Virus record (IMG/VR): IMGVR_UViG_3300045988_078601
Span: 111,873 to 175,872 of that record
Direction: 5' to 3' (one strand)
DNA length: 64,000 bases
Source: a virus
Below the pieces are notes generated by a model. The model was not told where the DNA came from and did not search any database. It saw only the letters and a program-made list of their open reading frames with translations. Shown one piece after another: positions 1 to 64,000 of the stretch. The translations under genes and the position numbers were made by a program. Positions within the stretch are counted from its first letter, which is position 1. Each line of letters starts with the position of its first letter.

Positions 1-71
1 CGATAAACCAGACCACCTCTTAAAATCTTCCTTGCTTATTTCTCTCTCATTATTAACAATTATTTTGTAAT

Positions 72-437
72 TCATTCTAATATGACCTCAAAATCATCCA
101 CATTCCAGTTCTCCAAATCTTCCACTTCTGGTACTGGGTCAGTATATCCACCCTCATACGCATAATTACCTAAGTAAATATGAGCATCCTGCGGTAAGGT
201 AATTTGATCTTCAACTGCCTTTTTCAGATTGCATCCTGAATAATCAATATCCTCGAAATACTCACCATCTTCATCTTTACCTGAGTCAACAACTTCATAG
301 TCTGATACTTTAATCTTTACAGTCTTACTAAGAGTTACACTTACTGTAACTTCTATCTCCCTTTCGGGATTATCCACCTGGTTCCATGGAGCTAATTCAT
401 TGTCTGCTCCAACTGGATAGTTGACGTTATCGTACAT
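72..437 (-). CDS. hypothetical protein (acidic)
   Basis: 121-aa ORF on the dominant minus strand; no recognisable motifs. Confidence 0.3.
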   Translation of the reverse strand: MYDNVNYPVGADNELAPWNQVDNPEREIEVTVSVTLSKTVKIKVSDYEVVDSGKDEDGEYFEDIDYSGCNLKKAVEDQITLPQDAHIYLGNYAYEGGYTDPVPEVEDLENWNVDDFEVILE

Positions 438-673
438 CGAATCGGTTATTTGCGTAAATATTAGCTACAACATTGGTAACGAAATCTTTAATATCCTCGT
501 TTGAACCTTCCTTGTCGCGTTCTACAAGATACTTACATATAGCTTTTAGCATTAAATTATTTTCCCTAAGTAACCGTAACACTTCATCCATAATAAAAAA
601 AAAATGGGAGAACAGCATTAAGCCATTCTCCCATTCACTTAATGCTCATCGTGTAAAAAAGTATATCTCAAAA

Positions 674-1030
674 TTACTCATCCTCAACCAGCAGTCTCCA
701 TATATGTTCAGTTAAGTAGCACAGAGGCTCTTGGTCCATACCAGGTTCTATCTTCATTGAGCAATCCTCGTAAACACTCATAGCAACGTGTAGAGCTTCA
801 TGAACCAAGTCACCTTGATCATGTCCTTCGGTCACAAATACTAGATAACCTGAATAATCTCCCTTGTTACATGAAAAAACTACAGCATTCCACGAGTCCT
901 CTATGTCTTGATTAGTAAGAGCATAGTCTTCAGCACTCAAATCAAATTGACCTTTTATTTGGTCAAAATTCTCACCCTTTGCAACCCACATTTTTCTTGG
1001 ATATGGGGTCAACTTATATTCTTTTAGCAT
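674..1030 (-). CDS. hypothetical protein
   Basis: 118-aa minus-strand ORF, tightly packed with neighbours. Confidence 0.3.
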   Translation of the reverse strand: MLKEYKLTPYPRKMWVAKGENFDQIKGQFDLSAEDYALTNQDIEDSWNAVVFSCNKGDYSGYLVFVTEGHDQGDLVHEALHVAMSVYEDCSMKIEPGMDQEPLCYLTEHIWRLLVEDE

Positions 1031-1205
1031 TCCTCTGAGCTTGGTAAAGAATTATATACCTCATCATATAGAGATTCAGGTATAGCATAAGTAGAATCGG
1101 GGCAAGGATGTCCTTCAATCTCAATACAGAATATACACTCACTCCAGCGTGGGTGGTCCATTAAATACTGGATTTCGGGCCAACCTACTAAAACATATTT
1201 TTCTT

Positions 1206-1505
1206 TCATTCGGATTTCATGTTAGTTATATACTCTTCTGCCCAGGATTCTAAATCCTCATCTTCCGGGCAGTCAACATAATCTATAGCTAGCTTTTCAT
1301 ATCCTTGTTTGGAATACTCCATACCCAATCGGACAAGATCTAACGCATCACAGCAGTCATGTAAACTTCTTCCTATAATAGCATCTTCAGGACACTCCCA
1401 TAAGTCAGATACGCAATATATCGGCTCATTAGAGTCAACGTCCCACAGCTGTTGGAAATGACTACAACTGTCTTCCTGTTCAAATATAATAAGATGTTTA
1501 TCCAT
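1206..1505 (-). CDS. hypothetical protein (start moved to internal Met to avoid overlap with polymerase)
   Basis: ORF 1206..1586; ATG at 1503-1505 gives non-overlapping start immediately downstream of pol stop. Confidence 0.3.
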   Translation of the reverse strand: MDKHLIIFEQEDSCSHFQQLWDVDSNEPIYCVSDLWECPEDAIIGRSLHDCCDALDLVRLGMEYSKQGYEKLAIDYVDCPEDEDLESWAEEYITNMKSE

Positions 1506-1509
1506 AAAA

Positions 1510-3780
1510 TTAATGAATCCAATAATCACCAACAGATATATCTGCCCCAAGAAAAACATTAGGACAGAATGGTTTACCTCCGGCAATCATACATTTAACT
1601 AATGTATCTGATACTAAGTCCTGCATTTCTTTAGGACATTCTATATTCCATTCATCATGAACTGGAGCACACATCTTAACTATATTCTGATAATTATTTT
1701 GAACAATCCAATTAAAGAACTTAATTGATGCAAGTTTGAAACAGCAAGCACCACGATTCTGGATTCGATAATTAATCGCCTGACGTTCGGATGCTGATTT
1801 TCTTGCATTAAATTCCTTAACTTCTTGTACAGTATCGCAATATGGATTGCTCTTACGCATCTCCCAATAATAGCTCATAAAATCTCTATCCTTCATCTTT
1901 TCCATTGTCTTTTTCAGACTAGAATAATCAAAGATATGAGCTCTATGACCTACAACAGGATTCATCAATATGTAACCCTTTTCCATTACGTCTCTTCTAC
2001 AGTAATCTTGATACTGCTTGATCCCAGGAAAGGCTTCCATAAAGTTATTATAGATACGCTCTGCTTCCTTCATTTCAAAGCCTTTATTAGCATGTAAGGT
2101 GTGTGCATCTCCCCCATAGAAAATACCAAACTCTACACCTTTCGCATTTTGCCTATAATCCTTGTACTTTTCCTTAACCTCCTCGTCGGTAAGATTTCCA
2201 AGTAAACTAGGCCAACAAGACTTAGCAACTTCACTATGAAGATCTCCTCCATTTGATAGGATTTCAATCATTTTAGCATCTTTACTTACAGAAGCGGTAA
2301 TAGCACTCTCTTGTCCTGAGTAGTCACAGGAAATCCATACATTACCTTTTTCAGCAGTAAAGCAGGCTCTAGTCTCTTTATCATGTGGGAGATTCTGGAG
2401 ATTTAATTTATATACGCCTCCTCCAGAACTAACCCTAGCCGTATCTGTTCCTATAGAATGTAACTCTACATGGATTCTACCAGTTTTAGGATTGATAGCC
2501 TTTAACCAATTATCTCCATAAGTAGAAACCACTTTAGAAGCCCCCTGATAGTCAAGATACAGAGATATAATGGGGAAGTCTTTAGCCTGGGGAGCTAATA
2601 ACTTTTCTTCTACAGACTTCTTTTCCTTTTTGGTTTTCTTATCAAAAGTCTTAACTTGTATACCAAGCTCTTCAAACAGTGGGATAACCTGTTTTGAGCT
2701 ACTCCAGTTAATAGTACATCTAGGATTAGGGTCAAACCCGTTAAATAAATCACCCTGAGTATCCTTAACTGTGTATTTACTCTTCTGAGGCTTCTTTTTA
2801 TATGCTTGAAGCCTATTACCTGGGTACATTGGACTAGGCTTATCGCCTGCCTGATATCTAATATAGCCATGGTCCAATAACCATTGCGCATCCGATTTCG
2901 GGCTAATATTAGGATCAACATATTCAATCTCGTTTCCTGGAGAAACAGACTGAGCTCTATCCTTTTCCCAATTTACTACCCAGTCATTTAATGCTTTCTC
3001 AGCATTTCTTAGACGAGCTAAATCGCTATTCATTTTAGCAGTCCATTTAGTTATATCCAAATGAACTCCACAATGCTTAGCATAGGCAAGAGGTTTAATA
3101 AACTCACATTCAAAGGTCATTGCCCTTTGTAAGTCCTGTCTATCAAGCTCTTTATCTTGTTCGGCTTTAATATCCTCAAGCCACATAACATCCCCTGCAG
3201 CATACACTACAACCTCCTCAGTAAGACCTTCATCAATAATTTTTCCTCGAACGGTCTTATCAATATCAATTCCACATCTTCTCATAGCTGCAGCACGTAA
3301 GGAATAACTAATTTCATAGTACTTTATTTCCCCAGTGTTAGGATCTGTTACAGGAGTATACTCTAACAAGTTGAGCTTATTATAGAGTGCTACACTAAGA
3401 GCTGGAGGATAACCAAGAAATATCAACTTCTCAGCAATCATACCATCCCAGAGATGTCTAGGCCAAATATCGTTTACATACAAAAATCCCAAATCAAACA
3501 TTAAATTCCAGCCTAAAAAGACTCTGTCAGATTCAAAATATGCTTTCAGCTGCAACCGCTCTGCCTTGGTTAGAGTTGTCCAATCGAAGACTATCTGAAA
3601 TTTCTTACATCCTAATTGAATAGTAAGTAATTCTTTTGTATGGGGGTCCAAACCCATAGTTTCAGTATCAAACTGAGCGAGTTTTAGAGGCAACAATAGT
3701 TTCATTGCCTCAGAAAACTCAATCTGTTTATACTTAGTTGGACTGAATAAGCTTTTGTTCCTGCTTACAAGATAGATCAT
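1510..3780 (-). CDS. DNA polymerase I family (Pol A) with N-terminal DnaQ-like 3'-5' exonuclease
   Basis: Exo motif FDTETMGLD; Pol A motif A DYSGQESAI, motif B RQNAKGVEFGIFYGG, motif C VHDEW; 756 aa. Confidence 0.9.
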   Translation of the reverse strand: MIYLVSRNKSLFSPTKYKQIEFSEAMKLLLPLKLAQFDTETMGLDPHTKELLTIQLGCKKFQIVFDWTTLTKAERLQLKAYFESDRVFLGWNLMFDLGFLYVNDIWPRHLWDGMIAEKLIFLGYPPALSVALYNKLNLLEYTPVTDPNTGEIKYYEISYSLRAAAMRRCGIDIDKTVRGKIIDEGLTEEVVVYAAGDVMWLEDIKAEQDKELDRQDLQRAMTFECEFIKPLAYAKHCGVHLDITKWTAKMNSDLARLRNAEKALNDWVVNWEKDRAQSVSPGNEIEYVDPNISPKSDAQWLLDHGYIRYQAGDKPSPMYPGNRLQAYKKKPQKSKYTVKDTQGDLFNGFDPNPRCTINWSSSKQVIPLFEELGIQVKTFDKKTKKEKKSVEEKLLAPQAKDFPIISLYLDYQGASKVVSTYGDNWLKAINPKTGRIHVELHSIGTDTARVSSGGGVYKLNLQNLPHDKETRACFTAEKGNVWISCDYSGQESAITASVSKDAKMIEILSNGGDLHSEVAKSCWPSLLGNLTDEEVKEKYKDYRQNAKGVEFGIFYGGDAHTLHANKGFEMKEAERIYNNFMEAFPGIKQYQDYCRRDVMEKGYILMNPVVGHRAHIFDYSSLKKTMEKMKDRDFMSYYWEMRKSNPYCDTVQEVKEFNARKSASERQAINYRIQNRGACCFKLASIKFFNWIVQNNYQNIVKMCAPVHDEWNIECPKEMQDLVSDTLVKCMIAGGKPFCPNVFLGADISVGDYWIH

Positions 3781-4381
3781 TATAGTACAATAAAGTAGGA
3801 TTATTCTTATGTATATCTATTGTACTCAAGTTATTATCTTTAAGTAGGGAATCAAACTGCTTAGTATCAAAGCCATTACATATCAAGTGAAAACCGTGAA
3901 CTGTAGGAACTCGATAAAGAGTAAAATCTTGCGTATGTCGACAAGACCTTATAATGTTAGTTATAAGTTCAATTTCATCTGGATTATCTACATCAATTAC
4001 CCATAGTGCTTTATAGCCTCGAGCTCTTACTCCTCCGCATACACTATCCCAAATATTATTTCCTTGAAAGGCATTATTATTAAGTACCAAGTCAGTATAT
4101 CTTTTGATGCATTCAAGAGCAGCTTCCTTGGCGTTTCTAACATTTGGATTGATATATGCTCTAGCATTGTTACTTTCGCATAATTCCTTTATTCTGCCTT
4201 TTAAATTGTCAAAGTCCTCTAAGCTGTATATATAATAAGACCTAATCAGTCTATATCCATTTCGTACATGAAGACCTTCATTTCCATCCTTCTTTCTTTG
4301 TATTATTTGAACAAAGTAAAATTCGTCTGGACTGTTAAATACGAGATGTTCTCGTATTAACTCAAAATTATCTATTATCAT
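3734..4381 (-). CDS. hypothetical protein
   Basis: 215-aa minus ORF. Confidence 0.35.
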   Translation of the reverse strand: MIIDNFELIREHLVFNSPDEFYFVQIIQRKKDGNEGLHVRNGYRLIRSYYIYSLEDFDNLKGRIKELCESNNARAYINPNVRNAKEAALECIKRYTDLVLNNNAFQGNNIWDSVCGGVRARGYKALWVIDVDNPDEIELITNIIRSCRHTQDFTLYRVPTVHGFHLICNGFDTKQFDSLLKDNNLSTIDIHKNNPTLLYYNDLSCKQEQKLIQSN

Positions 4382-4632
4382 TTTTTACGTGGATCATTTG
4401 TGTAAATTGGTTCATATGAATCAGGTTTGTTTAGGTATATTTCCCTTGTAGGACCATCTTCAATAGTTGGATCCAAAAGTATTTCAGTATCATATAACAT
4501 CTCGTCTTCAACAGGGTAATAATCCCCTTCTAGACACTTTTTGATAGCCTCATCTAAATTATCAGCCTCCACTGTTATATGCGACCGTCTCCAAACTTCA
4601 ACCTTCTCATCTAAAATTAAGTCGTAGGACAT
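4378..4632 (-). CDS. hypothetical protein
   Basis: 84-aa ORF, 4-nt overlap with upstream gene. Confidence 0.3.
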   Translation of the reverse strand: MSYDLILDEKVEVWRRSHITVEADNLDEAIKKCLEGDYYPVEDEMLYDTEILLDPTIEDGPTREIYLNKPDSYEPIYTNDPRKK

Positions 4633-5084
4633 AAGTTATATTCAGTTTTGTACTTATTATACAAATCTCTGATAACCTTCTCTCCAATAGGAATATCCCT
4701 TTTAGAATCTCTTTCTATGAGTGTTTCCAGAGGTACATCAAAGAAGGTTTTATACTCAATGTCATAATGAATCTTCAACGGAGATAAACCTATCCATTCG
4801 TTGAACTCTGCTACGTACTGTTCTATCTCCAAGATGGTTTTCTTATTAAGGTTCATGTTATCAATAACAATGTCGTATCCAGCTAACATAGCCTCATTCA
4901 TAAAACTATCATAGATAGTGTTTATTAAACCCTCTCTGGATGGAACCCAGTATGTTCCAAGCATATTTCTTACATCATCACGGTTAAATCTGACTCTATG
5001 CTTAGAATCTTCAGCAGCCCATTGTTTAGCCCAAGTACTCTTCCCACTTGCAGGAAGACCTTGACAGATAATTATTTTTGCCAT
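4617..5084 (-). CDS. P-loop nucleotide/polynucleotide kinase-like protein (AAA_33/PNK-like)
   Basis: N-terminal Walker A GLPASGKST, ~155 aa kinase-sized, Walker-B-like IVIDNMN. Confidence 0.5.
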   Translation of the reverse strand: MAKIIICQGLPASGKSTWAKQWAAEDSKHRVRFNRDDVRNMLGTYWVPSREGLINTIYDSFMNEAMLAGYDIVIDNMNLNKKTILEIEQYVAEFNEWIGLSPLKIHYDIEYKTFFDVPLETLIERDSKRDIPIGEKVIRDLYNKYKTEYNLCPTT

Positions 5085-5090
5085 AGTTTT

Positions 5091-5360
5091 TTAATTAGAT
5101 AATTTTTCCTTTAATCTCTGTAATTTTCTCTCCTTTTCAGCCTCTACTAAACCCTTTCCAAAGTAACAAGCCATCTGTTCGCACATAATCATAACGTCTG
5201 CCACTTCAGTTATGACATCACTATCAGAAACTCTCCCTCTTCTATATTTACATAGAGCATTAATTAGTTCCGAGCACTCCTCACTTACCATAGTAGCCTG
5301 GGCTTCAAAACCATATGTAAATAATGCTCTTTTGCATATTTCCTCCTCGTTTTGTGTCAT
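5091..5360 (-). CDS. MazG-like nucleotide pyrophosphohydrolase (small all-alpha type)
   Basis: 89 aa; EExxE/acidic helix pattern EECSELINAL...EVADVMIM typical of phage MazG-like proteins. Confidence 0.4.
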   Translation of the reverse strand: MTQNEEEICKRALFTYGFEAQATMVSEECSELINALCKYRRGRVSDSDVITEVADVMIMCEQMACYFGKGLVEAEKERKLQRLKEKLSN

Positions 5361-6211
5361 AATAAATCCTTTAATTCATCAGCATAATTTTTCTTAATAT
5401 AGCTTAACGTGCTATGTTGAATCTGTCTAACTCTTTCTCCACCAATCCCAAAACGATTAGCTATCTCATCATTTGGCATTGGATTCATTCCTATTCCAAA
5501 AGACATTCTTATAATGTCCCTATCCCTATATGGGAGTTTTGCAAGAACTGACTCAATTCCATTGGTAACATCATTCTTACTAACATCACTATCAGCAGGA
5601 GTAGAATCCTCATTAGGAAGAACATCTAGAAGACAACTGACCTCTTCATCTTTAAAGGGGCTGTCAAGAGAAACAGCCTTATTATTAGAAGCTAGAGTGA
5701 CTCCAATTTTACTGGCATCCAGATTTACTTCTTCTTCTATTTCTTCTGGGGAAGGCCGCCTTCCATGAATTTGTTCAAATTTGTCTGATACTTTATTTAT
5801 CTTACTAATAGACACCACCTGACTCATTGGTACTCTAATAGTCCTACATTGGTCAGAGATTGCTTTCATAATAGATTGACGAATCCACCATACAGCATAG
5901 GATATGAACCTGAATCCTCTACTCTCATCAAATTTCTTGCTGGCCTCAATAAGCCCACAATTTCCCTCTTGAATAAGGTCTATAAGAGGAAGTCCTTTTC
6001 CCTGATATTGTTTTGCAACAGAGATTACAAAACGTAAATTAGCACGTATTAGCTTTTCAGCAGCGGCGTCATTTCCTTTCTTTATCTCTTTAGTTAATTC
6101 TATCTCCTCTTCTGGACTAATCATAGGCTGTTTAGATACATCCTTAAAGTATAACCCTAAGGATGCATCTTGCCTATCAGTAATAGATGGTGTTATTTTC
6201 AGACTTTTCAT
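5357..6211 (-). CDS. sigma-70 family RNA polymerase sigma factor
   Basis: Region 2 DLIQEGNCGLIEASKKFD...FISYAVWWIRQSI; region 4 HTH ANRFGIGGERVRQIQ. Confidence 0.8.
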   Translation of the reverse strand: MKSLKITPSITDRQDASLGLYFKDVSKQPMISPEEEIELTKEIKKGNDAAAEKLIRANLRFVISVAKQYQGKGLPLIDLIQEGNCGLIEASKKFDESRGFRFISYAVWWIRQSIMKAISDQCRTIRVPMSQVVSISKINKVSDKFEQIHGRRPSPEEIEEEVNLDASKIGVTLASNNKAVSLDSPFKDEEVSCLLDVLPNEDSTPADSDVSKNDVTNGIESVLAKLPYRDRDIIRMSFGIGMNPMPNDEIANRFGIGGERVRQIQHSTLSYIKKNYADELKDLL

Positions 6212-6876
6212 TCAACTTTTATACCATTCGCAACCGAATATTCTGCTGTATCTTCACTTAGAGATAATGCCAGAGAAGTTTGGGCGGCTTGAATTTCGAG
6301 ATCATTCTTAGCTACACGATAACAAGCAGCATAAGAATTTATATGTCCGTAATTGTTTACGACGTTATCTCTAGAAGATACAGATGACATTCGAATTCCC
6401 AAAGCATTAGCGTCATCAAGAGAAGTTAAATCAGTTCCCATATATACAAAGGACCAATTATATTTTTCCTCCTGATGTTTAATACGATCTTTTACATCCT
6501 GGAAAGAATACTCTTTAGAAGCATTCTCACAACCATCTGTCATAATTACAATCAGATTCTTAGAAGGACGTTCGGATTCATCCATATCGCTTAACCACAA
6601 TCCAATTTCATCAATTGCAGTACCAATACCGTCATTCATAGCGGTACATCCTCCAGGGTTATATTCCAAAGGCTGTACTTCCTCAACAGGCTTACCTATA
6701 AAGTCAGACTTTACCGTATCTGCAAATCTATAAACAGATACAATACATTCTCCATCTTTAATCTGTTTTTGTTCGTCTATAAGTTTTTGAAATCCACCTA
6801 TAACGTCGTTAACAGAACCATACATTGAACCACTCTCGTCAAGTACAAAACAAATGTGCAATAAATTACTTTTCAT
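6208..6876 (-). CDS. von Willebrand factor A (vWA) domain protein
   Basis: MIDAS motif VLDESGSM near N-terminus; 4-nt overlap with sigma factor gene (co-operonic). Confidence 0.7.
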   Translation of the reverse strand: MKSNLLHICFVLDESGSMYGSVNDVIGGFQKLIDEQKQIKDGECIVSVYRFADTVKSDFIGKPVEEVQPLEYNPGGCTAMNDGIGTAIDEIGLWLSDMDESERPSKNLIVIMTDGCENASKEYSFQDVKDRIKHQEEKYNWSFVYMGTDLTSLDDANALGIRMSSVSSRDNVVNNYGHINSYAACYRVAKNDLEIQAAQTSLALSLSEDTAEYSVANGIKVE

Positions 6877-7223
6877 TATTTATCCTTTTTTATAATTAAT
6901 TTAGGTTTCCAAATCTCTCCAACTTGTCCTTTGTTACATCCTAGTCCTATCCATTGAATGTTTGGAAAATATTCAAATATATAGATTAGGACGTTAACAT
7001 TCAAATTCGGAATTTCAAAATCATTCCAATATAATAATACATACTCTTCATCTCCTGATTTATAGTAATATCCCCTAACAGTATGAATAAAAGGTACTCC
7101 AATGTCTTGGAACCACTCTGCATGAGAGCTATTCATATGTTTAGATGTAGGGAATTTTATTAAAAGTGTATCAGGATCTAAATATAAAGGCTTTCTTATA
7201 GTATGAAATTCTTGTACTGTCAC
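6876..7223 (-). CDS. hypothetical protein
   Basis: 115-aa ORF. Confidence 0.3.
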   Translation of the reverse strand: MTVQEFHTIRKPLYLDPDTLLIKFPTSKHMNSSHAEWFQDIGVPFIHTVRGYYYKSGDEEYVLLYWNDFEIPNLNVNVLIYIFEYFPNIQWIGLGCNKGQVGEIWKPKLIIKKDK

Positions 7224-7235
7224 AATATAAAAATT

Positions 7236-8606
7236 TTAAGCTTCGTCTTCAATATTACCTTCTCCCTTATCAAGAAGCTCTTGTTCTTTGTTAAGGAATC
7301 TAAAACATTTCAACTTAAAGGCTCTCGTAACTCCATCATCAATCTTAATTACCAAACCTTCATGAGGAACCTTGTTCACACAGTGAGGGGAATCCATTTC
7401 CATATAGAATTGCTTGTCATTAGCAAGCTTATCTATAAAGTTCTCACTCCAGTGATTTGCTGGATCAAGCTCTGGATATAAATCCTTAGCTAATCCACAG
7501 TAGCATTCTTCAACCGGCGTAAGACCTACACTAGCACACCATTGCTGAACTTGATGCGGAGTGTATTCAAATACTTGTCCATCCACATTGGTGTAAGTTA
7601 CACGATAAATTCTTACTTTGAAGTGCTTTTCTGGTGTATAAGCTTCTCCTTCCTTTGGAGGAACACATCCATAATCATACTTCTTTTGAATACATTTTCC
7701 ATTAGGAAGATAACCTACAATTTCATAGTAAGCAGTCTGCCCCTTTGCCAGACACGGTCTAACAATCTTATCAGCTTCTGCCCATACATCAACACCATAG
7801 AAGCCACCTCCGACATTATGATTATAATATTTATTCTTGATAACAGTTCTAGAAGAATAAACATAATCATATCTGTTGAATTCTTCCCCAGTAAGCCACT
7901 TAGCTAACTTTTGTTTCCAGTTCAAAGGTTGTTTACACAGCACATATGCTGAGATACCAGAAGTACCATGAATCTTGTATGATAACTGAATTCTAGATTC
8001 CGGAGTAATTATATTAGGACATTTCTTAATAAGAGTTGTGTCGTAATGAAATCTAAATTGCGTGTCGATGATTTTGTCGATACCTTTCGGGATTTTCTTT
8101 GTGATTTTTCCCGTTGATGCGCCTGAAACATATGTTCTTTTAGCGACATATTTCTTGCTAATCCAGAATTCCTTTCCTCCATCGGAAACCGCGTCGAATT
8201 CAATGCCCTCTTTGACATTTTCTACTTCTTTATTAGTTACTGATACAATATAATTTTCAAGAACGGTTACAGGAAGAATAAAGCCTTCCGATAATTCACC
8301 TCTTAGCCTAATAGCCTTAACCCGGCCATTGTCATCAAACATACCAGATTGCTCAGGATCCTTGTTAAGTTCTTTATGTCTATATAAGTTAGCATAGCTT
8401 AAGAGGTCCCCATTAATACATGACAGGGCTGGAAAGTATACATACAGTCCGGGCTCTGAATCAATACCAGTAATAATATTGAAACCATCAATGGTGCAAC
8501 ATTTAAGTTTACTTACTTCAGGGTCGGAATGTTGTCTGAATGTAGTAATGTTTACAATCTTTGACAAGTAGTTTTCACTTGCCTTCTTACTTTTAATTAA
8601 CTTCAT
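7236..8606 (-). CDS. ATP-dependent RNA ligase (Rnl2-like nucleotidyltransferase)
   Basis: Motif I KIHGTSG matches T4 Rnl2 KIHGTN lysine-adenylylation motif; 456 aa. Confidence 0.5.
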   Translation of the reverse strand: MKLIKSKKASENYLSKIVNITTFRQHSDPEVSKLKCCTIDGFNIITGIDSEPGLYVYFPALSCINGDLLSYANLYRHKELNKDPEQSGMFDDNGRVKAIRLRGELSEGFILPVTVLENYIVSVTNKEVENVKEGIEFDAVSDGGKEFWISKKYVAKRTYVSGASTGKITKKIPKGIDKIIDTQFRFHYDTTLIKKCPNIITPESRIQLSYKIHGTSGISAYVLCKQPLNWKQKLAKWLTGEEFNRYDYVYSSRTVIKNKYYNHNVGGGFYGVDVWAEADKIVRPCLAKGQTAYYEIVGYLPNGKCIQKKYDYGCVPPKEGEAYTPEKHFKVRIYRVTYTNVDGQVFEYTPHQVQQWCASVGLTPVEECYCGLAKDLYPELDPANHWSENFIDKLANDKQFYMEMDSPHCVNKVPHEGLVIKIDDGVTRAFKLKCFRFLNKEQELLDKGEGNIEDEA

Positions 8607-8631
8607 ACTTTTTATATTTTACATTAAGAGA

Positions 8632-9288
8632 TTATAATCCTGTTTGAGATGTAAGGAAATTAATATTTCCCTTACCAATTATATGTGCGTCCCCATCTTC
8701 ATCTATGTGATACTGAATGTCTCCATCAAAATCTGGTATAACAGTAACACACCAGGGATGTTCTTCTATCCATTTAGAGAAGTCTGGATTATAAATCAGA
8801 ACTTCTTCAAGAAGGAATACTGCCACCATTCCAGCATCAGCACAAAATACACCGAGCTTTTTCATATCCACGGTAGCGTCAGCCATTTTGTCATCATATA
8901 TTTTACTCTGTACTGAATCTCTTCCATATTCCTCTATAGCTTTCCAAGCAGTTTCAGAGAGTTTATTGAGCTCCTCTAGCTGAACTTCTACATCTTTACG
9001 AGGGGTAGACCATGTAGTACAGCTCCAATCTCCGTAGATAGTAGGCTCAGAAATAAAAGATGAGAAACCTAGTCTTTCCATATGACTACCATATTCACAT
9101 GTTTTCCAGTCATCATAAGGATCTACTAATGCACGATAGGCGTTTACTTCTCTCTGGTACTCTGATATATCCTTATCATCGTTATAACTTGGATATTTTA
9201 CAGTTATCCCAGCTTCCTTTAAACGGTCATTCATATCCTTGATAATATAACAAGGGTCTGTAATTATAATAGTTCCTTTAAATTTCAT
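8632..9288 (-). CDS. hypothetical protein
   Basis: 218-aa ORF. Confidence 0.3.
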   Translation of the reverse strand: MKFKGTIIITDPCYIIKDMNDRLKEAGITVKYPSYNDDKDISEYQREVNAYRALVDPYDDWKTCEYGSHMERLGFSSFISEPTIYGDWSCTTWSTPRKDVEVQLEELNKLSETAWKAIEEYGRDSVQSKIYDDKMADATVDMKKLGVFCADAGMVAVFLLEEVLIYNPDFSKWIEEHPWCVTVIPDFDGDIQYHIDEDGDAHIIGKGNINFLTSQTGL

Positions 9289-10067
9289 ATCATAAAATGT
9301 TCTTTCATATAATTAAGTACCTGTTCCTTTAGTTCATCTGTGGACATTTCGTTTACATTTTGCTCATACCACTTATAAGGTCTAAGAGGATTGTCAGTCT
9401 TTTCAGAACGATTATATATGAGTTTCTCTGTAAACATATTGTAACGGAAATCTAATTCCCACAAATTATGCCCATTTGGATGTCTAAAAGTAATATAAGG
9501 CTCCGTTTCAGATATTGCAGCACCAACAGGTAGAAATGTACTACTGTACTGTTTCCATCCCAAATCGGAGAGCATCTTACAATGTTTCTCTAGAAATTTT
9601 TCAGTTTCTTTAATGTAGCCTAGAGCGATTTTATTCTTGGCAGCAATTGGATTTCTAGCCATATACAAAGCCTTCATAAAATTCTCATAGGTGAAACTGT
9701 TAAAGTTTTCAGTAGAGTTATTTGAAGTTAAGTGTATCTCACCCTTCCATACTAGAGTATACCCTTCGCTTTCAAATCTACCTCCTTGATACCCAAATTC
9801 ATCAGTTTTAATGGACACACCGGTTACTTCACATTGAGACCAATCAATTTCAAATTCGTCTCCCTCCTTAAGAGTATTACGCAGAAAATCACAGTACTCC
9901 TCAGTGTAGCGTGTATGAGTTACTAAGTGTAGTCCATCTTTAGCATACCAATCAATATCAGTTAGCTCAGAATCTAGATATCCAAAATATCTAGACTCGA
10001 AGCCCAAAGACTCCAGAAGTTCTTTCCAACTAGAGAGTCTATTATCTGCTAAGTTATTCTTTATCAT
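9285..10067 (-). CDS. hypothetical protein
   Basis: 260-aa ORF, 4-nt overlap with downstream gene. Confidence 0.3.
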   Translation of the reverse strand: MIKNNLADNRLSSWKELLESLGFESRYFGYLDSELTDIDWYAKDGLHLVTHTRYTEEYCDFLRNTLKEGDEFEIDWSQCEVTGVSIKTDEFGYQGGRFESEGYTLVWKGEIHLTSNNSTENFNSFTYENFMKALYMARNPIAAKNKIALGYIKETEKFLEKHCKMLSDLGWKQYSSTFLPVGAAISETEPYITFRHPNGHNLWELDFRYNMFTEKLIYNRSEKTDNPLRPYKWYEQNVNEMSTDELKEQVLNYMKEHFMI

Positions 10068-10335
10068 GTTTATTTCTTATTCCAACTCTTAACGTCCAAA
10101 CATCATCAAGACAATCATTAATCCAATCTATTAACCATATGTCCCACATGACGTTGAATTCTAATTCAAGCCTACTTATTATACTCATGACTTGTTCTAA
10201 GTAACGGTAGAAATCTCCTCTACCGTTAAGACCTCCGTAAAATGTGAGTATATCATAATCGTCCTTCTCCTCTACAGAATGAAGTGAGACCCCAGCAGGT
10301 TTTAGGCTATCAATGACTTTATTATAGTTTCTCAT
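10054..10335 (-). CDS. hypothetical protein
   Basis: 93-aa ORF. Confidence 0.25.
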   Translation of the reverse strand: MRNYNKVIDSLKPAGVSLHSVEEKDDYDILTFYGGLNGRGDFYRYLEQVMSIISRLELEFNVMWDIWLIDWINDCLDDVWTLRVGIRNKHDKE

Positions 10336-10336
10336 A

Positions 10337-10768
10337 TTAATAATCAGAATTTTTAGGTTGTAAAACTAATAATCCTTTATCTCTAAACATTTGTACGCAG
10401 GAGTTACTGTCTTCAAATACCATTAACACCTTATAATATGGTTCGATTTGTTCCATATACACGCGTTCTTTGTAATCAGCAGCTTTCGAATAATCGTTTC
10501 TATCTCTGGCAAATATTTTATCTGGATGTAACCAGTTATCGTCAAGCCACTTTAATGTAGCCGCCTCTTCGATGCCTTTATGTCTACCGGTAAGAACCAA
10601 TAATTCTACATCATATTGGTCGCAGTACGCTCGAATCATATTTATAAGGTCAGTCTTAGGTTCATCTTCTAACATTCCCTCAGCAGCACCTCTGCCATAC
10701 CAGGGCCTGCCCGAGGTATTTTCACTAATGGTATCATCAATATCAACAATTATTGCCTTTGGCTTCAT
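10337..10768 (-). CDS. HAD-superfamily phosphatase (possible polynucleotide 3'-phosphatase-like)
   Basis: N-terminal DxDxT motif IVDIDDTIS; ~143 aa. Confidence 0.5.
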   Translation of the reverse strand: MKPKAIIVDIDDTISENTSGRPWYGRGAAEGMLEDEPKTDLINMIRAYCDQYDVELLVLTGRHKGIEEAATLKWLDDNWLHPDKIFARDRNDYSKAADYKERVYMEQIEPYYKVLMVFEDSNSCVQMFRDKGLLVLQPKNSDY

Positions 10769-11144
10769 AACACTTTCTTAAATGGTTCTTAGGATCATAC
10801 CAACTACAGGATAATTGATAATAAAAATCTTTATTTGGAACGTCTATAGCTACTTCATAGTCTACTCCTATAGTTACTATAGTATCGTAGACTACTCTCC
10901 AGCCTAATTCCTTAAATACTTCATCTAAGATACTGAAATGTACTTGCCCAAAATAGAAATCTTCAGGATAATGGGACAAAATCTCTTTTAAATCTTCTTT
11001 TATACTTCTTAAAGCTAAGGTTAGATTTTCATGAGGGTTCTTACTGCCTATGTAATTTATTACAAGGTCACCTATCATAGGTGTCTGGGCAGCCTTTCCT
11101 AATTCATCTATTTGTTTTAAGGTTTCATTATTTAATACTATCAT
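10743..11144 (-). CDS. hypothetical protein
   Basis: 133-aa ORF. Confidence 0.3.
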   Translation of the reverse strand: MIVLNNETLKQIDELGKAAQTPMIGDLVINYIGSKNPHENLTLALRSIKEDLKEILSHYPEDFYFGQVHFSILDEVFKELGWRVVYDTIVTIGVDYEVAIDVPNKDFYYQLSCSWYDPKNHLRKCYEAKGNNC

Positions 11145-11379
11145 AGTCTTCCGTTGGATTATTTATTTCAACATTCTTATAATCAAATCTATGCCGTCCT
11201 ACCCAACTTCTCGCAACTATAGCAGAATTAGATGAGTAGAAGTGCATAGCTTCGTTGGGATCATCTGTAACCCAATAACACATTAATCCAGTTACTGGAC
11301 GAAACAAATGATCTATAGTTTCAAGACAGAAGTCTTTAAGATATTTGCCCTCTTTATTTTGCAATACTTTAACTATCAT
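11128..11379 (-). CDS. hypothetical protein
   Basis: 83-aa ORF. Confidence 0.25.
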   Translation of the reverse strand: MIVKVLQNKEGKYLKDFCLETIDHLFRPVTGLMCYWVTDDPNEAMHFYSSNSAIVARSWVGRHRFDYKNVEINNPTEDYDSIK

Positions 11380-12593
11380 TCCAAATCAAATCGAAATATT
11401 CTAGCCTTAGGCTGAGTAGGTTTTCCTTCATCTGAGTAATTGAAGAATGTACATTCTACCTTATGTCCAAGATATTTCTTTTCAAAATTCTCAACATATT
11501 CTGCCTTAGTTTCTCTATCGCCTACAGGCATAGCTTTGAATGTTCTACCATCTTCTAACTCGCAAATAAAGGTCATATCCTCAGAACCTCTTAATCCTAA
11601 TTCATATCCTACAACTTTAAAGTCTTCAGATTTGTATTGCTTAATTTTAATTAATTGATTTCCCCTAGACCCTGGCTTATAAGGTTTATCTGGGTCTGTA
11701 ATGCAAGCTCCCTCAAAACCTTCATTGACGTATTGATCATGCTCCTGAATCATATTATCCCAACCTTCAATAGGTTTATGAGATAAAACTCTCACAGGAA
11801 AATCCATTTCATCATCTTCTACAGACTTATACCCTGGGATACCAAATTTATATACAAGCTCATTAATTAAGAACTTATATCTATCCAGCGCAACCATATC
11901 GGGGTTGCTGGATACGTAGCAATCATAAATCCAGTATTCCAACCAATCACAGTCGTAAGCATTTTTCTCTAGTCTCGCTGCCCCACTAATTTGCTGAAGA
12001 GTTTTACCCCTCTTAAAAAGTTCTCCATCTAGAACTACATCGGGATGCTTAGAGAAGAAATCTAATAGGTCTGGGTTAGTTCTTAAGTGATTGGTAGCTG
12101 GATCGTAATCTTCACCTCCTCTAGATGCAGTATGAATCTCTCCATCCTTATAGTAGAATAGTGCTTTGACACCATCTAATTTTCTACTAATCATCCACTT
12201 CTTATTGTAGATTTTAGGATTAGTAACCTTCTCACTCTGCTTAGCTAGCTGAGGCTTTATTACACCATATTGGTTAGTCTTAACATCTCCGAAGATTTCT
12301 TCCAGAGTTTCAAGGCTATAGTTATTGGGATGCTCATCTACTTCTATGTAACCTTTATCTTTAAACTTCTTGACCTCACTATTATATTGTAAAGTTAATT
12401 GTTCTTTCCAGGTTCTTTTCTGCTTAGTTTTATCTACTACTATGGTAGGAGATAAGGTTGTCTTACCTCCTACTTGTCCGTAGCTTCTTTGTATAATGTA
12501 TCCATGTTCTGGTTCATGCCATTGTTCGTCAGTTTCAACAACTGCAAACCTAAATTTTCCAGTAGATGCTTTTCCTAAAAGATATGTAATCAT
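11376..12593 (-). CDS. ATP-dependent DNA ligase
   Basis: Motif I KLDGVK, motif III DGELF, motif V LIKIK; 405 aa. Confidence 0.85.
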   Translation of the reverse strand: MITYLLGKASTGKFRFAVVETDEQWHEPEHGYIIQRSYGQVGGKTTLSPTIVVDKTKQKRTWKEQLTLQYNSEVKKFKDKGYIEVDEHPNNYSLETLEEIFGDVKTNQYGVIKPQLAKQSEKVTNPKIYNKKWMISRKLDGVKALFYYKDGEIHTASRGGEDYDPATNHLRTNPDLLDFFSKHPDVVLDGELFKRGKTLQQISGAARLEKNAYDCDWLEYWIYDCYVSSNPDMVALDRYKFLINELVYKFGIPGYKSVEDDEMDFPVRVLSHKPIEGWDNMIQEHDQYVNEGFEGACITDPDKPYKPGSRGNQLIKIKQYKSEDFKVVGYELGLRGSEDMTFICELEDGRTFKAMPVGDRETKAEYVENFEKKYLGHKVECTFFNYSDEGKPTQPKARIFRFDLE

Positions 12594-12898
12594 TGCTTAC
12601 GAAAATCCTTAACAATATTCCATAGATCTTCTATAGTTTCTGTCGGTATCTCATTTCCGTTTTCGTCCCACATTTTTAATTCGGGATTAATTCTCCTCTC
12701 GTATACCCACCACAAAATATCATCCACAGCTTCTGGCTCAAAGAGAATACTTAGAGTGAAATCAAACAGCACGTTACCGTATTCTACTATATCCCAATCA
12801 AAGATACTCCATTTGATTGCGGCCTCAACTTCATCAATCCGCTTATTGTGGGTTAGGTTATCGGAGATTAACTTGGTAAATTCTTCTTGTGTAATCAT
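12590..12898 (-). CDS. hypothetical protein
   Basis: 102-aa ORF, 4-nt overlap with ligase. Confidence 0.3.
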   Translation of the reverse strand: MITQEEFTKLISDNLTHNKRIDEVEAAIKWSIFDWDIVEYGNVLFDFTLSILFEPEAVDDILWWVYERRINPELKMWDENGNEIPTETIEDLWNIVKDFRKQ

Positions 12899-12900
12899 TA

Positions 12901-13101
12901 TTAATCCAGATTAGAACCTCCAATACAAATCATTTTATCAGTTGTAATAGTCTCAGCAATTTCCTTGTTGCTATTCCAACCTTTCAGCCAATCTTCAGTA
13001 GGAATGTTAACAGCCATACCATTACGCATGTACACTGTAGTGGTACCATTTCCTTTATCTAACCAGCCATCTATAGCATCTGTTTTTATAAAGCCTTTCA
13101 T
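12901..13101 (-). CDS. hypothetical protein
   Basis: 66-aa ORF. Confidence 0.25.
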   Translation of the reverse strand: MKGFIKTDAIDGWLDKGNGTTTVYMRNGMAVNIPTEDWLKGWNSNKEIAETITTDKMICIGGSNLD

Positions 13102-13102
13102 A

Positions 13103-13465
13103 TCAATACCAAGTTTCGAAATATATTGTTTCGTTAGATTCTAATTTATCAAACTCTGGCAGCAGAGTATTTTTTACATAGTCTCGTACTTCTTGTACAT
13201 CTTCGAAATAATATTCATCATAATCAGTACATCCAAAGAAAAATCCACTCATAGTCGGGAGAAGGATTTTCGCCAAAGAACGGTCACTTAAGACTTTATC
13301 GCATCTATGCAATAGCTCCTCTGCATCTTCCTTTGTTATCTTTAATGGGGTTTGATTTGGTGTATCAAACCCACGATCTTCAAAAAACTTAACTAGGAAG
13401 TTTACTTTTCTAAAGTATCCTATTTCTTCAGCTGACTTCTTTGTGAAGTATATATCAAGTCCCAT
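13103..13465 (-). CDS. hypothetical protein
   Basis: 120-aa ORF. Confidence 0.3.
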   Translation of the reverse strand: MGLDIYFTKKSAEEIGYFRKVNFLVKFFEDRGFDTPNQTPLKITKEDAEELLHRCDKVLSDRSLAKILLPTMSGFFFGCTDYDEYYFEDVQEVRDYVKNTLLPEFDKLESNETIYFETWY

Positions 13466-13470
13466 ACAAA

Positions 13471-13989
13471 TTATTTTACTCCGCTGTGTCCAAGTCCACC
13501 ACCGCGATTCAATCCTATACTAGTTATATCTTCTAGGCTATGATTTTCCCATTCAATCTTTTCGAATTTAACCAATACAGCTTGAGCTATTCTTTCCTTA
13601 TCCTCAATCCAAACAGTCTCAAAACCGTTATTAATTACAATAACTCCCCACTCATTTCTATAGCCTGTATCTATAGTTCCAGGGGTATTTAAGACAGTAA
13701 GTCCCTTCTTAAGAGCTAATCCACTTCTAGGTCTTATCTGTACTTCATAACCTTCAGGAATAGCTGTAAAGATACCAGTCGGAATAAGTGCTCTACTACC
13801 TGGCTCAAGTCTTAACATAGTAAGATCGTGACCTTCACCTGCGAAGATTATCTCACTATCACCAAAAACTTTAATAGGTTTCTCTGGAGACACTCTACTA
13901 AAGTCTGCACGAATATCGCATCCAGCATCAGTAGGACAAGTATATTCAGGATTAGGATTCTTTGAGTTATTATAAATAGGTACTATCAT
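13471..13989 (-). CDS. dut: dUTP diphosphatase (dUTPase)
   Basis: dUTPase motifs IRPRSGLALKKG and GTIDTGYRNEWGV. Confidence 0.8.
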   Translation of the reverse strand: MIVPIYNNSKNPNPEYTCPTDAGCDIRADFSRVSPEKPIKVFGDSEIIFAGEGHDLTMLRLEPGSRALIPTGIFTAIPEGYEVQIRPRSGLALKKGLTVLNTPGTIDTGYRNEWGVIVINNGFETVWIEDKERIAQAVLVKFEKIEWENHSLEDITSIGLNRGGGLGHSGVK

Positions 13990-13992
13990 AAT

Positions 13993-14700
13993 TTAAAAAG
14001 TTTTAGGTTGAAATGTTCCATTATCTATTACTAAATATTGATTAATGCCTAAAGCATCACATAACCAAATGTGCTCTTTGGTGCCTACGATGCGTCCAAA
14101 ATCAATAATCTGTCTTTTAACAGGAGTATGCCCTACTACTTGATTCCATCCCTCTACATTACATGTACATAATGTTTCTGGACGTATCCAAGTTGGAGGT
14201 TGTGTAGTAGAGTTTCCATAACAATCACCTCCCCAGTTTGGAGTAAATCCGAATTCTTCCCTTAAGCCGTAGTCATTAATATTATGGACATCAGATTCCT
14301 TTAGGATTTTCTCCATCCACACTTTAGACACTCCAGCATGAGAGAATATAGTCTTCAATTCATCGTCTATATACACCCAATCGGTTAGTTTAGTGAATCT
14401 CATTAAAAACTCAGCACTACTCATTCCAAATGCAACCTCTCTATCATAACCACTACACTCTGCCCAATAATATCCTAGATGCTGTGTATCATGGTTACCA
14501 CGTAAGAGAATTACCTTGTCGGGATTTTCTTCCTTATAGTTAAGAATATCCTCTAAATTGGAGAGTTGTTGGTCTGCAGGAATACCCTCATGTGTAGATA
14601 CATAATCTCCAAGAAATATAACCTTGTCAGGATTTTCTTTGTCGATAATGTCACTCCATATTAAACGGCCATGAGTATCCCCAAGTACTACTATTTTCAT
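13993..14700 (-). CDS. calcineurin-like metallophosphatase (PPP-family Ser/Thr phosphatase or ApaH-like)
   Basis: GDTHGR...GDYVS...GNHD signature. Confidence 0.8.
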   Translation of the reverse strand: MKIVVLGDTHGRLIWSDIIDKENPDKVIFLGDYVSTHEGIPADQQLSNLEDILNYKEENPDKVILLRGNHDTQHLGYYWAECSGYDREVAFGMSSAEFLMRFTKLTDWVYIDDELKTIFSHAGVSKVWMEKILKESDVHNINDYGLREEFGFTPNWGGDCYGNSTTQPPTWIRPETLCTCNVEGWNQVVGHTPVKRQIIDFGRIVGTKEHIWLCDALGINQYLVIDNGTFQPKTF

Positions 14701-14865
14701 ACATCTATGCCTTTCTTCTTAGTAAATTTAACACTGGCTATTTTTCTATTCTTATAGCTTAACGTACTAGAGGCCATATTTTCATAATTGTCCTCAGTAA
14801 GATTAACCTTCAGTTTTAAGTCCCCAGAATTTACTAAAGACTTAAGTAAGGTAATGATTTCCTTG

Positions 14866-15135
14866 TCAGTTAATTCCTTCATTTAGATATGCTATTAAGT
14901 TATCAATTACATTCTCAGACTCAGAGTAAAAAGCTTTTATAGGCTTATCTCCGTCCATCACTATAGCAAAGGGATCCAACCTAGCACCCCAATAAGATTT
15001 AAGAGCCCAGGCTTCCTTCTTCCCCTTCTTTGATAAAGGGTCTATAAAATGAAAAGTCGAAGTTACCTTAGTAGTATCTTCGACTTTCTTCAGTTGTTCT
15101 TTATCACTGCAAACTATAAAAATATCAGTTATCAT
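14866..15135 (-). CDS. hypothetical protein
   Basis: 89-aa ORF. Confidence 0.25.
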   Translation of the reverse strand: MITDIFIVCSDKEQLKKVEDTTKVTSTFHFIDPLSKKGKKEAWALKSYWGARLDPFAIVMDGDKPIKAFYSESENVIDNLIAYLNEGIN

Positions 15136-15282
15136 AAGAATACAATAAATGCACCACAGAGTACCTCCAACAATCCCTCAAAAGTAAGGTAACCACGAGC
15201 TACCTCATATATCATATCAGAATTCATATATGGTAGTCTCTCTGAGATCTCGTCTTTATTTACCCTTCTTACCATTGAGAAT

Positions 15283-15810
15283 TTAACTATTCCCAGTATC
15301 ACTAGTATTATGCCTAGTATCTTCATCCTTCCAAAATTTATAAGTTATATCTTTGAGTGCGAATCGGTCAGGAAGTTTGCCTATTCTGTTAATCTCATAG
15401 AGTCTTTGATTAGTAGTTCTACTGTTAAGAGGGCCATATTCCTCTACATAAGGTCCCACTTTAATGTAGCTAAAATTCTTCAGGTCTATTTCATTAGGTA
15501 TTTCCTTCCTGCCACTATACCAAGCTACTTTAAGCTCTTCTCCTCCATAACAATACCAAACCATACCTGCCAATCTATTTACTTCTTCTGGCTCTTTATC
15601 ACCTCCCATAAAAGATATGCAAGTAATTCCTTTATTCTCCCTAATGAGCTTTTCTAATTCCTGCTCATTTAAAGGAGTCCCAATATCCTCAGCCAAGTAA
15701 GGACTATGACAGCCCTTACAATGACAAGGACAATTTGAGATATTAATGGCTAGTGTTATTTCGTCAGGTATTTCAGCAAACACTACCTTAGTATCAACAT
15801 ATTTAAGCAT
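15283..15810 (-). CDS. nrdG: anaerobic ribonucleotide reductase activating protein (radical SAM, NrdG-like)
   Basis: Cys cluster NISNCPCHCKGCHSP; located directly downstream of nrdD. Confidence 0.65.
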   Translation of the reverse strand: MLKYVDTKVVFAEIPDEITLAINISNCPCHCKGCHSPYLAEDIGTPLNEQELEKLIRENKGITCISFMGGDKEPEEVNRLAGMVWYCYGGEELKVAWYSGRKEIPNEIDLKNFSYIKVGPYVEEYGPLNSRTTNQRLYEINRIGKLPDRFALKDITYKFWKDEDTRHNTSDTGNS

Positions 15811-15963
15811 CTGTTCCCATTCTTTTATCGTTTTTCATAAACTACTGTAATATAACCACTTACACCTCTAGTAAGAGTCACGAAATTATACCCCTCACTA
15901 TCCATGTAATTCAAGCCTTCTTCTAGCTTTGTTGCGTCAGTATATACTATTACTTTGTACCTA

Positions 15964-18159
15964 TCACTCATGATTAAATTCCTTTATTCCGTTACTGTAA
16001 GTTCGTTTCTGTGCCTCTATTTGTCTATCTTCTCCGAATGATTTTATAGGTCTCAAATATCCAATAACTCTAGTATATTGGGTAATATGATGACTGTGGC
16101 ACTTAGGACATTCCTCAATAGGATGTTTTGTAATATATCCACAATCTTCACATTTACTGTTAGGAATATTAAATGTAAAATAGTTAGTTCCATTAGCTAT
16201 AGCAAAGTCTAGCAACTTAATATACTGCTCCTTGCTCAAATGGTCTTCCAAATTAATATGTGCAGCACTACCACCATCGGTATACTGATAAGTCTGTCTA
16301 CCATGAAGTATAAACTTATCTAGTACAGAGGTATCATCGTGAGCATCATAGAAATAGGAATTATATAGATTTTCATCTTCTGGAACCCAATATCCATCTT
16401 CTTTATCCCATCTATAGTTCTTTCCACCAAGACCTTCAGCGGGAACTACTTCAGAGTTAAATAAGAACGGACGTCTACGACTGTTTATAGAGTTTTTCTT
16501 GTTTTGCTCTTTAACAGTACCAAGAACTAATTGAAGAAATTCAATATATTCTTTGTTATTTCCAACAGTAAGACCTAAAAATCTTGCAGCTTCATTTAAT
16601 CCATTCAATCCTATAGTGCTATAAAGTTTACTGATATGAATATATCCTCCATTAGAAGAGGTAAACATTCCTTGATCCTCAGCCTCATAAAGCATAGTCT
16701 TATATGCAATATGATACTTATAAACTCTATTTAATATCTTAGTTATATACCCCTTCAATCCAATGTTAGGGTTTTCGTTAAATACTACACTCATAGGATC
16801 TTCTCTTTCTCTCGGACCATCTTGAGTTTTCCACCAATCCTGAACGATTCTATTGATGTTAAGTGTTATAACATTACAAGAACCGGTCATAACTCCAGTA
16901 AGACCGGATGTAGGACTGAATGTATTTTCTGCCAGCTCATTTCTTAACCGGCAACAAGATGCAAGACTATCTGCACTATCTGATATATAAGTAAAGAATG
17001 AATGACCTTCTGCATACATTTCAGCAGTAAAGTCCTTATAATCCTTATCTATAATATCATTAGTTTCAGGATCATATACCATTGCCATAGTTTCTACAGG
17101 GAAGGTTAGAATTTGTTTTGTTCTTAATTTGTTAAAGAACTTCATAAACAATCTCTGCAAAACATCTATAGCAGGCCACTCTGGTTTAGTACCATCAGGA
17201 TAATAAAACTCTCCAAATAGAGAGGTAAAGTATGTATGGTCATAGTATGACACATTTGTAAATGGAGATTGATAACTACGGTTTCCAGCTGGCTGGTTAA
17301 CACCATAGATAAATTGTTTAAATGCTTTATAAATAGCATCGCGAACAGTTCTCTCTTTACTACAAACTTTTGTGGTAGTAACATCATCTAGATGATTATA
17401 CCAGTTCGGTCCAAATTCCTGAATGATATAAAAGTTCAGAGCGATAAAATACTCTCCTAAAGCTACAGCACCTTTACATTGAGATGACAGTAGGAATACT
17501 AAGTTCGTAACCTGACCACTAAATGACTGTAGATCGTTAGGTGGTTCAGGAGTAATACCGTCAATATTTCCTACACCTTCAGTCATAAGTGGATATAGAC
17601 TAACTGCCATACAATACTGTTTCAAAACAGGGGTTGTAGCCTCATCATGAGTATAAATGATATGATTATCCAAATCCTTCTCATATTGCTTAGCGACTTC
17701 GGGGAATAGTTCATACAGCTTATCTTTCATTCGCTGTCTTTGAATATTTCTATTCTTAGTCTTAAAAACTTCTCCCTCAAGGTTTGCAGCATTCTTCATA
17801 GTTACATTAGCGTTTGCGTCTGTTTCACTTGATGTAGCTGCATTGTCAGAAGACTGACTATACTTGTTCATATAGTCTAATCTCTCTCGTATAAATCTAT
17901 CCTCACTATGGGATGCTCTATATAGAATATAAGATTTTGCAACTTCTGGAAAATCCCAATCCATTAAGAGTTCTTCAACTTGGTCTTGAATGTCCTCTAC
18001 ACTTATTTCATCCCAAATAGAGACTTCTTTCGCAATATCTTTTACAACTCCTTCGTAGTCCTCTAGACCACAAGACAAGAACGCCTTTTGCATAGCATTT
18101 TCTATTCTGCTAATGTCAAAAGGCACCAAATTACCGTTACGTTTCTTTACTCTAATCAT
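15964..18159 (-). CDS. nrdD: anaerobic ribonucleoside-triphosphate reductase (class III)
   Basis: 731 aa; C-terminal glycyl-radical motif TRVIGYLRP; Zn ribbon CEDCGY...CPKCHS. Confidence 0.9.
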   Translation of the reverse strand: MIRVKKRNGNLVPFDISRIENAMQKAFLSCGLEDYEGVVKDIAKEVSIWDEISVEDIQDQVEELLMDWDFPEVAKSYILYRASHSEDRFIRERLDYMNKYSQSSDNAATSSETDANANVTMKNAANLEGEVFKTKNRNIQRQRMKDKLYELFPEVAKQYEKDLDNHIIYTHDEATTPVLKQYCMAVSLYPLMTEGVGNIDGITPEPPNDLQSFSGQVTNLVFLLSSQCKGAVALGEYFIALNFYIIQEFGPNWYNHLDDVTTTKVCSKERTVRDAIYKAFKQFIYGVNQPAGNRSYQSPFTNVSYYDHTYFTSLFGEFYYPDGTKPEWPAIDVLQRLFMKFFNKLRTKQILTFPVETMAMVYDPETNDIIDKDYKDFTAEMYAEGHSFFTYISDSADSLASCCRLRNELAENTFSPTSGLTGVMTGSCNVITLNINRIVQDWWKTQDGPREREDPMSVVFNENPNIGLKGYITKILNRVYKYHIAYKTMLYEAEDQGMFTSSNGGYIHISKLYSTIGLNGLNEAARFLGLTVGNNKEYIEFLQLVLGTVKEQNKKNSINSRRRPFLFNSEVVPAEGLGGKNYRWDKEDGYWVPEDENLYNSYFYDAHDDTSVLDKFILHGRQTYQYTDGGSAAHINLEDHLSKEQYIKLLDFAIANGTNYFTFNIPNSKCEDCGYITKHPIEECPKCHSHHITQYTRVIGYLRPIKSFGEDRQIEAQKRTYSNGIKEFNHE

Positions 18160-18218
18160 ATATTCATATTATGCGTTAATCGTACAAATATAATAAAAAA
18201 TATCTAGAATTCCAAATC

Positions 18219-19025
18219 TTATGATAATCCTAAAATATCTTTCAAGAGTAAAGTTTTCTCGGCCTTATTCATGATATCCCTAGTATCTACATTAGTTATT
18301 AGGTCAGTGAATGCGTTGTACACATTAAAAGCTGTAGTAGATTGACCAGGTTGTACAAAGTATGGAGAATCCTTTTTCTCATATAACAACTTATAAGCAT
18401 CAATAGCTACACTAGTAGCAATCTTTACTTTCCCGTAACCAGTGTCATATGAGGAATTTAAGGTACGTCTTACCCACAATCCAAGATTCTCATTTATCGA
18501 CGTTTCGTCATAGGGTACATCAGTATTAGATAGCTTTTCTAGCCATGCCTTAATATCAGATGTTTGTTCCATTAGAGGTTGAATACACTTTAGACTTATA
18601 GGTCGCTCTGGTTCCAATTCCTGAACATTCAGGAATGAAGGATTAAATACGCATAAATTTAGACAAGCCATATTAAGGGCTCCTCTATATATCTTAGCTA
18701 CAGGCTTTCTTGTATCAAGCCCATATACTAAACCTATCACTTCCTGATGATTGTCAAAACTGTATTCCTCTGGCATAATAGCCTGAATCCATACTCTATT
18801 GAATACAGTATCCTCTAAATTCAAGTCTTCTTTCTTTGTTAAGCTCATTTGGTCAGGTAGCTTAGCCTGGATCTCAAAGTTATTTGTAAACTTTGACATC
18901 TTTTCTAGAAATGGTGTTACATACGCCTCTGTATTAAAATATTCTTTTCCTTTAATTACCGTAGCCTTGCCTTTCAGCAATTCGTCAATTGTCAATTTCA
19001 TTAGATATATCAGATAAGTTATCAA
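18219..19025 (-). CDS. hypothetical protein
   Basis: 268-aa ORF. Confidence 0.35.
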   Translation of the reverse strand: MITYLIYLMKLTIDELLKGKATVIKGKEYFNTEAYVTPFLEKMSKFTNNFEIQAKLPDQMSLTKKEDLNLEDTVFNRVWIQAIMPEEYSFDNHQEVIGLVYGLDTRKPVAKIYRGALNMACLNLCVFNPSFLNVQELEPERPISLKCIQPLMEQTSDIKAWLEKLSNTDVPYDETSINENLGLWVRRTLNSSYDTGYGKVKIATSVAIDAYKLLYEKKDSPYFVQPGQSTTAFNVYNAFTDLITNVDTRDIMNKAEKTLLLKDILGLS

Positions 19026-19380
19026 AGAAATTTATCTCCTCTGTTCTTACTCCTACATAATCATCCTCTTGATAGAAATATTTCTCCACAGCATCTTCTA
19101 TATCTTCTGCCTTACGATCTGGAAATAAAAATAACAATCCGTCTAGAATGTCTTCAAAGTATTTTCCAGTCTCTTCCTCATATTCTGCCAGCTTCTCATA
19201 CATCTCATCCCACTCATCATATGAAATATTAATGTGCTTAGAATGAGATTCCTCTACCTTATTTTTAAGGGCATCTGCTAATTCTGGTGTTGAACAGACT
19301 CCCAGGATACGCTCCCAGGAGTCTTCCCATTCACCACCGTATTCAATAACAGCATAGACTTTAGAGTGGTATGTCATCAA
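18985..19380 (-). CDS. hypothetical acidic protein
   Basis: 131-aa ORF. Confidence 0.3.
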   Translation of the reverse strand: MMTYHSKVYAVIEYGGEWEDSWERILGVCSTPELADALKNKVEESHSKHINISYDEWDEMYEKLAEYEEETGKYFEDILDGLLFLFPDRKAEDIEDAVEKYFYQEDDYVGVRTEEINFFDNLSDISNEIDN

Positions 19381-19639
19381 AGCCTGCGTCTAAACCGTGA
19401 GTCTCTGGATCTAGCTTGTAGCCGATAATTTCGTCTACTATCTCCTTTTCCTGGATTTTATCCTCGGCAACATTGTCTTGACCCTTCAAATATTCATCAA
19501 GTTCCTTACGAGTAATACCTTCTAATGCCATACACTGAGCCTTAGATAAATATTGTGTTCCTTTATACACAATAGGCTTAGCGTTTTTGTTAGGTTTGTA
19601 ATTCTCAAAGCTGTAAAATTTCTTAAGATTCTTGTTCAT
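19361..19639 (-). CDS. hypothetical protein
   Basis: 92-aa ORF. Confidence 0.3.
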   Translation of the reverse strand: MNKNLKKFYSFENYKPNKNAKPIVYKGTQYLSKAQCMALEGITRKELDEYLKGQDNVAEDKIQEKEIVDEIIGYKLDPETHGLDAGFDDIPL

Positions 19640-19650
19640 ATTAGTAAAAA

Positions 19651-21213
19651 TTAAAGATTTTCAAATGTTCCTCTCAACAGATTGCCTCCTATAAAGGCAT
19701 CATAAGACAATCCATAAGAGTTTCTACCAAAATTATAGTTAGCATAATCTGAAGCACCGAAAAGACTAAGAACATTTCTATAGTCTAATCTCTTGCAAGA
19801 GTTTATTGAGTTAGAATGCAAATCACCTTTTATAAAGTGAACCTTATCTTGGTGAATGCCGTGATCATGTAACCACTCATATAACATAACCTTAGATTTA
19901 TCATCCAAGTTTAAAGGCAACCCCTTCTTCATATACTGGTCATCTTTTCCATGACAGCAGACGAAGGTCTCATCATTTTGAGTAAATACTCCAAAGAACT
20001 CTTCCCATAAGGTAGTTGTAATTTCAGGGAATTGTGCATTAATTAAAGCCAGTAAAGCTTTATTGCACATATATTCAAAATTTCCACCATGATTACCACA
20101 TGGGACAGAATACACATTTATCTTGGAGCATAATCCGTTTTCTTTAGCAGCCAGAGTTCTTATAAACCATAACATCAGCTCTATATATTTATTGGCTTGC
20201 TCTCTGGCATCCATATTTTCAGGCATGTCATGGTCTAATCTTGCTGTCTTTCCATAAATACCAGTACAGTCTACATTATCACCCATAAGGACTAAGTTAA
20301 CTGTATCGAAGTGTCCAAAACTACTTAGTTTACGCAGGACTTCAGAAAGTCTTCTCTGTGCTTCTTCAAAACCATATGATACGTTTTCACCATACATAGG
20401 TCCGGAGGTAACCGTAGCTCCGAGATGTAAATCAGCAATATATAGGTTAATATTCTGATTAGACTCTGGAAGCTTTTCGAGAATAGTAGGCTGTATACCT
20501 TCTGGGATAGAAACAACAAAACTAGATGCAGCTTTTAACTGTTTCTTTAATTCGATGTTCTCTTGAGCATACTTCTTTAAAAGTTTCTCGTTATTTTTAA
20601 TTTGGTCCTCTTCAGCCTTTCTAAGGAAACTGTTTTCCTTCTCTCTCAGTTGAATTTCTCTCAATTCCTCCTCTGAATATTCCTCTATCATATGAGGAGC
20701 AAATGGGGCAGAAGCCTTTGTAATATTAAAGGCTCTCAAAATTCTCTTAAAGTCTACTAGAGATAAATCAACAAAATGTCTCGACACAACTCTCTGAGTT
20801 AATGAATCACCATAGTATGAATACAACCTGTGAATCGTATTCATCTCTTCTCTAGTCAATCTTCCTGTAAGCGGATTTTTGTTTCTGCGGTATATCTGGT
20901 ATGCATAATACCTAATTCTTTGCTTATCGTCTCTAATATACGATGTTTCAGCAACGTCATCTGTCTCAACCTCCTCGGCATTTAGTGGCACTTCCCGTCC
21001 TACATTGTGTTTACCAGTTACCTCATTGTAGAGGGAAAGGAGAACCCTTACTTCTTCTGTTTCTTCTTCGTGTTGTCTTTTGAGTGCCGAGATAGTGTTT
21101 ACAATACTATTATAGCTGAGATTATTTTCAGCACAAAAGGCACTAAGTTTTTTCCCACTTTCTTTTACTGCAAGTAGGATATTCGTGTACTTCTTTACAG
21201 TAGACTGTTTCAT
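19651..21213 (-). CDS. metallophosphoesterase-domain protein with N-terminal coiled-coil region
   Basis: C-terminal half has DLHLGAT...LMGDNVD...GNHG calcineurin-like motifs; 520 aa. Confidence 0.55.
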   Translation of the reverse strand: MKQSTVKKYTNILLAVKESGKKLSAFCAENNLSYNSIVNTISALKRQHEEETEEVRVLLSLYNEVTGKHNVGREVPLNAEEVETDDVAETSYIRDDKQRIRYYAYQIYRRNKNPLTGRLTREEMNTIHRLYSYYGDSLTQRVVSRHFVDLSLVDFKRILRAFNITKASAPFAPHMIEEYSEEELREIQLREKENSFLRKAEEDQIKNNEKLLKKYAQENIELKKQLKAASSFVVSIPEGIQPTILEKLPESNQNINLYIADLHLGATVTSGPMYGENVSYGFEEAQRRLSEVLRKLSSFGHFDTVNLVLMGDNVDCTGIYGKTARLDHDMPENMDAREQANKYIELMLWFIRTLAAKENGLCSKINVYSVPCGNHGGNFEYMCNKALLALINAQFPEITTTLWEEFFGVFTQNDETFVCCHGKDDQYMKKGLPLNLDDKSKVMLYEWLHDHGIHQDKVHFIKGDLHSNSINSCKRLDYRNVLSLFGASDYANYNFGRNSYGLSYDAFIGGNLLRGTFENL

Positions 21214-21261
21214 TATTTTTAATTGATTTATTCAATTTGAGATTAAGTTGTTACACCGTTA

Positions 21262-21299
21262 TAAAAAAAAAACAGGCGACTATCATTTAGATAGCCGCC
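21262..21299 (-). terminator. rho-independent terminator downstream of 21322..21873
   Basis: On the minus strand, hairpin GGCGGCTATC-taaat-GATAGTCGCC followed by T10. Confidence 0.6.
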
Positions 21300-21321
21300 T
21301 TGAAATTATAAAAGATAAAAA

Positions 21322-21873
21322 TTATCCTCTTTCGATTCCGAATACGAGATATGTTCCAACTCTCGAACTCTTAGAAGGAGTATAAGTAGCTTTGAAAGCA
21401 ATTGGTTCACCATCAACAACCTGCTTAGTATAGGTACAGATCAAATTACCTTTGAAGCCTTTGTCAGCATATAAAGACTTAGCAATTTCTTTAGCCTTAG
21501 CCTTAGTTTCATCAGTTTCTGCAATTACAGCACCAGTAGCTGCATCAATAAGCTGGTAAGTTGTTTTATATTTACGAGCACCCTGTTCGTTCTTTACATC
21601 GCAAATGCGATAAGGACGTTCACGAGTATCAGCAACGGCTGCTTCCTGTGTAATAACGAAGCCTACTCCAGCAACATTCTTAGATTTCTTAGCAAGATAG
21701 TCCAACATAAACTGTTTCTTGTCTGCATCAGTAACACCATTTACCTGTTTCTTCAACCAGATTTTGTATGCCTGAGTTGCATCACCCATAATGTCAAACG
21801 GAGCCTTTGCCAATGCTTCTTCTTTAGTTGTACCAACTACTTCCATTCTCTTAAAGTTCATAATTTGTGTCAT
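21322..21873 (-). CDS. hypothetical protein, probably highly expressed
   Basis: 183-aa ORF flanked by a promoter-like AT-rich 276-nt gap upstream and a strong terminator downstream. Confidence 0.45.
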   Translation of the reverse strand: MTQIMNFKRMEVVGTTKEEALAKAPFDIMGDATQAYKIWLKKQVNGVTDADKKQFMLDYLAKKSKNVAGVGFVITQEAAVADTRERPYRICDVKNEQGARKYKTTYQLIDAATGAVIAETDETKAKAKEIAKSLYADKGFKGNLICTYTKQVVDGEPIAFKATYTPSKSSRVGTYLVFGIERG

Positions 21874-21941
21874 AATTCAATAAAATTTAAAGGTTATAAT
21901 TTAAAACATTAATTCGTATTAACATCTTTCATCTCACATTA

Positions 21942-21972
21942 CAAAATTACTATTTTTTATCGAACCAACAAA
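21942..21972 (-). promoter_or_regulatory. Bacteroidetes-type promoter candidate (-33 TTTG / -7 TAnnTTTG)
   Basis: Minus strand reads TTTG-N19-TAATTTTG about 65 nt upstream of the ATG at 21873. Confidence 0.35.
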
Positions 21973-22149
21973 ATAATAACTAGTAAAAATCATCTTATTC
22001 CTCTAAATTCATTTATCTCCTCATCTCAAACTTGGTACTGCAAATATAGTTATATTTTGAAGTGACACAAACCTGAGAGAGTTACAATTCAGTTAAATAG
22101 TGTTAACTTATATATCTACACAAATCTATAGAACTTATCTACTAATATA

Positions 22150-22491
22150 TCAGAATGGCAACCACTTAGACAAAATTTCTTTTATCTTAGCAGGTATATT
22201 CTTATCATCAATTCCAAACGTAGGAAACTCGGTACATCCGTACGAAAAATCAGAGCAAATTACGGATAAACCCTTTATTTGATCTTCTGGAATTGTACCT
22301 TCGGACAACTTTCTTACTACCTGGTAATGAGTAACATCAGGCTTTTTTGCCTTAAGCTTCTCAGTAAGGTAGCAAATTAACGAAATCAATGCGAACTTAG
22401 TGTTTATATCAGTGTTCAAATATCCCATTGAAAAGTACTGATTGTATACACGTTGCATCTCTTCATACGGAGGGGTAGTAATTATATCCAT
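22150..22491 (-). CDS. hypothetical protein
   Basis: 113-aa ORF. Confidence 0.3.
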   Translation of the reverse strand: MDIITTPPYEEMQRVYNQYFSMGYLNTDINTKFALISLICYLTEKLKAKKPDVTHYQVVRKLSEGTIPEDQIKGLSVICSDFSYGCTEFPTFGIDDKNIPAKIKEILSKWLPF

Positions 22492-22492
22492 A

Positions 22493-23545
22493 TTAACTAA
22501 AACGATATCCTTTACTGTAATAGTGTGCAGCTAATCTAAGCAAGAACTTAAACTCGTTCCATCCTTTAGTAAAATCTGCTTTGTTCAAGGTATAGATTTT
22601 AGTGTAATAGTTTGGAATAGTAGAAACTACTAAGCAATTAGATATTACGGTACAGTTATCCATACCATAATACTTCTTAGCAATTAGGGACATTAACCAG
22701 CTATAAAGGGCTAACTCTCTGTGATAATGAAATCTCTCAAAATTGTTTCCAAACTCAGACACTAGTTTTCCTATAGTCTTTAAGTCATTAACAATTACTG
22801 AGTTAGTTTCAGAATCCACAGTGTAATTATCCAATTTAGCTTTTATCCTGAAAATAAACGGCTCGTATCCGGGAACATGTACTTCTACATCCAGCAAGAT
22901 AGCTTGCTCATTCTCCGAAACTGGGTCAGATAGAATCCCAGTTGGGTGTAATATTCGCTGAACTATTTTGTTAGATTCTAAAGCACGGACACAGCACAGG
23001 ACTCTTTCTCGACTTTTAGCATCAAGGTAGATAGGAGTAGAATGAAGCCCTTTAGACTCGTACTCCCTTCTAGCTTCCCAATACGGTAAGCACTTTGTCA
23101 TCAGTGTATTAATCTTATCGTTGTCTAGCCTTCCCTTATAGTAGTCAATTTTTTCTGAAGCAGCATACAAAGCCTTTTCTCTAGCCTTTGGACTACTATT
23201 CTTATTAGAAAATACTCTATATAATTCATCTGCCATAAATCCAGCTTTAGCAGTAGGTCTATCAACACTAGTGCATAGATGGAATAACTCGGGCTGAAGA
23301 ACTAATTCATGAACAGCACTTCCAAATACTAAAGAATCACTATACTTATTATGCTTACCTAATCCCTCAAAGAAGGCTTGGGGATCATTGTCTTGGCTGG
23401 GATTTAACAACGACAGTCGAGAATTGCTAATATAGCCATTATACCTTTCACTGAAATACTCTGAGTCATCAATCTTTTGAAGTCTCAGAGTATCCATTAA
23501 AGGTATTAGCTGTATATTATCCAGTAATTCCTTTCCTATAGTCAT
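22493..23545 (-). CDS. hypothetical protein (possible nuclease fold)
   Basis: 350 aa; weak D..E.K-like segment LDVEVH...FRIKAK; not diagnostic. Confidence 0.3.
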   Translation of the reverse strand: MTIGKELLDNIQLIPLMDTLRLQKIDDSEYFSERYNGYISNSRLSLLNPSQDNDPQAFFEGLGKHNKYSDSLVFGSAVHELVLQPELFHLCTSVDRPTAKAGFMADELYRVFSNKNSSPKAREKALYAASEKIDYYKGRLDNDKINTLMTKCLPYWEARREYESKGLHSTPIYLDAKSRERVLCCVRALESNKIVQRILHPTGILSDPVSENEQAILLDVEVHVPGYEPFIFRIKAKLDNYTVDSETNSVIVNDLKTIGKLVSEFGNNFERFHYHRELALYSWLMSLIAKKYYGMDNCTVISNCLVVSTIPNYYTKIYTLNKADFTKGWNEFKFLLRLAAHYYSKGYRFS

Positions 23546-24062
23546 CCACTAAATCTTTAAAGTAATCAAACATAGTATGACGGAAGAGGTCATAACACTC
23601 TTCTATCTCATTTTTGTCTAAGCTAAATATTCGTCCAACTGGACCCCATCTCTGATTATGTTTACCATCCATTAACAAACATGGAATACCATTCAGGTTA
23701 AGGTCAATGAAGTTGGAAATGCTATCATCGACAAATACATCAACTCTCCCTTTAATTCTAGGAGCTTTACTTGAAGTTTGGCATAATACCTGATAAATTG
23801 GGGCTAACGGCAGTCCGTTCTTTTCCAGGAATTGCCTTGACCATAACTTAGAGTGAACTCGTTTAGTACAATATAAAGTTGGATTGAAGTTAGGACGATG
23901 GATTACTGGAAGGTTCATCCAAAAGTCTCTATCCTTTATAAGTACTCTACTAACATTCTTAGTTATTTCGCAATCTCTTTTAGGTATACCAAACCTATCA
24001 AGATAAGGACCTAAGAAGTCACATACAGTGTCATCTAGGTCTAAACCAATCTTTAATATCAT
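23517..24062 (-). CDS. 5'(3')-deoxyribonucleotidase-like HAD hydrolase
   Basis: N-terminal IGLDLDDTVCDF (DxDxT) as in NT5C-family deoxyribonucleotidases; 181 aa. Confidence 0.5.
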   Translation of the reverse strand: MILKIGLDLDDTVCDFLGPYLDRFGIPKRDCEITKNVSRVLIKDRDFWMNLPVIHRPNFNPTLYCTKRVHSKLWSRQFLEKNGLPLAPIYQVLCQTSSKAPRIKGRVDVFVDDSISNFIDLNLNGIPCLLMDGKHNQRWGPVGRIFSLDKNEIEECYDLFRHTMFDYFKDLVDDYRKGITG

Positions 24063-24269
24063 AATTCTTCTACATCTGTAATTTTTCCAATTAGAATATC
24101 CTGATCCCTTAAATCATTTACAAAGTCATGATAGGAAACTTCGTTAGAATAATCCGAAAACTTCTCCATTAGCTTGTCCTGACAGTCCGTGAATGATCGC
24201 GCAACAATCTCCTCATTGTATATCTTAGACTTAGAGACAAAGCATACTGGAACAATATACTTACTCATG

Positions 24270-24806
24270 TTACTTGTTGTGATAATTACTTAATAGCTTA
24301 TAAAAAAAGTCTACGTCTATAACTGCAACCGTTCCTTTACTATTTTCCCCAGCTTGTGCTGCTTTTTTCCAGATTAGTACAAAATCCCTAGGGTCAGTGC
24401 ACTCTGCCTTAATGTCAAAATAGTTGGGGAATTTAGCGCAATGCTTAGCCTGTATCGCTACTTCAAGCTCTCCAGACGGGTCCGCAATGTCTACTTTATT
24501 GTTATCAAGTCTCTTAGATTCTCCAGCCGAACGGCATACTTCTGAGTACCCAAGCTCTTTTAACCTTTCAACAATATCATATTCAAGGTCACGTCCCTTA
24601 TTCTTAGATTTCTTAGCTCTATAGTATCTTATAGTGTAATCGTCCAACCATTCAAAGGTCGTTCCATCTTTACCACTTGTTCCAGGTTTATTGCATCTTA
24701 TTTTTATTGCAGCTGTTGAAATGCCTGTATCTTCACTAGCCTCTTCAATAGAAGGAAAGTCTTTGGTGGTTCCGTTCTTAAAGGTAGCTCTACAAGCAGT
24801 ATTCAA
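24270..24806 (-). CDS. Holliday-junction resolvase Hjc-like (restriction-endonuclease fold)
   Basis: EYDIVERLKELGYSEVCRSAGESKRLDNNKVDIAD...LEVAIQAK resembles archaeal Hjc core (E-R..G..V.RS.GS...D..). Confidence 0.45.
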   Translation of the reverse strand: MNTACRATFKNGTTKDFPSIEEASEDTGISTAAIKIRCNKPGTSGKDGTTFEWLDDYTIRYYRAKKSKNKGRDLEYDIVERLKELGYSEVCRSAGESKRLDNNKVDIADPSGELEVAIQAKHCAKFPNYFDIKAECTDPRDFVLIWKKAAQAGENSKGTVAVIDVDFFYKLLSNYHNK

Positions 24807-25813
24807 CTCTTTCTATATTCTTTTAGCCATAATACAAAGTTTTTAATTAAATTTAAAGTTTCTTTCCTCCCATGATCTTTATAAAAATCAGAAATATCTT
24901 TGCTTCCATACTGTTTAGGTATTGACACGTATATCAACTCCGGATGATCTCTTCTAATTTTAGCCATGTTATGTAATCCAGGTCTATCGTTATCGTAGAA
25001 GACTACTATGTGATTAAATCTAGACTTTAATTCGTCTAACATAGCGTCAGATATAAACAGGTTTTCACTATTAGGAGCACATGCTGTGATGCCACATGAA
25101 TACAGACACATAGTGTCTTTCATAGATTTCGTAATTACAAGCAATTTCCCTGTCTTTGGTAGTTGGTCGTAACCTTGAATCTTCTTACTAGGCCAGTTAG
25201 TTATAAATCTAAAGGAGGTGCGTTTAGGGAAATAACATCTCCATAGCTCTAGCCCTTGATACTTTTTTCCATAATATCCAAATATTGGACAGTGTTGCTG
25301 TGACTTAGCAAATAATTCTCCATTAAGGAAAACGTGTTTACAGGAATACACATTAAACTTTTTCAAGATTTCAGGAGTTATTCCATACTTTCCCCACCAT
25401 TTAAGTTCTAAGTCTGTAAAGTCCTGAACTTCAACTTGAATTCTGGACATTTCCTTATCACTAATCTTAGTAGGGTTTTCATTAACCTTACCAGGATTCT
25501 TATGAAGAGTCTTATCTCGTACAATTCCCATATCGTTGGCAATAATCCTCAAGGCTTCGTGATAATCGCATTTAAAAATTTCTTGAACTACCCCAAATAC
25601 ATTGAGATGTTGTCCGGTTGCAAAATCCTTAAAAATTAAAGTACCTGAGCCGTTTCTATAGAAACTACAGGTAGGTTGTTTATCTCTTCTAAGAGGAGAT
25701 CTGAACAACCCCTTCTTTACAGGGAGGTGTAAATAGTACTCCATAAGCTGCTCTTCAGAGAATCTCGATAAAATTAACTCTTTTGAGATTTTAGGTTTAA
25801 ACGAGAAATCCAT
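24803..25813 (-). CDS. DNA primase (TOPRIM domain, DnaG/T7 gp4-like)
   Basis: TOPRIM motif VVFYDNDRPG; 336 aa; located in the replication module upstream of the helicases. Confidence 0.5.
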   Translation of the reverse strand: MDFSFKPKISKELILSRFSEEQLMEYYLHLPVKKGLFRSPLRRDKQPTCSFYRNGSGTLIFKDFATGQHLNVFGVVQEIFKCDYHEALRIIANDMGIVRDKTLHKNPGKVNENPTKISDKEMSRIQVEVQDFTDLELKWWGKYGITPEILKKFNVYSCKHVFLNGELFAKSQQHCPIFGYYGKKYQGLELWRCYFPKRTSFRFITNWPSKKIQGYDQLPKTGKLLVITKSMKDTMCLYSCGITACAPNSENLFISDAMLDELKSRFNHIVVFYDNDRPGLHNMAKIRRDHPELIYVSIPKQYGSKDISDFYKDHGRKETLNLIKNFVLWLKEYRKS

Positions 25814-25860
25814 ATTTACACTTCATTTAAATTAAGATATAAATTTAATAAATTTCTAGT

Positions 25861-25903
25861 AAAAACCAAAAACAGAGTCACTAGGATATTTACCCTGTGA
25901 CTC
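25861..25903 (-). terminator. rho-independent terminator downstream of 25915..26619
   Basis: Minus-strand hairpin AGAGTCAC-N15-GTGACTCT followed by GTTTTTGGTTTTT. Confidence 0.5.
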
Positions 25904-25914
25904 TAATATGTTGA

Positions 25915-26619
25915 TTAAAGTAGTGCATTAAAGTCAATATCTTCAGAACCTCCAGAAATACCATCAACATTTGCTGCTATGGCAGAATTAGCTGCACTCA
26001 TGTCTGTAGGTTTAGCGTTGGCATACTCAGCTTTCTTAGTTTCCTCATAAGCAGAGAAGAACAATTTGTCTCCAAGGAAGTTGTCGCAGGTGAACTTTTC
26101 ACCATTCTTATTAATAGCAACAAACTTCGGAAGACTAGCTACAACGCTTCCATTCTGGGTTCTTCCAACTAACTTCAGATGGGTTTCCTTACCCTTAGCC
26201 GGATCGGTGATTTTAATAAATGCCTTCACTACATCGTCAAAAGACTTAAACATAGTACTAGCGTCTTGCATCTTCTTAAATCCTGTTGGATTAAGAACTT
26301 CTGCAACTTGAGCTATAAAGGTCATAGTTCTATCAAAAGAGGAAGCCCCCTGATATTCATGACCATCCTTACTTGTATATGTAGGACGTTCATCATCACC
26401 AGCCTTAGGATAGAAGATAGATTCCTCGTAATACCCATCCTCTCCCTCGAAACGGACTTTCAATATATCGTATACCGCATTAGGGTCTTTCTTACCGTTA
26501 ATAGTTTCCTTACGAGCACCTGCAAATTTTACAGGATAAATTCCCCATGGTTTAAGACGTTGCTGTACGTTAGATGTTGCTTGAGTTGTTGCTAAAGATC
26601 CAAAATTAAATTCTGACAT
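25915..26619 (-). CDS. single-stranded DNA-binding protein-like
   Basis: 234 aa; acidic C-terminal tail SEDIDFNALL resembling SSB D-I-P-F tails; replication-module context. Confidence 0.4.
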   Translation of the reverse strand: MSEFNFGSLATTQATSNVQQRLKPWGIYPVKFAGARKETINGKKDPNAVYDILKVRFEGEDGYYEESIFYPKAGDDERPTYTSKDGHEYQGASSFDRTMTFIAQVAEVLNPTGFKKMQDASTMFKSFDDVVKAFIKITDPAKGKETHLKLVGRTQNGSVVASLPKFVAINKNGEKFTCDNFLGDKLFFSAYEETKKAEYANAKPTDMSAANSAIAANVDGISGGSEDIDFNALL

Positions 26620-26632
26620 ATTAAATTATAAA

Positions 26633-27253
26633 TTAGAGTTTGAAAAAGCTTGAATCTACTTCTGTAATATTCGCATCTTGATCATCTACTAACTCACTTA
26701 AATCTAAGTCAAAAGGAATGTTTTCACCTTCCTCTCCTTCTACTTTAACATTATCATCTCCAACTAATTGATCTATCTGTTTCTCTCCGGAATGTAATAT
26801 AAAGAGTCCATCCTTATTAGGATGTGGAACTAGGGTAAACTCTGTTCCATGCTTTGCAAGCTCTTCTCTGTTACCTCCTCTACAAGCTACCGTATTTGAT
26901 TTAGTTAGCTTATTTCCAGAGCTTATACCAAATGCTGTATTCGTTCCGATAACTGGAACTGACCCAGATTTACCATCCTCGTATTTTATTACAAGTTTAG
27001 AATCTTCATCAAGTCCCATTAAAGAAACTGCAGCACTAGTCAACCGATACTTGTTTTCCTCAAGTATCAGTTTAGGCTCTTCTCCATCATCTTGTACAGT
27101 CTTTTTCTTAGGAGTTTTCACTACTTTTAAATCAGACTTACCAATACTTCTATCAATAAGTCTGGTTTCTAAAATCTCACCTGTGTCTATATTAACAGAC
27201 ATTTCATAAGTAAGACTCACCGTAAAGGTTTCTTTTTGTATAGTGTCAGCCAT
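26633..27253 (-). CDS. hypothetical protein
   Basis: 206-aa ORF. Confidence 0.3.
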   Translation of the reverse strand: MADTIQKETFTVSLTYEMSVNIDTGEILETRLIDRSIGKSDLKVVKTPKKKTVQDDGEEPKLILEENKYRLTSAAVSLMGLDEDSKLVIKYEDGKSGSVPVIGTNTAFGISSGNKLTKSNTVACRGGNREELAKHGTEFTLVPHPNKDGLFILHSGEKQIDQLVGDDNVKVEGEEGENIPFDLDLSELVDDQDANITEVDSSFFKL

Positions 27254-27945
27254 TAGTCTTCCTCGTTATATTCTTTAATGCGTTTTACAACATAATCTAA
27301 ATCGTTATCAATATAGATCTCATTAAACAATCCCATAGGAGTCTTAGCTGTACATGTACCATCAGAATTAGTGATAAATTTATAAGACGGTCTATTGTCA
27401 TCGTCACGTTGGATAGTAGTAAACAATACATATGTAAACAAACCTTCCAAAGTGATAACAGAATCCAACATTTTACCCAATGTCTTCATCTTATAATATG
27501 GAGTAACTCTGTCTCCCATATTTTCACTATGAGTCAAGACTATAATATTCAAGTCAGGTCTCATATTCATAGCTGCCTTTAAAACTTGATAGGCATGTTG
27601 AGCCATATCAGTAAATTTATCATAACTCTTTTCTTTTGCTCTATCCATTGCTTCAAAGCCCATAACATACTGATAGTCATCAATAATGACATTCGTAATC
27701 TCTGGCATCTTCTTATCAATTATTTGGAGCACTTTTGCAATTTGATCAACATTACTAGAAGCGAAGAAATTTCCAACTATCTTTCCATCTTGCACAGAGA
27801 AATTAGGATACTTTTTATTAGCACCCTTGATTCCCGGACGTTTACCAGTCGTAGAGATAATAAATGTCTTAGACGGGTCTAGATTTCTGATAGATGTAGT
27901 TTTTCCACTTCCACTTTCACCAACAATCGCTATTAGTTCTGCCAT
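27253..27945 (-). CDS. RecA-like P-loop ATPase (AAA_24/Sak4-like)
   Basis: N-terminal Walker A GESGSGKTT; Walker B VIIDDY; ~230 aa. Confidence 0.45.
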   Translation of the reverse strand: MAELIAIVGESGSGKTTSIRNLDPSKTFIISTTGKRPGIKGANKKYPNFSVQDGKIVGNFFASSNVDQIAKVLQIIDKKMPEITNVIIDDYQYVMGFEAMDRAKEKSYDKFTDMAQHAYQVLKAAMNMRPDLNIIVLTHSENMGDRVTPYYKMKTLGKMLDSVITLEGLFTYVLFTTIQRDDDNRPSYKFITNSDGTCTAKTPMGLFNEIYIDNDLDYVVKRIKEYNEED

Positions 27946-29039
27946 TATAATATAAATTTAGATTTTTGATTAGTATGCACATCATCTTCTATCTTTATAT
28001 TATCTTCACTCGGATTTAATAGCCAATCCGAGTCACTATATTTTTCATAATCATAAATCTCTTCGGGTCTTGGTAACTCAGCAAAATAACCTGTTCTACC
28101 GTAGAAGGCACAACCCACTTCTACATCGGCTTCACCATATCGGTTCTTTAAAACAGTAATAACTCTAAAATTCTGCTGCAAGGCCCTAATATCATACCCT
28201 CTATAGCTTGTTAGCTTTTCTCTGTGAGGGTTAAATATCGAGATAATTACTTCACTATCTTGAGCTGGAGCTCCAGTATCCTTAGTATCGTCAATCCTAA
28301 GATTATTCAAACCTTCCTTTCTTCTATCCATAGAGGTAGAACTTCTATTAGCCTGCATGATAACAACCGGACTAATTTTACACATATTTCTAAGTGTAAC
28401 TAGATAAGACGAAATTAAATCCATCTCCTCCTTCAATGTTCTACCATTAGACCTTCTGGCTAAAGACAAGTGGTCAATGATTACTAAGTGTACAAGATTC
28501 TCATTTTTTGGAGTATATATCTTTCTATTGTCTAACTCTTCAAAGGTACCTTCCATCTCTAGCTCTTTCATCAGAGTTGAATACAACCCCTCAGCACTAA
28601 GAGATTTATCGTAGATTTTCACTACATTTTCTACCTTATGGAGCCACGGAAGACATTCTAGGACAATCTGATAGTTTTCATCGTTAAGCTTATAACCCTT
28701 TTTTCTAGATAAGAGCTCTTTAACAGATAACTCTACATGATACTTCTCGAAGATATAAATACTTAATAATTTAGCATATAGCATCTCCGCAGACATCTCC
28801 AAAGAGAAATAAGTTACTTTGAAATTCCCATCATCTAAGTGTTCCATTAATGGTTTATAAATATAGGAATATATGACTAATGAAGTCTTTCCTGAACCAG
28901 TAGGTGAAAACACTAGAGTATATGTAGATTGAGTTACTCCATCAATCACTTCTTCTAGTTTAGGTAATCCCATGGCATAGCCCCAGTTTTTACCTTCCCT
29001 ACCAAAAGTAATTTGATGCATAAGAGAGTTTGTAATCAT
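27945..29039 (-). CDS. DnaB-family replicative helicase (C-terminal RecA-like domain)
   Basis: Walker A SPTGSGKTS; DnaB H1a-like FSLEMS; Walker B LVIIDHLS. Confidence 0.7.
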   Translation of the reverse strand: MITNSLMHQITFGREGKNWGYAMGLPKLEEVIDGVTQSTYTLVFSPTGSGKTSLVIYSYIYKPLMEHLDDGNFKVTYFSLEMSAEMLYAKLLSIYIFEKYHVELSVKELLSRKKGYKLNDENYQIVLECLPWLHKVENVVKIYDKSLSAEGLYSTLMKELEMEGTFEELDNRKIYTPKNENLVHLVIIDHLSLARRSNGRTLKEEMDLISSYLVTLRNMCKISPVVIMQANRSSTSMDRRKEGLNNLRIDDTKDTGAPAQDSEVIISIFNPHREKLTSYRGYDIRALQQNFRVITVLKNRYGEADVEVGCAFYGRTGYFAELPRPEEIYDYEKYSDSDWLLNPSEDNIKIEDDVHTNQKSKFIL

Positions 29040-29650
29040 AGCATTTTAATGGATTCATAGTTAATATTACCTTCTCCATCTTTCAATGCTTCTAATTCTA
29101 GCCATCTATGGTCTACGATAAAGCTAGCTAGAGTATAGTTAATGATGTTGTGTTCTCTTGCCCATTTAACTAACTCTATAATATGATTATGACGTTCAGG
29201 ATTCCATCCAATACTTCTTCCATATTTGAAATAAGCATCTTCCAATGAGTCAAACTTTTTACTAATAGACCTTAAGCCGACAACATTACCCTGAACCGAT
29301 CCAAATTGTGGATACTCCGTAAAGAGTTCCTTTCCAAGTTCGAAAGAACATTTATAAAGAGTCTTAATAAAACTCTTATTAAATGGGATAGAGTATGGAT
29401 CGAATGCCTCTCCTTCCTTTGGAACTTTATATGATTTTAAAATGATTCCTTTCTCTTGTAAACTAAGTAGCCCATCTCTTAGTTTTACTCCACAATTATA
29501 GAGTACTTCTATATATGTCTTAAACAGATCTTCGTTTTCCTCATCTTGTAGTAATAACAAAGTCTTAACAAGCATGAGTTCATTTGGAGTAATCCTATAT
29601 TTGTTTAGGACGGCTACCTCTTCTTCCAGATTGAGTGTTAAATTTTTCAA
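29036..29650 (-). CDS. hypothetical protein
   Basis: 204 aa; 4-nt overlap with helicase. Confidence 0.3.
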   Translation of the reverse strand: MKNLTLNLEEEVAVLNKYRITPNELMLVKTLLLLQDEENEDLFKTYIEVLYNCGVKLRDGLLSLQEKGIILKSYKVPKEGEAFDPYSIPFNKSFIKTLYKCSFELGKELFTEYPQFGSVQGNVVGLRSISKKFDSLEDAYFKYGRSIGWNPERHNHIIELVKWAREHNIINYTLASFIVDHRWLELEALKDGEGNINYESIKML

Positions 29651-29903
29651 GCAGTTTACAGTTAGTGTTGTAAAAACTATATATCTGTAAACTGTAATAG
29701 TGTATTACTCTTTCGAGTTGTTATCAATTACATACGGACTTAGGAACTCCTCCATCAAGACTTTATACCTTTCATAAATTTTATCATAATCATACTCTTT
29801 TCCGTTTAGCCTTATTATTTTTCTATTCCTAGTATCGCAATAGTAGTCTCTTAAAACATGGCTTAACAGAAGTAGTTCCGACATTTTTTCTTCTATCATA
29901 CTC

Positions 29904-31184
29904 TTAATACCTAAAAGTAAAATCTTTTATCTTCTTGGTATAGGGCTTAGGGGTTCTGCCAGCTAAAACATCCTCTAATCCTTGCTCATCAATAGTGATG
30001 ATATTATCAGAGTTATTACTCTTTCTAAACCAATCGCATTCTACAGTTTGGTCTATAACCAGAGTAAATATTTCTGCTTGCTTGTTACCTTCCTTTCGAG
30101 CTACTCTCCCTATTCTCTGAGTTTTACGTATCTTAGATGAATCTAGTCCTAAGATTATCGCAACAGATAATCCAGGAACATCTAGCCCCTCATCAGCTTT
30201 TCTGACTGTATGTAACACACCGCCACTAAGTGAACTGAATTCTTCAATTGTCATCCTGCCTTTCTTTTTACTGTCCTTTCCAGAGAATACCTTCCCTCCC
30301 ATACCTATGGACTCTGCCATCTTTATGTTATTAGAGAAAGTAATAATCTTAGAACTTTGCCTTGCATTTATGATTTTTCTAGCAATTTCGATTTTCTTAG
30401 GATGATTATTTATAAAATCTTTCCTGGCATGAATAACACGCATAAAGGCAGTGGCATGATAAGTTATTTGTTTAAACATTTCCTTCTTTTGCTCTGGAGT
30501 CCCATTAGGGCACATCTGATCGCGAAGTGCTGCTCTAAACCTAAAACCATCTTTACCAATGCAATGCATTACTCTATTCCAGTCAAAATTAAAGAATTCG
30601 AAGTGTTCTGTATATTCTTTTTCAAGCTCTTTATATTCACTGATGTTTTCCACATCGAGAATTACCTGATACTCTTTATAATCAGAAATCCAGCCCTGAA
30701 ATTGCGCTTCCAATAAGGTAATTTCATCAATTACTGGGCAGTACTTCTTAAGTAATACATGTTTTCCATCAAGTCTCTCAAAAGTGGCAGTTAACCCTAA
30801 TATATATCTGTAACCTACAGTTTCAAATACATGTCTTAGGGTATCTGCTGCAACCCGATGAATCTCATCAATCACAAGAACATCACACTTAAAATTGTTT
30901 TTTATGGCGGTGTTTACCACTATCACTTCACAGCTTAATGATAAACCGTTACTATCTATTATACTATACCACTGTTCTCGAAGAGCAGTGGTAGGTACAA
31001 TGATTATGACTTTTAACTCCGGGTATTTGTCTAATACTGTCTTGATACAGTTTAAGCCAACCCTAGTCTTTCCAAAGCCAGTTGAGGCCACAATAGTCCC
31101 TTTACATTTATTAAGAATCCATTTTCGACGGCATTCTTCCTGACGCTCGTCTCTGGACATCTTTTTAAAGATAGGTTCCTGCAC
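29904..31184 (-). CDS. SF2 DEAD/DEAH-box helicase (UvsW/Res-subunit-like)
   Basis: Motif I ASTGFGKTRV, motif II VLVIDEIH, motif III LGLTATF. Confidence 0.75.
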   Translation of the reverse strand: MQEPIFKKMSRDERQEECRRKWILNKCKGTIVASTGFGKTRVGLNCIKTVLDKYPELKVIIIVPTTALREQWYSIIDSNGLSLSCEVIVVNTAIKNNFKCDVLVIDEIHRVAADTLRHVFETVGYRYILGLTATFERLDGKHVLLKKYCPVIDEITLLEAQFQGWISDYKEYQVILDVENISEYKELEKEYTEHFEFFNFDWNRVMHCIGKDGFRFRAALRDQMCPNGTPEQKKEMFKQITYHATAFMRVIHARKDFINNHPKKIEIARKIINARQSSKIITFSNNIKMAESIGMGGKVFSGKDSKKKGRMTIEEFSSLSGGVLHTVRKADEGLDVPGLSVAIILGLDSSKIRKTQRIGRVARKEGNKQAEIFTLVIDQTVECDWFRKSNNSDNIITIDEQGLEDVLAGRTPKPYTKKIKDFTFRY

Positions 31185-31273
31185 AATTCAATAATATGTA
31201 TAGTAACGCTGAATAGTTATCTATAGGTATATCATTTAAATTATGACAGTTTAATACAAAGTCTAAGAAGAGT

Positions 31274-32143
31274 TTACGCATTAAGCACAATTCCACGTTC
31301 CTTTGCAACTAACTCAATCTGTCTCATTCTCTCCTCCCATTGTTCGATATGGAACAAAACTTCGTTTTCAAGTCTAAACAAGACTTTATTGCGGAGCACA
31401 GTTAACTGGTCCGTAGTCAGGTCAGAATACTTTTTAGATTTCAGATTAACCATAGCACGAAGTTCACTATAGTTTAAACCAGTAGGCTTCACAGTCAAAC
31501 GAACACTAGGCTTAATACCCAAACGTTCCTTAATAACTTCAAGCTTACTTCTAGTATTTCCGTCCTTGTCTTTTACATCAAACTCCTTCATTTCCTCAGG
31601 AGTGAGATATACACCCATGTTCAGGATGAAACTAAATGTAATGTGCTTGTTATCAAAATAACCAAGTTGATCCAAACAACCATTAAGTACTTCATCAATA
31701 GAGATTCTACCGAACTCTCTAGGAAGCCCTCCAGAAATAGAAGAGATTGATATATCCTTCAATTCATTAGAAGGGAAATCTTCCTTATGGGTATTCATAT
31801 AGGATCTTATATCCTGAATATACAAATGTCTAGGATATGGCTTATTATCTGAACAAATAGAACCAGATTCTAGCTTACGCAAGAATAGCTCTACATTACA
31901 CTTTTTACGTTGTTCTTCTATAATCTTAAGGAGAACATATCTGCCGGGATTTAACTTATCTTCACTATAAAGCATAGACTTGCAATGCTTATAAAACGTA
32001 TTTAATTGTTCTTCACTGGCATCTAGCAAACGTATTTCCTCCTGAGTTCCGTCTGCTTTTCTTGCAAGTTTCCACACAAAAGACTTAGTGTCGTTATTTT
32101 TAGCTTCAATAGCTTCCATAAGTTTTTCTCTCATCACTGTCAT
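31274..32143 (-). CDS. hypothetical protein
   Basis: 289-aa ORF. Confidence 0.3.
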   Translation of the reverse strand: MTVMREKLMEAIEAKNNDTKSFVWKLARKADGTQEEIRLLDASEEQLNTFYKHCKSMLYSEDKLNPGRYVLLKIIEEQRKKCNVELFLRKLESGSICSDNKPYPRHLYIQDIRSYMNTHKEDFPSNELKDISISSISGGLPREFGRISIDEVLNGCLDQLGYFDNKHITFSFILNMGVYLTPEEMKEFDVKDKDGNTRSKLEVIKERLGIKPSVRLTVKPTGLNYSELRAMVNLKSKKYSDLTTDQLTVLRNKVLFRLENEVLFHIEQWEERMRQIELVAKERGIVLNA

Positions 32144-32187
32144 AATTCAATATACTTCTTCATACTTGTTTATTTTTAAAAGGTTAT

Positions 32188-32493
32188 CTACATTATATAC
32201 TTATGTTCTCGAGATTCAGGTTTTTGTACAAACTTGACGAACTGAATGCCATTATAGTTATACGGTATCATGTTTTGACCATCAAACCATTTATCTATTC
32301 CTGCACGAATTTCGACAAAGTTTAGATACCCAACTTCACCAATGTTAATATCTCGGTGATTCCAGTTTGGGTATCTGGTACACATTATATACCTAGACTT
32401 CTCAATCACTTCATTATCTAGACACTCAAACACATAGGTAATATACCCAAGAGTGTCCATCTCCTTGGCTACTAAACAAGCTAGCACTGTCAT
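32188..32493 (-). CDS. hypothetical protein
   Basis: 101-aa ORF. Confidence 0.25.
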   Translation of the reverse strand: MTVLACLVAKEMDTLGYITYVFECLDNEVIEKSRYIMCTRYPNWNHRDINIGEVGYLNFVEIRAGIDKWFDGQNMIPYNYNGIQFVKFVQKPESREHKYIM

Positions 32494-32496
32494 AGA

Positions 32497-32724
32497 CTAG
32501 CTTGACAGCTTAGGTTCCCTATAATAGGTACACCCATATGCTGCAAAATTAGACGAACATTTCTCTATCTCTGGAAAACAAGGATATCTAGAACAATTTT
32601 TACACTGTCTAGTAGGATATTTTAACTTTACCCCGTATTTATCCTTCTCTATTCCTACAGAACTTACTTTAACAATAGCCATATCACCAGTCCTACAGTT
32701 ACAGTTACTCCTCCAACTTTCCAA
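32497..32724 (-). CDS. Cys-rich zinc-ribbon-like small protein
   Basis: CNCRTG...CKNCSRYPC...EKC pattern. Confidence 0.25.
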   Translation of the reverse strand: MESWRSNCNCRTGDMAIVKVSSVGIEKDKYGVKLKYPTRQCKNCSRYPCFPEIEKCSSNFAAYGCTYYREPKLSS

Positions 32725-33068
32725 GCCATTATGGTCTTGTTTTTCTTCGAGATCTCCTTATTTAAGTTATCTATCTTTAAAGAATAGGCTTTTGATAATC
32801 TCTCGTAATTCTGGAGCTGCATAACTCTTAAAGAGTCAGATTGCATTAGTAACAGATTCTCTTCCTGATAGTTTTTAATCTGCTCAGATAAAAGATTGTT
32901 CTGACGTAGGAGCTTCCAATGTTCTGCGAATATTAGATTAGTTTCCTTGAGCTGACTTGAGGTTATTGATACTATCGAGTCTCGCCTGATTTCGTTTGAG
33001 GTATTCTGTGAAAAAGAGATAGTCGTCGCTAGTAGAATTGTTAATAACAATGTCACGAATTTCTTCAT
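32664..33068 (-). CDS. secreted/coiled-coil protein (signal-peptide-like N-terminus)
   Basis: MKKFVTLLLTILLATTISFSQ N-terminus; overlaps neighbouring TM ORF in a different frame. Confidence 0.3.
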   Translation of the reverse strand: MKKFVTLLLTILLATTISFSQNTSNEIRRDSIVSITSSQLKETNLIFAEHWKLLRQNNLLSEQIKNYQEENLLLMQSDSLRVMQLQNYERLSKAYSLKIDNLNKEISKKNKTIMAWKVGGVTVTVGLVIWLLLK

Positions 33069-33291
33069 AGTCTTTTTCAGTTTCGTTGAGATCTACATAC
33101 ACTGTATCAATCCTTCCTCGTATTGAGTCTCTCTTATTGCTTATAGATGAGAGCACAAGCTCTAGAGAATCTATCTTATCAATATACTCTCTAGTGCTGT
33201 ACTCTTCTTCATTAGGTCTAAAAATGATAAGACCAAATATTATATTAGCAACAATCGAAAAAGCTAGGATTATTTTCCAGACTTTTTGCAT
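32938..33291 (-). CDS. N-terminal TM protein with coiled coil (spanin/holin-like topology)
   Basis: WKIILAFSIVANIIFGLIIF TM helix followed by charged coiled-coil region. Confidence 0.3.
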   Translation of the reverse strand: MQKVWKIILAFSIVANIIFGLIIFRPNEEEYSTREYIDKIDSLELVLSSISNKRDSIRGRIDTVYVDLNETEKDYEEIRDIVINNSTSDDYLFFTEYLKRNQARLDSINNLKSAQGN

Positions 33292-33839
33292 TTCTTACCC
33301 TGCTCCTGATTTTTCAGCCAAGAGAGATAAGTGTTAACATTGTCCAAGAACTTTGGATTCTTCTTAACTCCGTCAACTACAATCTTCTCCACCTCACTGA
33401 AGTTTTCCTTCATTTCCTCCATGTTCTTTCTCTTCAGATAGCGAGCCTTAGAGTCATTGTATCCTTCAATATACAAATCAGGATTGCTCTTCAGATGCTC
33501 AGCTTCTTGCTCCAAGAATGCCCGGACAAGCTTAGTATTGATGTATCCGCGGTCTGATGCATAGAGAGCTACACCCGCATTCTTAGCACGAGCAATAGCT
33601 TTCAAAGTACCGACCTTTTCGTTGAATTCATCTTCCGGGTTACAGATAGAGATACCAACACGAACACCCTTTTCTGCGTATCCTACTACGTTAAGTTCAG
33701 CACCATTAGGCTGTACAATCATCAAAGAATCGCTAGTTTCTGTTTCAAAACCATCGCTTACAGCTGCGATAACGAAATGGTGAGTTTTACCTGCATAGTC
33801 AACAAAAGAATCCTTAATTACTTCAACATACTGTTTCAT
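33270..33839 (-). CDS. hypothetical protein
   Basis: 189-aa ORF. Confidence 0.3.
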   Translation of the reverse strand: MKQYVEVIKDSFVDYAGKTHHFVIAAVSDGFETETSDSLMIVQPNGAELNVVGYAEKGVRVGISICNPEDEFNEKVGTLKAIARAKNAGVALYASDRGYINTKLVRAFLEQEAEHLKSNPDLYIEGYNDSKARYLKRKNMEEMKENFSEVEKIVVDGVKKNPKFLDNVNTYLSWLKNQEQGKKCKKSGK

Positions 33840-34118
33840 TTTCTTCTAAGTTTTTTAGTTTTAATATTAGGTTTATATTCAGAGAGATTATTCTCTCTTA
33901 TAAATTGATAAGGAGCTCCTATTAAGGTAATCTCCTTCTCTACGGAGTATCCATCACATTTCTTAAATTTACTATGACACTTAATATCTAGAAGTTTATC
34001 AGATTTGAAAAATCTATTTCCTAACATACAGAATCCTGATTGCCAATATTTGTATATACAAACTTCGTATAGGAAATATGGAAGGACTTCTATTCTCGTG
34101 CCGTCGTAAACATAAGTC

Positions 34119-34571
34119 TTAGGCTCCTGGCCAGAATGGTTTTTCATTCGGACCATAAGTCTTACCGTTATAAGTATACTTGGATACCAAGCATTCGTTA
34201 ATACCAGTCTTCTTGTTTCTCTGGTAGTAATTTAACAAAATGCTTCTAATTTCATGCTGCCAACACTCAGTAGAGTAAGTAGTTTTAGGGAACTTATCAT
34301 TCTTCTTCAGTTGAATAATAAGCTTAGCTCTCACTGGAATGCTCTTCTCAGGAACAGTGTGAAAATGAATTCGTTCTCTGCTACTTCTACGAAGAGATTT
34401 CAGCAATCGTTGTTCATACGGGGTCTTTGTCCACACAGACTTATCTCTTGGAGTAAGTGCTGCAGGTCTAATTCCCAACTCAATCATAAGTGCATCATCA
34501 TGCACGTCTACCCAGCGATCCTCATCACGCTGGGGTGCCTTAGAAGGACTTTGAACATTTTCTTTTTTCAT
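34119..34571 (-). CDS. hypothetical basic protein
   Basis: 150-aa ORF. Confidence 0.25.
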   Translation of the reverse strand: MKKENVQSPSKAPQRDEDRWVDVHDDALMIELGIRPAALTPRDKSVWTKTPYEQRLLKSLRRSSRERIHFHTVPEKSIPVRAKLIIQLKKNDKFPKTTYSTECWQHEIRSILLNYYQRNKKTGINECLVSKYTYNGKTYGPNEKPFWPGA

Positions 34572-34691
34572 GCGTGTATATTACCACATTGAGTACATTT
34601 ATAAATTGCATATTGGTAGTTGTATAAAACATGTTTAACTACCTGTCTACACCTAGGACATTTCATTGTCTTGGTGGAAGGATAAACCACT

Positions 34692-35153
34692 TTATTCATA
34701 CTTTTTGAAAAATGAGTCTATAATTCCTTTTACAATTTTGTTATTACGGGTATCGTAGTACTTATTCCAAAACCCGTGCTTATAAATCCATCTAATATTC
34801 TTACAGGTAATGCCACTAATGTTATAACAGTGAAGCCCGTCTACGTCCCCTTCGTTGACACTACCTCCTCCAGTTATAGAGATACAGTAGTGTTCGCACG
34901 TATACAGCCCGATAACAGAACTCCTATTGCTGGATCTTAACATATTAGTGACTTCCTTAGTTATATCAGATTCGTCCCTGCATCCAAAGTTATAAACAGA
35001 AAGAGTATAATCTACTCCAAGTTTATCAAGATGCTTCGCTATAAGGTATGCTATATAGCAACAACCTCCACTATTTATATGATATAAATCATCTAGGAAG
35101 AGGCACAATTTATCTAGAGAATGCTTCAGATAATGAACATTTAAACTCCGCAT
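34692..35153 (-). CDS. Cys/His-rich protein, possible papain-like/transglutaminase-like peptidase
   Basis: GGCCYIAY ... CEHYC ... DVDGLHCY arrangement resembling a Cys-His-Asp triad; weak. Confidence 0.25.
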   Translation of the reverse strand: MRSLNVHYLKHSLDKLCLFLDDLYHINSGGCCYIAYLIAKHLDKLGVDYTLSVYNFGCRDESDITKEVTNMLRSSNRSSVIGLYTCEHYCISITGGGSVNEGDVDGLHCYNISGITCKNIRWIYKHGFWNKYYDTRNNKIVKGIIDSFFKKYE

Positions 35154-36105
35154 AATGTCTTTAGTGAATCTAGTTCTCTTGTGAATTCTTGGAAATACGT
35201 AAGAAGTGTAACTGCTTCATTCTCATGATTTAAACTTACACGATAATGAGCAATCTTTCTTATAGCATGGTCCAAGCATATCCCGTAAGCTACATTTTTG
35301 AATTCTTGCCTTGCCTCTTTTCCCTTAGGACGTACTGTGTACAGTAGTTCTAGGTCAAATCTTGTAGAAGAATCGCTTGTAGGTATAAGTCTAAAATCCT
35401 TTTCCTCAATTACCATACATGCAAAATTAATCGCTTACCCGGTTAAAGTAAAATTCTCCATCTATTTTAAACTTAGTAAAGAATTCATAGCATATATTTA
35501 CAGTTCCCACAAACTCACCACTTTCAACATCATACATTTTGCAGAGATAATCTTCTCCAGTATCCTCCGGAACAATTCTACAAAAGGAGCTCTGTATAGA
35601 ATCCTTAGTTATAGTAAGGTCCTCATTTTCTTTGATATATCTAGAGAAGCAGTCATTCTGTCTAACAGTAGTAGGGAAACCTATAGCGCCAGAAGCTATA
35701 TACCACTTATTCTTAATTTTCTTTAATACCACCCTTAACATATAGCTTATTCTGTATATAGTTAGCTAGATCAGATATTCTCGTAGACCTGTCAGTATAA
35801 ATACTGTCATCAATAGTAATACGATATATACCCTCTAGCATAGATCGAAACAATTCAGTATCTAAGCTGTCCATGTAAACATCACTGATAACACTAGACT
35901 CATCCAGTTTTACAGGGTAGCCTAGGTCTTCAGTGATGACTGATATTATAGTGGAGGTAATCGTTTTTAAATTATTTGCTGCCACTTATAATACGTTGTT
36001 TAATACTTCCAGGACGTGTAGTAGCATCTTTATACTTCTGATCTTGCTTGTCCCACCAGGCTTGTGCTGCCTTCAGGTTTTCAACTTTCTTTCTGTACTT
36101 CATAA

Positions 36106-36555
36106 TTATTTTCTTTTAAGTCCAAATTTTGCCCATTGTAATACAAATCCCAGATGGCTCCAGAGGTCGTTTATCACTTCCTCCATAGCATACTTCTTAC
36201 CTAACTCCTCACTATAGTTTTTAGGATCAACGCAAGAACTGTGTCTTACAGTATCAAACCCAGTAAGAGTGTGAGCATTCACAACAGTAGTTTTATCTCC
36301 TACTGTCATTACGTCAACGTCAGTAATAAAGTTTTCAACATCTTCTTTAAGAATCTTAGTACCATCATTTTTCTCAGAAAGACGGTAAAATTCTTTGTTT
36401 GCAACATCGCTCGGAATCCACTCGCGTTTCCCATTAGGGTAAGTTACTCCAAACCCCATATCAGTAGACATACCATGAGCGGTATATCCAGCTTCAGCAG
36501 CCTGACCACAAGTCATAGGCTGAATATCAACCATTTCTACTTTTAGTGCTTTCAT
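36106..36555 (-). CDS. hypothetical protein
   Basis: 149-aa ORF. Confidence 0.3.
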   Translation of the reverse strand: MKALKVEMVDIQPMTCGQAAEAGYTAHGMSTDMGFGVTYPNGKREWIPSDVANKEFYRLSEKNDGTKILKEDVENFITDVDVMTVGDKTTVVNAHTLTGFDTVRHSSCVDPKNYSEELGKKYAMEEVINDLWSHLGFVLQWAKFGLKRK

Positions 36556-37391
36556 ACGATATCAATTTGAGTTACGTTTTCTGGAAGAGAAGTAGACTGT
36601 TTTTCAAACTCAGCTCTCCAATCCTTATAAGAGTTAGTAAACCACACGTGGTTAAAGTTCTTAGAAAGATTTTCAATACCTTTAGGGTTTACCATATGAC
36701 ATACAACAATGTTGACATCCGCCTTAGGATCAATTTCTCTTATAGCCTGAGCTAACCCAACAAACGTTCCTCCTCCATCACACAAATCATCTTCTATAAG
36801 AAGAGGTCTACCATCAATTACCTCTGGATTCTTAATCTTAATAGATTCAATCTTACCAGTAGTAACATTACGAACCTTTTCTCCAATTACTATACCTTCA
36901 GGCATATCATCAGCAGTGGCTCTTTCTACAGCACCTGCATCAGGCAGAACAATCTGATAATCATTGAATGTGGTATTTACCATATTATCAAGCCTATCAG
37001 GGTTTATCTGCGCGACACTTGTATACCTAAATAGGTCTAATGCTGTACTAGAGTGAGGACAAAACAGGTAAATCCCGTACGCTCCCAAATTATCAAGCAC
37101 ATGTACTACCATGTTTAGAGTATAGGGGCGATCAAAGCTCATTACTCTATCCATTCTCATACCCATGAGATAGTAAATAGAGATTGAAAATCTCATCCCA
37201 TGCCTTCTGAGAATGTCAGATACCTGCATAAGTATAAACAACTCTTCAGCACTAGTAATTCTACATCTTACGTTTATTTCGTCCTTATGGCTAAACTCAC
37301 CCAGAGTTATTTGTACTTCACCATCAGGGAATCTGGAAATGGAGTAATCAACATCACCCCTTTCCTTGTTGATTAGGTTTAGAATCTGCAT
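36552..37391 (-). CDS. divergent ribose-phosphate pyrophosphokinase (Prs-family); candidate ADP-ribose pyrophosphokinase Adps of a NARP1-type NAD+ reconstitution pathway
   Basis: RFPDGEVQITLGE (Prs N-domain) and PRPP-binding loop LLIEDDLCDGGGTF; 279 aa, shorter and diverged relative to canonical Prs; adjacent to a NAMPT homologue. Confidence 0.65.
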   Translation of the reverse strand: MQILNLINKERGDVDYSISRFPDGEVQITLGEFSHKDEINVRCRITSAEELFILMQVSDILRRHGMRFSISIYYLMGMRMDRVMSFDRPYTLNMVVHVLDNLGAYGIYLFCPHSSTALDLFRYTSVAQINPDRLDNMVNTTFNDYQIVLPDAGAVERATADDMPEGIVIGEKVRNVTTGKIESIKIKNPEVIDGRPLLIEDDLCDGGGTFVGLAQAIREIDPKADVNIVVCHMVNPKGIENLSKNFNHVWFTNSYKDWRAEFEKQSTSLPENVTQIDIV

Positions 37392-37785
37392 AATTCAAGA
37401 TACTTTTTAATATAAGATAGGCACTTTGCAAACCAGCCCTATCATCGAGAAGTAAACTAAAGAATGGTTTCTTAGTCCCTTTAAGAAGAGGACTTTCGTT
37501 AACATAATCTGGAGCAATACCAAAATGTTTACAATAGTCAATCTTCCACTTCAACCAGTTTTCATCTAGCTCTGAAGTGTAAAGACATAAGGTCCAACCT
37601 CTGTCCTTGCAATCTTTTAAAGCATCAATAATGTCTTTGTAGTTACCACCATTATTGTGCACATCGAAGATTGTATTGTCAAAGTCGAACCCTATGACTA
37701 AGCTACCATGAGTGTTCAGTTCTTTCTCTAAACGTCTTATACAATTATAGTCACAAAACGGATGATTAAAAGATTCGTTACTCAT
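37354..37785 (-). CDS. HAD-like hydrolase
   Basis: DxDxT motif LVIGFDFDNTIF; 143 aa. Confidence 0.45.
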   Translation of the reverse strand: MSNESFNHPFCDYNCIRRLEKELNTHGSLVIGFDFDNTIFDVHNNGGNYKDIIDALKDCKDRGWTLCLYTSELDENWLKWKIDYCKHFGIAPDYVNESPLLKGTKKPFFSLLLDDRAGLQSAYLILKSILNYADSKPNQQGKG

Positions 37786-39335
37786 TATAGCGTAGAGTTA
37801 ATACGTTCTCTAATTTCACTAAGAGTGTGATCTCGCATTAGTTTTCCGTTTACGAATACAGGCTCAAGAGCTCCAGCCATTTCCTCTTCTTCAGATACTC
37901 CATCGACTGCTACGTATTTACCATCCTTCTCATAGATAGCAATAAGACCTTTCAAAGAGTTCTTAGTACCGTCATCAGTCTTAGGTTGCTTAAATATTTC
38001 TACAAGCTGGCCATTTACTTTACAAGCTGTAGCCTTAACTGCGAAACCAAGAGAGTCTCTTGACTTGAACTGATAAGTAAACGAACCAACTCCAAGAACC
38101 AGATTACAAGCAGCCATATTAGCACCTTCAAGACGCATATAGATTTGCTTCTGACGTTCTAGAGTAATAGAGTCACCATAGAGCAGTCCAACTTTAGATG
38201 AAGGGTAACGGAAACCTTTCTCAGTAGTATTCCAGCCAAATGTCTTTCCGAGCATATAGTAAGCGCCATAATACTGTCCTTCTGATACCTCTACATACTC
38301 AGAATCAATATCAAATGGAGCATAGCAACAGTAGTAACGACCTTCTACAATGCGAGTATTAAAGTGTGGATTAGTTCTTAGTCCACAGATAATATCCACA
38401 GGGTCACCACTATCAGGACGGATAACAACACGACCATCGCGTGCCATAATCTCTTTCTTCAATTTAGGAAGAAAGTCTTCTACTACCTGCCAGAAATCCC
38501 AAGTATCTGATACTATACTTACGATTCCTTTAGGATATACGTCACAGATAAGACGGCGGAATGTTTCAATCTCCCCATCCTTGCCACCTGCACACATTAC
38601 ACTATGTTCAGTTGCGGGGACGGTTGCAGCCACAAGTTCCTTAGAAGAGTCTGCGTTGTAGTATTCTTCCAAGGCACGAATGGCCGGAATGGTTTCACTG
38701 CCACAGAACGAAGTCATATGAGCCATACCAGACATAATGGCAGCTTCGATACCAGCCATCCCCCTCATAGAGAAGTCATGACAAGAAAAGTCAATATTCA
38801 CATCAGTAGGGAAACCAGTACGGTCTGCATGACGTCTGAGTTCCTTCTTATACAGACGAGCAGATGTCGCAGATGTACACGGAAGCCACAAAGTACAACT
38901 TATAAGAGTCTCCAGATAGTTAGTAAGCCAAAAGAACTCCGGAAGTGTATTCTTAATAGTCATCATCGGAACCCTAATCGGACAGATTGAACCTTCAGGG
39001 AGAGCCTTGATTTCTATAGGCAAATAACCAAGATCATGCAAAGCTTCTATATGTTCAATACCGACATTTTCAATGCCGACAAAGTTATTTACTCTGTCAT
39101 AGAACTCTTTGACAGCTTGCTCTTTCGGAAGTTTAAAGAACTTCTTGTTGAACTGTTTAATCAAATACTCTTTTACCAAGTATTGAATACCAAACACTAC
39201 TGAACCTTCACTAGCTTCTGGAAAATACTTACAACTACGTGGAGTCCAATTTGAATAAACCATTTCAGTTCCTTTTGGATACTGAAAGTGATGACCGAGT
39301 TTATAACCATCGGTCAAAAGAATTGTTTCTTTCAT
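37785..39335 (-). CDS. nicotinamide phosphoribosyltransferase family protein (NAMPT/Namat-like)
   Basis: ILLTDGYKLGHHFQYP, LPIEIKALPEG, VIRPDSGDP closely match conserved NAMPT segments; 516 aa. Confidence 0.85.
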   Translation of the reverse strand: MKETILLTDGYKLGHHFQYPKGTEMVYSNWTPRSCKYFPEASEGSVVFGIQYLVKEYLIKQFNKKFFKLPKEQAVKEFYDRVNNFVGIENVGIEHIEALHDLGYLPIEIKALPEGSICPIRVPMMTIKNTLPEFFWLTNYLETLISCTLWLPCTSATSARLYKKELRRHADRTGFPTDVNIDFSCHDFSMRGMAGIEAAIMSGMAHMTSFCGSETIPAIRALEEYYNADSSKELVAATVPATEHSVMCAGGKDGEIETFRRLICDVYPKGIVSIVSDTWDFWQVVEDFLPKLKKEIMARDGRVVIRPDSGDPVDIICGLRTNPHFNTRIVEGRYYCCYAPFDIDSEYVEVSEGQYYGAYYMLGKTFGWNTTEKGFRYPSSKVGLLYGDSITLERQKQIYMRLEGANMAACNLVLGVGSFTYQFKSRDSLGFAVKATACKVNGQLVEIFKQPKTDDGTKNSLKGLIAIYEKDGKYVAVDGVSEEEEMAGALEPVFVNGKLMRDHTLSEIRERINSTL

Positions 39336-39336
39336 C

Positions 39337-39606
39337 TTATTTGTTATTACTAGAATTAGTTAATACTTCATAATTATGACATGCCCCTATAACTTCACCA
39401 TTAGGCATAGTTACCCAGACATAGCAATCGGTACCACCATAAGGCTCTAAACACCCTTTACTACCATCTGCATGATTTCCAAAATTAGCACAGGATTTAC
39501 ATGCATTTGTATATTCTTTAGGGTCTCCAGGAAATCCCATGCACCCTGTTACCTTTCCACCCTTCTTAAGAAGAGTTTCAATCGAATAATCTACTATATT
39601 ACTCAT
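39337..39606 (-). CDS. Cys-rich small protein
   Basis: 89 aa with 8 Cys. Confidence 0.25.
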   Translation of the reverse strand: MSNIVDYSIETLLKKGGKVTGCMGFPGDPKEYTNACKSCANFGNHADGSKGCLEPYGGTDCYVWVTMPNGEVIGACHNYEVLTNSSNNK

Positions 39607-39852
39607 AGAATAATCGTTAAATTCCTTTTACAACTATATAATATTTGTCCTTAGAGTTCTCAACATACGGATTTGGATAAACATGCTCTGCTACTATACA
39701 GGCTTGTATTCGCTCTATTCCAGGTTTCATCTCTGGATGAAGTCCAAAGTCACAGTATATAATAGAACTCGGAGTTGTGAAATTAATTTCATGAGTACAC
39801 AAAGCCCCAGGACCGTTATAATTTTCTATAAATTCGTAAAATCTTTCTTTAC

Positions 39853-40365
39853 TTACCTCCATAATATATCTGCAAATTCAATTGCTTCTTTTAAACTTTT
39901 TCCTGTGTGGAATCCATAAAAGATGTTAGATACATAAGACTTAGTATCCTCATGCATCTTTAGCTTAGAACTACATGAGTTCCACCAATCTATCTCGTTT
40001 CTGGGATTTCCTCCATAGGTTTTACAAGCAGCTAGGTAATCACACACTAACTCTAAAGCGTACTTTCTAGGCATTTTAGCTGGAATACCACCACTATCAA
40101 GGCTATGAATCCAATACTCATAATGATGTGGATTTCTTCCTCTATGATGCAGAAATGTCTCAGAATAACCATTTATTCTGGTTTCATTTTCTAGCGAACT
40201 TACTTTATCGTCCCAATATTTTATAGAACGACTAAACTCAGTTCTGCTAAATTTAGATAAGTCATGTGTTATTCCCTGCCAGTATAAACCTGCTTGGAAG
40301 CAATAATATGCTACCCAGAACTTATGGACCAAAATTCGTTTTAATAATTTTAATACTTTTATCAT
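39853..40365 (-). CDS. HD-domain phosphohydrolase-like protein
   Basis: GITHDLSKF (H..HD) and FLHHRGRNPHHYEYW histidine clusters; 170 aa. Confidence 0.4.
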   Translation of the reverse strand: MIKVLKLLKRILVHKFWVAYYCFQAGLYWQGITHDLSKFSRTEFSRSIKYWDDKVSSLENETRINGYSETFLHHRGRNPHHYEYWIHSLDSGGIPAKMPRKYALELVCDYLAACKTYGGNPRNEIDWWNSCSSKLKMHEDTKSYVSNIFYGFHTGKSLKEAIEFADILWR

Positions 40366-40367
40366 TC

Positions 40368-40781
40368 TTATATTGACTGAGAAGCCTTTACGGCTAACTT
40401 ATCGCAGTACTCATTCCACTTATCTCCGTCATGTCCTTTTACATGCTCAAAACGTATATCTGGACACAAAGTCTTTACTCGTTCATACTGAGTGTCAAAT
40501 TCTTGCCAAAGTTTTACGTTTTTCTTTCTCTTCCAACCTTTAGTAGCGCAACCAATCACGTACATGGAATCAGTAACAATAGTTAAGGAATCTATAGGAT
40601 TCTTAATTAATCGAAGCCCTATAATAACTGCTCCTAATTCCATCATGTTATTGGTAACGCTCTTATACATCTTAGAATACTCTAGTATTTTCTCCCCATT
40701 TTTTAAAAATACTAACCCTATTCCTCCCTGATCACGAGCAGAGGAATATGCACCATCAGTTATTAATGTATATTGCGTCAT
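40368..40781 (-). CDS. rnhA: ribonuclease H (RNase HI-like)
   Basis: TLITDGAY...ELGAVIIGL...IVTDSMYV...GHDGDKWNEYCDKLA catalytic DEDD pattern. Confidence 0.8.
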   Translation of the reverse strand: MTQYTLITDGAYSSARDQGGIGLVFLKNGEKILEYSKMYKSVTNNMMELGAVIIGLRLIKNPIDSLTIVTDSMYVIGCATKGWKRKKNVKLWQEFDTQYERVKTLCPDIRFEHVKGHDGDKWNEYCDKLAVKASQSI

Positions 40782-41004
40782 TCCAATGAGTAATTAACAC
40801 CCAGATGAGTATTGAAACTGCTATCAACAAAGCAATTTGTACAAAAGATACAGATATACAATACGCTCTGCTAGCTTGTTCTTCTGGATGTCTGTATCCT
40901 AAATTCCTATAATATCTGACCATTCGTCTAAAGTTGATCTCTGCTTTTACCAGAATAATTACTATAACTATAGCAATATATCCTATTAATTCTCCTAGTA
41001 TCAT
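40756..41004 (-). CDS. small membrane protein (start moved to internal Met at 41004)
   Basis: MILGELIGYIAIVIVIILV TM helix; original ORF N-terminus would run through a terminator hairpin. Confidence 0.3.
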   Translation of the reverse strand: MILGELIGYIAIVIVIILVKAEINFRRMVRYYRNLGYRHPEEQASRAYCISVSFVQIALLIAVSILIWVLITHWNDAIYINN

Positions 41005-41012
41005 AAAATCTG

Positions 41013-41058
41013 AAAAAAAAAAAGAGTCCCTGCAAGAGTAAACACTCTCACAGAGACT
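41013..41058 (-). terminator. rho-independent terminator downstream of 41073..41444
   Basis: Minus-strand imperfect hairpin GAGTCTCTGTGAGAGTG-TTTA-CTCTTGCAGGGACTC followed by T11. Confidence 0.55.
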
Positions 41059-41072
41059 CAATGTTAAACGCA

Positions 41073-41444
41073 TTAAGACTTGAGATAGTTCACTACCGAT
41101 TGTAATTTGTCCGCATCTTGTTTGTTGAATATAAATTCATCAAAGTGCCCATAACGACACTTATAACCGAAAATATACTTAACAGCCATTTTAATGCGTT
41201 TCCAGATATTATACTCTGGAGTTAAATGTACTGATACATATACATCTTTATCTTCGTCGTCCGGAAAATAAGAGAAGATTAACTGATGTTCTGTATTATT
41301 ACACTGACAAATAAATAATTCATGTTTATATTCCATGATTGAATTATTTTTTACAAGGTACCTATTATCTCTAGTGCTTAATTCCTTACGGAATACCTTT
41401 ATATTTAACTTCATATAAATTTGTTTTAAACCCCCTAACTGCAC
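41073..41444 (-). CDS. hypothetical protein
   Basis: 123-aa ORF. Confidence 0.3.
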   Translation of the reverse strand: MQLGGLKQIYMKLNIKVFRKELSTRDNRYLVKNNSIMEYKHELFICQCNNTEHQLIFSYFPDDEDKDVYVSVHLTPEYNIWKRIKMAVKYIFGYKCRYGHFDEFIFNKQDADKLQSVVNYLKS

Positions 41445-41706
41445 TCCTAGGAAATTACTCCGTGGACTGTCGCCAGTAGGCTCAAGGGCTCAGGTTTGGG
41501 GTTAATCTACTTTAGCCCCTTGTTCGACTATTCTTTTTAAAGTTTCACTAGGTTCTTCATAGAATCTATCTATAACCTCAGTATAACTAGCTTCTGGAGA
41601 TAGAACTATAGTTCTTCCATCAATTATATGGAGATTCCATAAAGCCTGAATGAACCTAATATCAGGATTAGCTTCTAGATAATCCTTTAAGAGCTGTAAT
41701 AGCTTT

Positions 41707-42531
41707 TCATTTCCTTCCTTCCTGTTCATTTAAAATTGCCTGTAATTTTCTATTATATTCTACTTTTCGTAATAGTTCAGAACGTTCAATTTCTTGCTGC
41801 CTCAAAAATTCTCTTCTTTTCTTTCTTCTAGAATCTCTAAGTTCCGCCATATATTTTATATGAGCTTTACTATAGCGATAGAGAATCTTATAATTAATAT
41901 CCTGAACTCCCCTAATCATATTTCTTATAAAACACTGCGGATATGGCATATTGTAGTCTTCTATAAGAGAGATGTTGATAGCATTTTTAACTCTAGCTCC
42001 TAAGCCCTCTGACATTTTATAGCCATCTAATATCTTATTATACATTATTTTACCAAACGAAACCTTGATTCGGTCAAGAGCCTTAGGAAATCTAAACAGT
42101 TCTTTTAAATTTACTATATAGTAGGGCTTCGATTCTGATATAGGAATCTTTACTAAGTTCGATGATCTTTGCCCTAGCTTATAACAAGTAATCACCTTAT
42201 CTTCAGTTAGGTAGAAGTGCTTACGACTACGAGGATTGTACATAGAATCAATAGAGTCTTTAAATTCATTTCTAAACTTTAGATTCTTTTTTCTACGAAA
42301 TCTCTTACAGATTTTAGAGTAAACATCATCAAAATTCTTTCCAACAGAAGCCTCTAAGAGTTTATTAATGTAGTCATAGGACTCCTTATCATAATGATAA
42401 TAATGTTTATTACCCCTGCGAGAGGTTTTACTGCGCTTATCTGTAACTCTAATACTTGCATGAGTAGGAGAGCTACAATCTTCCCAATCCTTATAGTTAT
42501 TAGGAAGATGAGGATAAAAAGTCACCATCAT
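41707..42531 (-). CDS. hypothetical basic protein
   Basis: 274 aa, Lys/Arg-rich. Confidence 0.3.
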   Translation of the reverse strand: MMVTFYPHLPNNYKDWEDCSSPTHASIRVTDKRSKTSRRGNKHYYHYDKESYDYINKLLEASVGKNFDDVYSKICKRFRRKKNLKFRNEFKDSIDSMYNPRSRKHFYLTEDKVITCYKLGQRSSNLVKIPISESKPYYIVNLKELFRFPKALDRIKVSFGKIMYNKILDGYKMSEGLGARVKNAINISLIEDYNMPYPQCFIRNMIRGVQDINYKILYRYSKAHIKYMAELRDSRRKKRREFLRQQEIERSELLRKVEYNRKLQAILNEQEGRK

Positions 42532-42725
42532 ATCAAACTTTATAAATTATGTGTAAATCTACTACTGAATCATCTTCTAAGATGACTGCAGCTTGTTTCT
42601 CAGTATATGGGTTAACAGTAAGGTCTTTTACAGTTGCTGTCTTAAACCCACATTTGAAGGGCTTTCCGCTATACTTGCGGACTTTGTCCCCAGGTTTTAA
42701 TGTGCTCATATTATAAGATATATAG

Positions 42726-42810
42726 TAGCGAGGACGGGGATCGAACCCGCACGGGCGCAATGCCCAAGGGATTTTAAGTCCCTCGTGTCTACCAATTCCA
42801 CCACCTCGCC
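42726..42810 (-). tRNA. tRNA-Leu (anticodon TAA), type II
   Basis: Minus-strand cloverleaf: AATTGGTAGA D-loop, anticodon loop CTTAAAA, long variable arm, T-loop GGTTCGATCC, acceptor GGCGAGG/CCTCGCT. Confidence 0.8.
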
Positions 42811-43064
42811 ATCCAAAGATAGTTATTTTCTCATTAATTTACTTATATAATTGGCATCGAAATACTTGGAGCAAATTATCTTCCAATCACTAATGTCGTA
42901 CTTATTAACAATTTCGTTAGGATGTGGAATAGTATAGTCCAACATATCGACTAGAGATTGAATATTTCTAACTGCCTGATTCTGCCGATGTCTAATAGCT
43001 TTATTATACCATCTACCAGTATGATCCTTTACAATAGCTTTTTTCTTTCTACTCCTGCTCATAA

Positions 43065-43571
43065 TTACCAATCAGTTGACAATGCAAGTTTAATATTTTC
43101 TTCACCTAATATTTCAATAGCCTGTTGTGCAAGTGAATAATCGCTGAAATATACGATACTACCAGGATTTGAGTTAAGAACAGTACCTACTCTTTCTATA
43201 GAAATAAGATCAGTAGCATCAATACAGATATAATATTTAGAATCATTCTCACTATTCCAATTAGGTTGCCAACCCTTATTAAGATATTTAGCAACATTCA
43301 TTAACTTAATAATAGCAAGAAGCTTTTCTACTTGTCTCTCAGAAGTACAATTATTTGCAATAGTTCTGTTATCATATGGAATCATAGCATCAAAATTATC
43401 CTCTCTTTTGCAAATCCATCCTGAATCACCCATATAATACATAGTCCTGTTCAAAAACAATTGTTTATATACTTCATCAAGAGAAAGTTTTTTCCTAAAT
43501 CTTATTTCTCCATCTTCTATATAGGGTTCCATTCCTTCAGGAACTCGTATTTTAACTCCGTTTATTTCCAT
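43065..43571 (-). CDS. hypothetical protein
   Basis: 168-aa ORF. Confidence 0.3.
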   Translation of the reverse strand: MEINGVKIRVPEGMEPYIEDGEIRFRKKLSLDEVYKQLFLNRTMYYMGDSGWICKREDNFDAMIPYDNRTIANNCTSERQVEKLLAIIKLMNVAKYLNKGWQPNWNSENDSKYYICIDATDLISIERVGTVLNSNPGSIVYFSDYSLAQQAIEILGEENIKLALSTDW

Positions 43572-43572
43572 A

Positions 43573-44013
43573 TTAATTACTATTAGTGTTCAAATAATTG
43601 TTTTCTGCAACCCAGCACAACATTCTGTATGCTGTTTCAGTTAAATCATCACTCATATATTCCCCATACCATACCTCAATTCCATATCCGTCAGTTCTTC
43701 CGTATAAGATTTTCTCTCTTTCATAATCAATACACAAATTAGCATAGTATCCAGATTGTTCATCGTATATGTATTTGGGTAACAGATTTAGAATATCATT
43801 TAAAATAAATGCTGGCATAGTTTCTACTATGTCCAAACCTGTATGCATCTGTTCTTTATGTGTACTTAAGAACCAATCCACCATAACTTTTTCTTTCTTA
43901 GTTGGAGGGCACGCAGGTCGCACAATTCTACACCACCACATACTTGCCTTACTTAAGTCAACACCTAATTCCTTTAGATGTTTCATTTGCTCTACAGATA
44001 GTGCTAATTCCAT
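43573..44013 (-). CDS. hypothetical protein (start trimmed to avoid tRNA)
   Basis: ORF 43573..44061; internal Met at 44013 avoids overlap with tRNA 44044..44118. Confidence 0.3.
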   Translation of the reverse strand: MELALSVEQMKHLKELGVDLSKASMWWCRIVRPACPPTKKEKVMVDWFLSTHKEQMHTGLDIVETMPAFILNDILNLLPKYIYDEQSGYYANLCIDYEREKILYGRTDGYGIEVWYGEYMSDDLTETAYRMLCWVAENNYLNTNSN

Positions 44014-44043
44014 AATTAATTTTTTTTTTATTGTGGCAACAGA

Positions 44044-44118
44044 CAGATTCGAACTGTCCACCTTAGGGTTATGATTCCTACGCTCTAACCAAACTGAGCT
44101 ATGTTGCCAAAAGAGGTA
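44044..44118 (-). tRNA. tRNA with anticodon CAT (Met or lysidine-Ile)
   Basis: Acceptor GGCAACA/TGTTGCC, D-arm GCTCAGTTTGGTTAGAGC, anticodon loop ATCATAA, T-arm GACAGTTCGAATCTGTC. Confidence 0.8.
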
Positions 44119-44147
44119 AGGTACGTAAGTACCTGTACCTCATATTT

Positions 44148-45269
44148 TTAGAGTGCTAAACCTCCTCTATACAAGGAAGGACGACTTTCAAGGTTAAGAA
44201 TCTTGAAGTAGTTCTTACCAGAATCGTTCTCCGTTATGATAATTCCATCTTTGTTAAGTGGCTCCACAACAGTTCCATAACCACCGAAAGACTCTCCAAC
44301 TTGCAAGAACTCAACTGACGTAGGAGAGTTAATCCTTCTAGTGTAGATGTCCAAATCATCCTCATCCAGAGTATACTCTTCGCCATCTGAATTCTTCTCT
44401 TTTGTGCCAACTTTAGCAAGAGTTTCCTTAAAGATGTCTACGGAGTTCTCCTCGTTATAGTAATAGCAAACCATCTTGGCGGTATAAGAATACTTAGCTT
44501 GCTCAACATTGATGAATTGCTTGAACTCAGAAACAGGACAGTTATGAATGTTAACTTCCTCTACAATACATTTCAAAATATCGATAGTTGATATAGCCAA
44601 GGAGTCAATAAATTCAAGGATTTCCTGAGTTCTACTCTTGTCCACCAAACAATCATCGAGATATTCCATAACGACTTCTGACGGAAGATTTCCAAAGGAT
44701 TTCTTATAACGAATTCTTGAGGGTCTTCCAATAAAGTTTTCATTGATATACAACTTGTTAGTTGTCAATATGAATACTCTACGATGTTGGCTATTGAAGA
44801 CTCCGTCCATGATAGACAACAACTCCAAATCGTGGCCCTTATCAGTGTTAAAATTCTTTTCAAACTCGTCAAAGAACAAGACGCACGGACAATTTATCTT
44901 GGAAATAAAGTCTGCAAGACCGGGATAAGGAGCATTGATAATAATTACAGGAAGCTTCGTTTCATTCGCAATAATCTTAGCAGTAATAGTCTTACCTGTG
45001 CCCTTGACACCATTAAACAGAATTCCTAAATTTCTTGAGGTATTCTCGAAAGTCTTCATTATATGCTTAATGAGTTTCGATTCCATACCATAAACCTTGA
45101 AATCAAAATGAAACTCATCTGCAAAGTCTTCCAAGAATATTTCATTACGATCAGAATCGTAGTTCATTGTATACACTCTTTTGCTAAGAGCGTCTAATAC
45201 TTGGATATTGCTATCCACTTGCTTAAGTACTCTACCGTTCCTAAGCCAAACAATACTTGGATTTTCCAT
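44148..45269 (-). CDS. classical AAA+ ATPase
   Basis: Walker A GVKGTGKT, Walker B VLFFDEFE, sensor-1 ILTTN, Arg finger RPSR; 373 aa. Confidence 0.75.
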   Translation of the reverse strand: MENPSIVWLRNGRVLKQVDSNIQVLDALSKRVYTMNYDSDRNEIFLEDFADEFHFDFKVYGMESKLIKHIMKTFENTSRNLGILFNGVKGTGKTITAKIIANETKLPVIIINAPYPGLADFISKINCPCVLFFDEFEKNFNTDKGHDLELLSIMDGVFNSQHRRVFILTTNKLYINENFIGRPSRIRYKKSFGNLPSEVVMEYLDDCLVDKSRTQEILEFIDSLAISTIDILKCIVEEVNIHNCPVSEFKQFINVEQAKYSYTAKMVCYYYNEENSVDIFKETLAKVGTKEKNSDGEEYTLDEDDLDIYTRRINSPTSVEFLQVGESFGGYGTVVEPLNKDGIIITENDSGKNYFKILNLESRPSLYRGGLAL

Positions 45270-45270
45270 A

Positions 45271-46218
45271 TTATAAATCTAAAAATGCTTTAACGTATTT
45301 ATTATTAGTGTCGAGGTTAGACCTCATTCCATTCTGAAGGATTACAAGATCATCTGCATTCATACCCTTAATAAGACAGATTCTTAATATGTCCTTCAGG
45401 GGCATACTGCCATTTAAAACAGTTATAGAACCCAGACCTCTATAAGAGAAGATTGACTTAATGCCAGCATCTTTCGTAAGTGCTCTAAACGTATGACAGA
45501 ATTCAAGAAGTTCTTTATCTCCTTTAGTTATGTTCTCCTCTATTCTTGGAGAGTAAGAGACAGTAACAATATTGAATCGGTCAAGAGAGGCTCCGTCAAG
45601 ACAATATCTTCCAGAATAGACATGGTCTGCACCAGTTCCAAAGGTATTTCCAGCTGCGATGAGTCTAAAGTCCTTATGAGCTTCTATCTTCCCAGTAGGG
45701 AAGTCAAAATATCTATTAGCAATAGCAGCATTAAGAATAACTAAGACTTCTGGAATAGAAGCATCTAATTCATCTAGGAAGAATAATCCTCCGTTCTTGA
45801 ATGCTTTATAAAATTGAGTTTCATGGTATATACCATTTGCATCAATAAAGCCAGTAAGCTTATATTCCTGAGTTATAGCATTAGTGAAATAAAATTCGAG
45901 TCCCAATGCCTCAGCTATCTGCTTACAGATAACATTCTTTCCAGTTCCAGCCTCACCACTTAAATATACAGGTAAGTCTAGAGAGACTAATTTAAGAACA
46001 GTTTTGAATTTCTCATGAAAAATTCCTGTAACTTTATGCGTAATTGGGCCTTGTTTTACCTCTACCACTTGGGGAAGGGGTCCATAGGTTTCCAAAATAT
46101 GCTTTTTCACTACAGGAACAACCTCATTATACACTTTGTCAACACACGTAGATATTACGGTGCTGTTAACTGCCGAGTCTATTAATTCGACCAGTTCTTT
46201 TACTCTATCTTCTTGCAT
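45271..46218 (-). CDS. AAA_5/MoxR-like ATPase
   Basis: Walker A LSGEAGTGKN, Walker B LFFLDELD, IAAGNT sensor; 315 aa. Confidence 0.7.
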   Translation of the reverse strand: MQEDRVKELVELIDSAVNSTVISTCVDKVYNEVVPVVKKHILETYGPLPQVVEVKQGPITHKVTGIFHEKFKTVLKLVSLDLPVYLSGEAGTGKNVICKQIAEALGLEFYFTNAITQEYKLTGFIDANGIYHETQFYKAFKNGGLFFLDELDASIPEVLVILNAAIANRYFDFPTGKIEAHKDFRLIAAGNTFGTGADHVYSGRYCLDGASLDRFNIVTVSYSPRIEENITKGDKELLEFCHTFRALTKDAGIKSIFSYRGLGSITVLNGSMPLKDILRICLIKGMNADDLVILQNGMRSNLDTNNKYVKAFLDL

Positions 46219-47365
46219 TTTCTTTTATATATGCTACTATTTGTTTAACATTAAAATCCATTTTTCCACGAATTAACTCTAGAGTGAGCACAACCGTATT
46301 AGGTTTATTGCCTAGCATCTCCTGGGATAGCATATGAGAAGGTGAACTACCATATCCAGAAGCAAAGTAATCGTTCTTAAGACCTGGTACCGTTTCTAGG
46401 AACCTAAATCCAATACGTCTTAGCATAGACGGATGAGCTATAGGGAAACATAGCTTTTTCAAATCCAATCTATCCTTATAATCCTTTAATTGCACAGTAC
46501 CTAGAACAGCTTCTCCTCTCGCATAACCAGAATACATAGAGCAGCTTAAGCTAATAGATACTCCAGAATTTTCAAGCAATTGTATTGCTGAAAGCATGGA
46601 GATACCTGCCTTAACGAAGTCCTCCCTAGCTACATGCCAAGGACCTTGAGGAAAATAAATTATATCAACGGTTTTTACTTTTTGAATTTCTCTAGTACGG
46701 TCATCCATAGAATGTGGTAACCCCATCAAATACTTTGGTACATTTGGAGAACTACCTACTACAGAGGACAGTGGTTTACTTTTAGTGTCAAGAAATAATT
46801 CTTTGAACTTGTTTACATTCTCAGCTATTCCTTGCTTAATTTTAGGCAATATACTAACATACCCATTTCTGAATAGATTAACTGCCTCATCATAACTACT
46901 AGTTCCGCTAAACTCTGATCTTTCAGAATTAGAGCTAGTGGATTCTCTCATAGCTTGATTATTGTCTCTATGATTCAGACATGATAACAGTTCATCTATT
47001 GAGTGGAAATGTTCGTGTATAATCTTTTTGAATTTACTAGTGTTATAAACTCTAATAAATCCTTGTGTCCCAGCTTTGGAGAAAGTATTACCTAAAAGTT
47101 TGGAATTTATTTCTTCAGGAACTACCTCTTCGTCCTCATCTTCCTTGTCTTTTGTATCGGAAACTCTAGGAGTCTCAGGAATAGGGATTGGCTCTGGAAC
47201 TACTTCGGGCTTAGGTTCTGGAGTAGGTTCTGGAATAGGTTCAGGTTCTTCAGGTTCTTCAGGTTTCTCCTCCTTTTCTTCTACGGTAACATTTTTCTCT
47301 CTTTGGAATAGCCTTCTTAGCCACTTCCAAAAAGTTTTTAAAAAAAGAATCTTCACTTTAATCAT
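46205..47365 (-). CDS. hypothetical protein with Pro/Glu-rich low-complexity N-terminal linker
   Basis: EEKEEKPEEPEEPEPIPEPTPEPKPEVVPEP repeat region then ~280-aa globular part; overlaps AAA_5 gene by 14 nt. Confidence 0.35.
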   Translation of the reverse strand: MIKVKILFLKTFWKWLRRLFQREKNVTVEEKEEKPEEPEEPEPIPEPTPEPKPEVVPEPIPIPETPRVSDTKDKEDEDEEVVPEEINSKLLGNTFSKAGTQGFIRVYNTSKFKKIIHEHFHSIDELLSCLNHRDNNQAMRESTSSNSERSEFSGTSSYDEAVNLFRNGYVSILPKIKQGIAENVNKFKELFLDTKSKPLSSVVGSSPNVPKYLMGLPHSMDDRTREIQKVKTVDIIYFPQGPWHVAREDFVKAGISMLSAIQLLENSGVSISLSCSMYSGYARGEAVLGTVQLKDYKDRLDLKKLCFPIAHPSMLRRIGFRFLETVPGLKNDYFASGYGSSPSHMLSQEMLGNKPNTVVLTLELIRGKMDFNVKQIVAYIKENARR

Positions 47366-47389
47366 TTATCTAAATTTTCTAAAGGTTAG

Positions 47390-47471
47390 TAGGGTAGGTG
47401 GGACTCGAACCCACACGTCCGAAGACGACAGATCCTAAATCTGTTGCGGCTGCCAATTACGCCACTACCCC
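47390..47471 (-). tRNA. tRNA-Leu (anticodon TAG), type II
   Basis: Anticodon stem-loop ACAGA-TTTAGGA-TCTGT, variable arm CGTCTTCGGACG, T-arm GTGGGTTCGAGTCCCAC, acceptor GGGGTAG/CTACCCT. Confidence 0.8.
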
Positions 47472-47646
47472 ATAAATCAGAACACTTTACTAGTTTTAGT
47501 ATGATAGTCCTCCGAAACTAGTACAGAGCAAGCCACTTTATTTACCATCAAAAGAGCAGTAGGGATACATTAACCATCAGTATCTTTGGACTAGACCAGC
47601 TAGCTTCTAATTAATAATAATTGTAATAATATGCATAAATAAAATT

Positions 47647-47667
47647 TTTGCTGTGAGTGTTCTTATT
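47647..47667 (-). promoter_or_regulatory. conserved motif copy 1 (plus-strand TTTGCTGTGAGTGTTCTTATT)
   Basis: One of 5 related copies; ~175 nt upstream (minus sense) of tRNA-Leu(TAG). Confidence 0.3.
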
Positions 47668-47680
47668 AATATGATACAAT

Positions 47681-47968
47681 TCACGTATTAAATCCGTAAC
47701 CGAAGCCAAGTTTAGTAACAATATGCCTTCCAACTTGACCTATTTTCTTTCGTAGTCTTGATACAGTAGTATCAATAGCTCTTAAGGATACCTCAGTATC
47801 CCACACACTTTGCATAATCTCTTTTCTGGTGTAGATTTTATTTCTATGACTTAGAAGAAAGACTAGCAAATTATACTCAGTCTTAGTAAGACTAACTTCC
47901 TTGCCATCTAAGTAACATTCCTTCTTGTCAAGGTCTATTATTAGGGTTTCAAATTCAATTCTATTCAT
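47681..47968 (-). CDS. winged-helix DNA-binding protein (OmpR/PhoB trans_reg_C-like)
   Basis: LTKTEYNLLVFLLSHRNKIYTRKEIMQSVWD...TVSRLRKKIG matches the trans_reg_C fold pattern; no receiver domain. Confidence 0.65.
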   Translation of the reverse strand: MNRIEFETLIIDLDKKECYLDGKEVSLTKTEYNLLVFLLSHRNKIYTRKEIMQSVWDTEVSLRAIDTTVSRLRKKIGQVGRHIVTKLGFGYGFNT

Positions 47969-47983
47969 ATTTTTAATATTTTG

Positions 47984-48055
47984 TCTCTCCTTCCAGATTC
48001 GAACTGGAATTATCTGTTTAGAAGACAGAGGTTCTATCCATTGAACTAAGGAGAG
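47984..48055 (-). tRNA. tRNA-Arg (anticodon TCT)
   Basis: Acceptor CTCTCCT/AGGAGAG, anticodon loop CTTCTAA, T-arm TCCAGTTCGAATCTGGA. Confidence 0.8.
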
Positions 48056-48143
48056 GAAAAGGACAATTTAGTTTTTCAGGTCGTTTCGGACTCTCTGCGA
48101 AAAGTTTTATAGTGCTATACGCTTAACCACTCGTCCTTTTAGC

Positions 48144-48218
48144 AGAACACTTACTCTTAGGATTCGAACCTTACCTCTCAGTTAGGAACTGAGTGTGCTA
48201 CCATTACACCACATGTTC
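48144..48218 (-). tRNA. tRNA-like gene, possible tRNA-Arg (anticodon CCT) with irregular T-arm/acceptor geometry
   Basis: D-loop TAATGGTAG, anticodon stem-loop CTCAG-TTCCTAA-CTGAG, T-loop TTCGAATCC, but 3 extra nt between T-arm and acceptor and a G:A mismatch in acceptor. Confidence 0.4.
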
Positions 48219-48248
48219 TATAAAATGGCGAACAATAGAAAGTAAAGA

Positions 48249-48270
48249 TTTTGCTGTATGTGTTCTTGTA
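48249..48270 (-). promoter_or_regulatory. conserved motif copy 2 (TTTTGCTGTATGTGTTCTTGTA)
   Basis: ~30 nt upstream (minus sense) of the tRNA-Arg(CCT)-like gene. Confidence 0.3.
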
Positions 48271-48337
48271 GCTTGTAAATATAAGTACTCTTTCTAACTT
48301 GTCAAAGTTAAAAAGTGTTAAGCTTATGTCTTAAAGA

Positions 48338-50263
48338 TTACTTCACTTCTTCAAAGTGTTCCTCACCTTCAGAAACTTCCGGTTGTTTAGGCTTGTTCTC
48401 GATTTGTTTTCCTCCAAACATATCTTTTACAGTGTCTGCAATTGGGATAGAACGGAGCAAATCAAGAGCAGGATTCAAGTTTTCTGCAGTCTTAGCCATA
48501 AAGTTACCGGCAGTATTTTCGTTACCATATACAGTAACCTGTCCAAGATGGATGTGTTCAAACATCTTAGCAGAAGCATCAGCAATACCGGATAACTGGT
48601 CAACTGTCTTATACTGCACAATCATCTGAGGTGTCATACCAGAATCAATCATCTTCTCAATAGCCAATGCAGGGGCCATCTCAATAGCCTGTACTTTATC
48701 AGCTTCAGCCATCAAAGATGCTCTCTTACCTTCAGCCTCAGCCAGAAGTTTCTTACGAGTACCCTCGGCTTCTGCTTCCAACTGCATCTTTGTAGCATTT
48801 GCTTTTGCTTCAGCCTCCTTAGTAATCTCAGCTGCCTTAGCTTCTGCCTCAAGAATAGCTTTCTGCTTGATTGCTTCAGCTTCAATTGTTACTTTCTCCT
48901 TCTGCTTCTGAGCAGGAACAATCACCTCTGCAGTCAATTTAGCTTCAGCAGCCAATGCTGCAGCCTCATTTACTTCAACTTGTCTTTCCTGCTTAGTCTT
49001 CTCAATAGCCATCTGAGCTTCAACTTTAGAAGTACCTGCAATCTTCTCAGCTTCTGCCTCAGCTTGAGCTGCCTCTCCTCTTGCTTTAGATACTTCAATA
49101 GTAGCTTTCTGTTCAGCTACCCCAGCCGCCTTATCAGCTTCTGCAGCTCTCTGACGCTTCTGTGATTCATATTCAGCTACTTTAGCTTGCTGTTCATTAA
49201 CAGCTTTCTGAGTTTCAGCCTCTTGTTCTTGCTCAGCCTTAGCCATACGAATCTGTTTCTGAGCTTCAGCTTCTGCTTGAGCTGACAATGCCTCAGCTTC
49301 TGACTTAGCAACAGATGCTACAGCCTCAGCTTTACGAGCTGCTGTTGCTGACTCTGCTGCAGCCTGAGCCTTAGCAATGTTAGCTTCCTTTTCAGCCTGT
49401 TGTTCAGCGACTCCGGACTCCTTAACCTTTTCAGCCTCAGCCAATTTAATTTGCTTCTCCTGCTCAATCTCAGCTACACGAACTTCTTGTTCCTGCTTGG
49501 TCTGAGCTACCTGAGTTGCACGAGCTTTTTCTGCATCTGCTACAGCAATTTCTTTCTCCTTAATAGTCTCTGCAATTCGGATCTGTCCTTTCTTTTCCTC
49601 TTCAGCAATATCAGCCTCTGCTTGAGCTTGTGCTTCAGTAGCGGCTTTCTTACCAAGATTCTTGATATAGTTAGCATCATCCGAAATGTCAGCATTATTA
49701 ATATTGATAATACTGAAACCAATCTTATTCAATTCAGTTTCAATATTCTCTTTTGCTTTACCTAAGAACTTAACACGGTCAGAGTTAATTTCCTCAATGG
49801 TCATAGTAGCCATCAAACTACGCATTTCACCAATAAGGATATCCTTAATCTGTTCCGATATTTCGTTAGGGGAAGCAGTCAAGAAACGACTGGCAGCATT
49901 TTGCATAAGTTCATCAGTAGTACCAATACCAGTAGTTAGAGTTACAGGAATCGTTACTTTAATCATCTGACTTGATACACCAATAACCGATGTTTGAATT
50001 TGAATCGGTTTAAGAGACATTTTTCGCCAGTCTTGAATTATAGGGAATACAAAAGTACCACCTCCATGAATAATCTTAGAAGGAAGAACAACTGTTTCAT
50101 TCTTTCCTGTAGTTGGATTAGTAACAGTTTTCTTACCTGCTTTACCAAATACTACCAAGATTTCATCACTTGCGCAACGACGATAACGTGACATCAAACC
50201 AATTAAGGTCAAAATTACAAGGATTGCTACAATCCCTGCAATAATCAAACTAGAAGTAATCAT
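48338..50263 (-). CDS. SPFH/band-7 (flotillin/YqiK-like) membrane protein with long Ala/Glu-rich coiled coil
   Basis: N-terminal TM IIAGIVAILVILTLIGL, band-7 core, then ~250 aa of AEAEAQ/EKAR heptad-like repeats; 641 aa. Confidence 0.8.
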   Translation of the reverse strand: MITSSLIIAGIVAILVILTLIGLMSRYRRCASDEILVVFGKAGKKTVTNPTTGKNETVVLPSKIIHGGGTFVFPIIQDWRKMSLKPIQIQTSVIGVSSQMIKVTIPVTLTTGIGTTDELMQNAASRFLTASPNEISEQIKDILIGEMRSLMATMTIEEINSDRVKFLGKAKENIETELNKIGFSIININNADISDDANYIKNLGKKAATEAQAQAEADIAEEEKKGQIRIAETIKEKEIAVADAEKARATQVAQTKQEQEVRVAEIEQEKQIKLAEAEKVKESGVAEQQAEKEANIAKAQAAAESATAARKAEAVASVAKSEAEALSAQAEAEAQKQIRMAKAEQEQEAETQKAVNEQQAKVAEYESQKRQRAAEADKAAGVAEQKATIEVSKARGEAAQAEAEAEKIAGTSKVEAQMAIEKTKQERQVEVNEAAALAAEAKLTAEVIVPAQKQKEKVTIEAEAIKQKAILEAEAKAAEITKEAEAKANATKMQLEAEAEGTRKKLLAEAEGKRASLMAEADKVQAIEMAPALAIEKMIDSGMTPQMIVQYKTVDQLSGIADASAKMFEHIHLGQVTVYGNENTAGNFMAKTAENLNPALDLLRSIPIADTVKDMFGGKQIENKPKQPEVSEGEEHFEEVK

Positions 50264-50274
50264 TATAAAATAAA

Positions 50275-50775
50275 TTATTTAGAAATGTAATAAATTCCGT
50301 CTTTATAAGACTTAATAGTTAATATGTCTCCCACCTGAACTTCAGTGTCAGCTTTACATGTAATTTCTGTGTAGTTGGGAGCATCGACTTTACATACACA
50401 GTTTCCGTTAGGTAACGGAACATAGACTATAACAACCTCTCCTACTAAATCAGTCTTGGATTTTGTAGTAGGCTCAGAATTAAACTTCATGCACAGTTTA
50501 TACACGAAGTATAAAATGACCATAAAGATAATTCCTACACCACATGCAAAAGAAATAGTCAATGCTGTGACCTTTCCAGAAAGCATCAACCATCCTGAGA
50601 AACCCATGGCAAAATGAACCAGACCTTTAAAGGATAGGAGGTCGTTAACACTGAAATCTGCTTCACCATCAAAATCTACATCCAAATCGGTTTCTAGGAA
50701 ACCGAAATTGGATAAGATAAATTGAATAATGAAGATACTATAGGATATAATACCTAAGATATAATACCATTCCAT
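50275..50775 (-). CDS. NfeD-like membrane protein (SPFH partner)
   Basis: Multi-TM N-terminus plus C-terminal beta-rich soluble domain; immediately upstream of the SPFH gene as in nfeD-SPFH operons. Confidence 0.6.
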   Translation of the reverse strand: MEWYYILGIISYSIFIIQFILSNFGFLETDLDVDFDGEADFSVNDLLSFKGLVHFAMGFSGWLMLSGKVTALTISFACGVGIIFMVILYFVYKLCMKFNSEPTTKSKTDLVGEVVIVYVPLPNGNCVCKVDAPNYTEITCKADTEVQVGDILTIKSYKDGIYYISK

Positions 50776-50782
50776 GTTAGTG

Positions 50783-52009
50783 TTATTCTAAATGAAACAA
50801 TGAATTTTCCAGTACAACGTCTCTTCCTATATCATCCCCATTATGTATCTGGTTAATAGTGAGAACTTGAAGTTTACGGACTCCCTCCATGACTTGCTTA
50901 GAAACATCTTCTGGATATACAGTTGTTATGACATGCTCTAGGCAAATTCCCCTATAGCAGCGTAAATTCTGTTCTTTCTCTGCAAATGCTAAGATCGCAT
51001 TGAAAATTGAGATCCATGTCAAGACCTTTTCAAAGTTGTAAGTCGGTCTAAGGAGTCTGAACTCTATAGTTTTGTTGACGTTATAGCATACAGCATTGAC
51101 AAAGTTTACCCAATAATACCGAGTAGGAATCCGCCATTTGGCCTCACGTCTTATGTCATTAGGATGAGGCTGAGTAAGACTACCATAAAATCTTCTTCCT
51201 ACAAGATATTCATAAAGCTGGTCGAAGTCCTTAAATGATGGAAGCTTCATACAATAATCCTTGCCGTTCGCTTTGTAATGCGCACTATGAAAGGTTTCTG
51301 GTGGAACCAATCCTCCTATCTCAGATTCAAGTCCCTTACATAACAAGTATGCTCTATACAAACTTTTAGGTTCCAAGTTGAAACCTCCAAAGTGCATATG
51401 TAGAGAACATTCCTTATTAAAGGCAGTATATTTCCGTAATGTCCCTAACTGCTGACGCAATAAGGACAAACCAGAATTACCTTCCATAACCACAGTAGAA
51501 TACTCTAGACCAGAAATTGAACCGTCTCGCAATGGAATTAGTCCATCTCTGAAGCAGAGATCTTCTGGAACATAACCCATAGAGGTTTCAAACTCTAGAC
51601 CAAAGGAGTATTTCAAGTGCTCAGCAACTTTAAATGTTTCTGGATGTACTATTTGTTGCTTTCCCTCGAAGATGTTAAAGCTTTCTACAGCTTCATATCT
51701 CCTTTCAAAGTGATATGGGAAACTTCCAAATCCCATTTGATACTGCTCTATTGGCAATAAATTAGAAGGGAAATCGACAACAGAAACATAACAGCCTCTG
51801 TAGACACTATATACCAGGACATCCTTTAATAGTTCTTTATCACCCTCAAAATATCTTAATTCTCCCTCAACGTAAGCTAAGAATCTGATGATGGATTCCG
51901 ATCTACTACTGTATCCAAGTACTAGAGTCCCAGGAAGGTGTTGTACAGCCACTAATGCACAATTTTGTCTGGAGATTTTTCTTCCAGTTATTTCATCAAT
52001 GACTTGCAT
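50783..52009 (-). CDS. carboxylate-amine ligase (GCS2/YbdK-like glutamine-synthetase-fold amidoligase)
   Basis: FGLEFETSMG and SLHMHFGG match YbdK motifs GIELEMQ and GQHVHVG; 408 aa. Confidence 0.6.
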   Translation of the reverse strand: MQVIDEITGRKISRQNCALVAVQHLPGTLVLGYSSRSESIIRFLAYVEGELRYFEGDKELLKDVLVYSVYRGCYVSVVDFPSNLLPIEQYQMGFGSFPYHFERRYEAVESFNIFEGKQQIVHPETFKVAEHLKYSFGLEFETSMGYVPEDLCFRDGLIPLRDGSISGLEYSTVVMEGNSGLSLLRQQLGTLRKYTAFNKECSLHMHFGGFNLEPKSLYRAYLLCKGLESEIGGLVPPETFHSAHYKANGKDYCMKLPSFKDFDQLYEYLVGRRFYGSLTQPHPNDIRREAKWRIPTRYYWVNFVNAVCYNVNKTIEFRLLRPTYNFEKVLTWISIFNAILAFAEKEQNLRCYRGICLEHVITTVYPEDVSKQVMEGVRKLQVLTINQIHNGDDIGRDVVLENSLFHLE

Positions 52010-53376
52010 TCTTCCTTAATCGTTTTAAAGTTAATATCCAATTTATCAAGGACTTTAGATTTTATAGGCTCTTTTACTCCTTTATATGTAGTACCTATAC
52101 GAGTTCCTGCTGTAAATCTGGTTGCTGAGACAGAAGTCATCGGTTGCCAGATCCCAGTAAATAGCACGGAACCGGTAGCGGACACAGCCTGATACCAATA
52201 ATCACCTTTTGGATAGATGCCATCTACGCTTAAGAACCGAATAACGTTCTCAAACTTAAAGAAAAAGTCCTTATCCGAGAGTTTGCTTTCCTTCTTAAGG
52301 TTAGTAAGAAAGTTATAACAATGCTTATTTTTCAAAGCTACACCACTGAAAAACCACACATCGCAGTCTTTTGACAATTTACCTCCGACTCTTCCATAGT
52401 CATTAATTGACAACTTGCCATGAATTTTCTTTCCTTTATAGGAATAGATATTTCTAAGCATGTCAACACTGATATAGTTGTCATATACCATAGAGGTTTC
52501 ACTATCAAACCAGGAATCATCATAGTAGTCGTCATAGCTACCATAACTTCCATACTTTCCATAAGAACCATGCCCATAATAAGCACCTTCATATAATGGA
52601 TATGTCTTAGCAACAGTAGTAACTTCCTTACTTTGCTGCATATTGGTTCTATCGTACTTTTCAACAAGCACAAGAGACGTACCATTAAACTCTAAGAGCT
52701 CGTTAGTTCTAAGAGAATAAGTAGTACAATCTCTTCTCAGAGCCATCAGATACATCCAAATAGAAGAGAAAACCAGCTCACGTTTTGTCTTGTCAATGCA
52801 GTAATAGAGTGGTCGTTCAGCTTCTGCGTCCTTAGAATAAGAGGTCTTCTTGGAAGAACCTCTAAACAACAACGTTCTTGGAGCTATTCCTCTATAGTCA
52901 ACGATTGCAAATACTGCACCTCCATTGTACTCTCCCAGAGCACTATAACCAGCATGATAGAAGATATGAGCCATAACTTGAGAATCAGTCATGCCAGTAA
53001 TATCCACATCAGGAATATATTTCTTAGCAAGCTTCTCATAGTTATAAATTGTCCCATTATGCATCAATACAAATTCAACCTTGCCGTCCTTAGTAATTAC
53101 AACTGGTTGAGCAGTCTTCTCACTAATAACTCCGACTGAAGCTTTTCTACAATGAACTAGAGCAACTGTAGATTTTTCTACTTCCTCAAGGAGTTTACTT
53201 TCTTGAAAGTAAGAGGAGAAGAACTTATTTTCTCCGACGCCATATTCATAACGTCCATCAATAAATACTCCACAAGAATCGCCACCTCTTGCGTCGTTTG
53301 AAATACCTAAAGAACAAAATGTAGCGTAATCAAATGTCCTAGGAGTTTTATTTATAATACCTGCTATACCACACAT
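51988..53376 (-). CDS. class-II (Ntn) glutamine amidotransferase domain protein
   Basis: N-terminal MCGIAGI nucleophile-Cys signature; 462 aa with uncharacterised C-terminal half. Confidence 0.7.
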   Translation of the reverse strand: MCGIAGIINKTPRTFDYATFCSLGISNDARGGDSCGVFIDGRYEYGVGENKFFSSYFQESKLLEEVEKSTVALVHCRKASVGVISEKTAQPVVITKDGKVEFVLMHNGTIYNYEKLAKKYIPDVDITGMTDSQVMAHIFYHAGYSALGEYNGGAVFAIVDYRGIAPRTLLFRGSSKKTSYSKDAEAERPLYYCIDKTKRELVFSSIWMYLMALRRDCTTYSLRTNELLEFNGTSLVLVEKYDRTNMQQSKEVTTVAKTYPLYEGAYYGHGSYGKYGSYGSYDDYYDDSWFDSETSMVYDNYISVDMLRNIYSYKGKKIHGKLSINDYGRVGGKLSKDCDVWFFSGVALKNKHCYNFLTNLKKESKLSDKDFFFKFENVIRFLSVDGIYPKGDYWYQAVSATGSVLFTGIWQPMTSVSATRFTAGTRIGTTYKGVKEPIKSKVLDKLDINFKTIKEECKSLMK

Positions 53377-53387
53377 ATAGTTTATCC

Positions 53388-54179
53388 TTACATGATGTTA
53401 TATGTCTTAACAATATTTTGTGCCAAATCGGCATCGCTGTCATTGATAGCTCTTACAACATAAGTTGAATCAATCAGTCTTCCACCTCTTGATGCAGCTG
53501 CCAAAGCTTTCTGAACTTGTCTCCATACAAACTGCAGAGTCTCTACGTCTTTCATCATAGCTGAACTCAAGACACGATACTCTACACCATAAGAAGTCAA
53601 ACGGAAGCATCCAGCTTTTCCATATAAAGAGCGTCTACGTTTATCCTTATCATAGATAACAGATGGGACTCCAAGGTACATATCAAGATACTTTACAATG
53701 AGAATAGAAGCATCGATATTTGGATTTTCATATCCTATATGGATATGGAATCCGGCACTTCTTAAGTTGGTCTTGGAACCTTCTGGCTTAGGATTAGCGG
53801 CCTCTGTATAGGCATTGTAGTCTACATCACACCCGAACAATTGAGCTTGTGGACTTTGAAGTTGATTCTTATCCACAGTCTTAGAAGCAGCACAAAGGAT
53901 ACCATAGTCAGGGTTAAGGTTCTTAACAAACTTGTCAATGTACTGTTTCATGTACTCAATGTTGTTCACAAATGACGCCTCGTCGGAAACTGGTGGAATA
54001 TTAAATTCTGCCAGGATATTATCGGTTTCTAGACCAAAACCAGAAGGCATATCCTCAGCCACATAAGGATTACCTTTTTCACCAGGAATTTTTCCTACAG
54101 AAGAAACAACTTTCTTTGTCTTTTCGTTAATAATAAAGAGTTCTGGATCTGCGCCGATAGTAATTTTACCTAATTTCAT
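53388..54179 (-). CDS. amidoligase-like protein (GS-fold, Amidoligase_2-like)
   Basis: GADPELF and AGFHIHIGYE (HxHxG) motifs; 263 aa. Confidence 0.5.
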   Translation of the reverse strand: MKLGKITIGADPELFIINEKTKKVVSSVGKIPGEKGNPYVAEDMPSGFGLETDNILAEFNIPPVSDEASFVNNIEYMKQYIDKFVKNLNPDYGILCAASKTVDKNQLQSPQAQLFGCDVDYNAYTEAANPKPEGSKTNLRSAGFHIHIGYENPNIDASILIVKYLDMYLGVPSVIYDKDKRRRSLYGKAGCFRLTSYGVEYRVLSSAMMKDVETLQFVWRQVQKALAAASRGGRLIDSTYVVRAINDSDADLAQNIVKTYNIM

Positions 54180-54798
54180 CTACTAATTTCTTTACTAAGT
54201 TATTAATCATTTTTGCTACAGGTGAGTTAGGAATCATCTCAGGATGTCCCTGCACAGCTAGACATTTAGGAAGTCCGTCTTTGTGATAGTAAACTATCTC
54301 TGGTTCTCCATAGCTGCGTATATAGTCAGAGTCTATATTCTCACCTCCATATGTTGTGCTTCTACACTCTTCTGACCGAAATAAAATGTTATAATCCTTG
54401 CGATTCAAGTTATAGGGATACTGCATCTGATGATGTGTAGAAGTTATTTGATAACATACTTTACCATCAGTAATACCGTGCGTGTAACCTATAGCGTGGT
54501 TATCGCAATGTTGAACCAATAAACCACCATTCATAACACAAAGGAATTGAGATCCTCTGCAAATTCCAAGACAAACTTGCTTGTTTGGAATGACACTCTC
54601 AAATACTTTCTTTTCCTCTAAATCCCTTTGAAGATTAGAGTAAGTTCGAGGGTGTTTTTCGCACTTATAAAGAGATGGGTCAACGTCCTCACCTCCAGTA
54701 AACAAGACTACATCTGCCTCTTTAATGTCATTAACAAGAGAGGCGTTTTCGAGGAAGTTAGCGTAGCCAACTGAACCTCCTACAACAAATACTTTCAT
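54166..54798 (-). CDS. class-I glutamine amidotransferase / gamma-glutamyl hydrolase-like (peptidase C26-like)
   Basis: Catalytic Cys in LGICRGSQ and His-Glu in VQGHPE. Confidence 0.65.
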   Translation of the reverse strand: MKVFVVGGSVGYANFLENASLVNDIKEADVVLFTGGEDVDPSLYKCEKHPRTYSNLQRDLEEKKVFESVIPNKQVCLGICRGSQFLCVMNGGLLVQHCDNHAIGYTHGITDGKVCYQITSTHHQMQYPYNLNRKDYNILFRSEECRSTTYGGENIDSDYIRSYGEPEIVYYHKDGLPKCLAVQGHPEMIPNSPVAKMINNLVKKLVDEIR

Positions 54799-55544
54799 TA
54801 TTTTCTTTTACTCTTAATTGCGTTATACATCTTCATATAAGTAGGCTTTCTCAACTCAAATAATTCCTCCGACCAATACTCTAAATCTCTGTATCCGAAT
54901 CCTTCAATTTCCTCAGGGAGTTTAGTTTTCTTTATGGATAGAATTTTGTATATACTGTTAAGTCTATCTACTTCTCTAATTCTCTCACGTAATTCATCCT
55001 TTCTAAGAGGCTCATGAATACTAGCTTCAGCTACTGAATGACCTTCTCCAACATAATCAGAACAACAATTGGAAACAACATTAAATATATTAGCAATTGA
55101 TTCAAATCTGAATGTAGGATCTTTCTTCAGTCTATAAGCATCTTTCAAGATAACATTATATGGATATTCGTAAGTATATCTTAACCAAGTGAGAACATAT
55201 TTATGAAAAGTTGCAGGGACTTCTTTAAGGTGTATTACAACTTCATAATATATCTGTCCATCATCGGTTGCTTTCTCTAACACTCTGTACCTGAATGGAT
55301 ACATTCCTCTTAGTTGTCTAAGATGATTTCTTACCTCGTGTCTGCTAAAGAGACATGCATTCGAGTGGTGATTCTTGACGCAGAGATCTACCCCAGGATA
55401 CAATCGGACAGTATAGATAATATCAGAATTGTTGTTCATTCTCGAAAATACGTTTGAAAAACAAACATCAACTCCCATTTTTCTACTATATGTCCCAGTG
55501 CAAGAATATTCTGTATGATAACTTAAAAAACTAAATTCTTTCAT
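54798..55544 (-). CDS. hypothetical protein (first gene of the amidoligase/GATase block)
   Basis: 248 aa; 1-nt overlap with GATase1-like gene. Confidence 0.3.
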   Translation of the reverse strand: MKEFSFLSYHTEYSCTGTYSRKMGVDVCFSNVFSRMNNNSDIIYTVRLYPGVDLCVKNHHSNACLFSRHEVRNHLRQLRGMYPFRYRVLEKATDDGQIYYEVVIHLKEVPATFHKYVLTWLRYTYEYPYNVILKDAYRLKKDPTFRFESIANIFNVVSNCCSDYVGEGHSVAEASIHEPLRKDELRERIREVDRLNSIYKILSIKKTKLPEEIEGFGYRDLEYWSEELFELRKPTYMKMYNAIKSKRK

Positions 55545-55547
55545 TAC

Positions 55548-55581
55548 AAAAAAAAAACGCCGCCCTTAGAAAGAGCGGCGC
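55548..55581 (-). terminator. rho-independent terminator downstream of 55597..56658
   Basis: Minus-strand hairpin CGCCGCTC-TTTCTAA-GGGCGGCG followed by T10. Confidence 0.6.
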
Positions 55582-55596
55582 ACGGTTAGTGAGACA

Positions 55597-56658
55597 TTAC
55601 TCCTTAACTTCTGCATCATTATCCTGTTCCTCAGGTACTGCAGGAGCTGCCGGCTGTTTAACGACCTGGGGCTGAGCTCCAAACATCTGAGCAAAAGGAT
55701 TGGCGCCACCGCTGAATGCAGACATCATAAGGAGGTCTTTGATGTCCATATCGCCCTTACCAGAGAGCATCATCAGCATCATCGGATTCATGTTCATAGC
55801 ACCACCGTTCTGAGTCATCATCATCAAAGGCAACAGAGATTTCTTGTCATCCTTGTCTGACAAAGCGAGCAACATCATCGGATTGATCTGTCCGCCAACG
55901 CTACCAGCCAAAGAAACAACGACACGAATCATTGTCTGATTGAACAAGAAGTCTTTGATAGTGTGAACAGTCTTACCAGCACCAGTATAACCGATGGCAG
56001 TAATCTGATCACCTTTGATCTTTGTTACCTTAGCATAGCTACGTTCCAAAGCAATGACATCGCCGACAGCGAGCTGTTCTTTCGGTTTGCTAACGATGAA
56101 TACCGGCAAGTTCAGTGTCAATTCTTCAGGATAAGAAGTCAGACTGTTGTTCTTGTCAATAGCTACGTAACCCTGGCTTGTTGCAACACAGATGTTACCG
56201 TCAGTTGCAATACGAACACCTTCTGCCTCAACCGGCATAAACATAGATTTCAAACGATCAGCGAAGCCTTTGATAGAATTTTTTGTAGTCATGTTGTTGT
56301 TGTTTTTAGATGAGTTAATAATAGGTTTAGCAGATTTACACCAAGTCTCGAAGCGGATGATGTTGTCCACGCTCGTAATTCCGACTTTCTTCAAGCCATA
56401 CTCGCGAGTCAGAGTATCAAGATAGTCACGTGTTTCAGGACTCAAGTTGTCAAGGGATTCCTCGATAGCCTTAATCACGTAAATAGAGTTACCTTTCTTA
56501 GTGATAATATTATCACCAGCCTTAATGTCTGCAAGGCAGGGGTTCAGTTCCACTGAGGCAATTCTGAACTTGTTCTGCTCTTTAGCAAAGTCAATAACTT
56601 CTCCCATGTTCTTAGGCATGAAGGGGAGATTCGAAGTGTAAATTACGAATTTTACCAT
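55597..56658 (-). CDS. hypothetical protein with Met-rich C-terminal repeats
   Basis: 353 aa; C-terminus NPMMLLAL...LMMMTQNGGAMNMNPMMLMML...LLMM; strong terminator suggests high expression. Confidence 0.35.
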   Translation of the reverse strand: MVKFVIYTSNLPFMPKNMGEVIDFAKEQNKFRIASVELNPCLADIKAGDNIITKKGNSIYVIKAIEESLDNLSPETRDYLDTLTREYGLKKVGITSVDNIIRFETWCKSAKPIINSSKNNNNMTTKNSIKGFADRLKSMFMPVEAEGVRIATDGNICVATSQGYVAIDKNNSLTSYPEELTLNLPVFIVSKPKEQLAVGDVIALERSYAKVTKIKGDQITAIGYTGAGKTVHTIKDFLFNQTMIRVVVSLAGSVGGQINPMMLLALSDKDDKKSLLPLMMMTQNGGAMNMNPMMLMMLSGKGDMDIKDLLMMSAFSGGANPFAQMFGAQPQVVKQPAAPAVPEEQDNDAEVKE

Positions 56659-56721
56659 AAATTAAACAAAAATTTAAAAGTTATATACTTCCCTTTCGGG
56701 TTTATTTAATCCAAAATCAGT

Positions 56722-57327
56722 CTACATAGAAGTTTTCAGTATTCTTTCTCTTAGTCTTTCTCTGTCTTTACCACAATAATAATCGCAGTGGCAAGAAAAA
56801 CTTCCCTTATAATATCTTTCTATGCAGAAGTCACAAGTGTCGAGAGATAATTCAGAGTTTTCAATATAGTCCGGATTGTGAGTTCCTAATCGGTTCTCTA
56901 TTCTCCACGCTAATTCGAAATCCCTATTACTAGGAAATATAACTGAATCTTGCCATTTAGCATATCTTGTTTTTGCAACTCTTAGTTTATTTTGTCCAAA
57001 TAGACTGTACAGAACTCTCCTGACTGCTTCAGGAACAGCTAAAGGAACAATAAGAGCTCCATGCGTTATATATAAACCAAATGGACCATTCCTAGATGAT
57101 CTATTACAATGCCAGTTTCTTTCATTATCTAAATAAACTACATTCCCATTAATACCAGTAATAGAAATACTACTGAGGTTCCCATATACTCTAGGAAAGG
57201 AAGCTACATACGTAGTATCTTTAAAAGGAGGAATAGTAATTTCTTTGTCTAAGATTATCCTGTCTTCATATATTTCTGTAATAAAAGCATAATTATCTAC
57301 TTCTATGTCATTAATAAAAAGTCTCAT
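56722..57327 (-). CDS. Cys-rich hypothetical protein
   Basis: 201 aa; C-terminal CDFC...CHCDYYC cluster. Confidence 0.3.
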   Translation of the reverse strand: MRLFINDIEVDNYAFITEIYEDRIILDKEITIPPFKDTTYVASFPRVYGNLSSISITGINGNVVYLDNERNWHCNRSSRNGPFGLYITHGALIVPLAVPEAVRRVLYSLFGQNKLRVAKTRYAKWQDSVIFPSNRDFELAWRIENRLGTHNPDYIENSELSLDTCDFCIERYYKGSFSCHCDYYCGKDRERLRERILKTSM

Positions 57328-57581
57328 TTTACAGGAGATTGTTTAAGTAACACCATTCCAGTCTGGTACTTACTAAATACAAGAAATGTATCTTTCGGAG
57401 TTATTATCTCATAAAGATACCCAGAAGGAACGTCAATTACTCTCTGTTTATATCCAGAAACGGTAGGAACGGTAAGAGATACAACACCTTCAGTATTCTT
57501 TTCTACCTCTATCTCCTTACACGAAAAAAGCGTCAACAGTAAACTTACTGCCAACGCTCCAATAAAGAATTTCTTTTTCAT
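57324..57581 (-). CDS. putative lipoprotein
   Basis: MKKKFFIGALAVSLLLTLFSC signal peptide with lipobox-like LFSC. Confidence 0.4.
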   Translation of the reverse strand: MKKKFFIGALAVSLLLTLFSCKEIEVEKNTEGVVSLTVPTVSGYKQRVIDVPSGYLYEIITPKDTFLVFSKYQTGMVLLKQSPVK

Positions 57582-57602
57582 ATTTATTTAATATTAAAGT
57601 TG

Positions 57603-57673
57603 CATACCCTGAAGGACTCGAACCTCCAACGACGGTTTTGGAGACCGGCATGTTACCATTACACCAAGAGTAT
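57603..57673 (-). tRNA. tRNA-Trp (anticodon CCA)
   Basis: Acceptor ATACTCT/AGGGTAT (one G:U), anticodon loop CTCCAAA, T-arm GGAGGTTCGAGTCCTTC. Confidence 0.7.
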
Positions 57674-57681
57674 AAAATTAG

Positions 57682-57770
57682 CGGAGGGTAAGGGATTCGA
57701 ACCCCTGGGACGCTCATCACGCCCGCCGATTTTCAAGACCGGTGCATTAAACCAGCTCTGCCAACCCTCC
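57682..57770 (-). tRNA. tRNA-Ser (anticodon TGA), type II
   Basis: Acceptor GGAGGGT/ACCCTCC, anticodon stem-loop CCGGT-CTTGAAA-ATCGG, long variable arm, T-loop GGTTCGAATCC. Confidence 0.8.
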
Positions 57771-57879
57771 ATAAGTGTTTCCTACTAATGCGTCCATCCG
57801 CCAATACTCTCGGAAACGTGATAATCATATAGAGCTCTTATATGATTCTCGAGTTTGTCAGTTAGCCATCCCGACTTCG

Positions 57880-57967
57880 CGGTGGGTGAGAGGCTCGAAC
57901 TCTCGCGACGCATAAACGTCCTAACGGTTTAGCAAACCGTCCCCTTCACCAACTTGGGTAACCCACC
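57880..57967 (-). tRNA. tRNA-Ser (anticodon GCT), type II
   Basis: Acceptor GGTGGGT/ACCCACC, anticodon stem-loop ACGGT-TTGCTAA-ACCGT, long variable arm, T-arm GAGAGTTCGAGCCTCTC. Confidence 0.8.
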
Positions 57968-58022
57968 TTTAGATAGGGCACACTATGCCCTATCAATAAT
58001 TTACCATCTTCGACAGGTACCC

Positions 58023-58262
58023 TTAGCCCTTCATAGCATGAATAGCTGTAGCAAGATAAGCTTTTCCTACTAACTGTCTGAATTCAGGTTTGTCAATCAT
58101 TGCTCCAACCAACATGTTCATGAGCTTCCCACCTTCTCCTGCAATCAGAGCAGAAGTTGTTTCACCATCGTCAACCATTGTAATGGTTGCTACTACTTTC
58201 TTTTGGTCCTTAACTAGCTTAGAGCTAAGTTCCTTCAAATCAGGTCTTTCTATTTTTTCCAT
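58023..58262 (-). CDS. hypothetical protein (start trimmed to MEKIERP)
   Basis: Longer ORF 58023..58337 would overlap tRNA-His; ATG at 58260-58262 preceded by an A-rich leader. Confidence 0.3.
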   Translation of the reverse strand: MEKIERPDLKELSSKLVKDQKKVVATITMVDDGETTSALIAGEGGKLMNMLVGAMIDKPEFRQLVGKAYLATAIHAMKG

Positions 58263-58290
58263 AATAAAAAAAAAATTAAAATGCGCAATG

Positions 58291-58362
58291 GGGTAAATGT
58301 AGGAGTCGAACCTACTTCTTGAGAGCCACAATCTCACATTCTACCGTTAAACTAAAATACCC
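58291..58362 (-). tRNA. tRNA-His (anticodon GTG) with G-1
   Basis: 5' GGGTATTT.., anticodon stem-loop TGAGA-TTGTGGC-TCTCA, T-arm GTAGGTTCGACTCCTAC, discriminator C; two T:T mismatches in acceptor stem. Confidence 0.6.
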
Positions 58363-58369
58363 ATATTAG

Positions 58370-58444
58370 AGGCTGGAGTCGGATTCGAACCGACGGTAAC
58401 AACGGTTTTGCAGACCGCGGGCTTAACCACTCACCCATCCAGCC
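58370..58444 (-). tRNA. tRNA-Cys (anticodon GCA)
   Basis: Acceptor GGCTGGA/TCCAGCC, anticodon loop CTGCAAA, T-arm GTCGGTTCGAATCCGAC. Confidence 0.8.
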
Positions 58445-58503
58445 ATTTTACAGAGTACTATTCTAAACGTGTCAAATTAAAAGTTTGATGTTTGAAAAAA
58501 TAA

Positions 58504-58524
58504 TTTGCTGTATGTACTCTTCTA
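58504..58524 (-). promoter_or_regulatory. conserved motif copy 3 (TTTGCTGTATGTACTCTTCTA)
   Basis: ~60 nt upstream of tRNA-Cys 5' end. Confidence 0.3.
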
Positions 58525-58720
58525 CTAACGATTCTAAATGTATACTTTATAAAGTAGTTTAGGATATGCTTTTGAGTGCGGACTTTCATTCAAAAGCCTC
58601 GATGCTTTAACTCTCAACTCAGATAAGGCTTATCTGTATAGAATTATCGAATTCTAAGTCTGACATATCCCCTTGTGGACTAACCACTTGGCCTTTTTAA
58701 AGTAAAACTACTCTTATAAG

Positions 58721-59286
58721 TGGAGATGGAGGGAGTCGAACCCTCGTCCAAACAATCCTTAATAATAGGATAACGTGTGTCTCATTTTTATTTATCAGCT
58801 AGTGAGTTCTAGCATATAGATAATTTTACTCGACTTACTAACTGCGAGTTTATCAAATTACCAAACTTTTAGGCTTGACTGGTTCACAGTCAGCTCCACC
58901 ACCTATTTTTTAACACCAAAAATAGGAAACGGTGTTTAGTGGTCCGTCAATCCCAAGGCTAATCTGACCTTTCATTTAACGACGTATAGGAGATTCAGCT
59001 CTACTAACCTGTGGCCTTCGAGTTAAGCACAGTGGCTTATATCCTTCTACTGTACACCTCTTCTGTTTCTAGGTCTCTCCTTGTAACCCGACACATAACT
59101 CAAAGCTAATGTGCCAGCTGCTTAGGCAGCCAATCTTACGCTATTGTTTGCATTTATTGTTTTCCTTCGTTTAAAGAGATCGCGCTCTACACGTCCTACT
59201 ATCTCGTAATCGCTGTCAAAACCAAGCATCCCCGAGATCAGAAATCCATCTTTACACTTTTGCTCTACCAACTGAGCTATCTCCCC
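58721..59286 (-). ncRNA. ssrA: tmRNA (ssrA)-like gene, ~566 nt; tag ANNSVRLAA
   Basis: 5' end GGGGAGATAGCTCAGTTGGTAGAGC (tRNA-like acceptor+D-arm). 3' end GGACGAGGGTTCGACTCCCTCCATCTCCA closely parallels E. coli tmRNA 3' end GGACGCGGGTTCAACTCCCGCCAGCTCCA, with G3:U70. Internal tag frame GCA AAC AAT AGC GTA AGA TTG GCT GCC TAA (59151..59122) starts GCA-AAC and ends LAA-stop as in canonical tags. Confidence 0.55.
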
Positions 59287-59302
59287 ATTAATTGAATACT
59301 AG

Positions 59303-59340
59303 TGGGGAGAAGCGGGCTCGAACCGCTGACCCAAAGACCC
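59303..59340 (-). ncRNA. tRNA 3'-half-like element (T-arm + 3' acceptor strand) immediately 5' of the tmRNA-like gene; candidate permuted acceptor piece
   Basis: Minus strand AGCGGTTCGAGCCCGCT-TCTCCCC-A. The TCTCCCC strand is perfectly complementary to the GGGGAGA 5' end of the tmRNA-like RNA 17 nt downstream. Confidence 0.35.
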
Positions 59341-59348
59341 CTCGTATA

Positions 59349-59369
59349 AATTGCTGTTGGATTTCTTGT
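59349..59369 (-). promoter_or_regulatory. conserved motif copy 4 (ATTGCTGTTGGATTTCTTGTA)
   Basis: Immediately upstream of the tRNA 3'-half element / tmRNA-like gene. Confidence 0.3.
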
Positions 59370-59398
59370 AAATGAACACATTTTTAGTAAACCTTGCG

Positions 59399-59471
59399 TT
59401 GGGAAGACCAGACTCGAACTGGCAATATCTACATCCCAAATGTAGGAGGTTACCGATTACCCAACTTCCCA
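59399..59471 (-). tRNA. tRNA-Pro (anticodon TGG)
   Basis: Acceptor TGGGAAG/CTTCCCA, anticodon stem-loop CTACA-TTTGGGA-TGTAG, T-arm GCCAGTTCGAGTCTGGT. Confidence 0.75.
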
Positions 59472-59522
59472 ATCAACAGAAAACCTTGTAGACTCTCGTA
59501 TGGCATACGGGATCGTTGTTAA

Positions 59523-64000: not shown

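Follow-up and report, generated by a model that had tools for sequence, protein, structure and literature searches.

A HAD-superfamily phosphatase gene as a predicted third component of a phage NARP1 module

We identified a predicted variant of the NARP1 module in which the gene for a small HAD-superfamily phosphatase lies between those of the two core enzymes, Namat and Adps. Comparative evidence from many loci indicates that the HAD gene belongs to this NARP1 type as a conserved third component and did not land there incidentally. On balance, and with only somewhat better than even confidence, we read the HAD enzyme as one that dephosphorylates ADPR-1''-phosphate (or another phospho-ADPR) for Adps, making it an analogue of the phosphatase Adpp. 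The module was confirmed as three overlapping minus-strand genes at 36552-39335 of the window, in the order Namat, HAD, Adps. The HAD gene overlaps both the Namat gene and the Adps gene, that is, an accessory gene sits inside the Adps/Namat operon:

37785..39335, minus strand: a 516-aa NAMPT homologue of the Namat type (nicotinamide ADP-ribose transferase) that opens the core, assigned by profile and signature residues
37354..37785, minus strand: minimal cap-less HAD-superfamily phosphatase, 143 aa, a proposed phospho-ADPR (ADPR-1''-P) phosphatase, assigned by motifs and an AF2 model
36552..37391, minus strand: a 279-aa Prs homologue of the Adps type (ADP-ribose pyrophosphokinase) that closes the core, assigned by profiles and alignment to ICP1 Adps

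The source is a gut Caudoviricetes phage with a genome of ~176 kb; "the window" denotes the whole stretch of its DNA that we analysed, 64 kb in length.

Signatures of the two core enzymes

In the pathway proposed for this module, Adps would pyrophosphorylate ADP-ribose with ATP, yielding ADPR-PP and AMP, and Namat would combine ADPR-PP with nicotinamide to form NAD+ and PPi. Regenerating NAD+ by this route would neutralise NAD+-depleting defences of the SIR2, TIR and SEFIR types. The first-pass annotation had proposed the Prs-like and NAMPT-like pair as a NARP1 candidate, and closer analysis bore this out in a single overlapping operon. The NARP1 identity of the pair, predicted from sequence, is supported because both enzymes fit the published sequence criteria by which NARP1 enzymes are told apart from housekeeping Prs and Nampt (Namat, PMC12774641; Adps, PMC13586617). 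PADLOC models gave no match.

The 516-aa protein is the clear NAMPT homologue that had been described: it matched PF04095, PF18127 and NF006629 (529 bits) and has a Namat-type clamp. Against the solved SpβL1 Namat (PDB 9W5X/9W5W) it scored 506 bits (E=1e-150), 2.4-fold above its score against human NAMPT (~211 bits). The SCH adenine-clamp signature, G417-S-F-T-Y-Q-F-K-S-R-D427 (GSFTYQFKSRD), compares with GSFTYQYNTRD in SpβL1 and GGALLQKVDRD in Xcc Nampt; both aromatic adenine-stacking positions are present, and the threonine of the SpβL1 TRD is replaced by serine. The SCL loop is expected to carry Arg, or else Lys/Tyr with a stacking residue after it; K36-Y37, where stacking is predicted, aligned to SpβL1 R40, and ICP1 and Eyuki have K-Y as well. 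In the catalytic core, F188, R191, H244, R306 and D308 are identical to their SpβL1 counterparts (F189, R192, the catalytic His, R306 and D308). SpβL1 D215 corresponds to E214, a change that keeps the carboxylate and is shared by 39 of 44 related Namats, and an insertion of ~27 residues (about residues 319-358) distinguishes the protein from SpβL1.

The 279-aa enzyme likewise lived up to its earlier description as a short, diverged Prs-family protein, falling below the housekeeping Prs cutoff and lacking the regulatory ends. A profile comparison of Adps with housekeeping Prs, suggested at first pass for 36552..37391, returned a match to phage phrog_619 (E=2e-54), whereas TIGR01251 (Prs), with 73.9 bits, fell short of its cutoff of 113, and the Prs equivalogs without exception lay far under threshold. 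Searching by sequence a set of solved structures that lacks the ICP1 Adps entries gave canonical Prs matches only. Aligned to ICP1 Adps from GenBank, with which it is only ~26% identical, the protein keeps six of the seven ADPR-acceptor residues: F21, R79, H113, D151 and D201/D202 (F18, R87, H121, D161 and D212/D213 in ICP1). The seventh, ICP1 F92, is M84, and M or I is also found there in crAss-like relatives. The catalytic beta-hairpin lysine is kept (K172-V-R174, aligned to K185-I-R187 of ICP1). The PP loop, C204-DGGG-T209 with F210 (ICP1 F221), resembles that of Adps (CDGAAS in ICP1, C215-DGAAS-220, with F221 and F223) rather than that of Prs (IDTGGT-L in E. coli); residues 218-220 are nearer Prs, and donor-site ICP1 F223 is G212. 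M84 and G212 both fall at positions that contact adenine, and these two changes, like E214 of Namat, weigh against the NARP1 reading. Neither the N-terminal helix of Prs nor its C-terminal alpha11-alpha12 segment (~30 residues) is present, as in ICP1 Adps, and E. coli Prs is correspondingly 315 aa long.

These signatures bear on classical salvage, by which a phage Prs would supply PRPP and a true Nampt would make NMN, in a NARP2-like or auxiliary metabolic role. Prs and Nampt superfamily membership would suit such a route, as would the residual PRPP-to-NMN activity that Namat enzymes keep in vitro (PMC12774641). We nevertheless consider it highly improbable given the Namat clamp, the higher score to Namat than to Nampt, and a Prs homologue that lies under the housekeeping threshold, has no regulatory modules and carries an Adps-like PP loop. 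Also counting against it, no NMN adenylyltransferase (CTP_transf_like) or NUDIX protein was present among window ORFs of at least 130 aa and the ORFs around the module, within the 64 of ~176 kb covered. NARP2 (Nampt plus the NMNAT/Nudix protein NatV; Vibrio phage KVP40) also restores NAD+ via a NAMPT-family enzyme, but it requires an NMN adenylyltransferase and PRPP, and the window's NAMPT homologue has the Namat clamp instead.

The HAD protein and its genomic linkage

The HAD motifs (I, D34-x-D36-x-T38; II, T70; III, K106; IV, D114-D115) are kept in 42-43 of 43 sequences. An AF2 model (pLDDT 91.5) is Rossmannoid and cap-less, and the active site is therefore predicted to be open. Foldseek matched the model to BT_0820 (2obb, E=5.7e-4), the T4 PNKP phosphatase domain and the phage pentose-bisphosphate phosphatase AfhF, all at sequence identities of 13-22%. 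These proteins have the fold class and DxDxT machinery in common with the HAD protein but differ from it in genomic context and presumed substrate; AfhF, the nearest characterised fold neighbour, dephosphorylates a pentofuranose bisphosphate (PMC13326640). Pfam models gave no match even at E<=10, and none of the named HAD subfamilies HAD-IIIC, HAD_PNKP, GmhB and NT5C fits (TIGR01681 scored 20.6 bits, its cutoff being 35.75). A Macro domain was not matched either, the fold being HAD, and profiles of the HAD and DUF5662 families found nothing significant among PDB sequences. The PHROG label "phosphoheptose isomerase" is backed by neither fold nor motif evidence. The identical protein in nr is named "nucleotidase 5'-nucleotidase", and some phage homologues are named polynucleotide kinase or hydrolase.

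Where the first-pass annotation saw a HAD gene inserted between the pair, its placement was right, but an incidental insertion does not fit, as the linkage recurs in many lineages. At least seven different gene orders place a HAD homologue next to Adps, Namat or both, in phage groups that are unrelated to one another and in bacterial chromosomes. The window's order, Namat-HAD-Adps, is found in the crAss-like phages cr126_1, cr111_1 and DAC15 and in ~45 of 75 IMG/VR loci. Other arrangements are Adps-Namat-HAD (Phass-1 and Bacillus phage Eyuki), Adps-HAD-Namat (Vibrio phage VPT02) and HAD-Namat (Tenacibaculum PTm1), and a Lak megaphage has HAD-Adps, its Namat lying 225 kb away. Among bacterial genome records, all 14 HAD matches are adjacent to Adps and Namat. 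Paenibacillus and Cohnella chromosomes carry the order HAD-Adps-Namat-NrtR-ADP-ribosylglycohydrolase: HAD lies directly upstream of Adps-Namat in nine of nine loci, and NrtR and the glycohydrolase are alongside in eight, P. pini being the exception. NrtR is an ADPR-sensing regulator. Homologous Adps-Namat pairs of Paenibacillaceae chromosomes are known as bacterial NARP1 (Paenibacillus foliorum pfAdps/pfNamat; PMC12774641), which that study describes as two genes only; the upstream HAD gene and the NrtR/glycohydrolase neighbours come from the present analysis. The HAD family also extends beyond NARP1, with a derived clade of ~27 loci between two radical-SAM-like ORFs and a HAD gene in megaphage LR756501 that has no NARP1 nearby. 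MT835492, a record outside the top Namat matches, has only a 29-residue C-terminal Namat remnant within 14.8 kb around its Adps.

Could the HAD protein be a generic nucleotidase or PNKP-like end-repair phosphatase that travels with the cassette and has nothing to do with NARP1? The nucleotidase, polynucleotide kinase and hydrolase labels would agree with this, as would T4 PNKP among the fold neighbours and the radical-SAM context of one clade. We judge it very improbable, since chance would not be expected to maintain adjacency through so many gene orders, in phages and bacterial chromosomes alike. The window moreover has a bona fide HAD_PNKP phosphatase of its own (10337-10768, E=4.5e-22), together with a further DxDxT protein (23517-24062). 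The HAD protein was therefore rejected for both the PNKP-phosphatase and the general-nucleotidase role in this phage. It shows no similarity to either of these ORFs and matches no Pfam model.

The neighbouring DUF5662 protein, a tentative HD-domain phosphohydrolase, was rejected as a fourth NARP1 component. Two close relatives (L130 and L131, 80-81% identical) retain RNase H and DUF5662 without NARP1, and we therefore take its presence to be backbone synteny. In one locus (L007) a DUF5662 gene does lie inside the NARP1 module.

Occupancy of the accessory slot and candidate substrates

In a sister clade whose Namat is ~76% identical, the identical slot is taken by a Macro protein; along its whole length this protein shares 38% identity (E=9e-28) with the validated Adpp of phage Gary (NARP1-AP). 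This Macro-bearing clade is nested inside the HAD-type Namats in a neighbour-joining tree built without support values. HAD and Macro occur together in no locus, and tblastn with Macro queries gave no match in loci classed as HAD-type. The slot is empty in two loci (L175 and L179), which belong with L085, L181 and L194 to those where the HAD gene is dispensable or decayed.

Sharing of the slot with Adpp argues for a role that is probably related, not for an identical substrate. We infer the HAD substrate, as we do all enzymatic activities of the triad. The accessory phosphatase would most likely strip the 1''-phosphate from ADPR-1''-phosphate, giving ADPR for Adps; the phosphorylated species would come from RES-domain NAD+ phosphorylases such as aRES. 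The HAD enzyme would then be analogous, though not homologous, to Adpp, the Macro-domain phosphatase of NARP1-AP that dephosphorylates ADPR-1''-P and overcomes aRES (10.64898/2026.01.28.702374). With frequencies of 10.4% in Bacillota and 4.7% in Bacteroidota, aRES is most often found in the phyla that are host to the Bacillus-phage and Bacteroidota-phage groups, in which most HAD-type phages were seen; this is a correlation only.

A HAD phosphatase could also aid NARP1 through a different substrate, a reading we hold to be possible but rather unlikely. Candidates are 2'-phospho-ADPR or NADP+ (a wider pool after NADP cleavage), species derived from ADPR cyclic phosphate, the product of an undescribed NAD+-cleaving defence, or PPi or AMP, whose removal would pull the reactions forward. 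Linkage to Adps/Namat and to NrtR/ADP-ribosylglycohydrolase ties the HAD protein to ADPR/NAD chemistry and leaves the substrate unfixed, RES enzymes cleave NADP+ too (PMC11535050), and the HAD fold neighbours vary in their substrates. Set against these points, dephosphorylation of ADPR-1''-P as a shared job is the simplest account, because an Adpp homologue replaces HAD in situ in the nested sister clade and the two are mutually exclusive. PPi or AMP removal seems an unlikely selective reason given host pyrophosphatase and nucleotidases.

More speculatively, and with low confidence, the HAD enzyme may act on another phosphorylated product of NAD+ breakdown, such as 2'-phospho-ADPR or a derivative of ADPR cyclic phosphate, released by an undescribed defence that is frequent among Bacteroidota and Bacillota. 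The HAD-type NARP1 of crAss-like, Lak and Bacillus phages would in that case signal a novel way of cleaving NAD(P)+ in immunity, and the Paenibacillaceae HAD-Adps-Namat-NrtR-glycohydrolase operon could represent ancestral housekeeping ADPR recycling that was captured as phage NARP1.

Relation to known systems and significance

The module resembles NARP1 of Bacillus phage SpβL1 and Vibrio phage ICP1 (10.1101/2024.02.11.579819, PMC12774641, PMC13586617) in its enzyme families, single operon, Namat clamp and core, Adps acceptor and catalytic residues, and truncated Adps, and differs in having a HAD gene between the enzymes and Namat before Adps. NARP1-AP (Adps, Macro-domain Adpp and Namat; Vibrio phage Gary; 10.64898/2026.01.28.702374) likewise comprises three genes with a phosphatase-type gene among them. 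Its accessory protein is Macro/Poa1p-like and that of the window HAD-fold, so the two are not homologous. The rows of the NARP1-AP Macro list considered here name phages of Pseudomonas, Vibrio, Acinetobacter and Pseudoalteromonas, whereas the HAD-type lineages seen infect mainly Bacteroidota and Bacillota, with VPT02 as the one Vibrio phage. Eyuki, BPS10C, cr126, DAC15 and any "Bacillus phage" are absent by name from the published Macro-neighbour table. RyDEP-NARP1 (10.64898/2026.05.28.727677) follows the same logic, in that an accessory enzyme in the NARP1 locus supplies Adps with ADPR made from one of its derivatives; RyDEP is an RyR-domain glycosidase acting on cyclic ADPR signals, whereas the window protein is a predicted phosphomonoesterase-type HAD. 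Literature searches found no description of a HAD partner of NARP1.

Of the phage counters to NAD+-depleting immunity that are known, NARP1 is the most common. Its known vulnerability is to RES-type cleavage, in which ADPR-1''-phosphate remains. A Macro-domain phosphatase is the sole reported repair of this weakness, the examples considered here being phages of Pseudomonadota. If our favoured reading of the HAD enzyme is true, two unrelated phosphatase families using one slot would represent convergent solutions to one problem, and the aRES/NARP1 arms race would take in Bacillus phages, Lak megaphages and crAss-like phages as well. Annotation pipelines would also gain a marker for a gene labelled "phosphoheptose isomerase", "nucleotidase" or "hypothetical", and phage NARP1 would be linked to the chromosomal NrtR-associated ADPR-salvage operon of Paenibacillaceae. 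The natural three-state slot, holding HAD, Macro or nothing, offers ready-made comparisons.

Operon layout and gene identities

We located the module in a tightly packed gene run with every gap no longer than about 10 nt. ORFs and family scans gave the following layout.

40368–40781, RNase H, one end of the run
37785–39335, minus strand, NAMPT homologue (Namat), 516 aa
37354–37785, minus strand, HAD-like protein, 143 aa
36552–37391, minus strand, Prs-family protein (Adps), 279 aa
36106–36555, gp49-like gene, other end of the run

Overlaps are 1 nt for Namat/HAD (TAATG), 38 nt for HAD/Adps and 4 nt for Adps and the next gene (ATGA). The Prs-like and NAMPT-like pair with an intervening HAD-like gene, as described in the first-pass annotation, was borne out by ORFs, coordinates and family scans. 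The DUF5662 protein, which it called an HD-domain protein, and RNase H were placed downstream there but both lie upstream, because the module occupies the minus strand. Between DUF5662 and Namat are two small ORFs (39337–39606 and 39617–39862, both minus) with no family hits; most relatives lack them, and there DUF5662 abuts Namat. Of the two, the 89-aa ORF is Cys-rich and 74% conserved in L116, the nearest relative. The DUF5662 protein (39853–40365, minus) has invariant H14, H34-D35, H73, H74, H80, H81, H87, D90 and D109, and its fold weakly resembles that of HD-GYP phosphodiesterases. In many relatives its gene immediately precedes Namat; in the relative L007 it lies within the module, and it stays beside RNase H even in relatives lacking NARP1; the term DUF5662 is absent from the searched literature.

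The NAMPT homologue matches PF04095, PF18127 and phrog_448 (E=2e-188), and scores 506 bits (E=1e-150) against SpβL1 Namat (PDB 9W5X, 9W5W) versus about 211 bits against human NAMPT. Namat is defined by a two-part adenine 'selectivity clamp' (SCH, SCL), of which SCL is a loop with Arg, or with Lys/Tyr followed by a stacking residue (PMC12774641). The SCH of the window protein reads GSFTYQFKSRD (417–427), compared with GSFTYQYNTRD in SpβL1 and GGALLQKVDRD in Xanthomonas Nampt, and its SCL carries K36-Y37, likewise K-Y in ICP1 and Eyuki. Core residues are kept (catalytic His244, R306, D308, F188, R191 and the phosphate-binding glycines). The nicotinamide-contacting Asp of SpβL1 (D215) is Glu214 here. 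This substitution, shared by 39 of 44 related Namats with the Macro-type clade among them, might tune base specificity. The window protein also has a ~27-residue insertion relative to SpβL1 Namat (about residues 319–358). In several relatives, insertions of 150–1200 bp split the Namat gene (L086, L091, L092, L094–L096, L117; GenBank OQ198718.1), recurring around residues 254–277 and 428–434; these may be introns, inteins or homing-endonuclease insertions. The window gene is uninterrupted.

Profile and sequence comparison of 36552–37391 placed the Prs-like protein on the Adps side rather than with housekeeping Prs. It belongs to phage family phrog_619 (E=2e-54) and falls far short of every Prs equivalog threshold (TIGR01251, 73.9 bits; cutoff 113). 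We aligned it with E. coli Prs, ICP1 Adps (PMC13586617) and four further NARP1-linked homologues. Kept residues (ICP1 numbering in brackets) are F21 (F18), R79 (R87), H113 (H121), D151 (D161), F210 (F221), catalytic K172 (K185) and D201/D202 (D212/D213); two positions are changed (F92 to M84, F223 to G212). The PP loop is CDGGGT, versus CDGAAS in ICP1 Adps and IDTGGT in E. coli Prs. Like ICP1 Adps, the protein has neither the N-terminal helix of Prs nor its C-terminal alpha11-alpha12 regulatory module. It shares only 26% identity with ICP1 Adps and 23% with E. coli Prs overall, so the Adps call rests on these diagnostic features, the phage-family profile and linkage to Namat. Classical PRPP/NMN salvage in place of NARP1 is unlikely, and we found no NMN adenylyltransferase or Nudix gene among the larger ORFs of the 64-kb window. 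In L116 (CALUTN010000183.1), Namat and HAD are 94% and 88% identical to those of the window and Adps only 54%; across 36552–39335 this pattern implies a mosaic with a recombination breakpoint at the HAD/Adps boundary.

A HAD protein linked to NARP1

HAD motifs I–IV (D34-x-D36-x-T38, T70, K106, D114-D115) are essentially invariant in alignments of 39 and 43 sequences, and no Pfam model matches the protein even at E<=10. Its confident AlphaFold2 model (pLDDT 91.5) shows a minimal cap-less Rossmannoid core; HAD enzymes of this cap-less kind can usually accommodate bulky substrates. Foldseek matched the model to B. thetaiotaomicron BT_0820 (2obb, E=5.7e-4), the phosphatase domain of T4 PNKP and AfhF of phage HY126. 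The phosphatase AfhF, which depends on Mg2+, converts arabinofuranose-1,5-bisphosphate to the 1-phosphate (PMC13326640). The terminal ribose of ADPR-1''-phosphate is chemically similar to such pentose 1,5-bisphosphates. An identical copy in nr, on contigs up to ~176 kb, is named 'nucleotidase 5'-nucleotidase [Caudoviricetes sp.]'. The window also encodes a bona fide HAD_PNKP phosphatase (10337–10768, E=4.5e-22) and another DxDxT protein (23517–24062), and we found no likeness of the NARP1-linked HAD to either.

In 54 of 84 loci, no more than 600 bp separate the HAD gene from Adps or Namat, in varied orders.

Gene orders of HAD-containing NARP1 loci
Namat-HAD-Adps: crAss-like cr126_1 and cr111_1, Bacteroides phage DAC15; ~45 of 75 IMG/VR loci
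Namat-HAD-DUF5662-Adps: L007
Adps-HAD-(2 kb)-Namat: L044
Adps-Namat-HAD: Bacillus phage Eyuki (Herelleviridae)
nicotinamidase-Adps-Namat-HAD: Phass-1 (L108, 911–4426)
Adps-HAD-Namat: T5-like Vibrio phage VPT02
HAD-Namat: Tenacibaculum phage PTm1
HAD-Adps, Namat 225 kb away: Lak megaphage

The Phass-1 nicotinamidase, directly upstream of the module, is odd because it would use up the nicotinamide needed by Namat. The main exception to linkage is one derived clade in which HAD sits between two radical-SAM-like ORFs with CxxxCxxC motifs (L060, 5247–7342, and ~27 similar loci among L050–L081); others are megaphage LR756501 and three Lak-like loci truncated by the end of the contig. No NARP1 lies within 6 kb of the radical-SAM-clade HAD, so at least one other pathway has taken up this family. 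For the HAD of the window, a role unrelated to NARP1 is unlikely.

In bacterial genome records, all 14 HAD relatives adjoin Adps and Namat. Five are metagenome bins with phage-like context and nine are Paenibacillus or Cohnella (L121–L129), with the order HAD-Adps-Namat. Eight of these nine operons, P. pini being the exception, also hold an ADP-ribosylglycohydrolase and NrtR, an ADPR-responsive regulator of NAD metabolism. HAD-Adps-Namat-NrtR-ADP-ribosylglycohydrolase is common to six Cohnella species (L123, 4983–9445, is Cohnella ginsengisoli); Paenibacillus ferrarius and P. alba have NrtR-HAD-Adps-Namat...ARH. The operon looks like a housekeeping ADPR-recycling pathway from which phage NARP1 may have come. 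The paper validating a Paenibacillus NARP1 does not mention HAD, NrtR or ADP-ribosylglycohydrolase (PMC12774641).

A slot shared with the Macro phosphatase

RES-domain defences convert NAD+ to nicotinamide and ADPR-1''-phosphate, which Adps cannot use; some phages supplement NARP1 with the Macro-domain phosphatase Adpp, forming NARP1-AP (10.64898/2026.01.28.702374). In MT835492 (L002), the closest GenBank relative of the window Adps, a Macro gene is directly upstream of Adps, as it is in 18 IMG/VR relatives of this arrangement. Fourteen of the 18 keep the full order DUF5662-Namat-Macro-Adps-RNase H; the rest run into a contig end or are missing one flank. Macro-type relatives are ~76% (Namat), ~54% (Adps) and ~72% (DUF5662) identical to the window, and their Macro protein matches the validated Vibrio phage Gary Adpp over its full length (38% identity, E=9e-28). 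In a neighbour-joining Namat tree, the Macro clade falls inside lineages of the HAD type (the window, L007, the L018 group and crAss-like phages), and no locus carries both HAD and Macro. The slot is empty in L175 and L179, where Adps follows Namat after 27 nt, and in several other relatives HAD and the 3' end of Namat have decayed. HAD, Macro and empty-slot relatives thus represent three slot states within one phage lineage, which fits an accessory gene with host-dependent value.

Decayed modules (L085 [MT836666], L181, L194 and L002) either have an internal deletion in HAD or have lost a stretch that begins in the 3' part of Namat and continues through HAD; in MT835492, 27 residues of DUF5662 and 29 of Namat are all that remains ahead of an intact Macro-Adps pair.

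aRES is commonest in Bacillota (10.4%) and Bacteroidota (4.7%) (10.64898/2026.01.28.702374), the two phyla infected by the Bacillus-phage and Bacteroidota-phage groups to which most HAD-type phages found here belong. The HAD-carrying phages looked up by name (Eyuki, BPS10C, cr126, DAC15 or any 'Bacillus phage') are all absent from the Macro-neighbour table of that preprint. NARP1 and NARP1-AP are already known, and the searchable literature holds no description of a HAD-type accessory; the preprint authors may be aware of further associated genes, because they call Macro only 'one of the most common' (10.64898/2026.01.28.702374).

Phage setting and predicted pathway

The window covers the part of a large phage genome devoted to replication and nucleotide metabolism, encoding DNA polymerase A, helicases, primase, Sak4, exonucleases, DNA and RNA ligases, anaerobic RNR (NrdD, 15964–18159), a sigma-70-like factor (5357–6211) and 11 tRNA genes (42725–61578). 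NrdD, 36% GC and crAss-like and Lak gene affinity make an anaerobic gut Bacteroidota the probable host. Genes for RNA/DNA end repair are dispersed over the window: a P-loop AAA_33 kinase, an RNA ligase, an ATP-dependent DNA ligase and the HAD_PNKP phosphatase, which stands alone (4617–5084, 7236–8606, 11376–12593 [minus] and 10337–10768, respectively). Further regions, 44148–47365 and 50783–54179 (minus), hold a MoxR/CobS-like ATPase pair and an amidoligase/glutamine-amidotransferase-like/COOH-NH2 ligase cluster. The ORF after the ATPase pair matches only a PHROG family of unknown function, and a VWA-domain ORF lies apart at 6208–6876.

Building on the observed gene identities, diagnostic residues, operon structure, conserved linkage and slot-sharing, we propose that Adps would convert ADPR and ATP to ADPR-PP, from which Namat would form NAD+ with nicotinamide. 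In the main alternative, HAD acts within the pathway on a different compound, for instance 2'-phospho-ADPR or NADP+; cleavage by RES enzymes extends to NADP+ (PMC11535050). We favour a HAD predicted to dephosphorylate ADPR-1''-phosphate, returning ADPR to the pathway. If HAD removes this phosphate, the NARP1 of this phage would also counter RES-type NAD+ phosphorolysis.

Follow-up and report, generated by a model that had tools for sequence, protein, structure and literature searches.

A phiEco32-type amidoligase cassette adjoins an NfeD-SPFH gene pair in a large crAss-related gut phage

Results

We found that seven consecutive minus-strand genes at 48338–55544 of the window (the whole 64-kb stretch of DNA analysed) are likely to represent two independent, adjacent cassettes: a phiEco32-type amidoligase set (genes A–E, 50783–55544) and an NfeD-SPFH pair (genes F–G, 48338–50775). 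In this phage the two are probably transcribed together, but they are probably not functionally interdependent. The source, a large gut phage, is related to crAss-like phages; the block lies in its early/replication region, with genes for DNA polymerase, ligases, NrdD, primase and helicases around the amidoligase cassette. Relatives of this phage are 165–193 kb in size.

Layout and expression of the block

All seven ORFs which a preliminary description had placed at 48338–55544 were present, with every coordinate exact. A hairpin resembling an intrinsic terminator (55557–55581, minus strand; 11-bp stem with 7 GC pairs, T10 tract) separates the upstream gene (55597–56658) from A, its T tract stopping 3 nt before the ATG of A. 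As this hairpin forms the upstream edge of the block, expression of A–G would need read-through. The block is flanked by this terminator and a tRNA-containing gap, and in this phage the E/F junction has no terminator-like site, so that A–G are probably expressed together. Neighbouring genes overlap or nearly abut (A/B −1, B/C −14, C/D +11, D/E −22, E/F +7 and F/G +11 nt). It should be noted that gene gaps across the window have a median of 2.5 nt, with 63% of neighbour pairs ≤ 15 nt apart; abutting genes are therefore the norm here and tight spacing is uninformative on functional coupling. A scan of A–G for transmembrane (TM) segments identified these in F and G only, leaving A–E without membrane anchors.

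The amidoligase cassette

Gene B (54166–54798, minus strand) encodes a 210-aa class-I glutamine amidotransferase (GATase) of the Peptidase_C26 type, as had been proposed from its gamma-glutamyl-hydrolase-like motifs (Pfam: Peptidase_C26 4.5e−16, 59.7 bits against a cut-off of 20.5; GATase 1.3e−5), and matches phrog_7218 at 1.6e−36. The Cys80-His185-Glu187 triad is intact; C80, within GxCxG, and H185-P-E187 are invariant across 12 homologues, and the motifs GGxDxxPxxY, GxCRGxQ, HHQM and QxHPE are all invariant in the 12 sequences. Homologues of B occur in 59 phage records, and its closest matches are C26-type hydrolases (gamma-glutamyl hydrolase/PuuD-like), a resemblance at superfamily level.

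The second GATase, D (51988–53376, minus strand, 462 aa), comprises an N-terminal Ntn class-II GATase (GAT-II) domain of ~245 aa, a variable linker rich in Y, G, S and D, and a C-terminal domain of ~170 aa. The expected GAT-II assignment held: D matches GATase_6 (2.6e−15) and GATase_7 (1.8e−12) in Pfam and begins MCGI, with Cys2 as the catalytic residue and C2, R77, N107, G108 and D131 invariant in the homologue alignment. We rejected the C-terminal domain as an AsnB PP-loop synthetase domain, since NCBIfam matches are confined to the GAT domain, and a search of PDB with a profile of the C-terminal domain found nothing; neither its fold nor its sequence gave an informative match. Judged by sequence, both B and D are predicted to be catalytically intact glutamine-amide hydrolases.

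Gene C (53388–54179, minus strand) encodes a 263-aa phiEco32-type COOH-NH2 ligase, a carboxylate-amine ligase of the GS/GCS fold, in agreement with its earlier description as a GS-fold amidoligase-like protein (PF14395 COOH-NH2_lig, 8.5e−11, 42 bits against a cut-off of 25; phrog_3815, 6e−68). Its invariant residues are D11, E13, D53, E58, R140, H147, R182, R193, E200 and R202. The family is found in 318 GenBank phage records and at > 547 IMG/VR loci, a lower bound because the IMG/VR locus search was pattern-based and incomplete, missing the L053 contig.

The 408-aa product of E (50783–52009, minus strand) is an Amidoligase_2-family ligase with a GS-like fold. It scores below the cut-off of PF12224 Amidoligase_2 (1.1e−3; 19.3 bits against 22), a model matched by 11 of 13 E homologues (best 1.1e−8), and it matches phrog_2443, annotated as ‘amidoligase’, at 4.2e−15. 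Residues G137, E139, E141, H204, Y298, N302, E316 and R318, which include the ExE, H and ExR motifs, are invariant, the N-terminal ~130 aa lie outside the family matches, and in relatives the gene is interrupted by group I introns at aa 297/298. The preliminary description was right to call E a ligase. Its YbdK/GCS2 label was rejected: GCS2 is absent from the Pfam and NCBIfam matches at E ≤ 0.1 and the sole family match is Amidoligase_2, which the label should therefore read.

The remaining gene, A (54798–55544, minus strand), encodes a soluble 248-aa protein of a crAss-like-specific family. It had been left unassigned, and it has no family match in Pfam, phrog or NCBIfam profile searches. The conserved first 80 residues back the 248-aa start, although automatic callers give 168 aa. 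Its fold appears to be a ferredoxin-like alpha/beta sandwich with a helical C-terminus, from which no functional assignment follows. A is homologous to gp_22630 of cr108_1 and, in crAss-like phages, accompanies the amidoligase cassette as an accessory protein.

The NfeD-SPFH pair

Gene F (50275–50775, minus strand) encodes a 166-aa membrane protein. It has ~3 TM helices and an acidic loop, DxDxDxDGxxD, that is invariant, and its C-terminal part is an OB-like beta domain of five strands. This domain, as predicted, matches the structures of YuaF, 1510-C and YbbJ, and it is by its predicted structure, not its sequence, that F is assigned to NfeD. The Pfam NfeD model (PF01957) does not match F and is matched by 2 of 15 homologues, at an E value of 0.038; one homologue was named by JGI with the COG1585 description.

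Gene G (48338–50263, minus strand) encodes a 641-aa SPFH protein (Band_7, 5.3e−22, 79 bits against a cut-off of 23.6). Its match to the FloT model (NCBIfam NF058507; 2.6e−38) reaches 132 bits against an equivalog cut-off of 700, so it is flotillin-like and not a FloT orthologue; against PDB it matches flotillin-1/2 at ~1e−20. A membrane anchor (aa 1–28) precedes the SPFH domain (aa 34–224), a coiled coil of ~300 aa rich in A, E, K and Q (60–80% of residues ~200–520) and a C-terminal domain. The NfeD-like and SPFH coiled-coil assignments made earlier for F and G were thus borne out. Taking the profile searches together, B, C, D and G were matched by family models, while E fell under its cut-off, GCS2 was not matched and F escaped the NfeD model.

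An anchored SPFH protein with an adjacent NfeD protein bearing TM helices and a C-terminal OB-fold domain is the make-up of an NfeD-SPFH operon, and F is the operon partner of G. In B. subtilis yuaF-floT, E. coli ybbJ-qmcA and yqiJ-yqiK, and P. horikoshii PH1510/PH1511 the SPFH gene comes directly after the NfeD gene, as G does after F. With these operons F shares the TM helices and the OB-like domain, and with flotillins G shares the N-terminal anchor, the SPFH domain and the long EA-rich coiled coil. However, F–G is phage-encoded, G falls far below the FloT equivalog cut-off, and F differs from the usual partners in escaping the Pfam model and in its invariant acidic loop; it also has no ClpP-like protease domain. 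F–G is a classical NfeD-SPFH operon of the yuaF-floT/ybbJ-qmcA type, and we infer that during infection G would assemble on the inner membrane of the host into an oligomeric flotillin cage.

Distribution of the two cassettes

Only 8 of 52 contigs bearing G have A–E upstream, and in the other 44 F–G occurs without E beside F; absence of the amidoligase cassette was judged within 10 kb in these contigs and at whole-genome level in csAssE-Sib. Conversely, 9 of 16 contigs bearing C have no F–G downstream, and the amidoligase genes A–E keep their order where NfeD and SPFH are missing. On a conserved syntenic backbone, two contigs (L042 and L057) carry F–G without the amidoligase cassette and one (L007) the reverse. 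The complete genome of csAssE-Sib (151,256 bp) contains F (HMM 5e−33) and G (7e−117), and neither tblastn nor profile HMMs found A–E there, whereas in complete cr108_1 B–E are present without a detectable G-like SPFH. Contig 054096, the closest relative, has lost A and a gene designated g03 by deletion; its B gene is truncated and frameshifted, and two residues of the FHIHIG motif are missing from its C, while F and G are intact at 72% and 84% identity. The amidoligase cassette is decaying in this relative, with F–G retained.

These data bear on whether A–G could form a single system, as the preliminary description proposed when it coupled one block, physically and functionally, to a membrane scaffold. 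In such a system the NfeD-flotillin scaffold would gather the ligases and GATases, which are soluble, on the inner membrane, and there they would act on a precursor of the cell envelope or a target close to the membrane, for example by amidating or gamma-glutamylating peptidoglycan or capsule intermediates and so blocking superinfection. The genes are contiguous and probably co-transcribed with no internal terminator, and the seven-gene arrangement is kept in at least 8 IMG/VR contigs and several SRA assemblies, the A–E/F–G adjacency persisting across relatives diverged to 50–75% protein identity. A different, divergent flotillin gene lies 2.4 kb from the amidoligase cassette in another contig (L009), so a looser functional link between the cassettes may exist. 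In addition, the passage of PMC10580990 which cites Iyer et al. 2009 relays a suggestion that the phiEco32 enzymes modify the cell wall. We nevertheless consider a single system very unlikely. The cassettes separate in related contigs and whole genomes, one decays while the other is kept in the closest relative, A–E have no membrane anchors and the tight spacing is genome-wide. Furthermore, only 6 phage records, cr108_1 not among them, have a G-like SPFH gene, against the 318 with C, and hundreds of phages use the amidoligase cassette with no SPFH. Related genomes do not conserve the seven genes together, an outcome which the preliminary description had itself set out as evidence against its reading, and obligate coupling of A–E to F–G is largely refuted already.

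Relationship to known phage cassettes

A–E is a known cassette of the phiEco32/LUZ24/Zobellviridae/crAss type, already annotated in public genomes, and is not new in phages. The LUZ24-like phage UFV-P2 carries the same enzyme set (PMC3890496). The set is also found in phiEco32-like KBNP1711 and in Zobellviridae O4 and CVT22. The phiEco32-type amidoligase/GATase cassette, for which the Pfam families PF14395 and PF12224 are named, was reportedly described by Iyer, Abhiman, Burroughs and Aravind in 2009 (Mol Biosyst 5:1636). The statement that such sets are experimentally uncharacterised in phages agrees with the phage literature searched, in which we found annotation-level mentions only and no biochemistry.

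The cassette analysed here shares with the phiEco32 type a core of COOH-NH2_lig, Amidoligase_2 and Ntn GAT-II, an early/replication-region site and homing elements inside or between genes, and it shares with Zobellviridae the C26-type GATase. The gene order is B-C-D-E here, C-x-E-D in phiEco32/LUZ24 types and B-x-D-C-x-E in O4, and the identity of C to its counterparts is low (~32–36%). The crAss-specific protein A is an addition, and the usual RimK-like ATP-grasp protein is missing: tblastn with four phage ATP-grasp proteins found none in the 64-kb window (best E 0.2) or in close relatives. In more distant contigs (L012, L013 and L015–18) an ATP-grasp gene adjoins A. The closest annotated copy, in cr108_1 (Steigviridae, MT774385; gp_22626–22632), has 37–50% identity and reads B-C-D-E preceded by two A paralogues; it differs in these paralogues, in an upstream ATP-grasp gene and in having a uracil-DNA glycosylase 3′ of E where this phage has NfeD-SPFH.

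Possible chemistry and role

Several known systems pair an ATP-dependent carboxylate-amine ligase (GS/GCS-fold or other) with a class-I (C26/GatD) or class-II (EgtC) glutamine-amide hydrolase: PuuA/PuuD (gamma-glutamyl-putrescine), EgtA/EgtC (ergothioneine), MurT/GatD (peptidoglycan amidation) and PafA/Dop (pupylation). The amidoligase cassette matches these at superfamily level only. By analogy, C and E would each activate a carboxylate as an acyl-phosphate at the expense of ATP and join it to an amine, and B and D, following PuuA/PuuD and EgtA/EgtC logic, may either supply glutamine-derived ammonia to the ligases, converting carboxylate to carboxamide, or strip gamma-glutamyl groups off intermediates.

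It is possible, if rather unlikely, that the target is a protein or peptide. The GS-fold ligases would then act like PafA, or would cooperate with a RimK-type ATP-grasp in making or amidating glutamate tails on a protein of the host or the phage; B and D would be deamidases or, like Dop, trimming hydrolases. PafA and Dop do belong to the carboxylate-amine ligase superfamily, the usual partner of the cassette is annotated in RefSeq as a RimK-like ‘ribosomal protein S6 glutaminyl transferase’, and an M42-type (glutamyl aminopeptidase-like) peptidase adjoins the cassette in L009. However, the window and close relatives contain no ATP-grasp gene, we found no candidate tag or substrate protein, and similarity searches with A and g03 gave no informative match.

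DNA or nucleotide hypermodification, in which the ligases would add an amine or GATase-derived ammonia to a carboxyl-bearing base or nucleotide and so shield phage DNA from restriction, appears quite improbable. Its analogues would be CmoY amide ligation on 5-carboxymethylcytosine and the glutamyl/putrescinyl thymidine pathways. That phages can use amide ligation at a carboxyl handle on DNA has been demonstrated (PMC12783734), and amidoligase/amidotransferase Pfam matches occur alongside thymidine-hypermodification genes in viral metagenomes (PMC8989533). The cassette also sits amid replication and nucleotide-metabolism genes both here and in cr108_1 (from primase to UDG, nuclease, RNR and dUTPase), but an early/middle-region position is non-specific. 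Among ~30 window ORFs scanned there was no 5-hmdU kinase, aGPT-Pplase, CmoA/CmoX or dUMP/dCMP hydroxymethylase, and CmoY is an AsnB-like AMP-forming ligase of a different fold whose synthetase domain D does not have.

In the independent amidoligase cassette, A–E are all soluble cytoplasmic proteins. Their product, which would be made early in infection, may be an amide-linked small molecule derived from glutamine/glutamate, or else a peptide-like modification of a host or phage target. During directed evolution of a Pseudomonas phage, missense changes arose twice in its amidoligase and GAT-II genes (PMC11450229), a phenotypic hint at the importance of the cassette in infection.

Organisation and conservation of the gene block

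The preliminary description placed seven consecutive minus-strand genes at 48338-55544, and all seven ORFs exist with exactly those coordinates. From upstream to downstream we refer to them as A (54798-55544), B (54166-54798), C (53388-54179), D (51988-53376), E (50783-52009), F (50275-50775) and G (48338-50263), with junctions from A/B to F/G of -1, -14, +11, -22, +7 and +11 nt. Transcription of the whole 64-kb window (GC ~36-40%) is from the minus strand, with a median intergenic gap of 2.5 nt and 63% of adjacent gene pairs separated by ≤ 15 nt; as tight packing is the rule across the window, the spacing of A-G is uninformative about function. The upstream edge is marked by a strong terminator-like hairpin (55581-55557), the T tract of which stops 3 nt before the ATG of A, and the downstream edge by a 369-nt gap after G which holds a tRNA-Arg and a weak tRNA-like element. 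A sigma-70 promoter scan, the model for which does not include Bacteroidota-type promoters, gave as many matches as expected from shuffled sequence and is therefore uninformative.

To survey gene neighbourhoods, we searched 70 loci by tblastn with the window proteins and mapped the synteny of every ORF in the window. The absence of a cassette was scored within 10 kb, and for the complete gut phage csAssE-Sib over the whole genome. By the test that the preliminary description itself set, co-conservation in related genomes, these comparisons refute the suggestion that the seven genes form a single block; rather, there are two separable cassettes, one comprising the amidoligase and glutamine amidotransferase (GATase) genes A-E and the other an NfeD and flotillin-like SPFH pair, F-G. 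Relatives which contain A-B-C-D-E keep this gene order, and nearly every one of the 52 contigs with G has F immediately before it. However, A-E is found upstream of F in only 8 of these 52 contigs, E not being beside F in the other 44, and among the 16 contigs with C, F-G follows E in 7 and does not in 9. Of the contigs sharing a syntenic backbone, L042 and L057 have F-G and are missing cassette 1 between the flanking markers, whereas in L007 cassette 1 is followed directly by the downstream marker, without F-G. The complete csAssE-Sib genome contains adjacent copies of F (HMM 5e-33) and G (7e-117), and neither tblastn nor profile HMMs made from our own alignments gave a match to any of A-E in this genome. 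Conversely, a G-like SPFH domain was found in 6 phage records in GenBank, which do not include cr108_1 (Steigviridae), a complete genome, even though B-E are present in that phage.

The closest relative, contig IMGVR_UViG_3300045988_054096 (L003), has lost g03 (the gene upstream of A) and A through a deletion which leaves only 18 codons from the start of g03, joined to B at approximately codon 44 (L003 9469-10014). Its B is frameshifted and its C is short of two FHIHIG residues, with F and G intact at 72% and 84% identity. Cassette 1 appears to be decaying there and the NfeD-SPFH pair to be retained, in what is one metagenomic assembly where sequencing error is possible. The placement of A-E beside F-G is limited to one sub-clade and is not conserved.

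It could be proposed that, in this clade, the soluble amidoligase/GATase enzymes have recruited the NfeD-flotillin cage as their platform at the membrane and would make an amide-linked product on an inner-membrane envelope precursor. If this were true, it would imply an envelope modification serving, for example, superinfection exclusion or lysis timing, and its traces would be the adjacency kept across relatives of 50-75% identity and a second flotillin gene in contig L009. In L009 (12000-16609), a more distant relative, the genes after cassette 1 lie on the other strand and encode an M42-type peptidase, a P-loop ATPase and a divergent flotillin-like protein of 490 aa; the flotillin gene is 2.4 kb from cassette 1 and has no obvious NfeD partner. 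Given the separability of the two cassettes, we consider such recruitment very improbable.

Enzymes of the amidoligase/GATase cassette

Most of the enzyme assignments made in the preliminary description stood up to profile searches. B, which had been called GATase1 / gamma-glutamyl-hydrolase-like, matched Peptidase_C26 (4.5e-16), GATase (1.3e-5) and phrog_7218 "glutamine amidotransferase" (1.6e-36), and 12 homologues, Zobellviridae proteins included, show no variation in its intact Cys80/His185/Glu187 triad or in its GGxDxxPxxY and HHQM motifs. As the C26 model was preferred to the generic GATase model (59.7 vs 25.4 bits) and the best NCBIfam matches were weak ones to gamma-glutamyl hydrolases, the sequence leans towards a hydrolase role for B. 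The call of a GS-fold amidoligase for C was supported by PF14395 "phage phiEco32-like COOH.NH2 ligase" (8.5e-11) and phrog_3815 (6e-68), with acidic, His and Arg residues invariant in 15 sequences at identities down to 32%. C was found in 318 GenBank phage records and in > 547 IMG/VR loci, the latter by a pattern-based search which is incomplete, missing one contig known to have C (L053).

D was confirmed as an Ntn GAT-II protein by matches of its N-terminal domain to GATase_6 (2.6e-15) and GATase_7 (1.8e-12), and Cys2, R77, N107-G108 and D131 are invariant among aligned homologues. The GAT domain, to which the NCBIfam AsnB, GlmS and PurF matches are confined, is followed by a variable Y/G/S/D-rich linker and a C-terminal domain of ~170 aa which had no match in Pfam, NCBIfam or PDB; PDB sequence searches with A, C and g03 likewise gave nothing meaningful. 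E had been labelled YbdK/GCS2-like. It gave no GCS2 match, and should therefore be labelled Amidoligase_2, a different family from GCS2 within one superfamily. The score of E against Amidoligase_2 (PF12224) was 19.3 bits, just under the Pfam cut-off of 22, while 11 of 13 aligned homologues matched this model and E itself matched phrog_2443 "amidoligase" (4e-15); G137, E139, E141, H204, Y298, N302, E316 and R318 are invariant. The cassette thus contains two GS-fold-type ligases (C and E) with intact metal- and ATP-binding residues and two glutamine-amide hydrolases (B and D) with intact nucleophiles and glutamine-binding residues, and A-E are all soluble. None of eight proteins, F and G among them, matched the PADLOC defence models.

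Following the established enzymology of these superfamilies, C and E would each turn a carboxylate into an acyl-phosphate for transfer to an amine. B and D may take ammonia from glutamine to convert a carboxylate to a carboxamide, in the manner of MurT/GatD, or may instead hydrolyse gamma-glutamyl amides, as PuuD and EgtC do. The likely product is an amide derived from glutamate or glutamine, perhaps a small molecule or perhaps a group attached to a macromolecule, and a metabolite, a protein, the envelope and DNA are rival candidates for the target.

The NfeD-flotillin pair

The SPFH assignment of G was upheld by its Band_7 domain (5e-22). G also matched the FloT model (2.6e-38, far under the equivalog cut-off) and, in PDB, eukaryotic flotillins (~1e-20); it has a single N-terminal hydrophobic segment and a ~300-aa region consisting of 60-80% A/E/K/Q. 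F, assigned to the NfeD family by its predicted structure, carries an acidic DxDxDxDGxxD motif at residues 30-45, in the loop between TM1 and TM2, which is invariant in the phage NfeD family and is possibly cation-binding; the AF2 model has low confidence in this loop (pLDDT < 50 at residues 27-40). F-G is a standard NfeD-SPFH operon with the same arrangement as yuaF-floT, ybbJ-qmcA and PH1510/PH1511, from which it differs in being carried by a phage. By analogy with the solved flotillin, HflK/C and QmcA-YbbJ cages, G would probably form a membrane-attached oligomeric cage with F. Possible roles for the phage include membrane stabilisation, control of host proteases (e.g. FtsH), exclusion of other phages and lysis timing.

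The operon is common in large gut phages, with ~1000 homologues of F in the protein collection and the pair present in most of the 52 contigs with G. The closest annotated copy is in csAssE-Sib, and our literature search found no paper on an NfeD-flotillin pair in phages. A search of GTDB genomes for cellular homologues of G returned only what are almost certainly phage contigs mis-binned in MAGs, and is therefore uninformative on host or origin. L079, L080 and L081 (140-186 kb, G at 76-77% identity) are such contigs, which GTDB files in MAGs of Gastranaerophilales, Bacteroides sp. and Clostridium sp.

The same enzyme set in other phages

The phiEco32-like phage KBNP1711 contains a COOH-NH2 ligase, an amidoligase, a GAT-II protein annotated "GlmS" and a RimK-like ATP-grasp protein, and the LUZ24-like phage UFV-P2 has the same set (PMC3890496). 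Zobellviridae O4 and CVT22 encode a C26-type GATase, GAT-II, COOH-NH2 ligase, amidoligase and ATP-grasp, and cr108_1, a crAss-like phage with the closest annotated copy of B-E, has ATP-grasp and two A paralogues, then B-C-D-E. Gene order varies among these lineages, so the conserved feature is the enzyme set and not any one pairing. Start-stop overlaps at B/C and D/E and adjacency in the phiEco32/LUZ24-type orders had suggested two GATase-ligase units, B with C and D with E; we rejected this as a general rule because in O4 and CVT22 D is directly beside C and B is apart from C. In KBNP1711, C and E flank a protein of ~200 aa which has no detectable homology to B.

No RimK-like ATP-grasp gene was found in the 64-kb window or in close relatives; in the more distant L012 and L013 it adjoins A. 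A belongs to a crAss-like-specific family, and links to unnamed cassette-flanking proteins (KBNP1711 gp090 and gp088, O4_59 and O4_54) were rejected at hhalign probabilities < 1%. g03 (55597-56658, minus strand, 353 aa), considered as a second A paralogue by comparison with cr108_1, was also rejected, having no similarity to A and being separated from it by the strong terminator. It had no family match and has a conserved Met-rich C-terminal tail, PMMLLAL...LMMMTQNGG...NPMMLMML. In relatives it is usually just upstream of A, and in more distant ones this slot is taken by ATP-grasp.

The amidoligase/GATase system was reportedly predicted computationally by Iyer et al. in 2009. A passage in a paper citing that work credits it with proposing a cell-wall modification by the phiEco32 enzymes which prevents superinfection (PMC10580990). 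The statement that such systems are experimentally uncharacterised in phages agrees with our literature search, which found no experimental study of the ligase/GATase cassette. The nearest thing to a phenotype is the finding of missense changes in both the amidoligase and the GAT-II genes in two independently evolved Pseudomonas phage lines (PMC11450229).

Group I introns and other insertions in relatives

The copies of B, C and E in the window are uninterrupted. In relatives E is split exactly at aa 297/298, between a nearly invariant R297 and the invariant Y298, by group I introns (Rfam RF00028, 88 and 51 bits); in L003 the insertion encodes a 158-aa HNH-like ORF. Insertions of ~1 kb also split C at aa 143/144 (L014) and B at ~aa 81 (L004). 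Insertion-related sites lie at 14174-14458 and 10430-11595 in L014, 13010-13459 and 8619-9624 in L004, and 13000-13845 and 8716-8919 in L003.

Source genome and neighbouring genes

The window encodes a family-A DNA polymerase, RNA and DNA ligases, NrdD, a primase, DnaB-like and other helicases, PRPP synthetase and NAMPT, and AAA ATPases. Its IMG/VR relatives are mostly 165-193 kb and come from human-gut samples, and csAssE-Sib is a 151-kb gut phage with annotated crAss-type "muzzle" and "ring" virion proteins. We infer that the source is a large phage related to crAss-like phages, of which the window covers a part without structural genes.

Eleven minus-strand tRNA genes (Leu x2, Met, Arg, Trp, Ser x2, His, Cys, Pro and Thr) surround the block at 42725-61578, and the tRNA-like element just 3′ of G (48158-48211, minus strand), a twelfth, is weak (33 bits) and truncated. 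A tmRNA at 58718-59233 (minus strand; RF00023, 99 bits, E = 1.6e-37) was missed by ARAGORN; L003 and L014 also have a tmRNA. This tRNA- and tmRNA-rich setting fits a Ro60-like protein of 591 aa at 61732-63507 (minus strand), which matches phrog_850 "RNA-binding protein" and DUF2828/DUF7788 (TROVE/Ro60-like); the csAssE-Sib annotation includes a "Ro sixty-related protein".

The minus-strand genes at 36552-39335, encoding PRPP synthetase (phrog_619, 2e-54), a 143-aa ORF and nicotinamide phosphoribosyltransferase (phrog_448, 2e-188), are an NAD+ salvage set; such sets are reported to counter NAD-depleting defences. The minus-strand trio at 44148-47365 comprises an AAA ATPase (phrog_2376), a CobS-like AAA_5 ATPase (phrog_249 "porphyrin biosynthesis", 3e-57) and a DUF7192 protein with a Pro/Glu-rich N-terminus. 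These look like a phage CobS/CobT-like pair with an additional ATPase, and show partial synteny with F-G in L057. A stand-alone 95-aa OmpR-type winged-helix domain (47681-47968, minus strand; Trans_reg_C, 2.4e-20), without a receiver domain, is kept beside the block in relatives.

Biological significance

Both cassettes belong to kinds already known, and public crAss-like genomes already have one of them annotated accordingly. Among phage enzyme sets without a known product, the phiEco32-type amidoligase/GATase cassette is one of the most widespread, and this locus adds large human-gut phages, which are abundant, to its carriers; the form found there is reduced, lacking ATP-grasp. The locus hints that A, B and ATP-grasp are dispensable in nature, that C, D and E are the persistent core, and that the cassette genes are conserved enough to serve as group I intron targets. 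The question of the product is no easier to test with this locus than with cultured E. coli and Pseudomonas phages. The phage NfeD-flotillin operon offers a genuine, if modest, starting point for learning how large gut phages handle the host membrane.

What the first reader, a model, noticed from the sequence alone, without database searches (positions are those of the whole stretch)
58721..59340. tmRNA-like gene with tag ANNSVRLAA and ambiguous (standard vs permuted) architecture
A ~566-nt minus-strand RNA begins with a tRNA-like acceptor + D-arm (GGGGAGATAGCTCAGTTGGTAGAGC). Its 3' end, GGACGAGGGTTCGACTCCCTCCATCTCCA, is nearly collinear with the canonical tmRNA terminus GGACG-GGGTTC-A-TCCC-CCA-CTCCA and gives a G3:U70 pair. 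Inside it, an in-frame GCA AAC AAT AGC GTA AGA TTG GCT GCC TAA (59151..59122) would append ANNSVRLAA, starting GCA-AAC like E. coli and ending LAA-stop.

In addition, 17 nt upstream of the 5' GGGGAGA there is a T-arm + TCTCCCC-A segment perfectly complementary to it. That is the gene order expected for a circularly permuted (two-piece) tmRNA. So either a long one-piece tmRNA or a permuted one is encoded.

A phage-borne tmRNA with an atypical tag is of functional interest, either for ribosome rescue during host takeover or for directing tagged host proteins to proteolysis.
Basis: seen in the sequence. Interest (0 to 1): 0.7.

Follow-up and report, generated by a model that had tools for sequence, protein, structure and literature searches.

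The report
Phage tmRNA beside a Y-like RNA
The region holds an ordinary one-piece ribosome-rescue RNA (tmRNA) of a large gut phage, and the "permuted" signal just upstream is a separate tRNA-mimicking Y-like RNA that belongs with a nearby Ro60-like protein gene.

Summary
The interpretation needs correcting.

**tmRNA.** A standard one-piece tmRNA lies at 59233..58721 (-). It scores 99.2 bits against Rfam RF00023 (gathering score 47). Its 5' end is GGGGAUG at 59233, not GGGGAGA at 59286. The tag ANNSVRLAA is real. Twenty-three related phage contigs carry homologous tmRNAs with covarying acceptor, T and P2 helices, an invariant G3:U70 pair, and in-frame 9-10-residue tags ending (M/L)(A/V)A.

**Upstream element.** The T-arm, 7-bp hairpin and D-arm form the tRNA-like module of a separate 131-nt RNA at 59368..59238. 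A covarying basal stem closes it, followed by a conserved ACAGCAA motif. It resembles bacterial YrlA Y RNAs but scores below Rfam's threshold. In most relatives this RNA and the tmRNA lie on opposite sides of a marker gene, so the permuted reading fails.

The tmRNA is a new member of a known kind. The Y-like RNA with its Ro-like protein is a new variant.

The parts
58721..59233 (-). One-piece tmRNA gene, 513 nt to the discriminator A. The CCA tail is not encoded; the sequence continues C-U-U.
   Evidence: RF00023 scores 99.2 bits (gathering score 47), E 1.6e-37, model positions 1-374. Twenty-three homologues were found by nhmmer. Helices covary.
59227..59233 (-). tmRNA acceptor 5' strand GGGGAUG
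   Evidence: It pairs 7/7 with CAUCUCC (58728..58722). Pair 3 is G.U in every correctly aligned homologue. Pair 4 switches GC<->CG and pair 5 shows four pair types.
59122..59151 (-). Tag reading frame: resume codon GCA through stop TAA, encoding ANNSVRLAA. The stop lies in the loop of helix 5.
   Evidence: Covariance-model alignment. Homologues keep the frame with 3-nt indels: ANYNEVRMAA, ANYSEVRMAA, ATTSVRMAA, GETEGFRMAA, GNTEVRMAA, GNTVYRMVA, GNTEVKMAA.
58721..58745 (-). tmRNA T-arm (GAGGG UUCGACU CCCUC, 58745..58729), acceptor 3' strand (58728..58722) and discriminator A (58721)
   Evidence: Three of the five T-stem pairs covary.
59238..59368 (-). Y-RNA-like (YrlA-like) RNA number 2, 131 nt. 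From 5' to 3': basal stem strand AGAAAUCCA, ACAGCAA motif, internal loop, tRNA-like module, basal stem strand UGGAUUUCU. It ends 4 nt before the tmRNA 5' end.
   Evidence: RF02553 YrlA scores 27.7 bits, E 0.0018, below the gathering score of 69. MFE fold z = -3.5. In the family alignment A2, 94.8% of cells are paired against 35-45% in slid controls, and 22 of 28 pairs show compensatory changes. Model R1 scores 87.9 bits.
59351..59357 (-). Conserved single-stranded ACAGCAA motif directly 3' of the basal-stem 5' strand (59366..59358). Proposed protein-binding site.
   Evidence: The first six bases (ACAGCA) are invariant and the seventh nearly so in A2. Across 49 loci, 306 stem-plus-motif modules lie on the Ro-gene strand and 34 on the other strand. 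The position matches that of the GNCGAA/CGAA motif of YrlA and Yrl RNAs.
59262..59327 (-). tRNA-like module of Y-like RNA number 2:
- T-arm, 59327..59311
- acceptor-like hairpin UCUCCCC / 17-nt loop / GGGGAGA, 59310..59280
- U8 A9
- D-arm GCUC-AGUUGGUA-GAGC, 59277..59262
   Evidence: Read directly from the sequence. Matches the YrlA consensus. The T and acceptor-like stems covary and the D stem is invariant.
61582..61719 (-). Y-like RNA number 1, 138 nt. It starts 13 nt after the stop codon of the Ro60-like gene and ends 3 nt before tRNA-Thr.
   Evidence: R1 scores 50.7 bits, E 9e-10; this copy was not in the training set. Sequence, fold.
61732..63507 (-). Ro60/TROVE-like protein, 591 aa: a helical ring plus a vWA domain with a complete MIDAS motif (D354 S356 S358 T425 D456). 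Pfam assigns DUF2828 and DUF7788.
58450..58522 (-). Short module (basal stem plus ACAGCAA, no tRNA-like insert). It ends 5 nt before tRNA-Cys.
   Evidence: R1 scores 28.4 bits. Conserved in many loci.
48142..48268 (-). ACAGCAA-stem module enclosing a normal-order tRNA-like core (D arm, CCU anticodon arm, T arm) that lacks an acceptor stem
   Evidence: R1 scores 21.1 bits. Rfam tRNA gives a partial hit at 48158-48211, 33.2 bits. Fold.
47477..47665 (-). 189-nt ACAGCAA-stem module ending 5 nt before tRNA-Leu(tag)
   Evidence: R1 scores 21.1 bits. Stem scan.
59569..61386 (-). 117-aa ORF (61033..61386) and 483-aa AAA+ ATPase (59569..61020), lying between the Ro-like gene and the Y-like RNA/tmRNA. 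They are syntenic in the closer relatives only.
   Evidence: Pfam AAA and phrog_10440. tblastn shows synteny in L001-L005, L008, L009, L032, L036 and L037, with the AAA+ ATPase partly matched in L047.
59398..59471 (-). tRNA-Pro(tgg), the gene upstream of Y-like RNA number 2. It is part of an 11-tRNA minus-strand array spanning 42.7-61.6 kb.
   Evidence: ARAGORN and Rfam.

Best explanation
Two adjacent but independent stable-RNA genes lie in the tRNA array of a roughly 175-kb gut phage.

**(1) tmRNA, 59233..58721 (-).** This is a conventional one-piece tmRNA. By inference it is cut out of the array transcript by RNase P and 3' trimming, receives CCA, is charged with alanine through G3:U70, and acts with SmpB on stalled ribosomes. 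None of these steps was observed. No SmpB was found in the window, so the host's is presumed. The tmRNA would append ANNSVRLAA, an LAA-type degron.

**(2) Y-RNA-like RNA, 59368..59238 (-).** A covarying basal stem and a conserved ACAGCAA loop motif carry a circularly permuted tRNA mimic (T arm, acceptor-like hairpin, D arm). It is one of about five such modules in the window and of hundreds in related phages. Most sit directly in front of tRNA genes.

The proposed role is a Y RNA partner of the Ro60-like protein encoded at 63507..61732. Together they would form an RNP that acts on RNA quality control or repair, or on host defence, during infection.

**Shown:** the gene structures, the covariation, the fact that the two RNAs are separable, the Ro60 fold of the protein, and the RNA–protein gene linkage across distant phages.

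**Inferred:** binding of the RNA to the protein, the processing steps, and the biological role.
For: **tmRNA**
- RF00023 scores 99.2 bits.
- Twenty-three homologues were found. Acceptor, T, P2 and helix-5 pairs change in a compensatory way and pair 3 is always G.U.
- The tag frame is conserved, with indels in multiples of three.

**Separability of the two RNAs**
- Only the window and L001 have the Y-like RNA abutting the tmRNA.
- In L011-L034 and similar loci the tmRNA lies 1-3 kb upstream of the Ro-like gene, while the Y-like RNAs lie 2-9 kb downstream.
- L002, L003, L008 and L009 have Y-like RNAs but no tmRNA within the flanks.
- RF04321 hits only where a T-arm happens to precede the tmRNA.

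**Y-like RNA**
- Covariation statistics.
- Sub-threshold YrlA hits on every element tested, 27.7-45.2 bits.
- Canonical tRNA tertiary-contact bases are present: U8, A14, G15-C48, G18G19 and UUCGA (read from the sequence).

**Protein**

**Linkage of RNA and protein**
- 46 of 49 loci have modules on the gene's strand.
- Independent R1 hits lie next to very distant homologues in cultured phages: Enterococcus phage EfV12-phi1, 99.6 and 75.7 bits, within about 250-715 nt upstream of its DUF2828 gene; Leptolyngbya phage Lbo-JY46, three short modules starting 6 nt after the gene; Felixounavirus REP10 and Bas63, 57.8 and 57.6 bits, in the tRNA array after the gene.

**Literature**
- Bas63 gp130 was reported as Ro60-like and as a counter of the Ppl defence. 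Y RNAs among its tRNAs were only speculated (PMC11482910).
- Phage Ro60 with Y-like RNAs is established for Thermus phage phiLo and mycobacteriophages.
Against: - No expression, processing or binding data exist for any of these RNAs.
- The defining YrlA motif GNCGAAN0-1G is absent; ACAGCAA stands in its place. All RF02553 scores are below the gathering score.
- The protein does not hit Pfam TROVE. Its link to Ro60 is structural, plus a weak sequence match in the vWA domain.
- Up to 12 modules per 17-kb locus is far more than the usual 1-4 Y RNAs. In addition, 119 of 306 modules end within 10 nt of a tRNA start. The modules could therefore be tRNA-leader or processing elements.
- All loci were chosen through the Ro-like gene, so the reverse test (modules without the gene) was not done properly.
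- In the tmRNA, PK1 and PK2-4 are poorly aligned to the Rfam model. The central region is expanded by about 140 nt.
Confidence: 0.8

Rival explanations
1. A circularly permuted (two-piece) tmRNA. The upstream T-arm plus TCTCCCC-A would be the acceptor piece, and the downstream GGGG... segment through the tag would be the coding piece.
For: - The gene order is superficially right.
- RF04321 tmRNA_permuted scores 58.6 bits, above its gathering score of 47, over 59362..59122.
Against: - UCUCCCC pairs 7/7 with the GGGGAGA 17 nt away, giving G3-C70. With the tmRNA 5' end GGGGAUG it pairs with a mismatch and gives no G3:U70.
- A complete, covarying 3' tRNA-like half exists downstream.
- In most homologous copies the acceptor-like stem is closed by a loop of about 3-7 nt.
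- The element occurs 1-12 times per locus and is usually far from the tmRNA.
- In L001, RF04321 starts inside a real tRNA gene. In L019 and L028 it finds nothing.
Confidence: 0.02
2. A long one-piece tmRNA of about 566 nt that starts at GGGGAGA (59286) and carries an unusual D-arm.
For: GGGGAGA can pair at 5 of 7 positions with the 3' strand CAUCUCC, including G3:U70.
Against: - GGGGAUG at 59233 pairs 7/7 and is followed by the conserved UUGGUUUUGAC and P2 sequence.
- In L001 the corresponding upstream strand is CAGGAGG, which cannot pair with that tmRNA's 3' strand, yet GGGGAUG is kept.
- In the other 22 homologues no such upstream element precedes the tmRNA.
Confidence: 0.02
3. The ACAGCAA-stem modules, including 59368..59238, are structured spacers or leaders of the tRNA array. 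They would act as processing, insulation or stability elements for RNase P/E/III maturation, or as decoy tRNA mimics, working independently of the Ro60-like protein.
For: - 119 of 306 modules end within 10 nt of the next tRNA, mostly 6-8 nt past the stem.
- There are up to 12 per locus.
- Some lie about 13 kb from the Ro-like gene (window 47.5-48.3 kb).
- Some lack any tRNA-like insert.
Against: - In three very distant lineages (22-40% protein identity) modules lie within about 6-715 nt of the Ro-like gene, including sites with no tRNA immediately after them (Lbo-JY46).
- The architecture (closing stem, single-stranded motif in a large internal loop, T/AS/D module) is that of YrlA.
- A conserved single-stranded heptamer is more typical of a protein-binding site than of an RNase P leader.
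Confidence: 0.15
4. The upstream element is a decayed tRNA fragment pair or a permuted tRNA gene left by recombination in the array, and has no function of its own.
For: It contains near-perfect tRNA T-arm, acceptor and D-arm sequences in permuted order and sits in a tRNA array.
Against: - The same permuted architecture recurs in dozens of non-identical copies, with compensatory changes in every variable helix.
- It recurs in unrelated cultured phages.
- Its ends are held together by a covarying basal stem that a tRNA fragment would not need.
Confidence: 0.02

Closest known systems
Bacterial and phage one-piece tmRNA (SsrA; Rfam RF00023), including the phage-encoded tmRNAs reported in huge phages (PMC7162821)
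   Same: - tRNA-like domain with a 7-bp acceptor stem, G3:U70 and a T-arm
- P2 helix
- resume codon GCA after an A/U-rich stretch
- short tag ending LAA, with the stop codon in the helix-5 loop
- tag length of 9 residues, like the Bacteroides tag GETNYALAA
   Different: - It is long: 513 nt here and 487-596 nt in the family, against a 374-position Rfam model. The pseudoknot region is expanded and aligns poorly.
- CCA is not encoded.
- ARAGORN misses it.
- No SmpB gene lies in the 64-kb window.
Two-piece (permuted) tmRNAs of alpha- and beta-proteobacteria and cyanobacteria (Rfam RF04321 and relatives)
   Same: Only the local order 'T-arm + acceptor 3' strand, then GGGG...'.
   Different: The acceptor pairing, G3:U70 and conservation of the arrangement all fail. 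The downstream gene already has its own 3' half.
YrlA-type bacterial and phage Y RNAs (Rfam RF02553; Chen et al. 2014, PMC4201824; Thermus phage phiLo Yrl1/2, PMC12135203)
   Same: - 5'/3' closing stem and a large internal loop with a short single-stranded motif just after the 5' strand
- permuted tRNA mimic (T arm, acceptor-like stem-loop, D arm)
- encoded on the same strand and within a few kb of a Ro60-type gene
- several copies per genome, and occurrence in phages
- the 7-bp acceptor-like stem of the window copy, which parallels M. smegmatis YrlA; that RNA is cut by RNase P and receives CCA
   Different: - The motif is ACAGCAA, not GNCGAAN0-1G/CGAA.
- RF02553 scores are 27.7-45.2 bits, below the gathering score of 69.
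- Copy number is much higher, and the modules are interleaved with tRNA genes.
- Some members carry no insert or a normal-order tRNA-like core.
- The partner protein belongs to the DUF2828/DUF7788 family, not Pfam TROVE.
Ro60/Rsr (TROVE + vWA) proteins; Bas63 gp130 of Felixounavirus (PMC11482910)
   Same: - Predicted helical ring plus vWA/MIDAS fold. The best PDB matches are Ro60 from Xenopus, Thermus phage phiLo and D. radiodurans.
- The protein is homologous to Bas63 gp130 (27% identity over the vWA domain, E 1e-14).
- Like gp130, its gene sits at the head of a tRNA array.
   Different: - No Pfam TROVE hit.
- 11-16% identity to solved Ro60 structures.
- RNA partners had not been identified for this family. 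In Bas63 the authors only guessed that some 'tRNAs' might be Y RNAs.

Membership tests
tmRNA, one-piece (RF00023) | Covariance-model score at or above the curated gathering score | tested here: met
   99.2 bits against 47, full model 1-374. Homologues score 68-97 bits.
tmRNA, one-piece (RF00023) | tRNA-like domain: a 7-bp acceptor stem formed by the 5' and 3' ends, with G3:U70, plus a T-arm | tested here: met
   GGGGAUG pairs with CAUCUCC. G.U is invariant at pair 3, pairs 4 and 5 show compensatory changes, and the T stem covaries.
tmRNA, one-piece (RF00023) | Internal tag reading frame with a resume codon and in-frame stop, conserved as a coding frame | tested here: met
   ANNSVRLAA. Eight further tag variants in 23 homologues are all in frame, 9-10 residues long, and end (M/L)(A/V)A-TAA. 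Indels are multiples of 3.
tmRNA, one-piece (RF00023) | Pseudoknots PK1-PK4 | tested here: inconclusive
   The model alignment has non-canonical pairs in PK1 and low posterior probability across PK2-4, with a 179-nt insertion. The sequence blocks there are conserved among the phage homologues, but pseudoknots were not modelled.
tmRNA, one-piece (RF00023) | SmpB partner, alanine charging and trans-translation activity | not testable with these tools
Only 64 kb of a roughly 175-kb genome was seen.
Two-piece permuted tmRNA (RF04321) | Covariance-model score at or above the gathering score | tested here: met
   58.6 bits against 47. However, the hit overlaps the 5' third of the one-piece gene and borrows the Y-like T-arm.
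Two-piece permuted tmRNA (RF04321) | Acceptor stem with G3:U70 formed between the upstream acceptor piece and the coding-piece 5' end | tested here: not met
   UCUCCCC against GGGGAUG gives a mismatch and G3-C70. UCUCCCC is instead perfectly paired within its own hairpin.
Two-piece permuted tmRNA (RF04321) | Arrangement conserved in homologues, with no separate 3' tRNA-like half | tested here: not met
   The arrangement is seen only in the window and L001. All 24 tmRNAs have their own covarying 3' half.
YrlA / bacterial Y RNA (RF02553) | tRNA-like module in the order T stem-loop, acceptor-like stem-loop, D stem-loop | tested here: met
   T and AS stems covary and the D stem is invariant.
YrlA / bacterial Y RNA (RF02553) | Helix formed by the 5' and 3' ends that closes the RNA | tested here: met
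   All 7 basal pairs show compensatory changes and 97.4% of cells are paired.
YrlA / bacterial Y RNA (RF02553) | Encoded within about 4 kb of a Ro60 orthologue, on the same strand (criterion of Chen et al. 2014) | tested here: met
   Y-like number 1 starts 13 nt after the Ro-like stop codon. Y-like number 2 lies 2.4 kb downstream on the same strand. The same holds in cultured phages. The protein is a structural, not a Pfam-level, Ro60 homologue.
YrlA / bacterial Y RNA (RF02553) | GNCGAAN0-1G (CGAA) motif near the 5' end | tested here: not met
   ACAGCAA occupies that position in every copy.
YrlA / bacterial Y RNA (RF02553) | Covariance-model score at or above the gathering score (69 bits) | tested here: not met
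   27.7 bits for window number 2, no hit for window number 1, and 33.8-45.2 bits for relatives.
YrlA / bacterial Y RNA (RF02553) | Physical binding to the Ro60 protein | not testable with these tools
   Inferred only from gene linkage.
Ro60 / TROVE protein | Helical-repeat ring followed by a vWA domain with MIDAS | tested here: met
Ro60 / TROVE protein | Sequence-level membership (Pfam TROVE PF05731) | tested here: not met
   Only DUF7788 and DUF2828 hit. Three of 46 relatives weakly hit vWA_Ro60. A profile search of the PDB reaches Ro60 at E 0.0016 in the vWA region only.

The most novel reading that the evidence does not exclude
The ACAGCAA-stem RNAs are a previously undescribed, very abundant class of phage Y RNAs that arm a divergent Ro60-like protein (the DUF2828/DUF7788 family, which includes Bas63 gp130) as an anti-defence or RNA-repair RNP.

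The subclass seen here has a perfect 7-bp acceptor stem, a discriminator A and a long AU-rich loop. Like M. smegmatis YrlA, it may be opened by RNase P and given CCA. That would produce a genuine two-piece, permuted tRNA mimic placed directly in front of the phage's own tmRNA.
Probability: 0.3. Interest if true: 0.75.

Novelty: new variant of a known kind. Interest (0 to 1): 0.5.

Why it matters
**The tmRNA.** By itself it is a new member of a known kind, since phage tmRNAs are already documented. Its practical value is as a caution. ARAGORN misses these long phage tmRNAs, and the Rfam permuted-tmRNA model can give an above-threshold false call when a T-arm lies upstream.

**The neighbouring RNA.** This is the more interesting result. 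It provides a concrete candidate for the missing RNA partner of a widespread phage Ro60-like protein family: 2284 clusters at 50% identity and 337 phage genome records. One member of that family, Bas63 gp130, has been reported to counter the Ppl defence system.

Candidate RNAs are now located in culturable E. coli, Enterococcus and cyanobacterial phages. The hypothesis that the Ro-like protein binds ACAGCAA-stem tRNA mimics can therefore be tested directly.

Tried and rejected
- **ARAGORN** on the window finds 11 tRNAs but no tmRNA.
- **Single-sequence and shallow-profile searches of the PDB** with the 591-aa protein found nothing meaningful. The first AF2 model from 25 close homologues was poor (pLDDT 61.7). 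A deeper alignment fixed this.
- **Paper searches** for 'DUF2828' or 'TROVE' were uninformative. Two later queries were rejected for syntax.
- **The search for related loci** with a single protein gave only one locus. The diverse alignment A3 was too variable to search with.
- **The genome-contig scan** returned 7 MAG contigs assigned to unrelated taxa. These are probably mis-binned phage contigs, so no host could be inferred.
- **The sigma-70 promoter and terminator scan** was at chance level.
- **RAGATH-34** occurs upstream of the Ro-like gene in L019 and L028 but not in the window.
- **The 17-mer scan of viral contigs** was noisy: 48 of 82 hits lacked a closing stem. The stored flanks were too short to test whether the Ro-like gene is present.
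- **Rejected readings:** the permuted tmRNA, the 566-nt tmRNA and the decayed-tRNA readings, for the reasons given under rival explanations.
Full report
**Observation.**
- the tRNA-like 5' sequence GGGGAGATAGCTCAGTTGGTAGAGC at 59286..59262
- the tmRNA-type 3' terminus at 58749..58721
- the tag frame at 59151..59122
- a T-arm plus TCTCCCC-A at 59327..59303, which is 17 nt upstream of GGGGAGA and perfectly complementary to it

No ORF of 60 aa or more overlaps the region.

**The tmRNA.**
- Rfam RF00023 matches 59233..58718 end to end with 99.2 bits (gathering score 47; E 1.6e-37).
- GGGGAUG pairs 7/7 with CAUCUCC (58728..58722), including G3:U70.
- The discriminator is A58721 and CCA is not encoded.
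- ARAGORN does not call the gene.
- Using the neighbouring 591-aa protein as a handle, I fetched 49 related IMG/VR loci from phage contigs of roughly 100-190 kb. nhmmer found tmRNA homologues in 23 of them.
- In a MAFFT alignment of the 24 sequences, pair 3 is always G.U. Pair 4 alternates G-C/C-G and pair 5 shows four pair types. Three T-stem pairs, most P2 pairs and two helix-5 pairs also covary.
- The tag frame is conserved as a coding frame: ANNSVRLAA, ANYNEVRMAA, ANYSEVRMAA, ATTSVRMAA, GETEGFRMAA, GNTEVRMAA, GNTVYRMVA and GNTEVKMAA. All stop at TAA in the helix-5 loop, and length differences are multiples of three.
- The tags have the length and C-terminus of ordinary SsrA degrons. The Bacteroides tag is GETNYALAA.
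- The family is long (487-596 nt). The pseudoknot region aligns poorly to the Rfam model, but it contains blocks conserved among the phage copies.
The rest of the genome was not available.
- Phage-encoded tmRNAs are already documented (PMC7162821).

**The 'permuted' signal.**
- RF04321 (tmRNA_permuted) does hit 59362..59122 above threshold, at 58.6 bits against 47. That alignment borrows the upstream T-arm and then simply follows the first third of the one-piece gene as far as the tag stop. It pairs UCUCCCC with GGGGAUG with a mismatch and without G3:U70.
- A permissive Rfam scan also gave a YrlA (Y RNA-like, RF02553) match over 59335..59258, at 27.7 bits and E 0.0018, below the gathering score of 69. 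It aligns T arm / hairpin / D arm.
- Folding the stretch between tRNA-Pro and the tmRNA shows that a long stem closes the whole element: AGAAAUCCA with UGGAUUUCU, then UUUAUAC with GUGUAAA (z = -3.5).
- Homologous elements were found in most loci, often in several copies, always on the strand of the marker gene.
- In a 22-sequence MAFFT alignment, RNAalifold predicts the basal stem, T stem, acceptor-like stem and D stem, and 19 of 24 pairs show compensatory changes.
- With an added inner stem, 94.8% of cells are paired against 35-45% when partners are slid. The covariation score is 0.638 against about 0.1, and 0 of 500 shuffles reach the observed values.
- A heptamer ACAGCAA directly after the 5' basal strand has its first six bases invariant and the seventh nearly so.

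**Why the permuted reading is excluded.**
- Only in the window and in L001 does this element abut the tmRNA. In 22 other genomes the tmRNA lies upstream of the marker gene and the elements lie downstream. Some loci have the elements and no tmRNA nearby.
- In most copies the acceptor-like stem is closed by a loop of about 3-7 nt.
- In L001 the RF04321 hit starts inside a real tRNA gene. In L019 and L028 it does not hit at all.

**The partner protein.**
- The 591-aa ORF at 63507..61732 hits only Pfam DUF7788 and DUF2828, and PHROG 850 'RNA-binding protein'.
- Sequence searches of the PDB were empty at first.
- An exhaustive profile search found 2284 clusters of relatives.
- An alignment of 46 diverse members shows an invariant MIDAS motif. 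It reaches human and Xenopus Ro60 at E of about 0.002 in the vWA region. A few members hit Pfam vWA_Ro60.
- The alignment yields a confident AlphaFold model, pLDDT 91.5 and pTM 0.90.

**Linkage of RNA and protein.**
- A covariance model of the element (R1) finds a second, untrained copy in the window at 61719..61582 (50.7 bits). It starts 13 nt after the Ro-like stop codon and ends 3 nt before tRNA-Thr.
- Weaker copies lie at 58522..58450, 48268..48142 and 47665..47477.
- Across the 49 loci, 306 'closing stem + ACAGCA' modules lie on the gene's strand against 34 on the other strand, in 46 of 49 loci.
- 119 of them end within 10 nt of the next tRNA.
- The pairing holds in cultured phages whose proteins are only 22-40% identical:
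  - Enterococcus phage EfV12-phi1: R1 scores of 99.6 and 75.7 bits within about 250-715 nt upstream of its gene. YrlA scores 45.2 and 34.3 bits there.
  - Leptolyngbya phage Lbo-JY46: three short modules starting 6 nt after the gene.
  - Felixounaviruses REP10 and Bas63: 57.8 and 57.6 bits in an 'empty' gap of the tRNA array that follows the gene. In Bas63 the hit overlaps the annotated ORF bas63_0137.
- Bas63 gp130 is the homologue of the window protein. A 2024 preprint reported it as Ro60-like and as a counter of the Ppl defence. Its authors only speculated that some neighbouring 'tRNAs' might be Y RNAs.

**Comparison with known systems.**
- Y RNAs of the YrlA type are defined by closeness to Ro60, a GNCGAAN0-1G motif and a T/AS/D tRNA mimic. 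They are known in mycobacteriophages and in Thermus phage phiLo.
- M. smegmatis YrlA has a 7-bp acceptor stem, is cleaved by RNase P and receives CCA. The window copy also has a perfect 7-bp stem, a following A and a 17-nt AU-rich loop, so the same processing is plausible. It remains untested.
- The present family shares the architecture and the genomic logic. It fails two membership criteria: the motif and the Rfam threshold.
- Its protein fails Pfam TROVE.
- It is far more numerous than known Y RNAs and is interleaved with tRNA genes.
- I therefore file it as a new variant that works like a Y RNA, not as a member of RF02553.

**Context.** The window is a phage replication and nucleotide-metabolism region. 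It encodes DNA polymerase, NrdD, primase, helicases, DNA ligase and an RNA ligase, together with an 11-tRNA array. This fits a translation-maintenance and RNA-repair theme, though that is an inference.

**Verdict.** The tmRNA is real, one-piece and ordinary in mechanism. The ambiguity is resolved by an adjacent Y-RNA-like gene, whose family and Ro60-like partner are the more novel part of the locus.

Noticed in passing
window 48142-48268 (-): An ACAGCAA-stem module whose interior is a normal-order tRNA-like core: a D arm, an anticodon arm with loop UUCCUAA (anticodon CCU) and a T arm. A long basal stem replaces the acceptor stem. Rfam tRNA gives a partial hit at 48158-48211 (33.2 bits, above the gathering score of 29).
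   Followed up: partly
window 58523-58720 (-): A stretch of about 195 nt between the tmRNA 3' end and the short module has no assignment. It is 76% conserved in L001 only and has a stable predicted fold (MFE -42 kcal/mol for 200 nt).
   Followed up: partly
L019 7628-7727; L028 7661-7758: RAGATH-34 RNA (RF03103) lies about 270 nt upstream of the Ro60-like gene in relatives, at 77.8 bits (above the gathering score) and 56.5 bits. It is absent from the corresponding window stretch, of which only 493 nt is available.
   Followed up: partly
L001 15706-15909: A group I intron hit (RF00028, 61.1 bits, gathering score 50) lies inside the tRNA array of the closest relative.
   Followed up: no
L028 17095-17184; L019 15616-15703: tRNA-Sec model hits in the phage tRNA arrays: 48.3 bits, just above the gathering score of 47, and 41.4 bits.
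   Followed up: no
L142 7565-7694 (Bas63, MZ501086 82779-82908): The candidate Y-like RNA of Bas63 overlaps the annotated minus-strand hypothetical ORF bas63_0137 (82748-82900). That ORF is therefore probably spurious.
   Followed up: partly
window 7236-8606 (-): A 456-aa RNA ligase (phrog_968, E 2e-39) lies in the same phage region as the tRNA array, the tmRNA and the Ro-like gene.
   Followed up: no
window 50783-54798 (-): A cluster of amidoligase_2-like, class-II glutamine amidotransferase, phiEco32-like COOH-NH2 ligase and peptidase C26/GATase genes lies next to a 641-aa SPFH/Band-7 protein (48338-50263).
   Followed up: no
window 44148-47365 (-): Two AAA+ ATPases (one of the AAA_5/MoxR-dynein type) are followed by a DUF7192 protein and sit between tRNA genes. 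This may be a MoxR-type chaperone set.
   Followed up: no
window 37785-39335 (-): A nicotinamide/nicotinate phosphoribosyltransferase homologue (NAPRTase plus NAMPT_N), indicating phage-encoded NAD salvage.
   Followed up: no
loci L001-L049: ARAGORN calls a tmRNA in only 4 of these loci, although nhmmer finds a tmRNA homologue in 23 of them and Rfam confirms it in all three loci tested (L001, L019, L028). Surveys that rely on ARAGORN alone will undercount long phage tmRNAs.
   Followed up: yes
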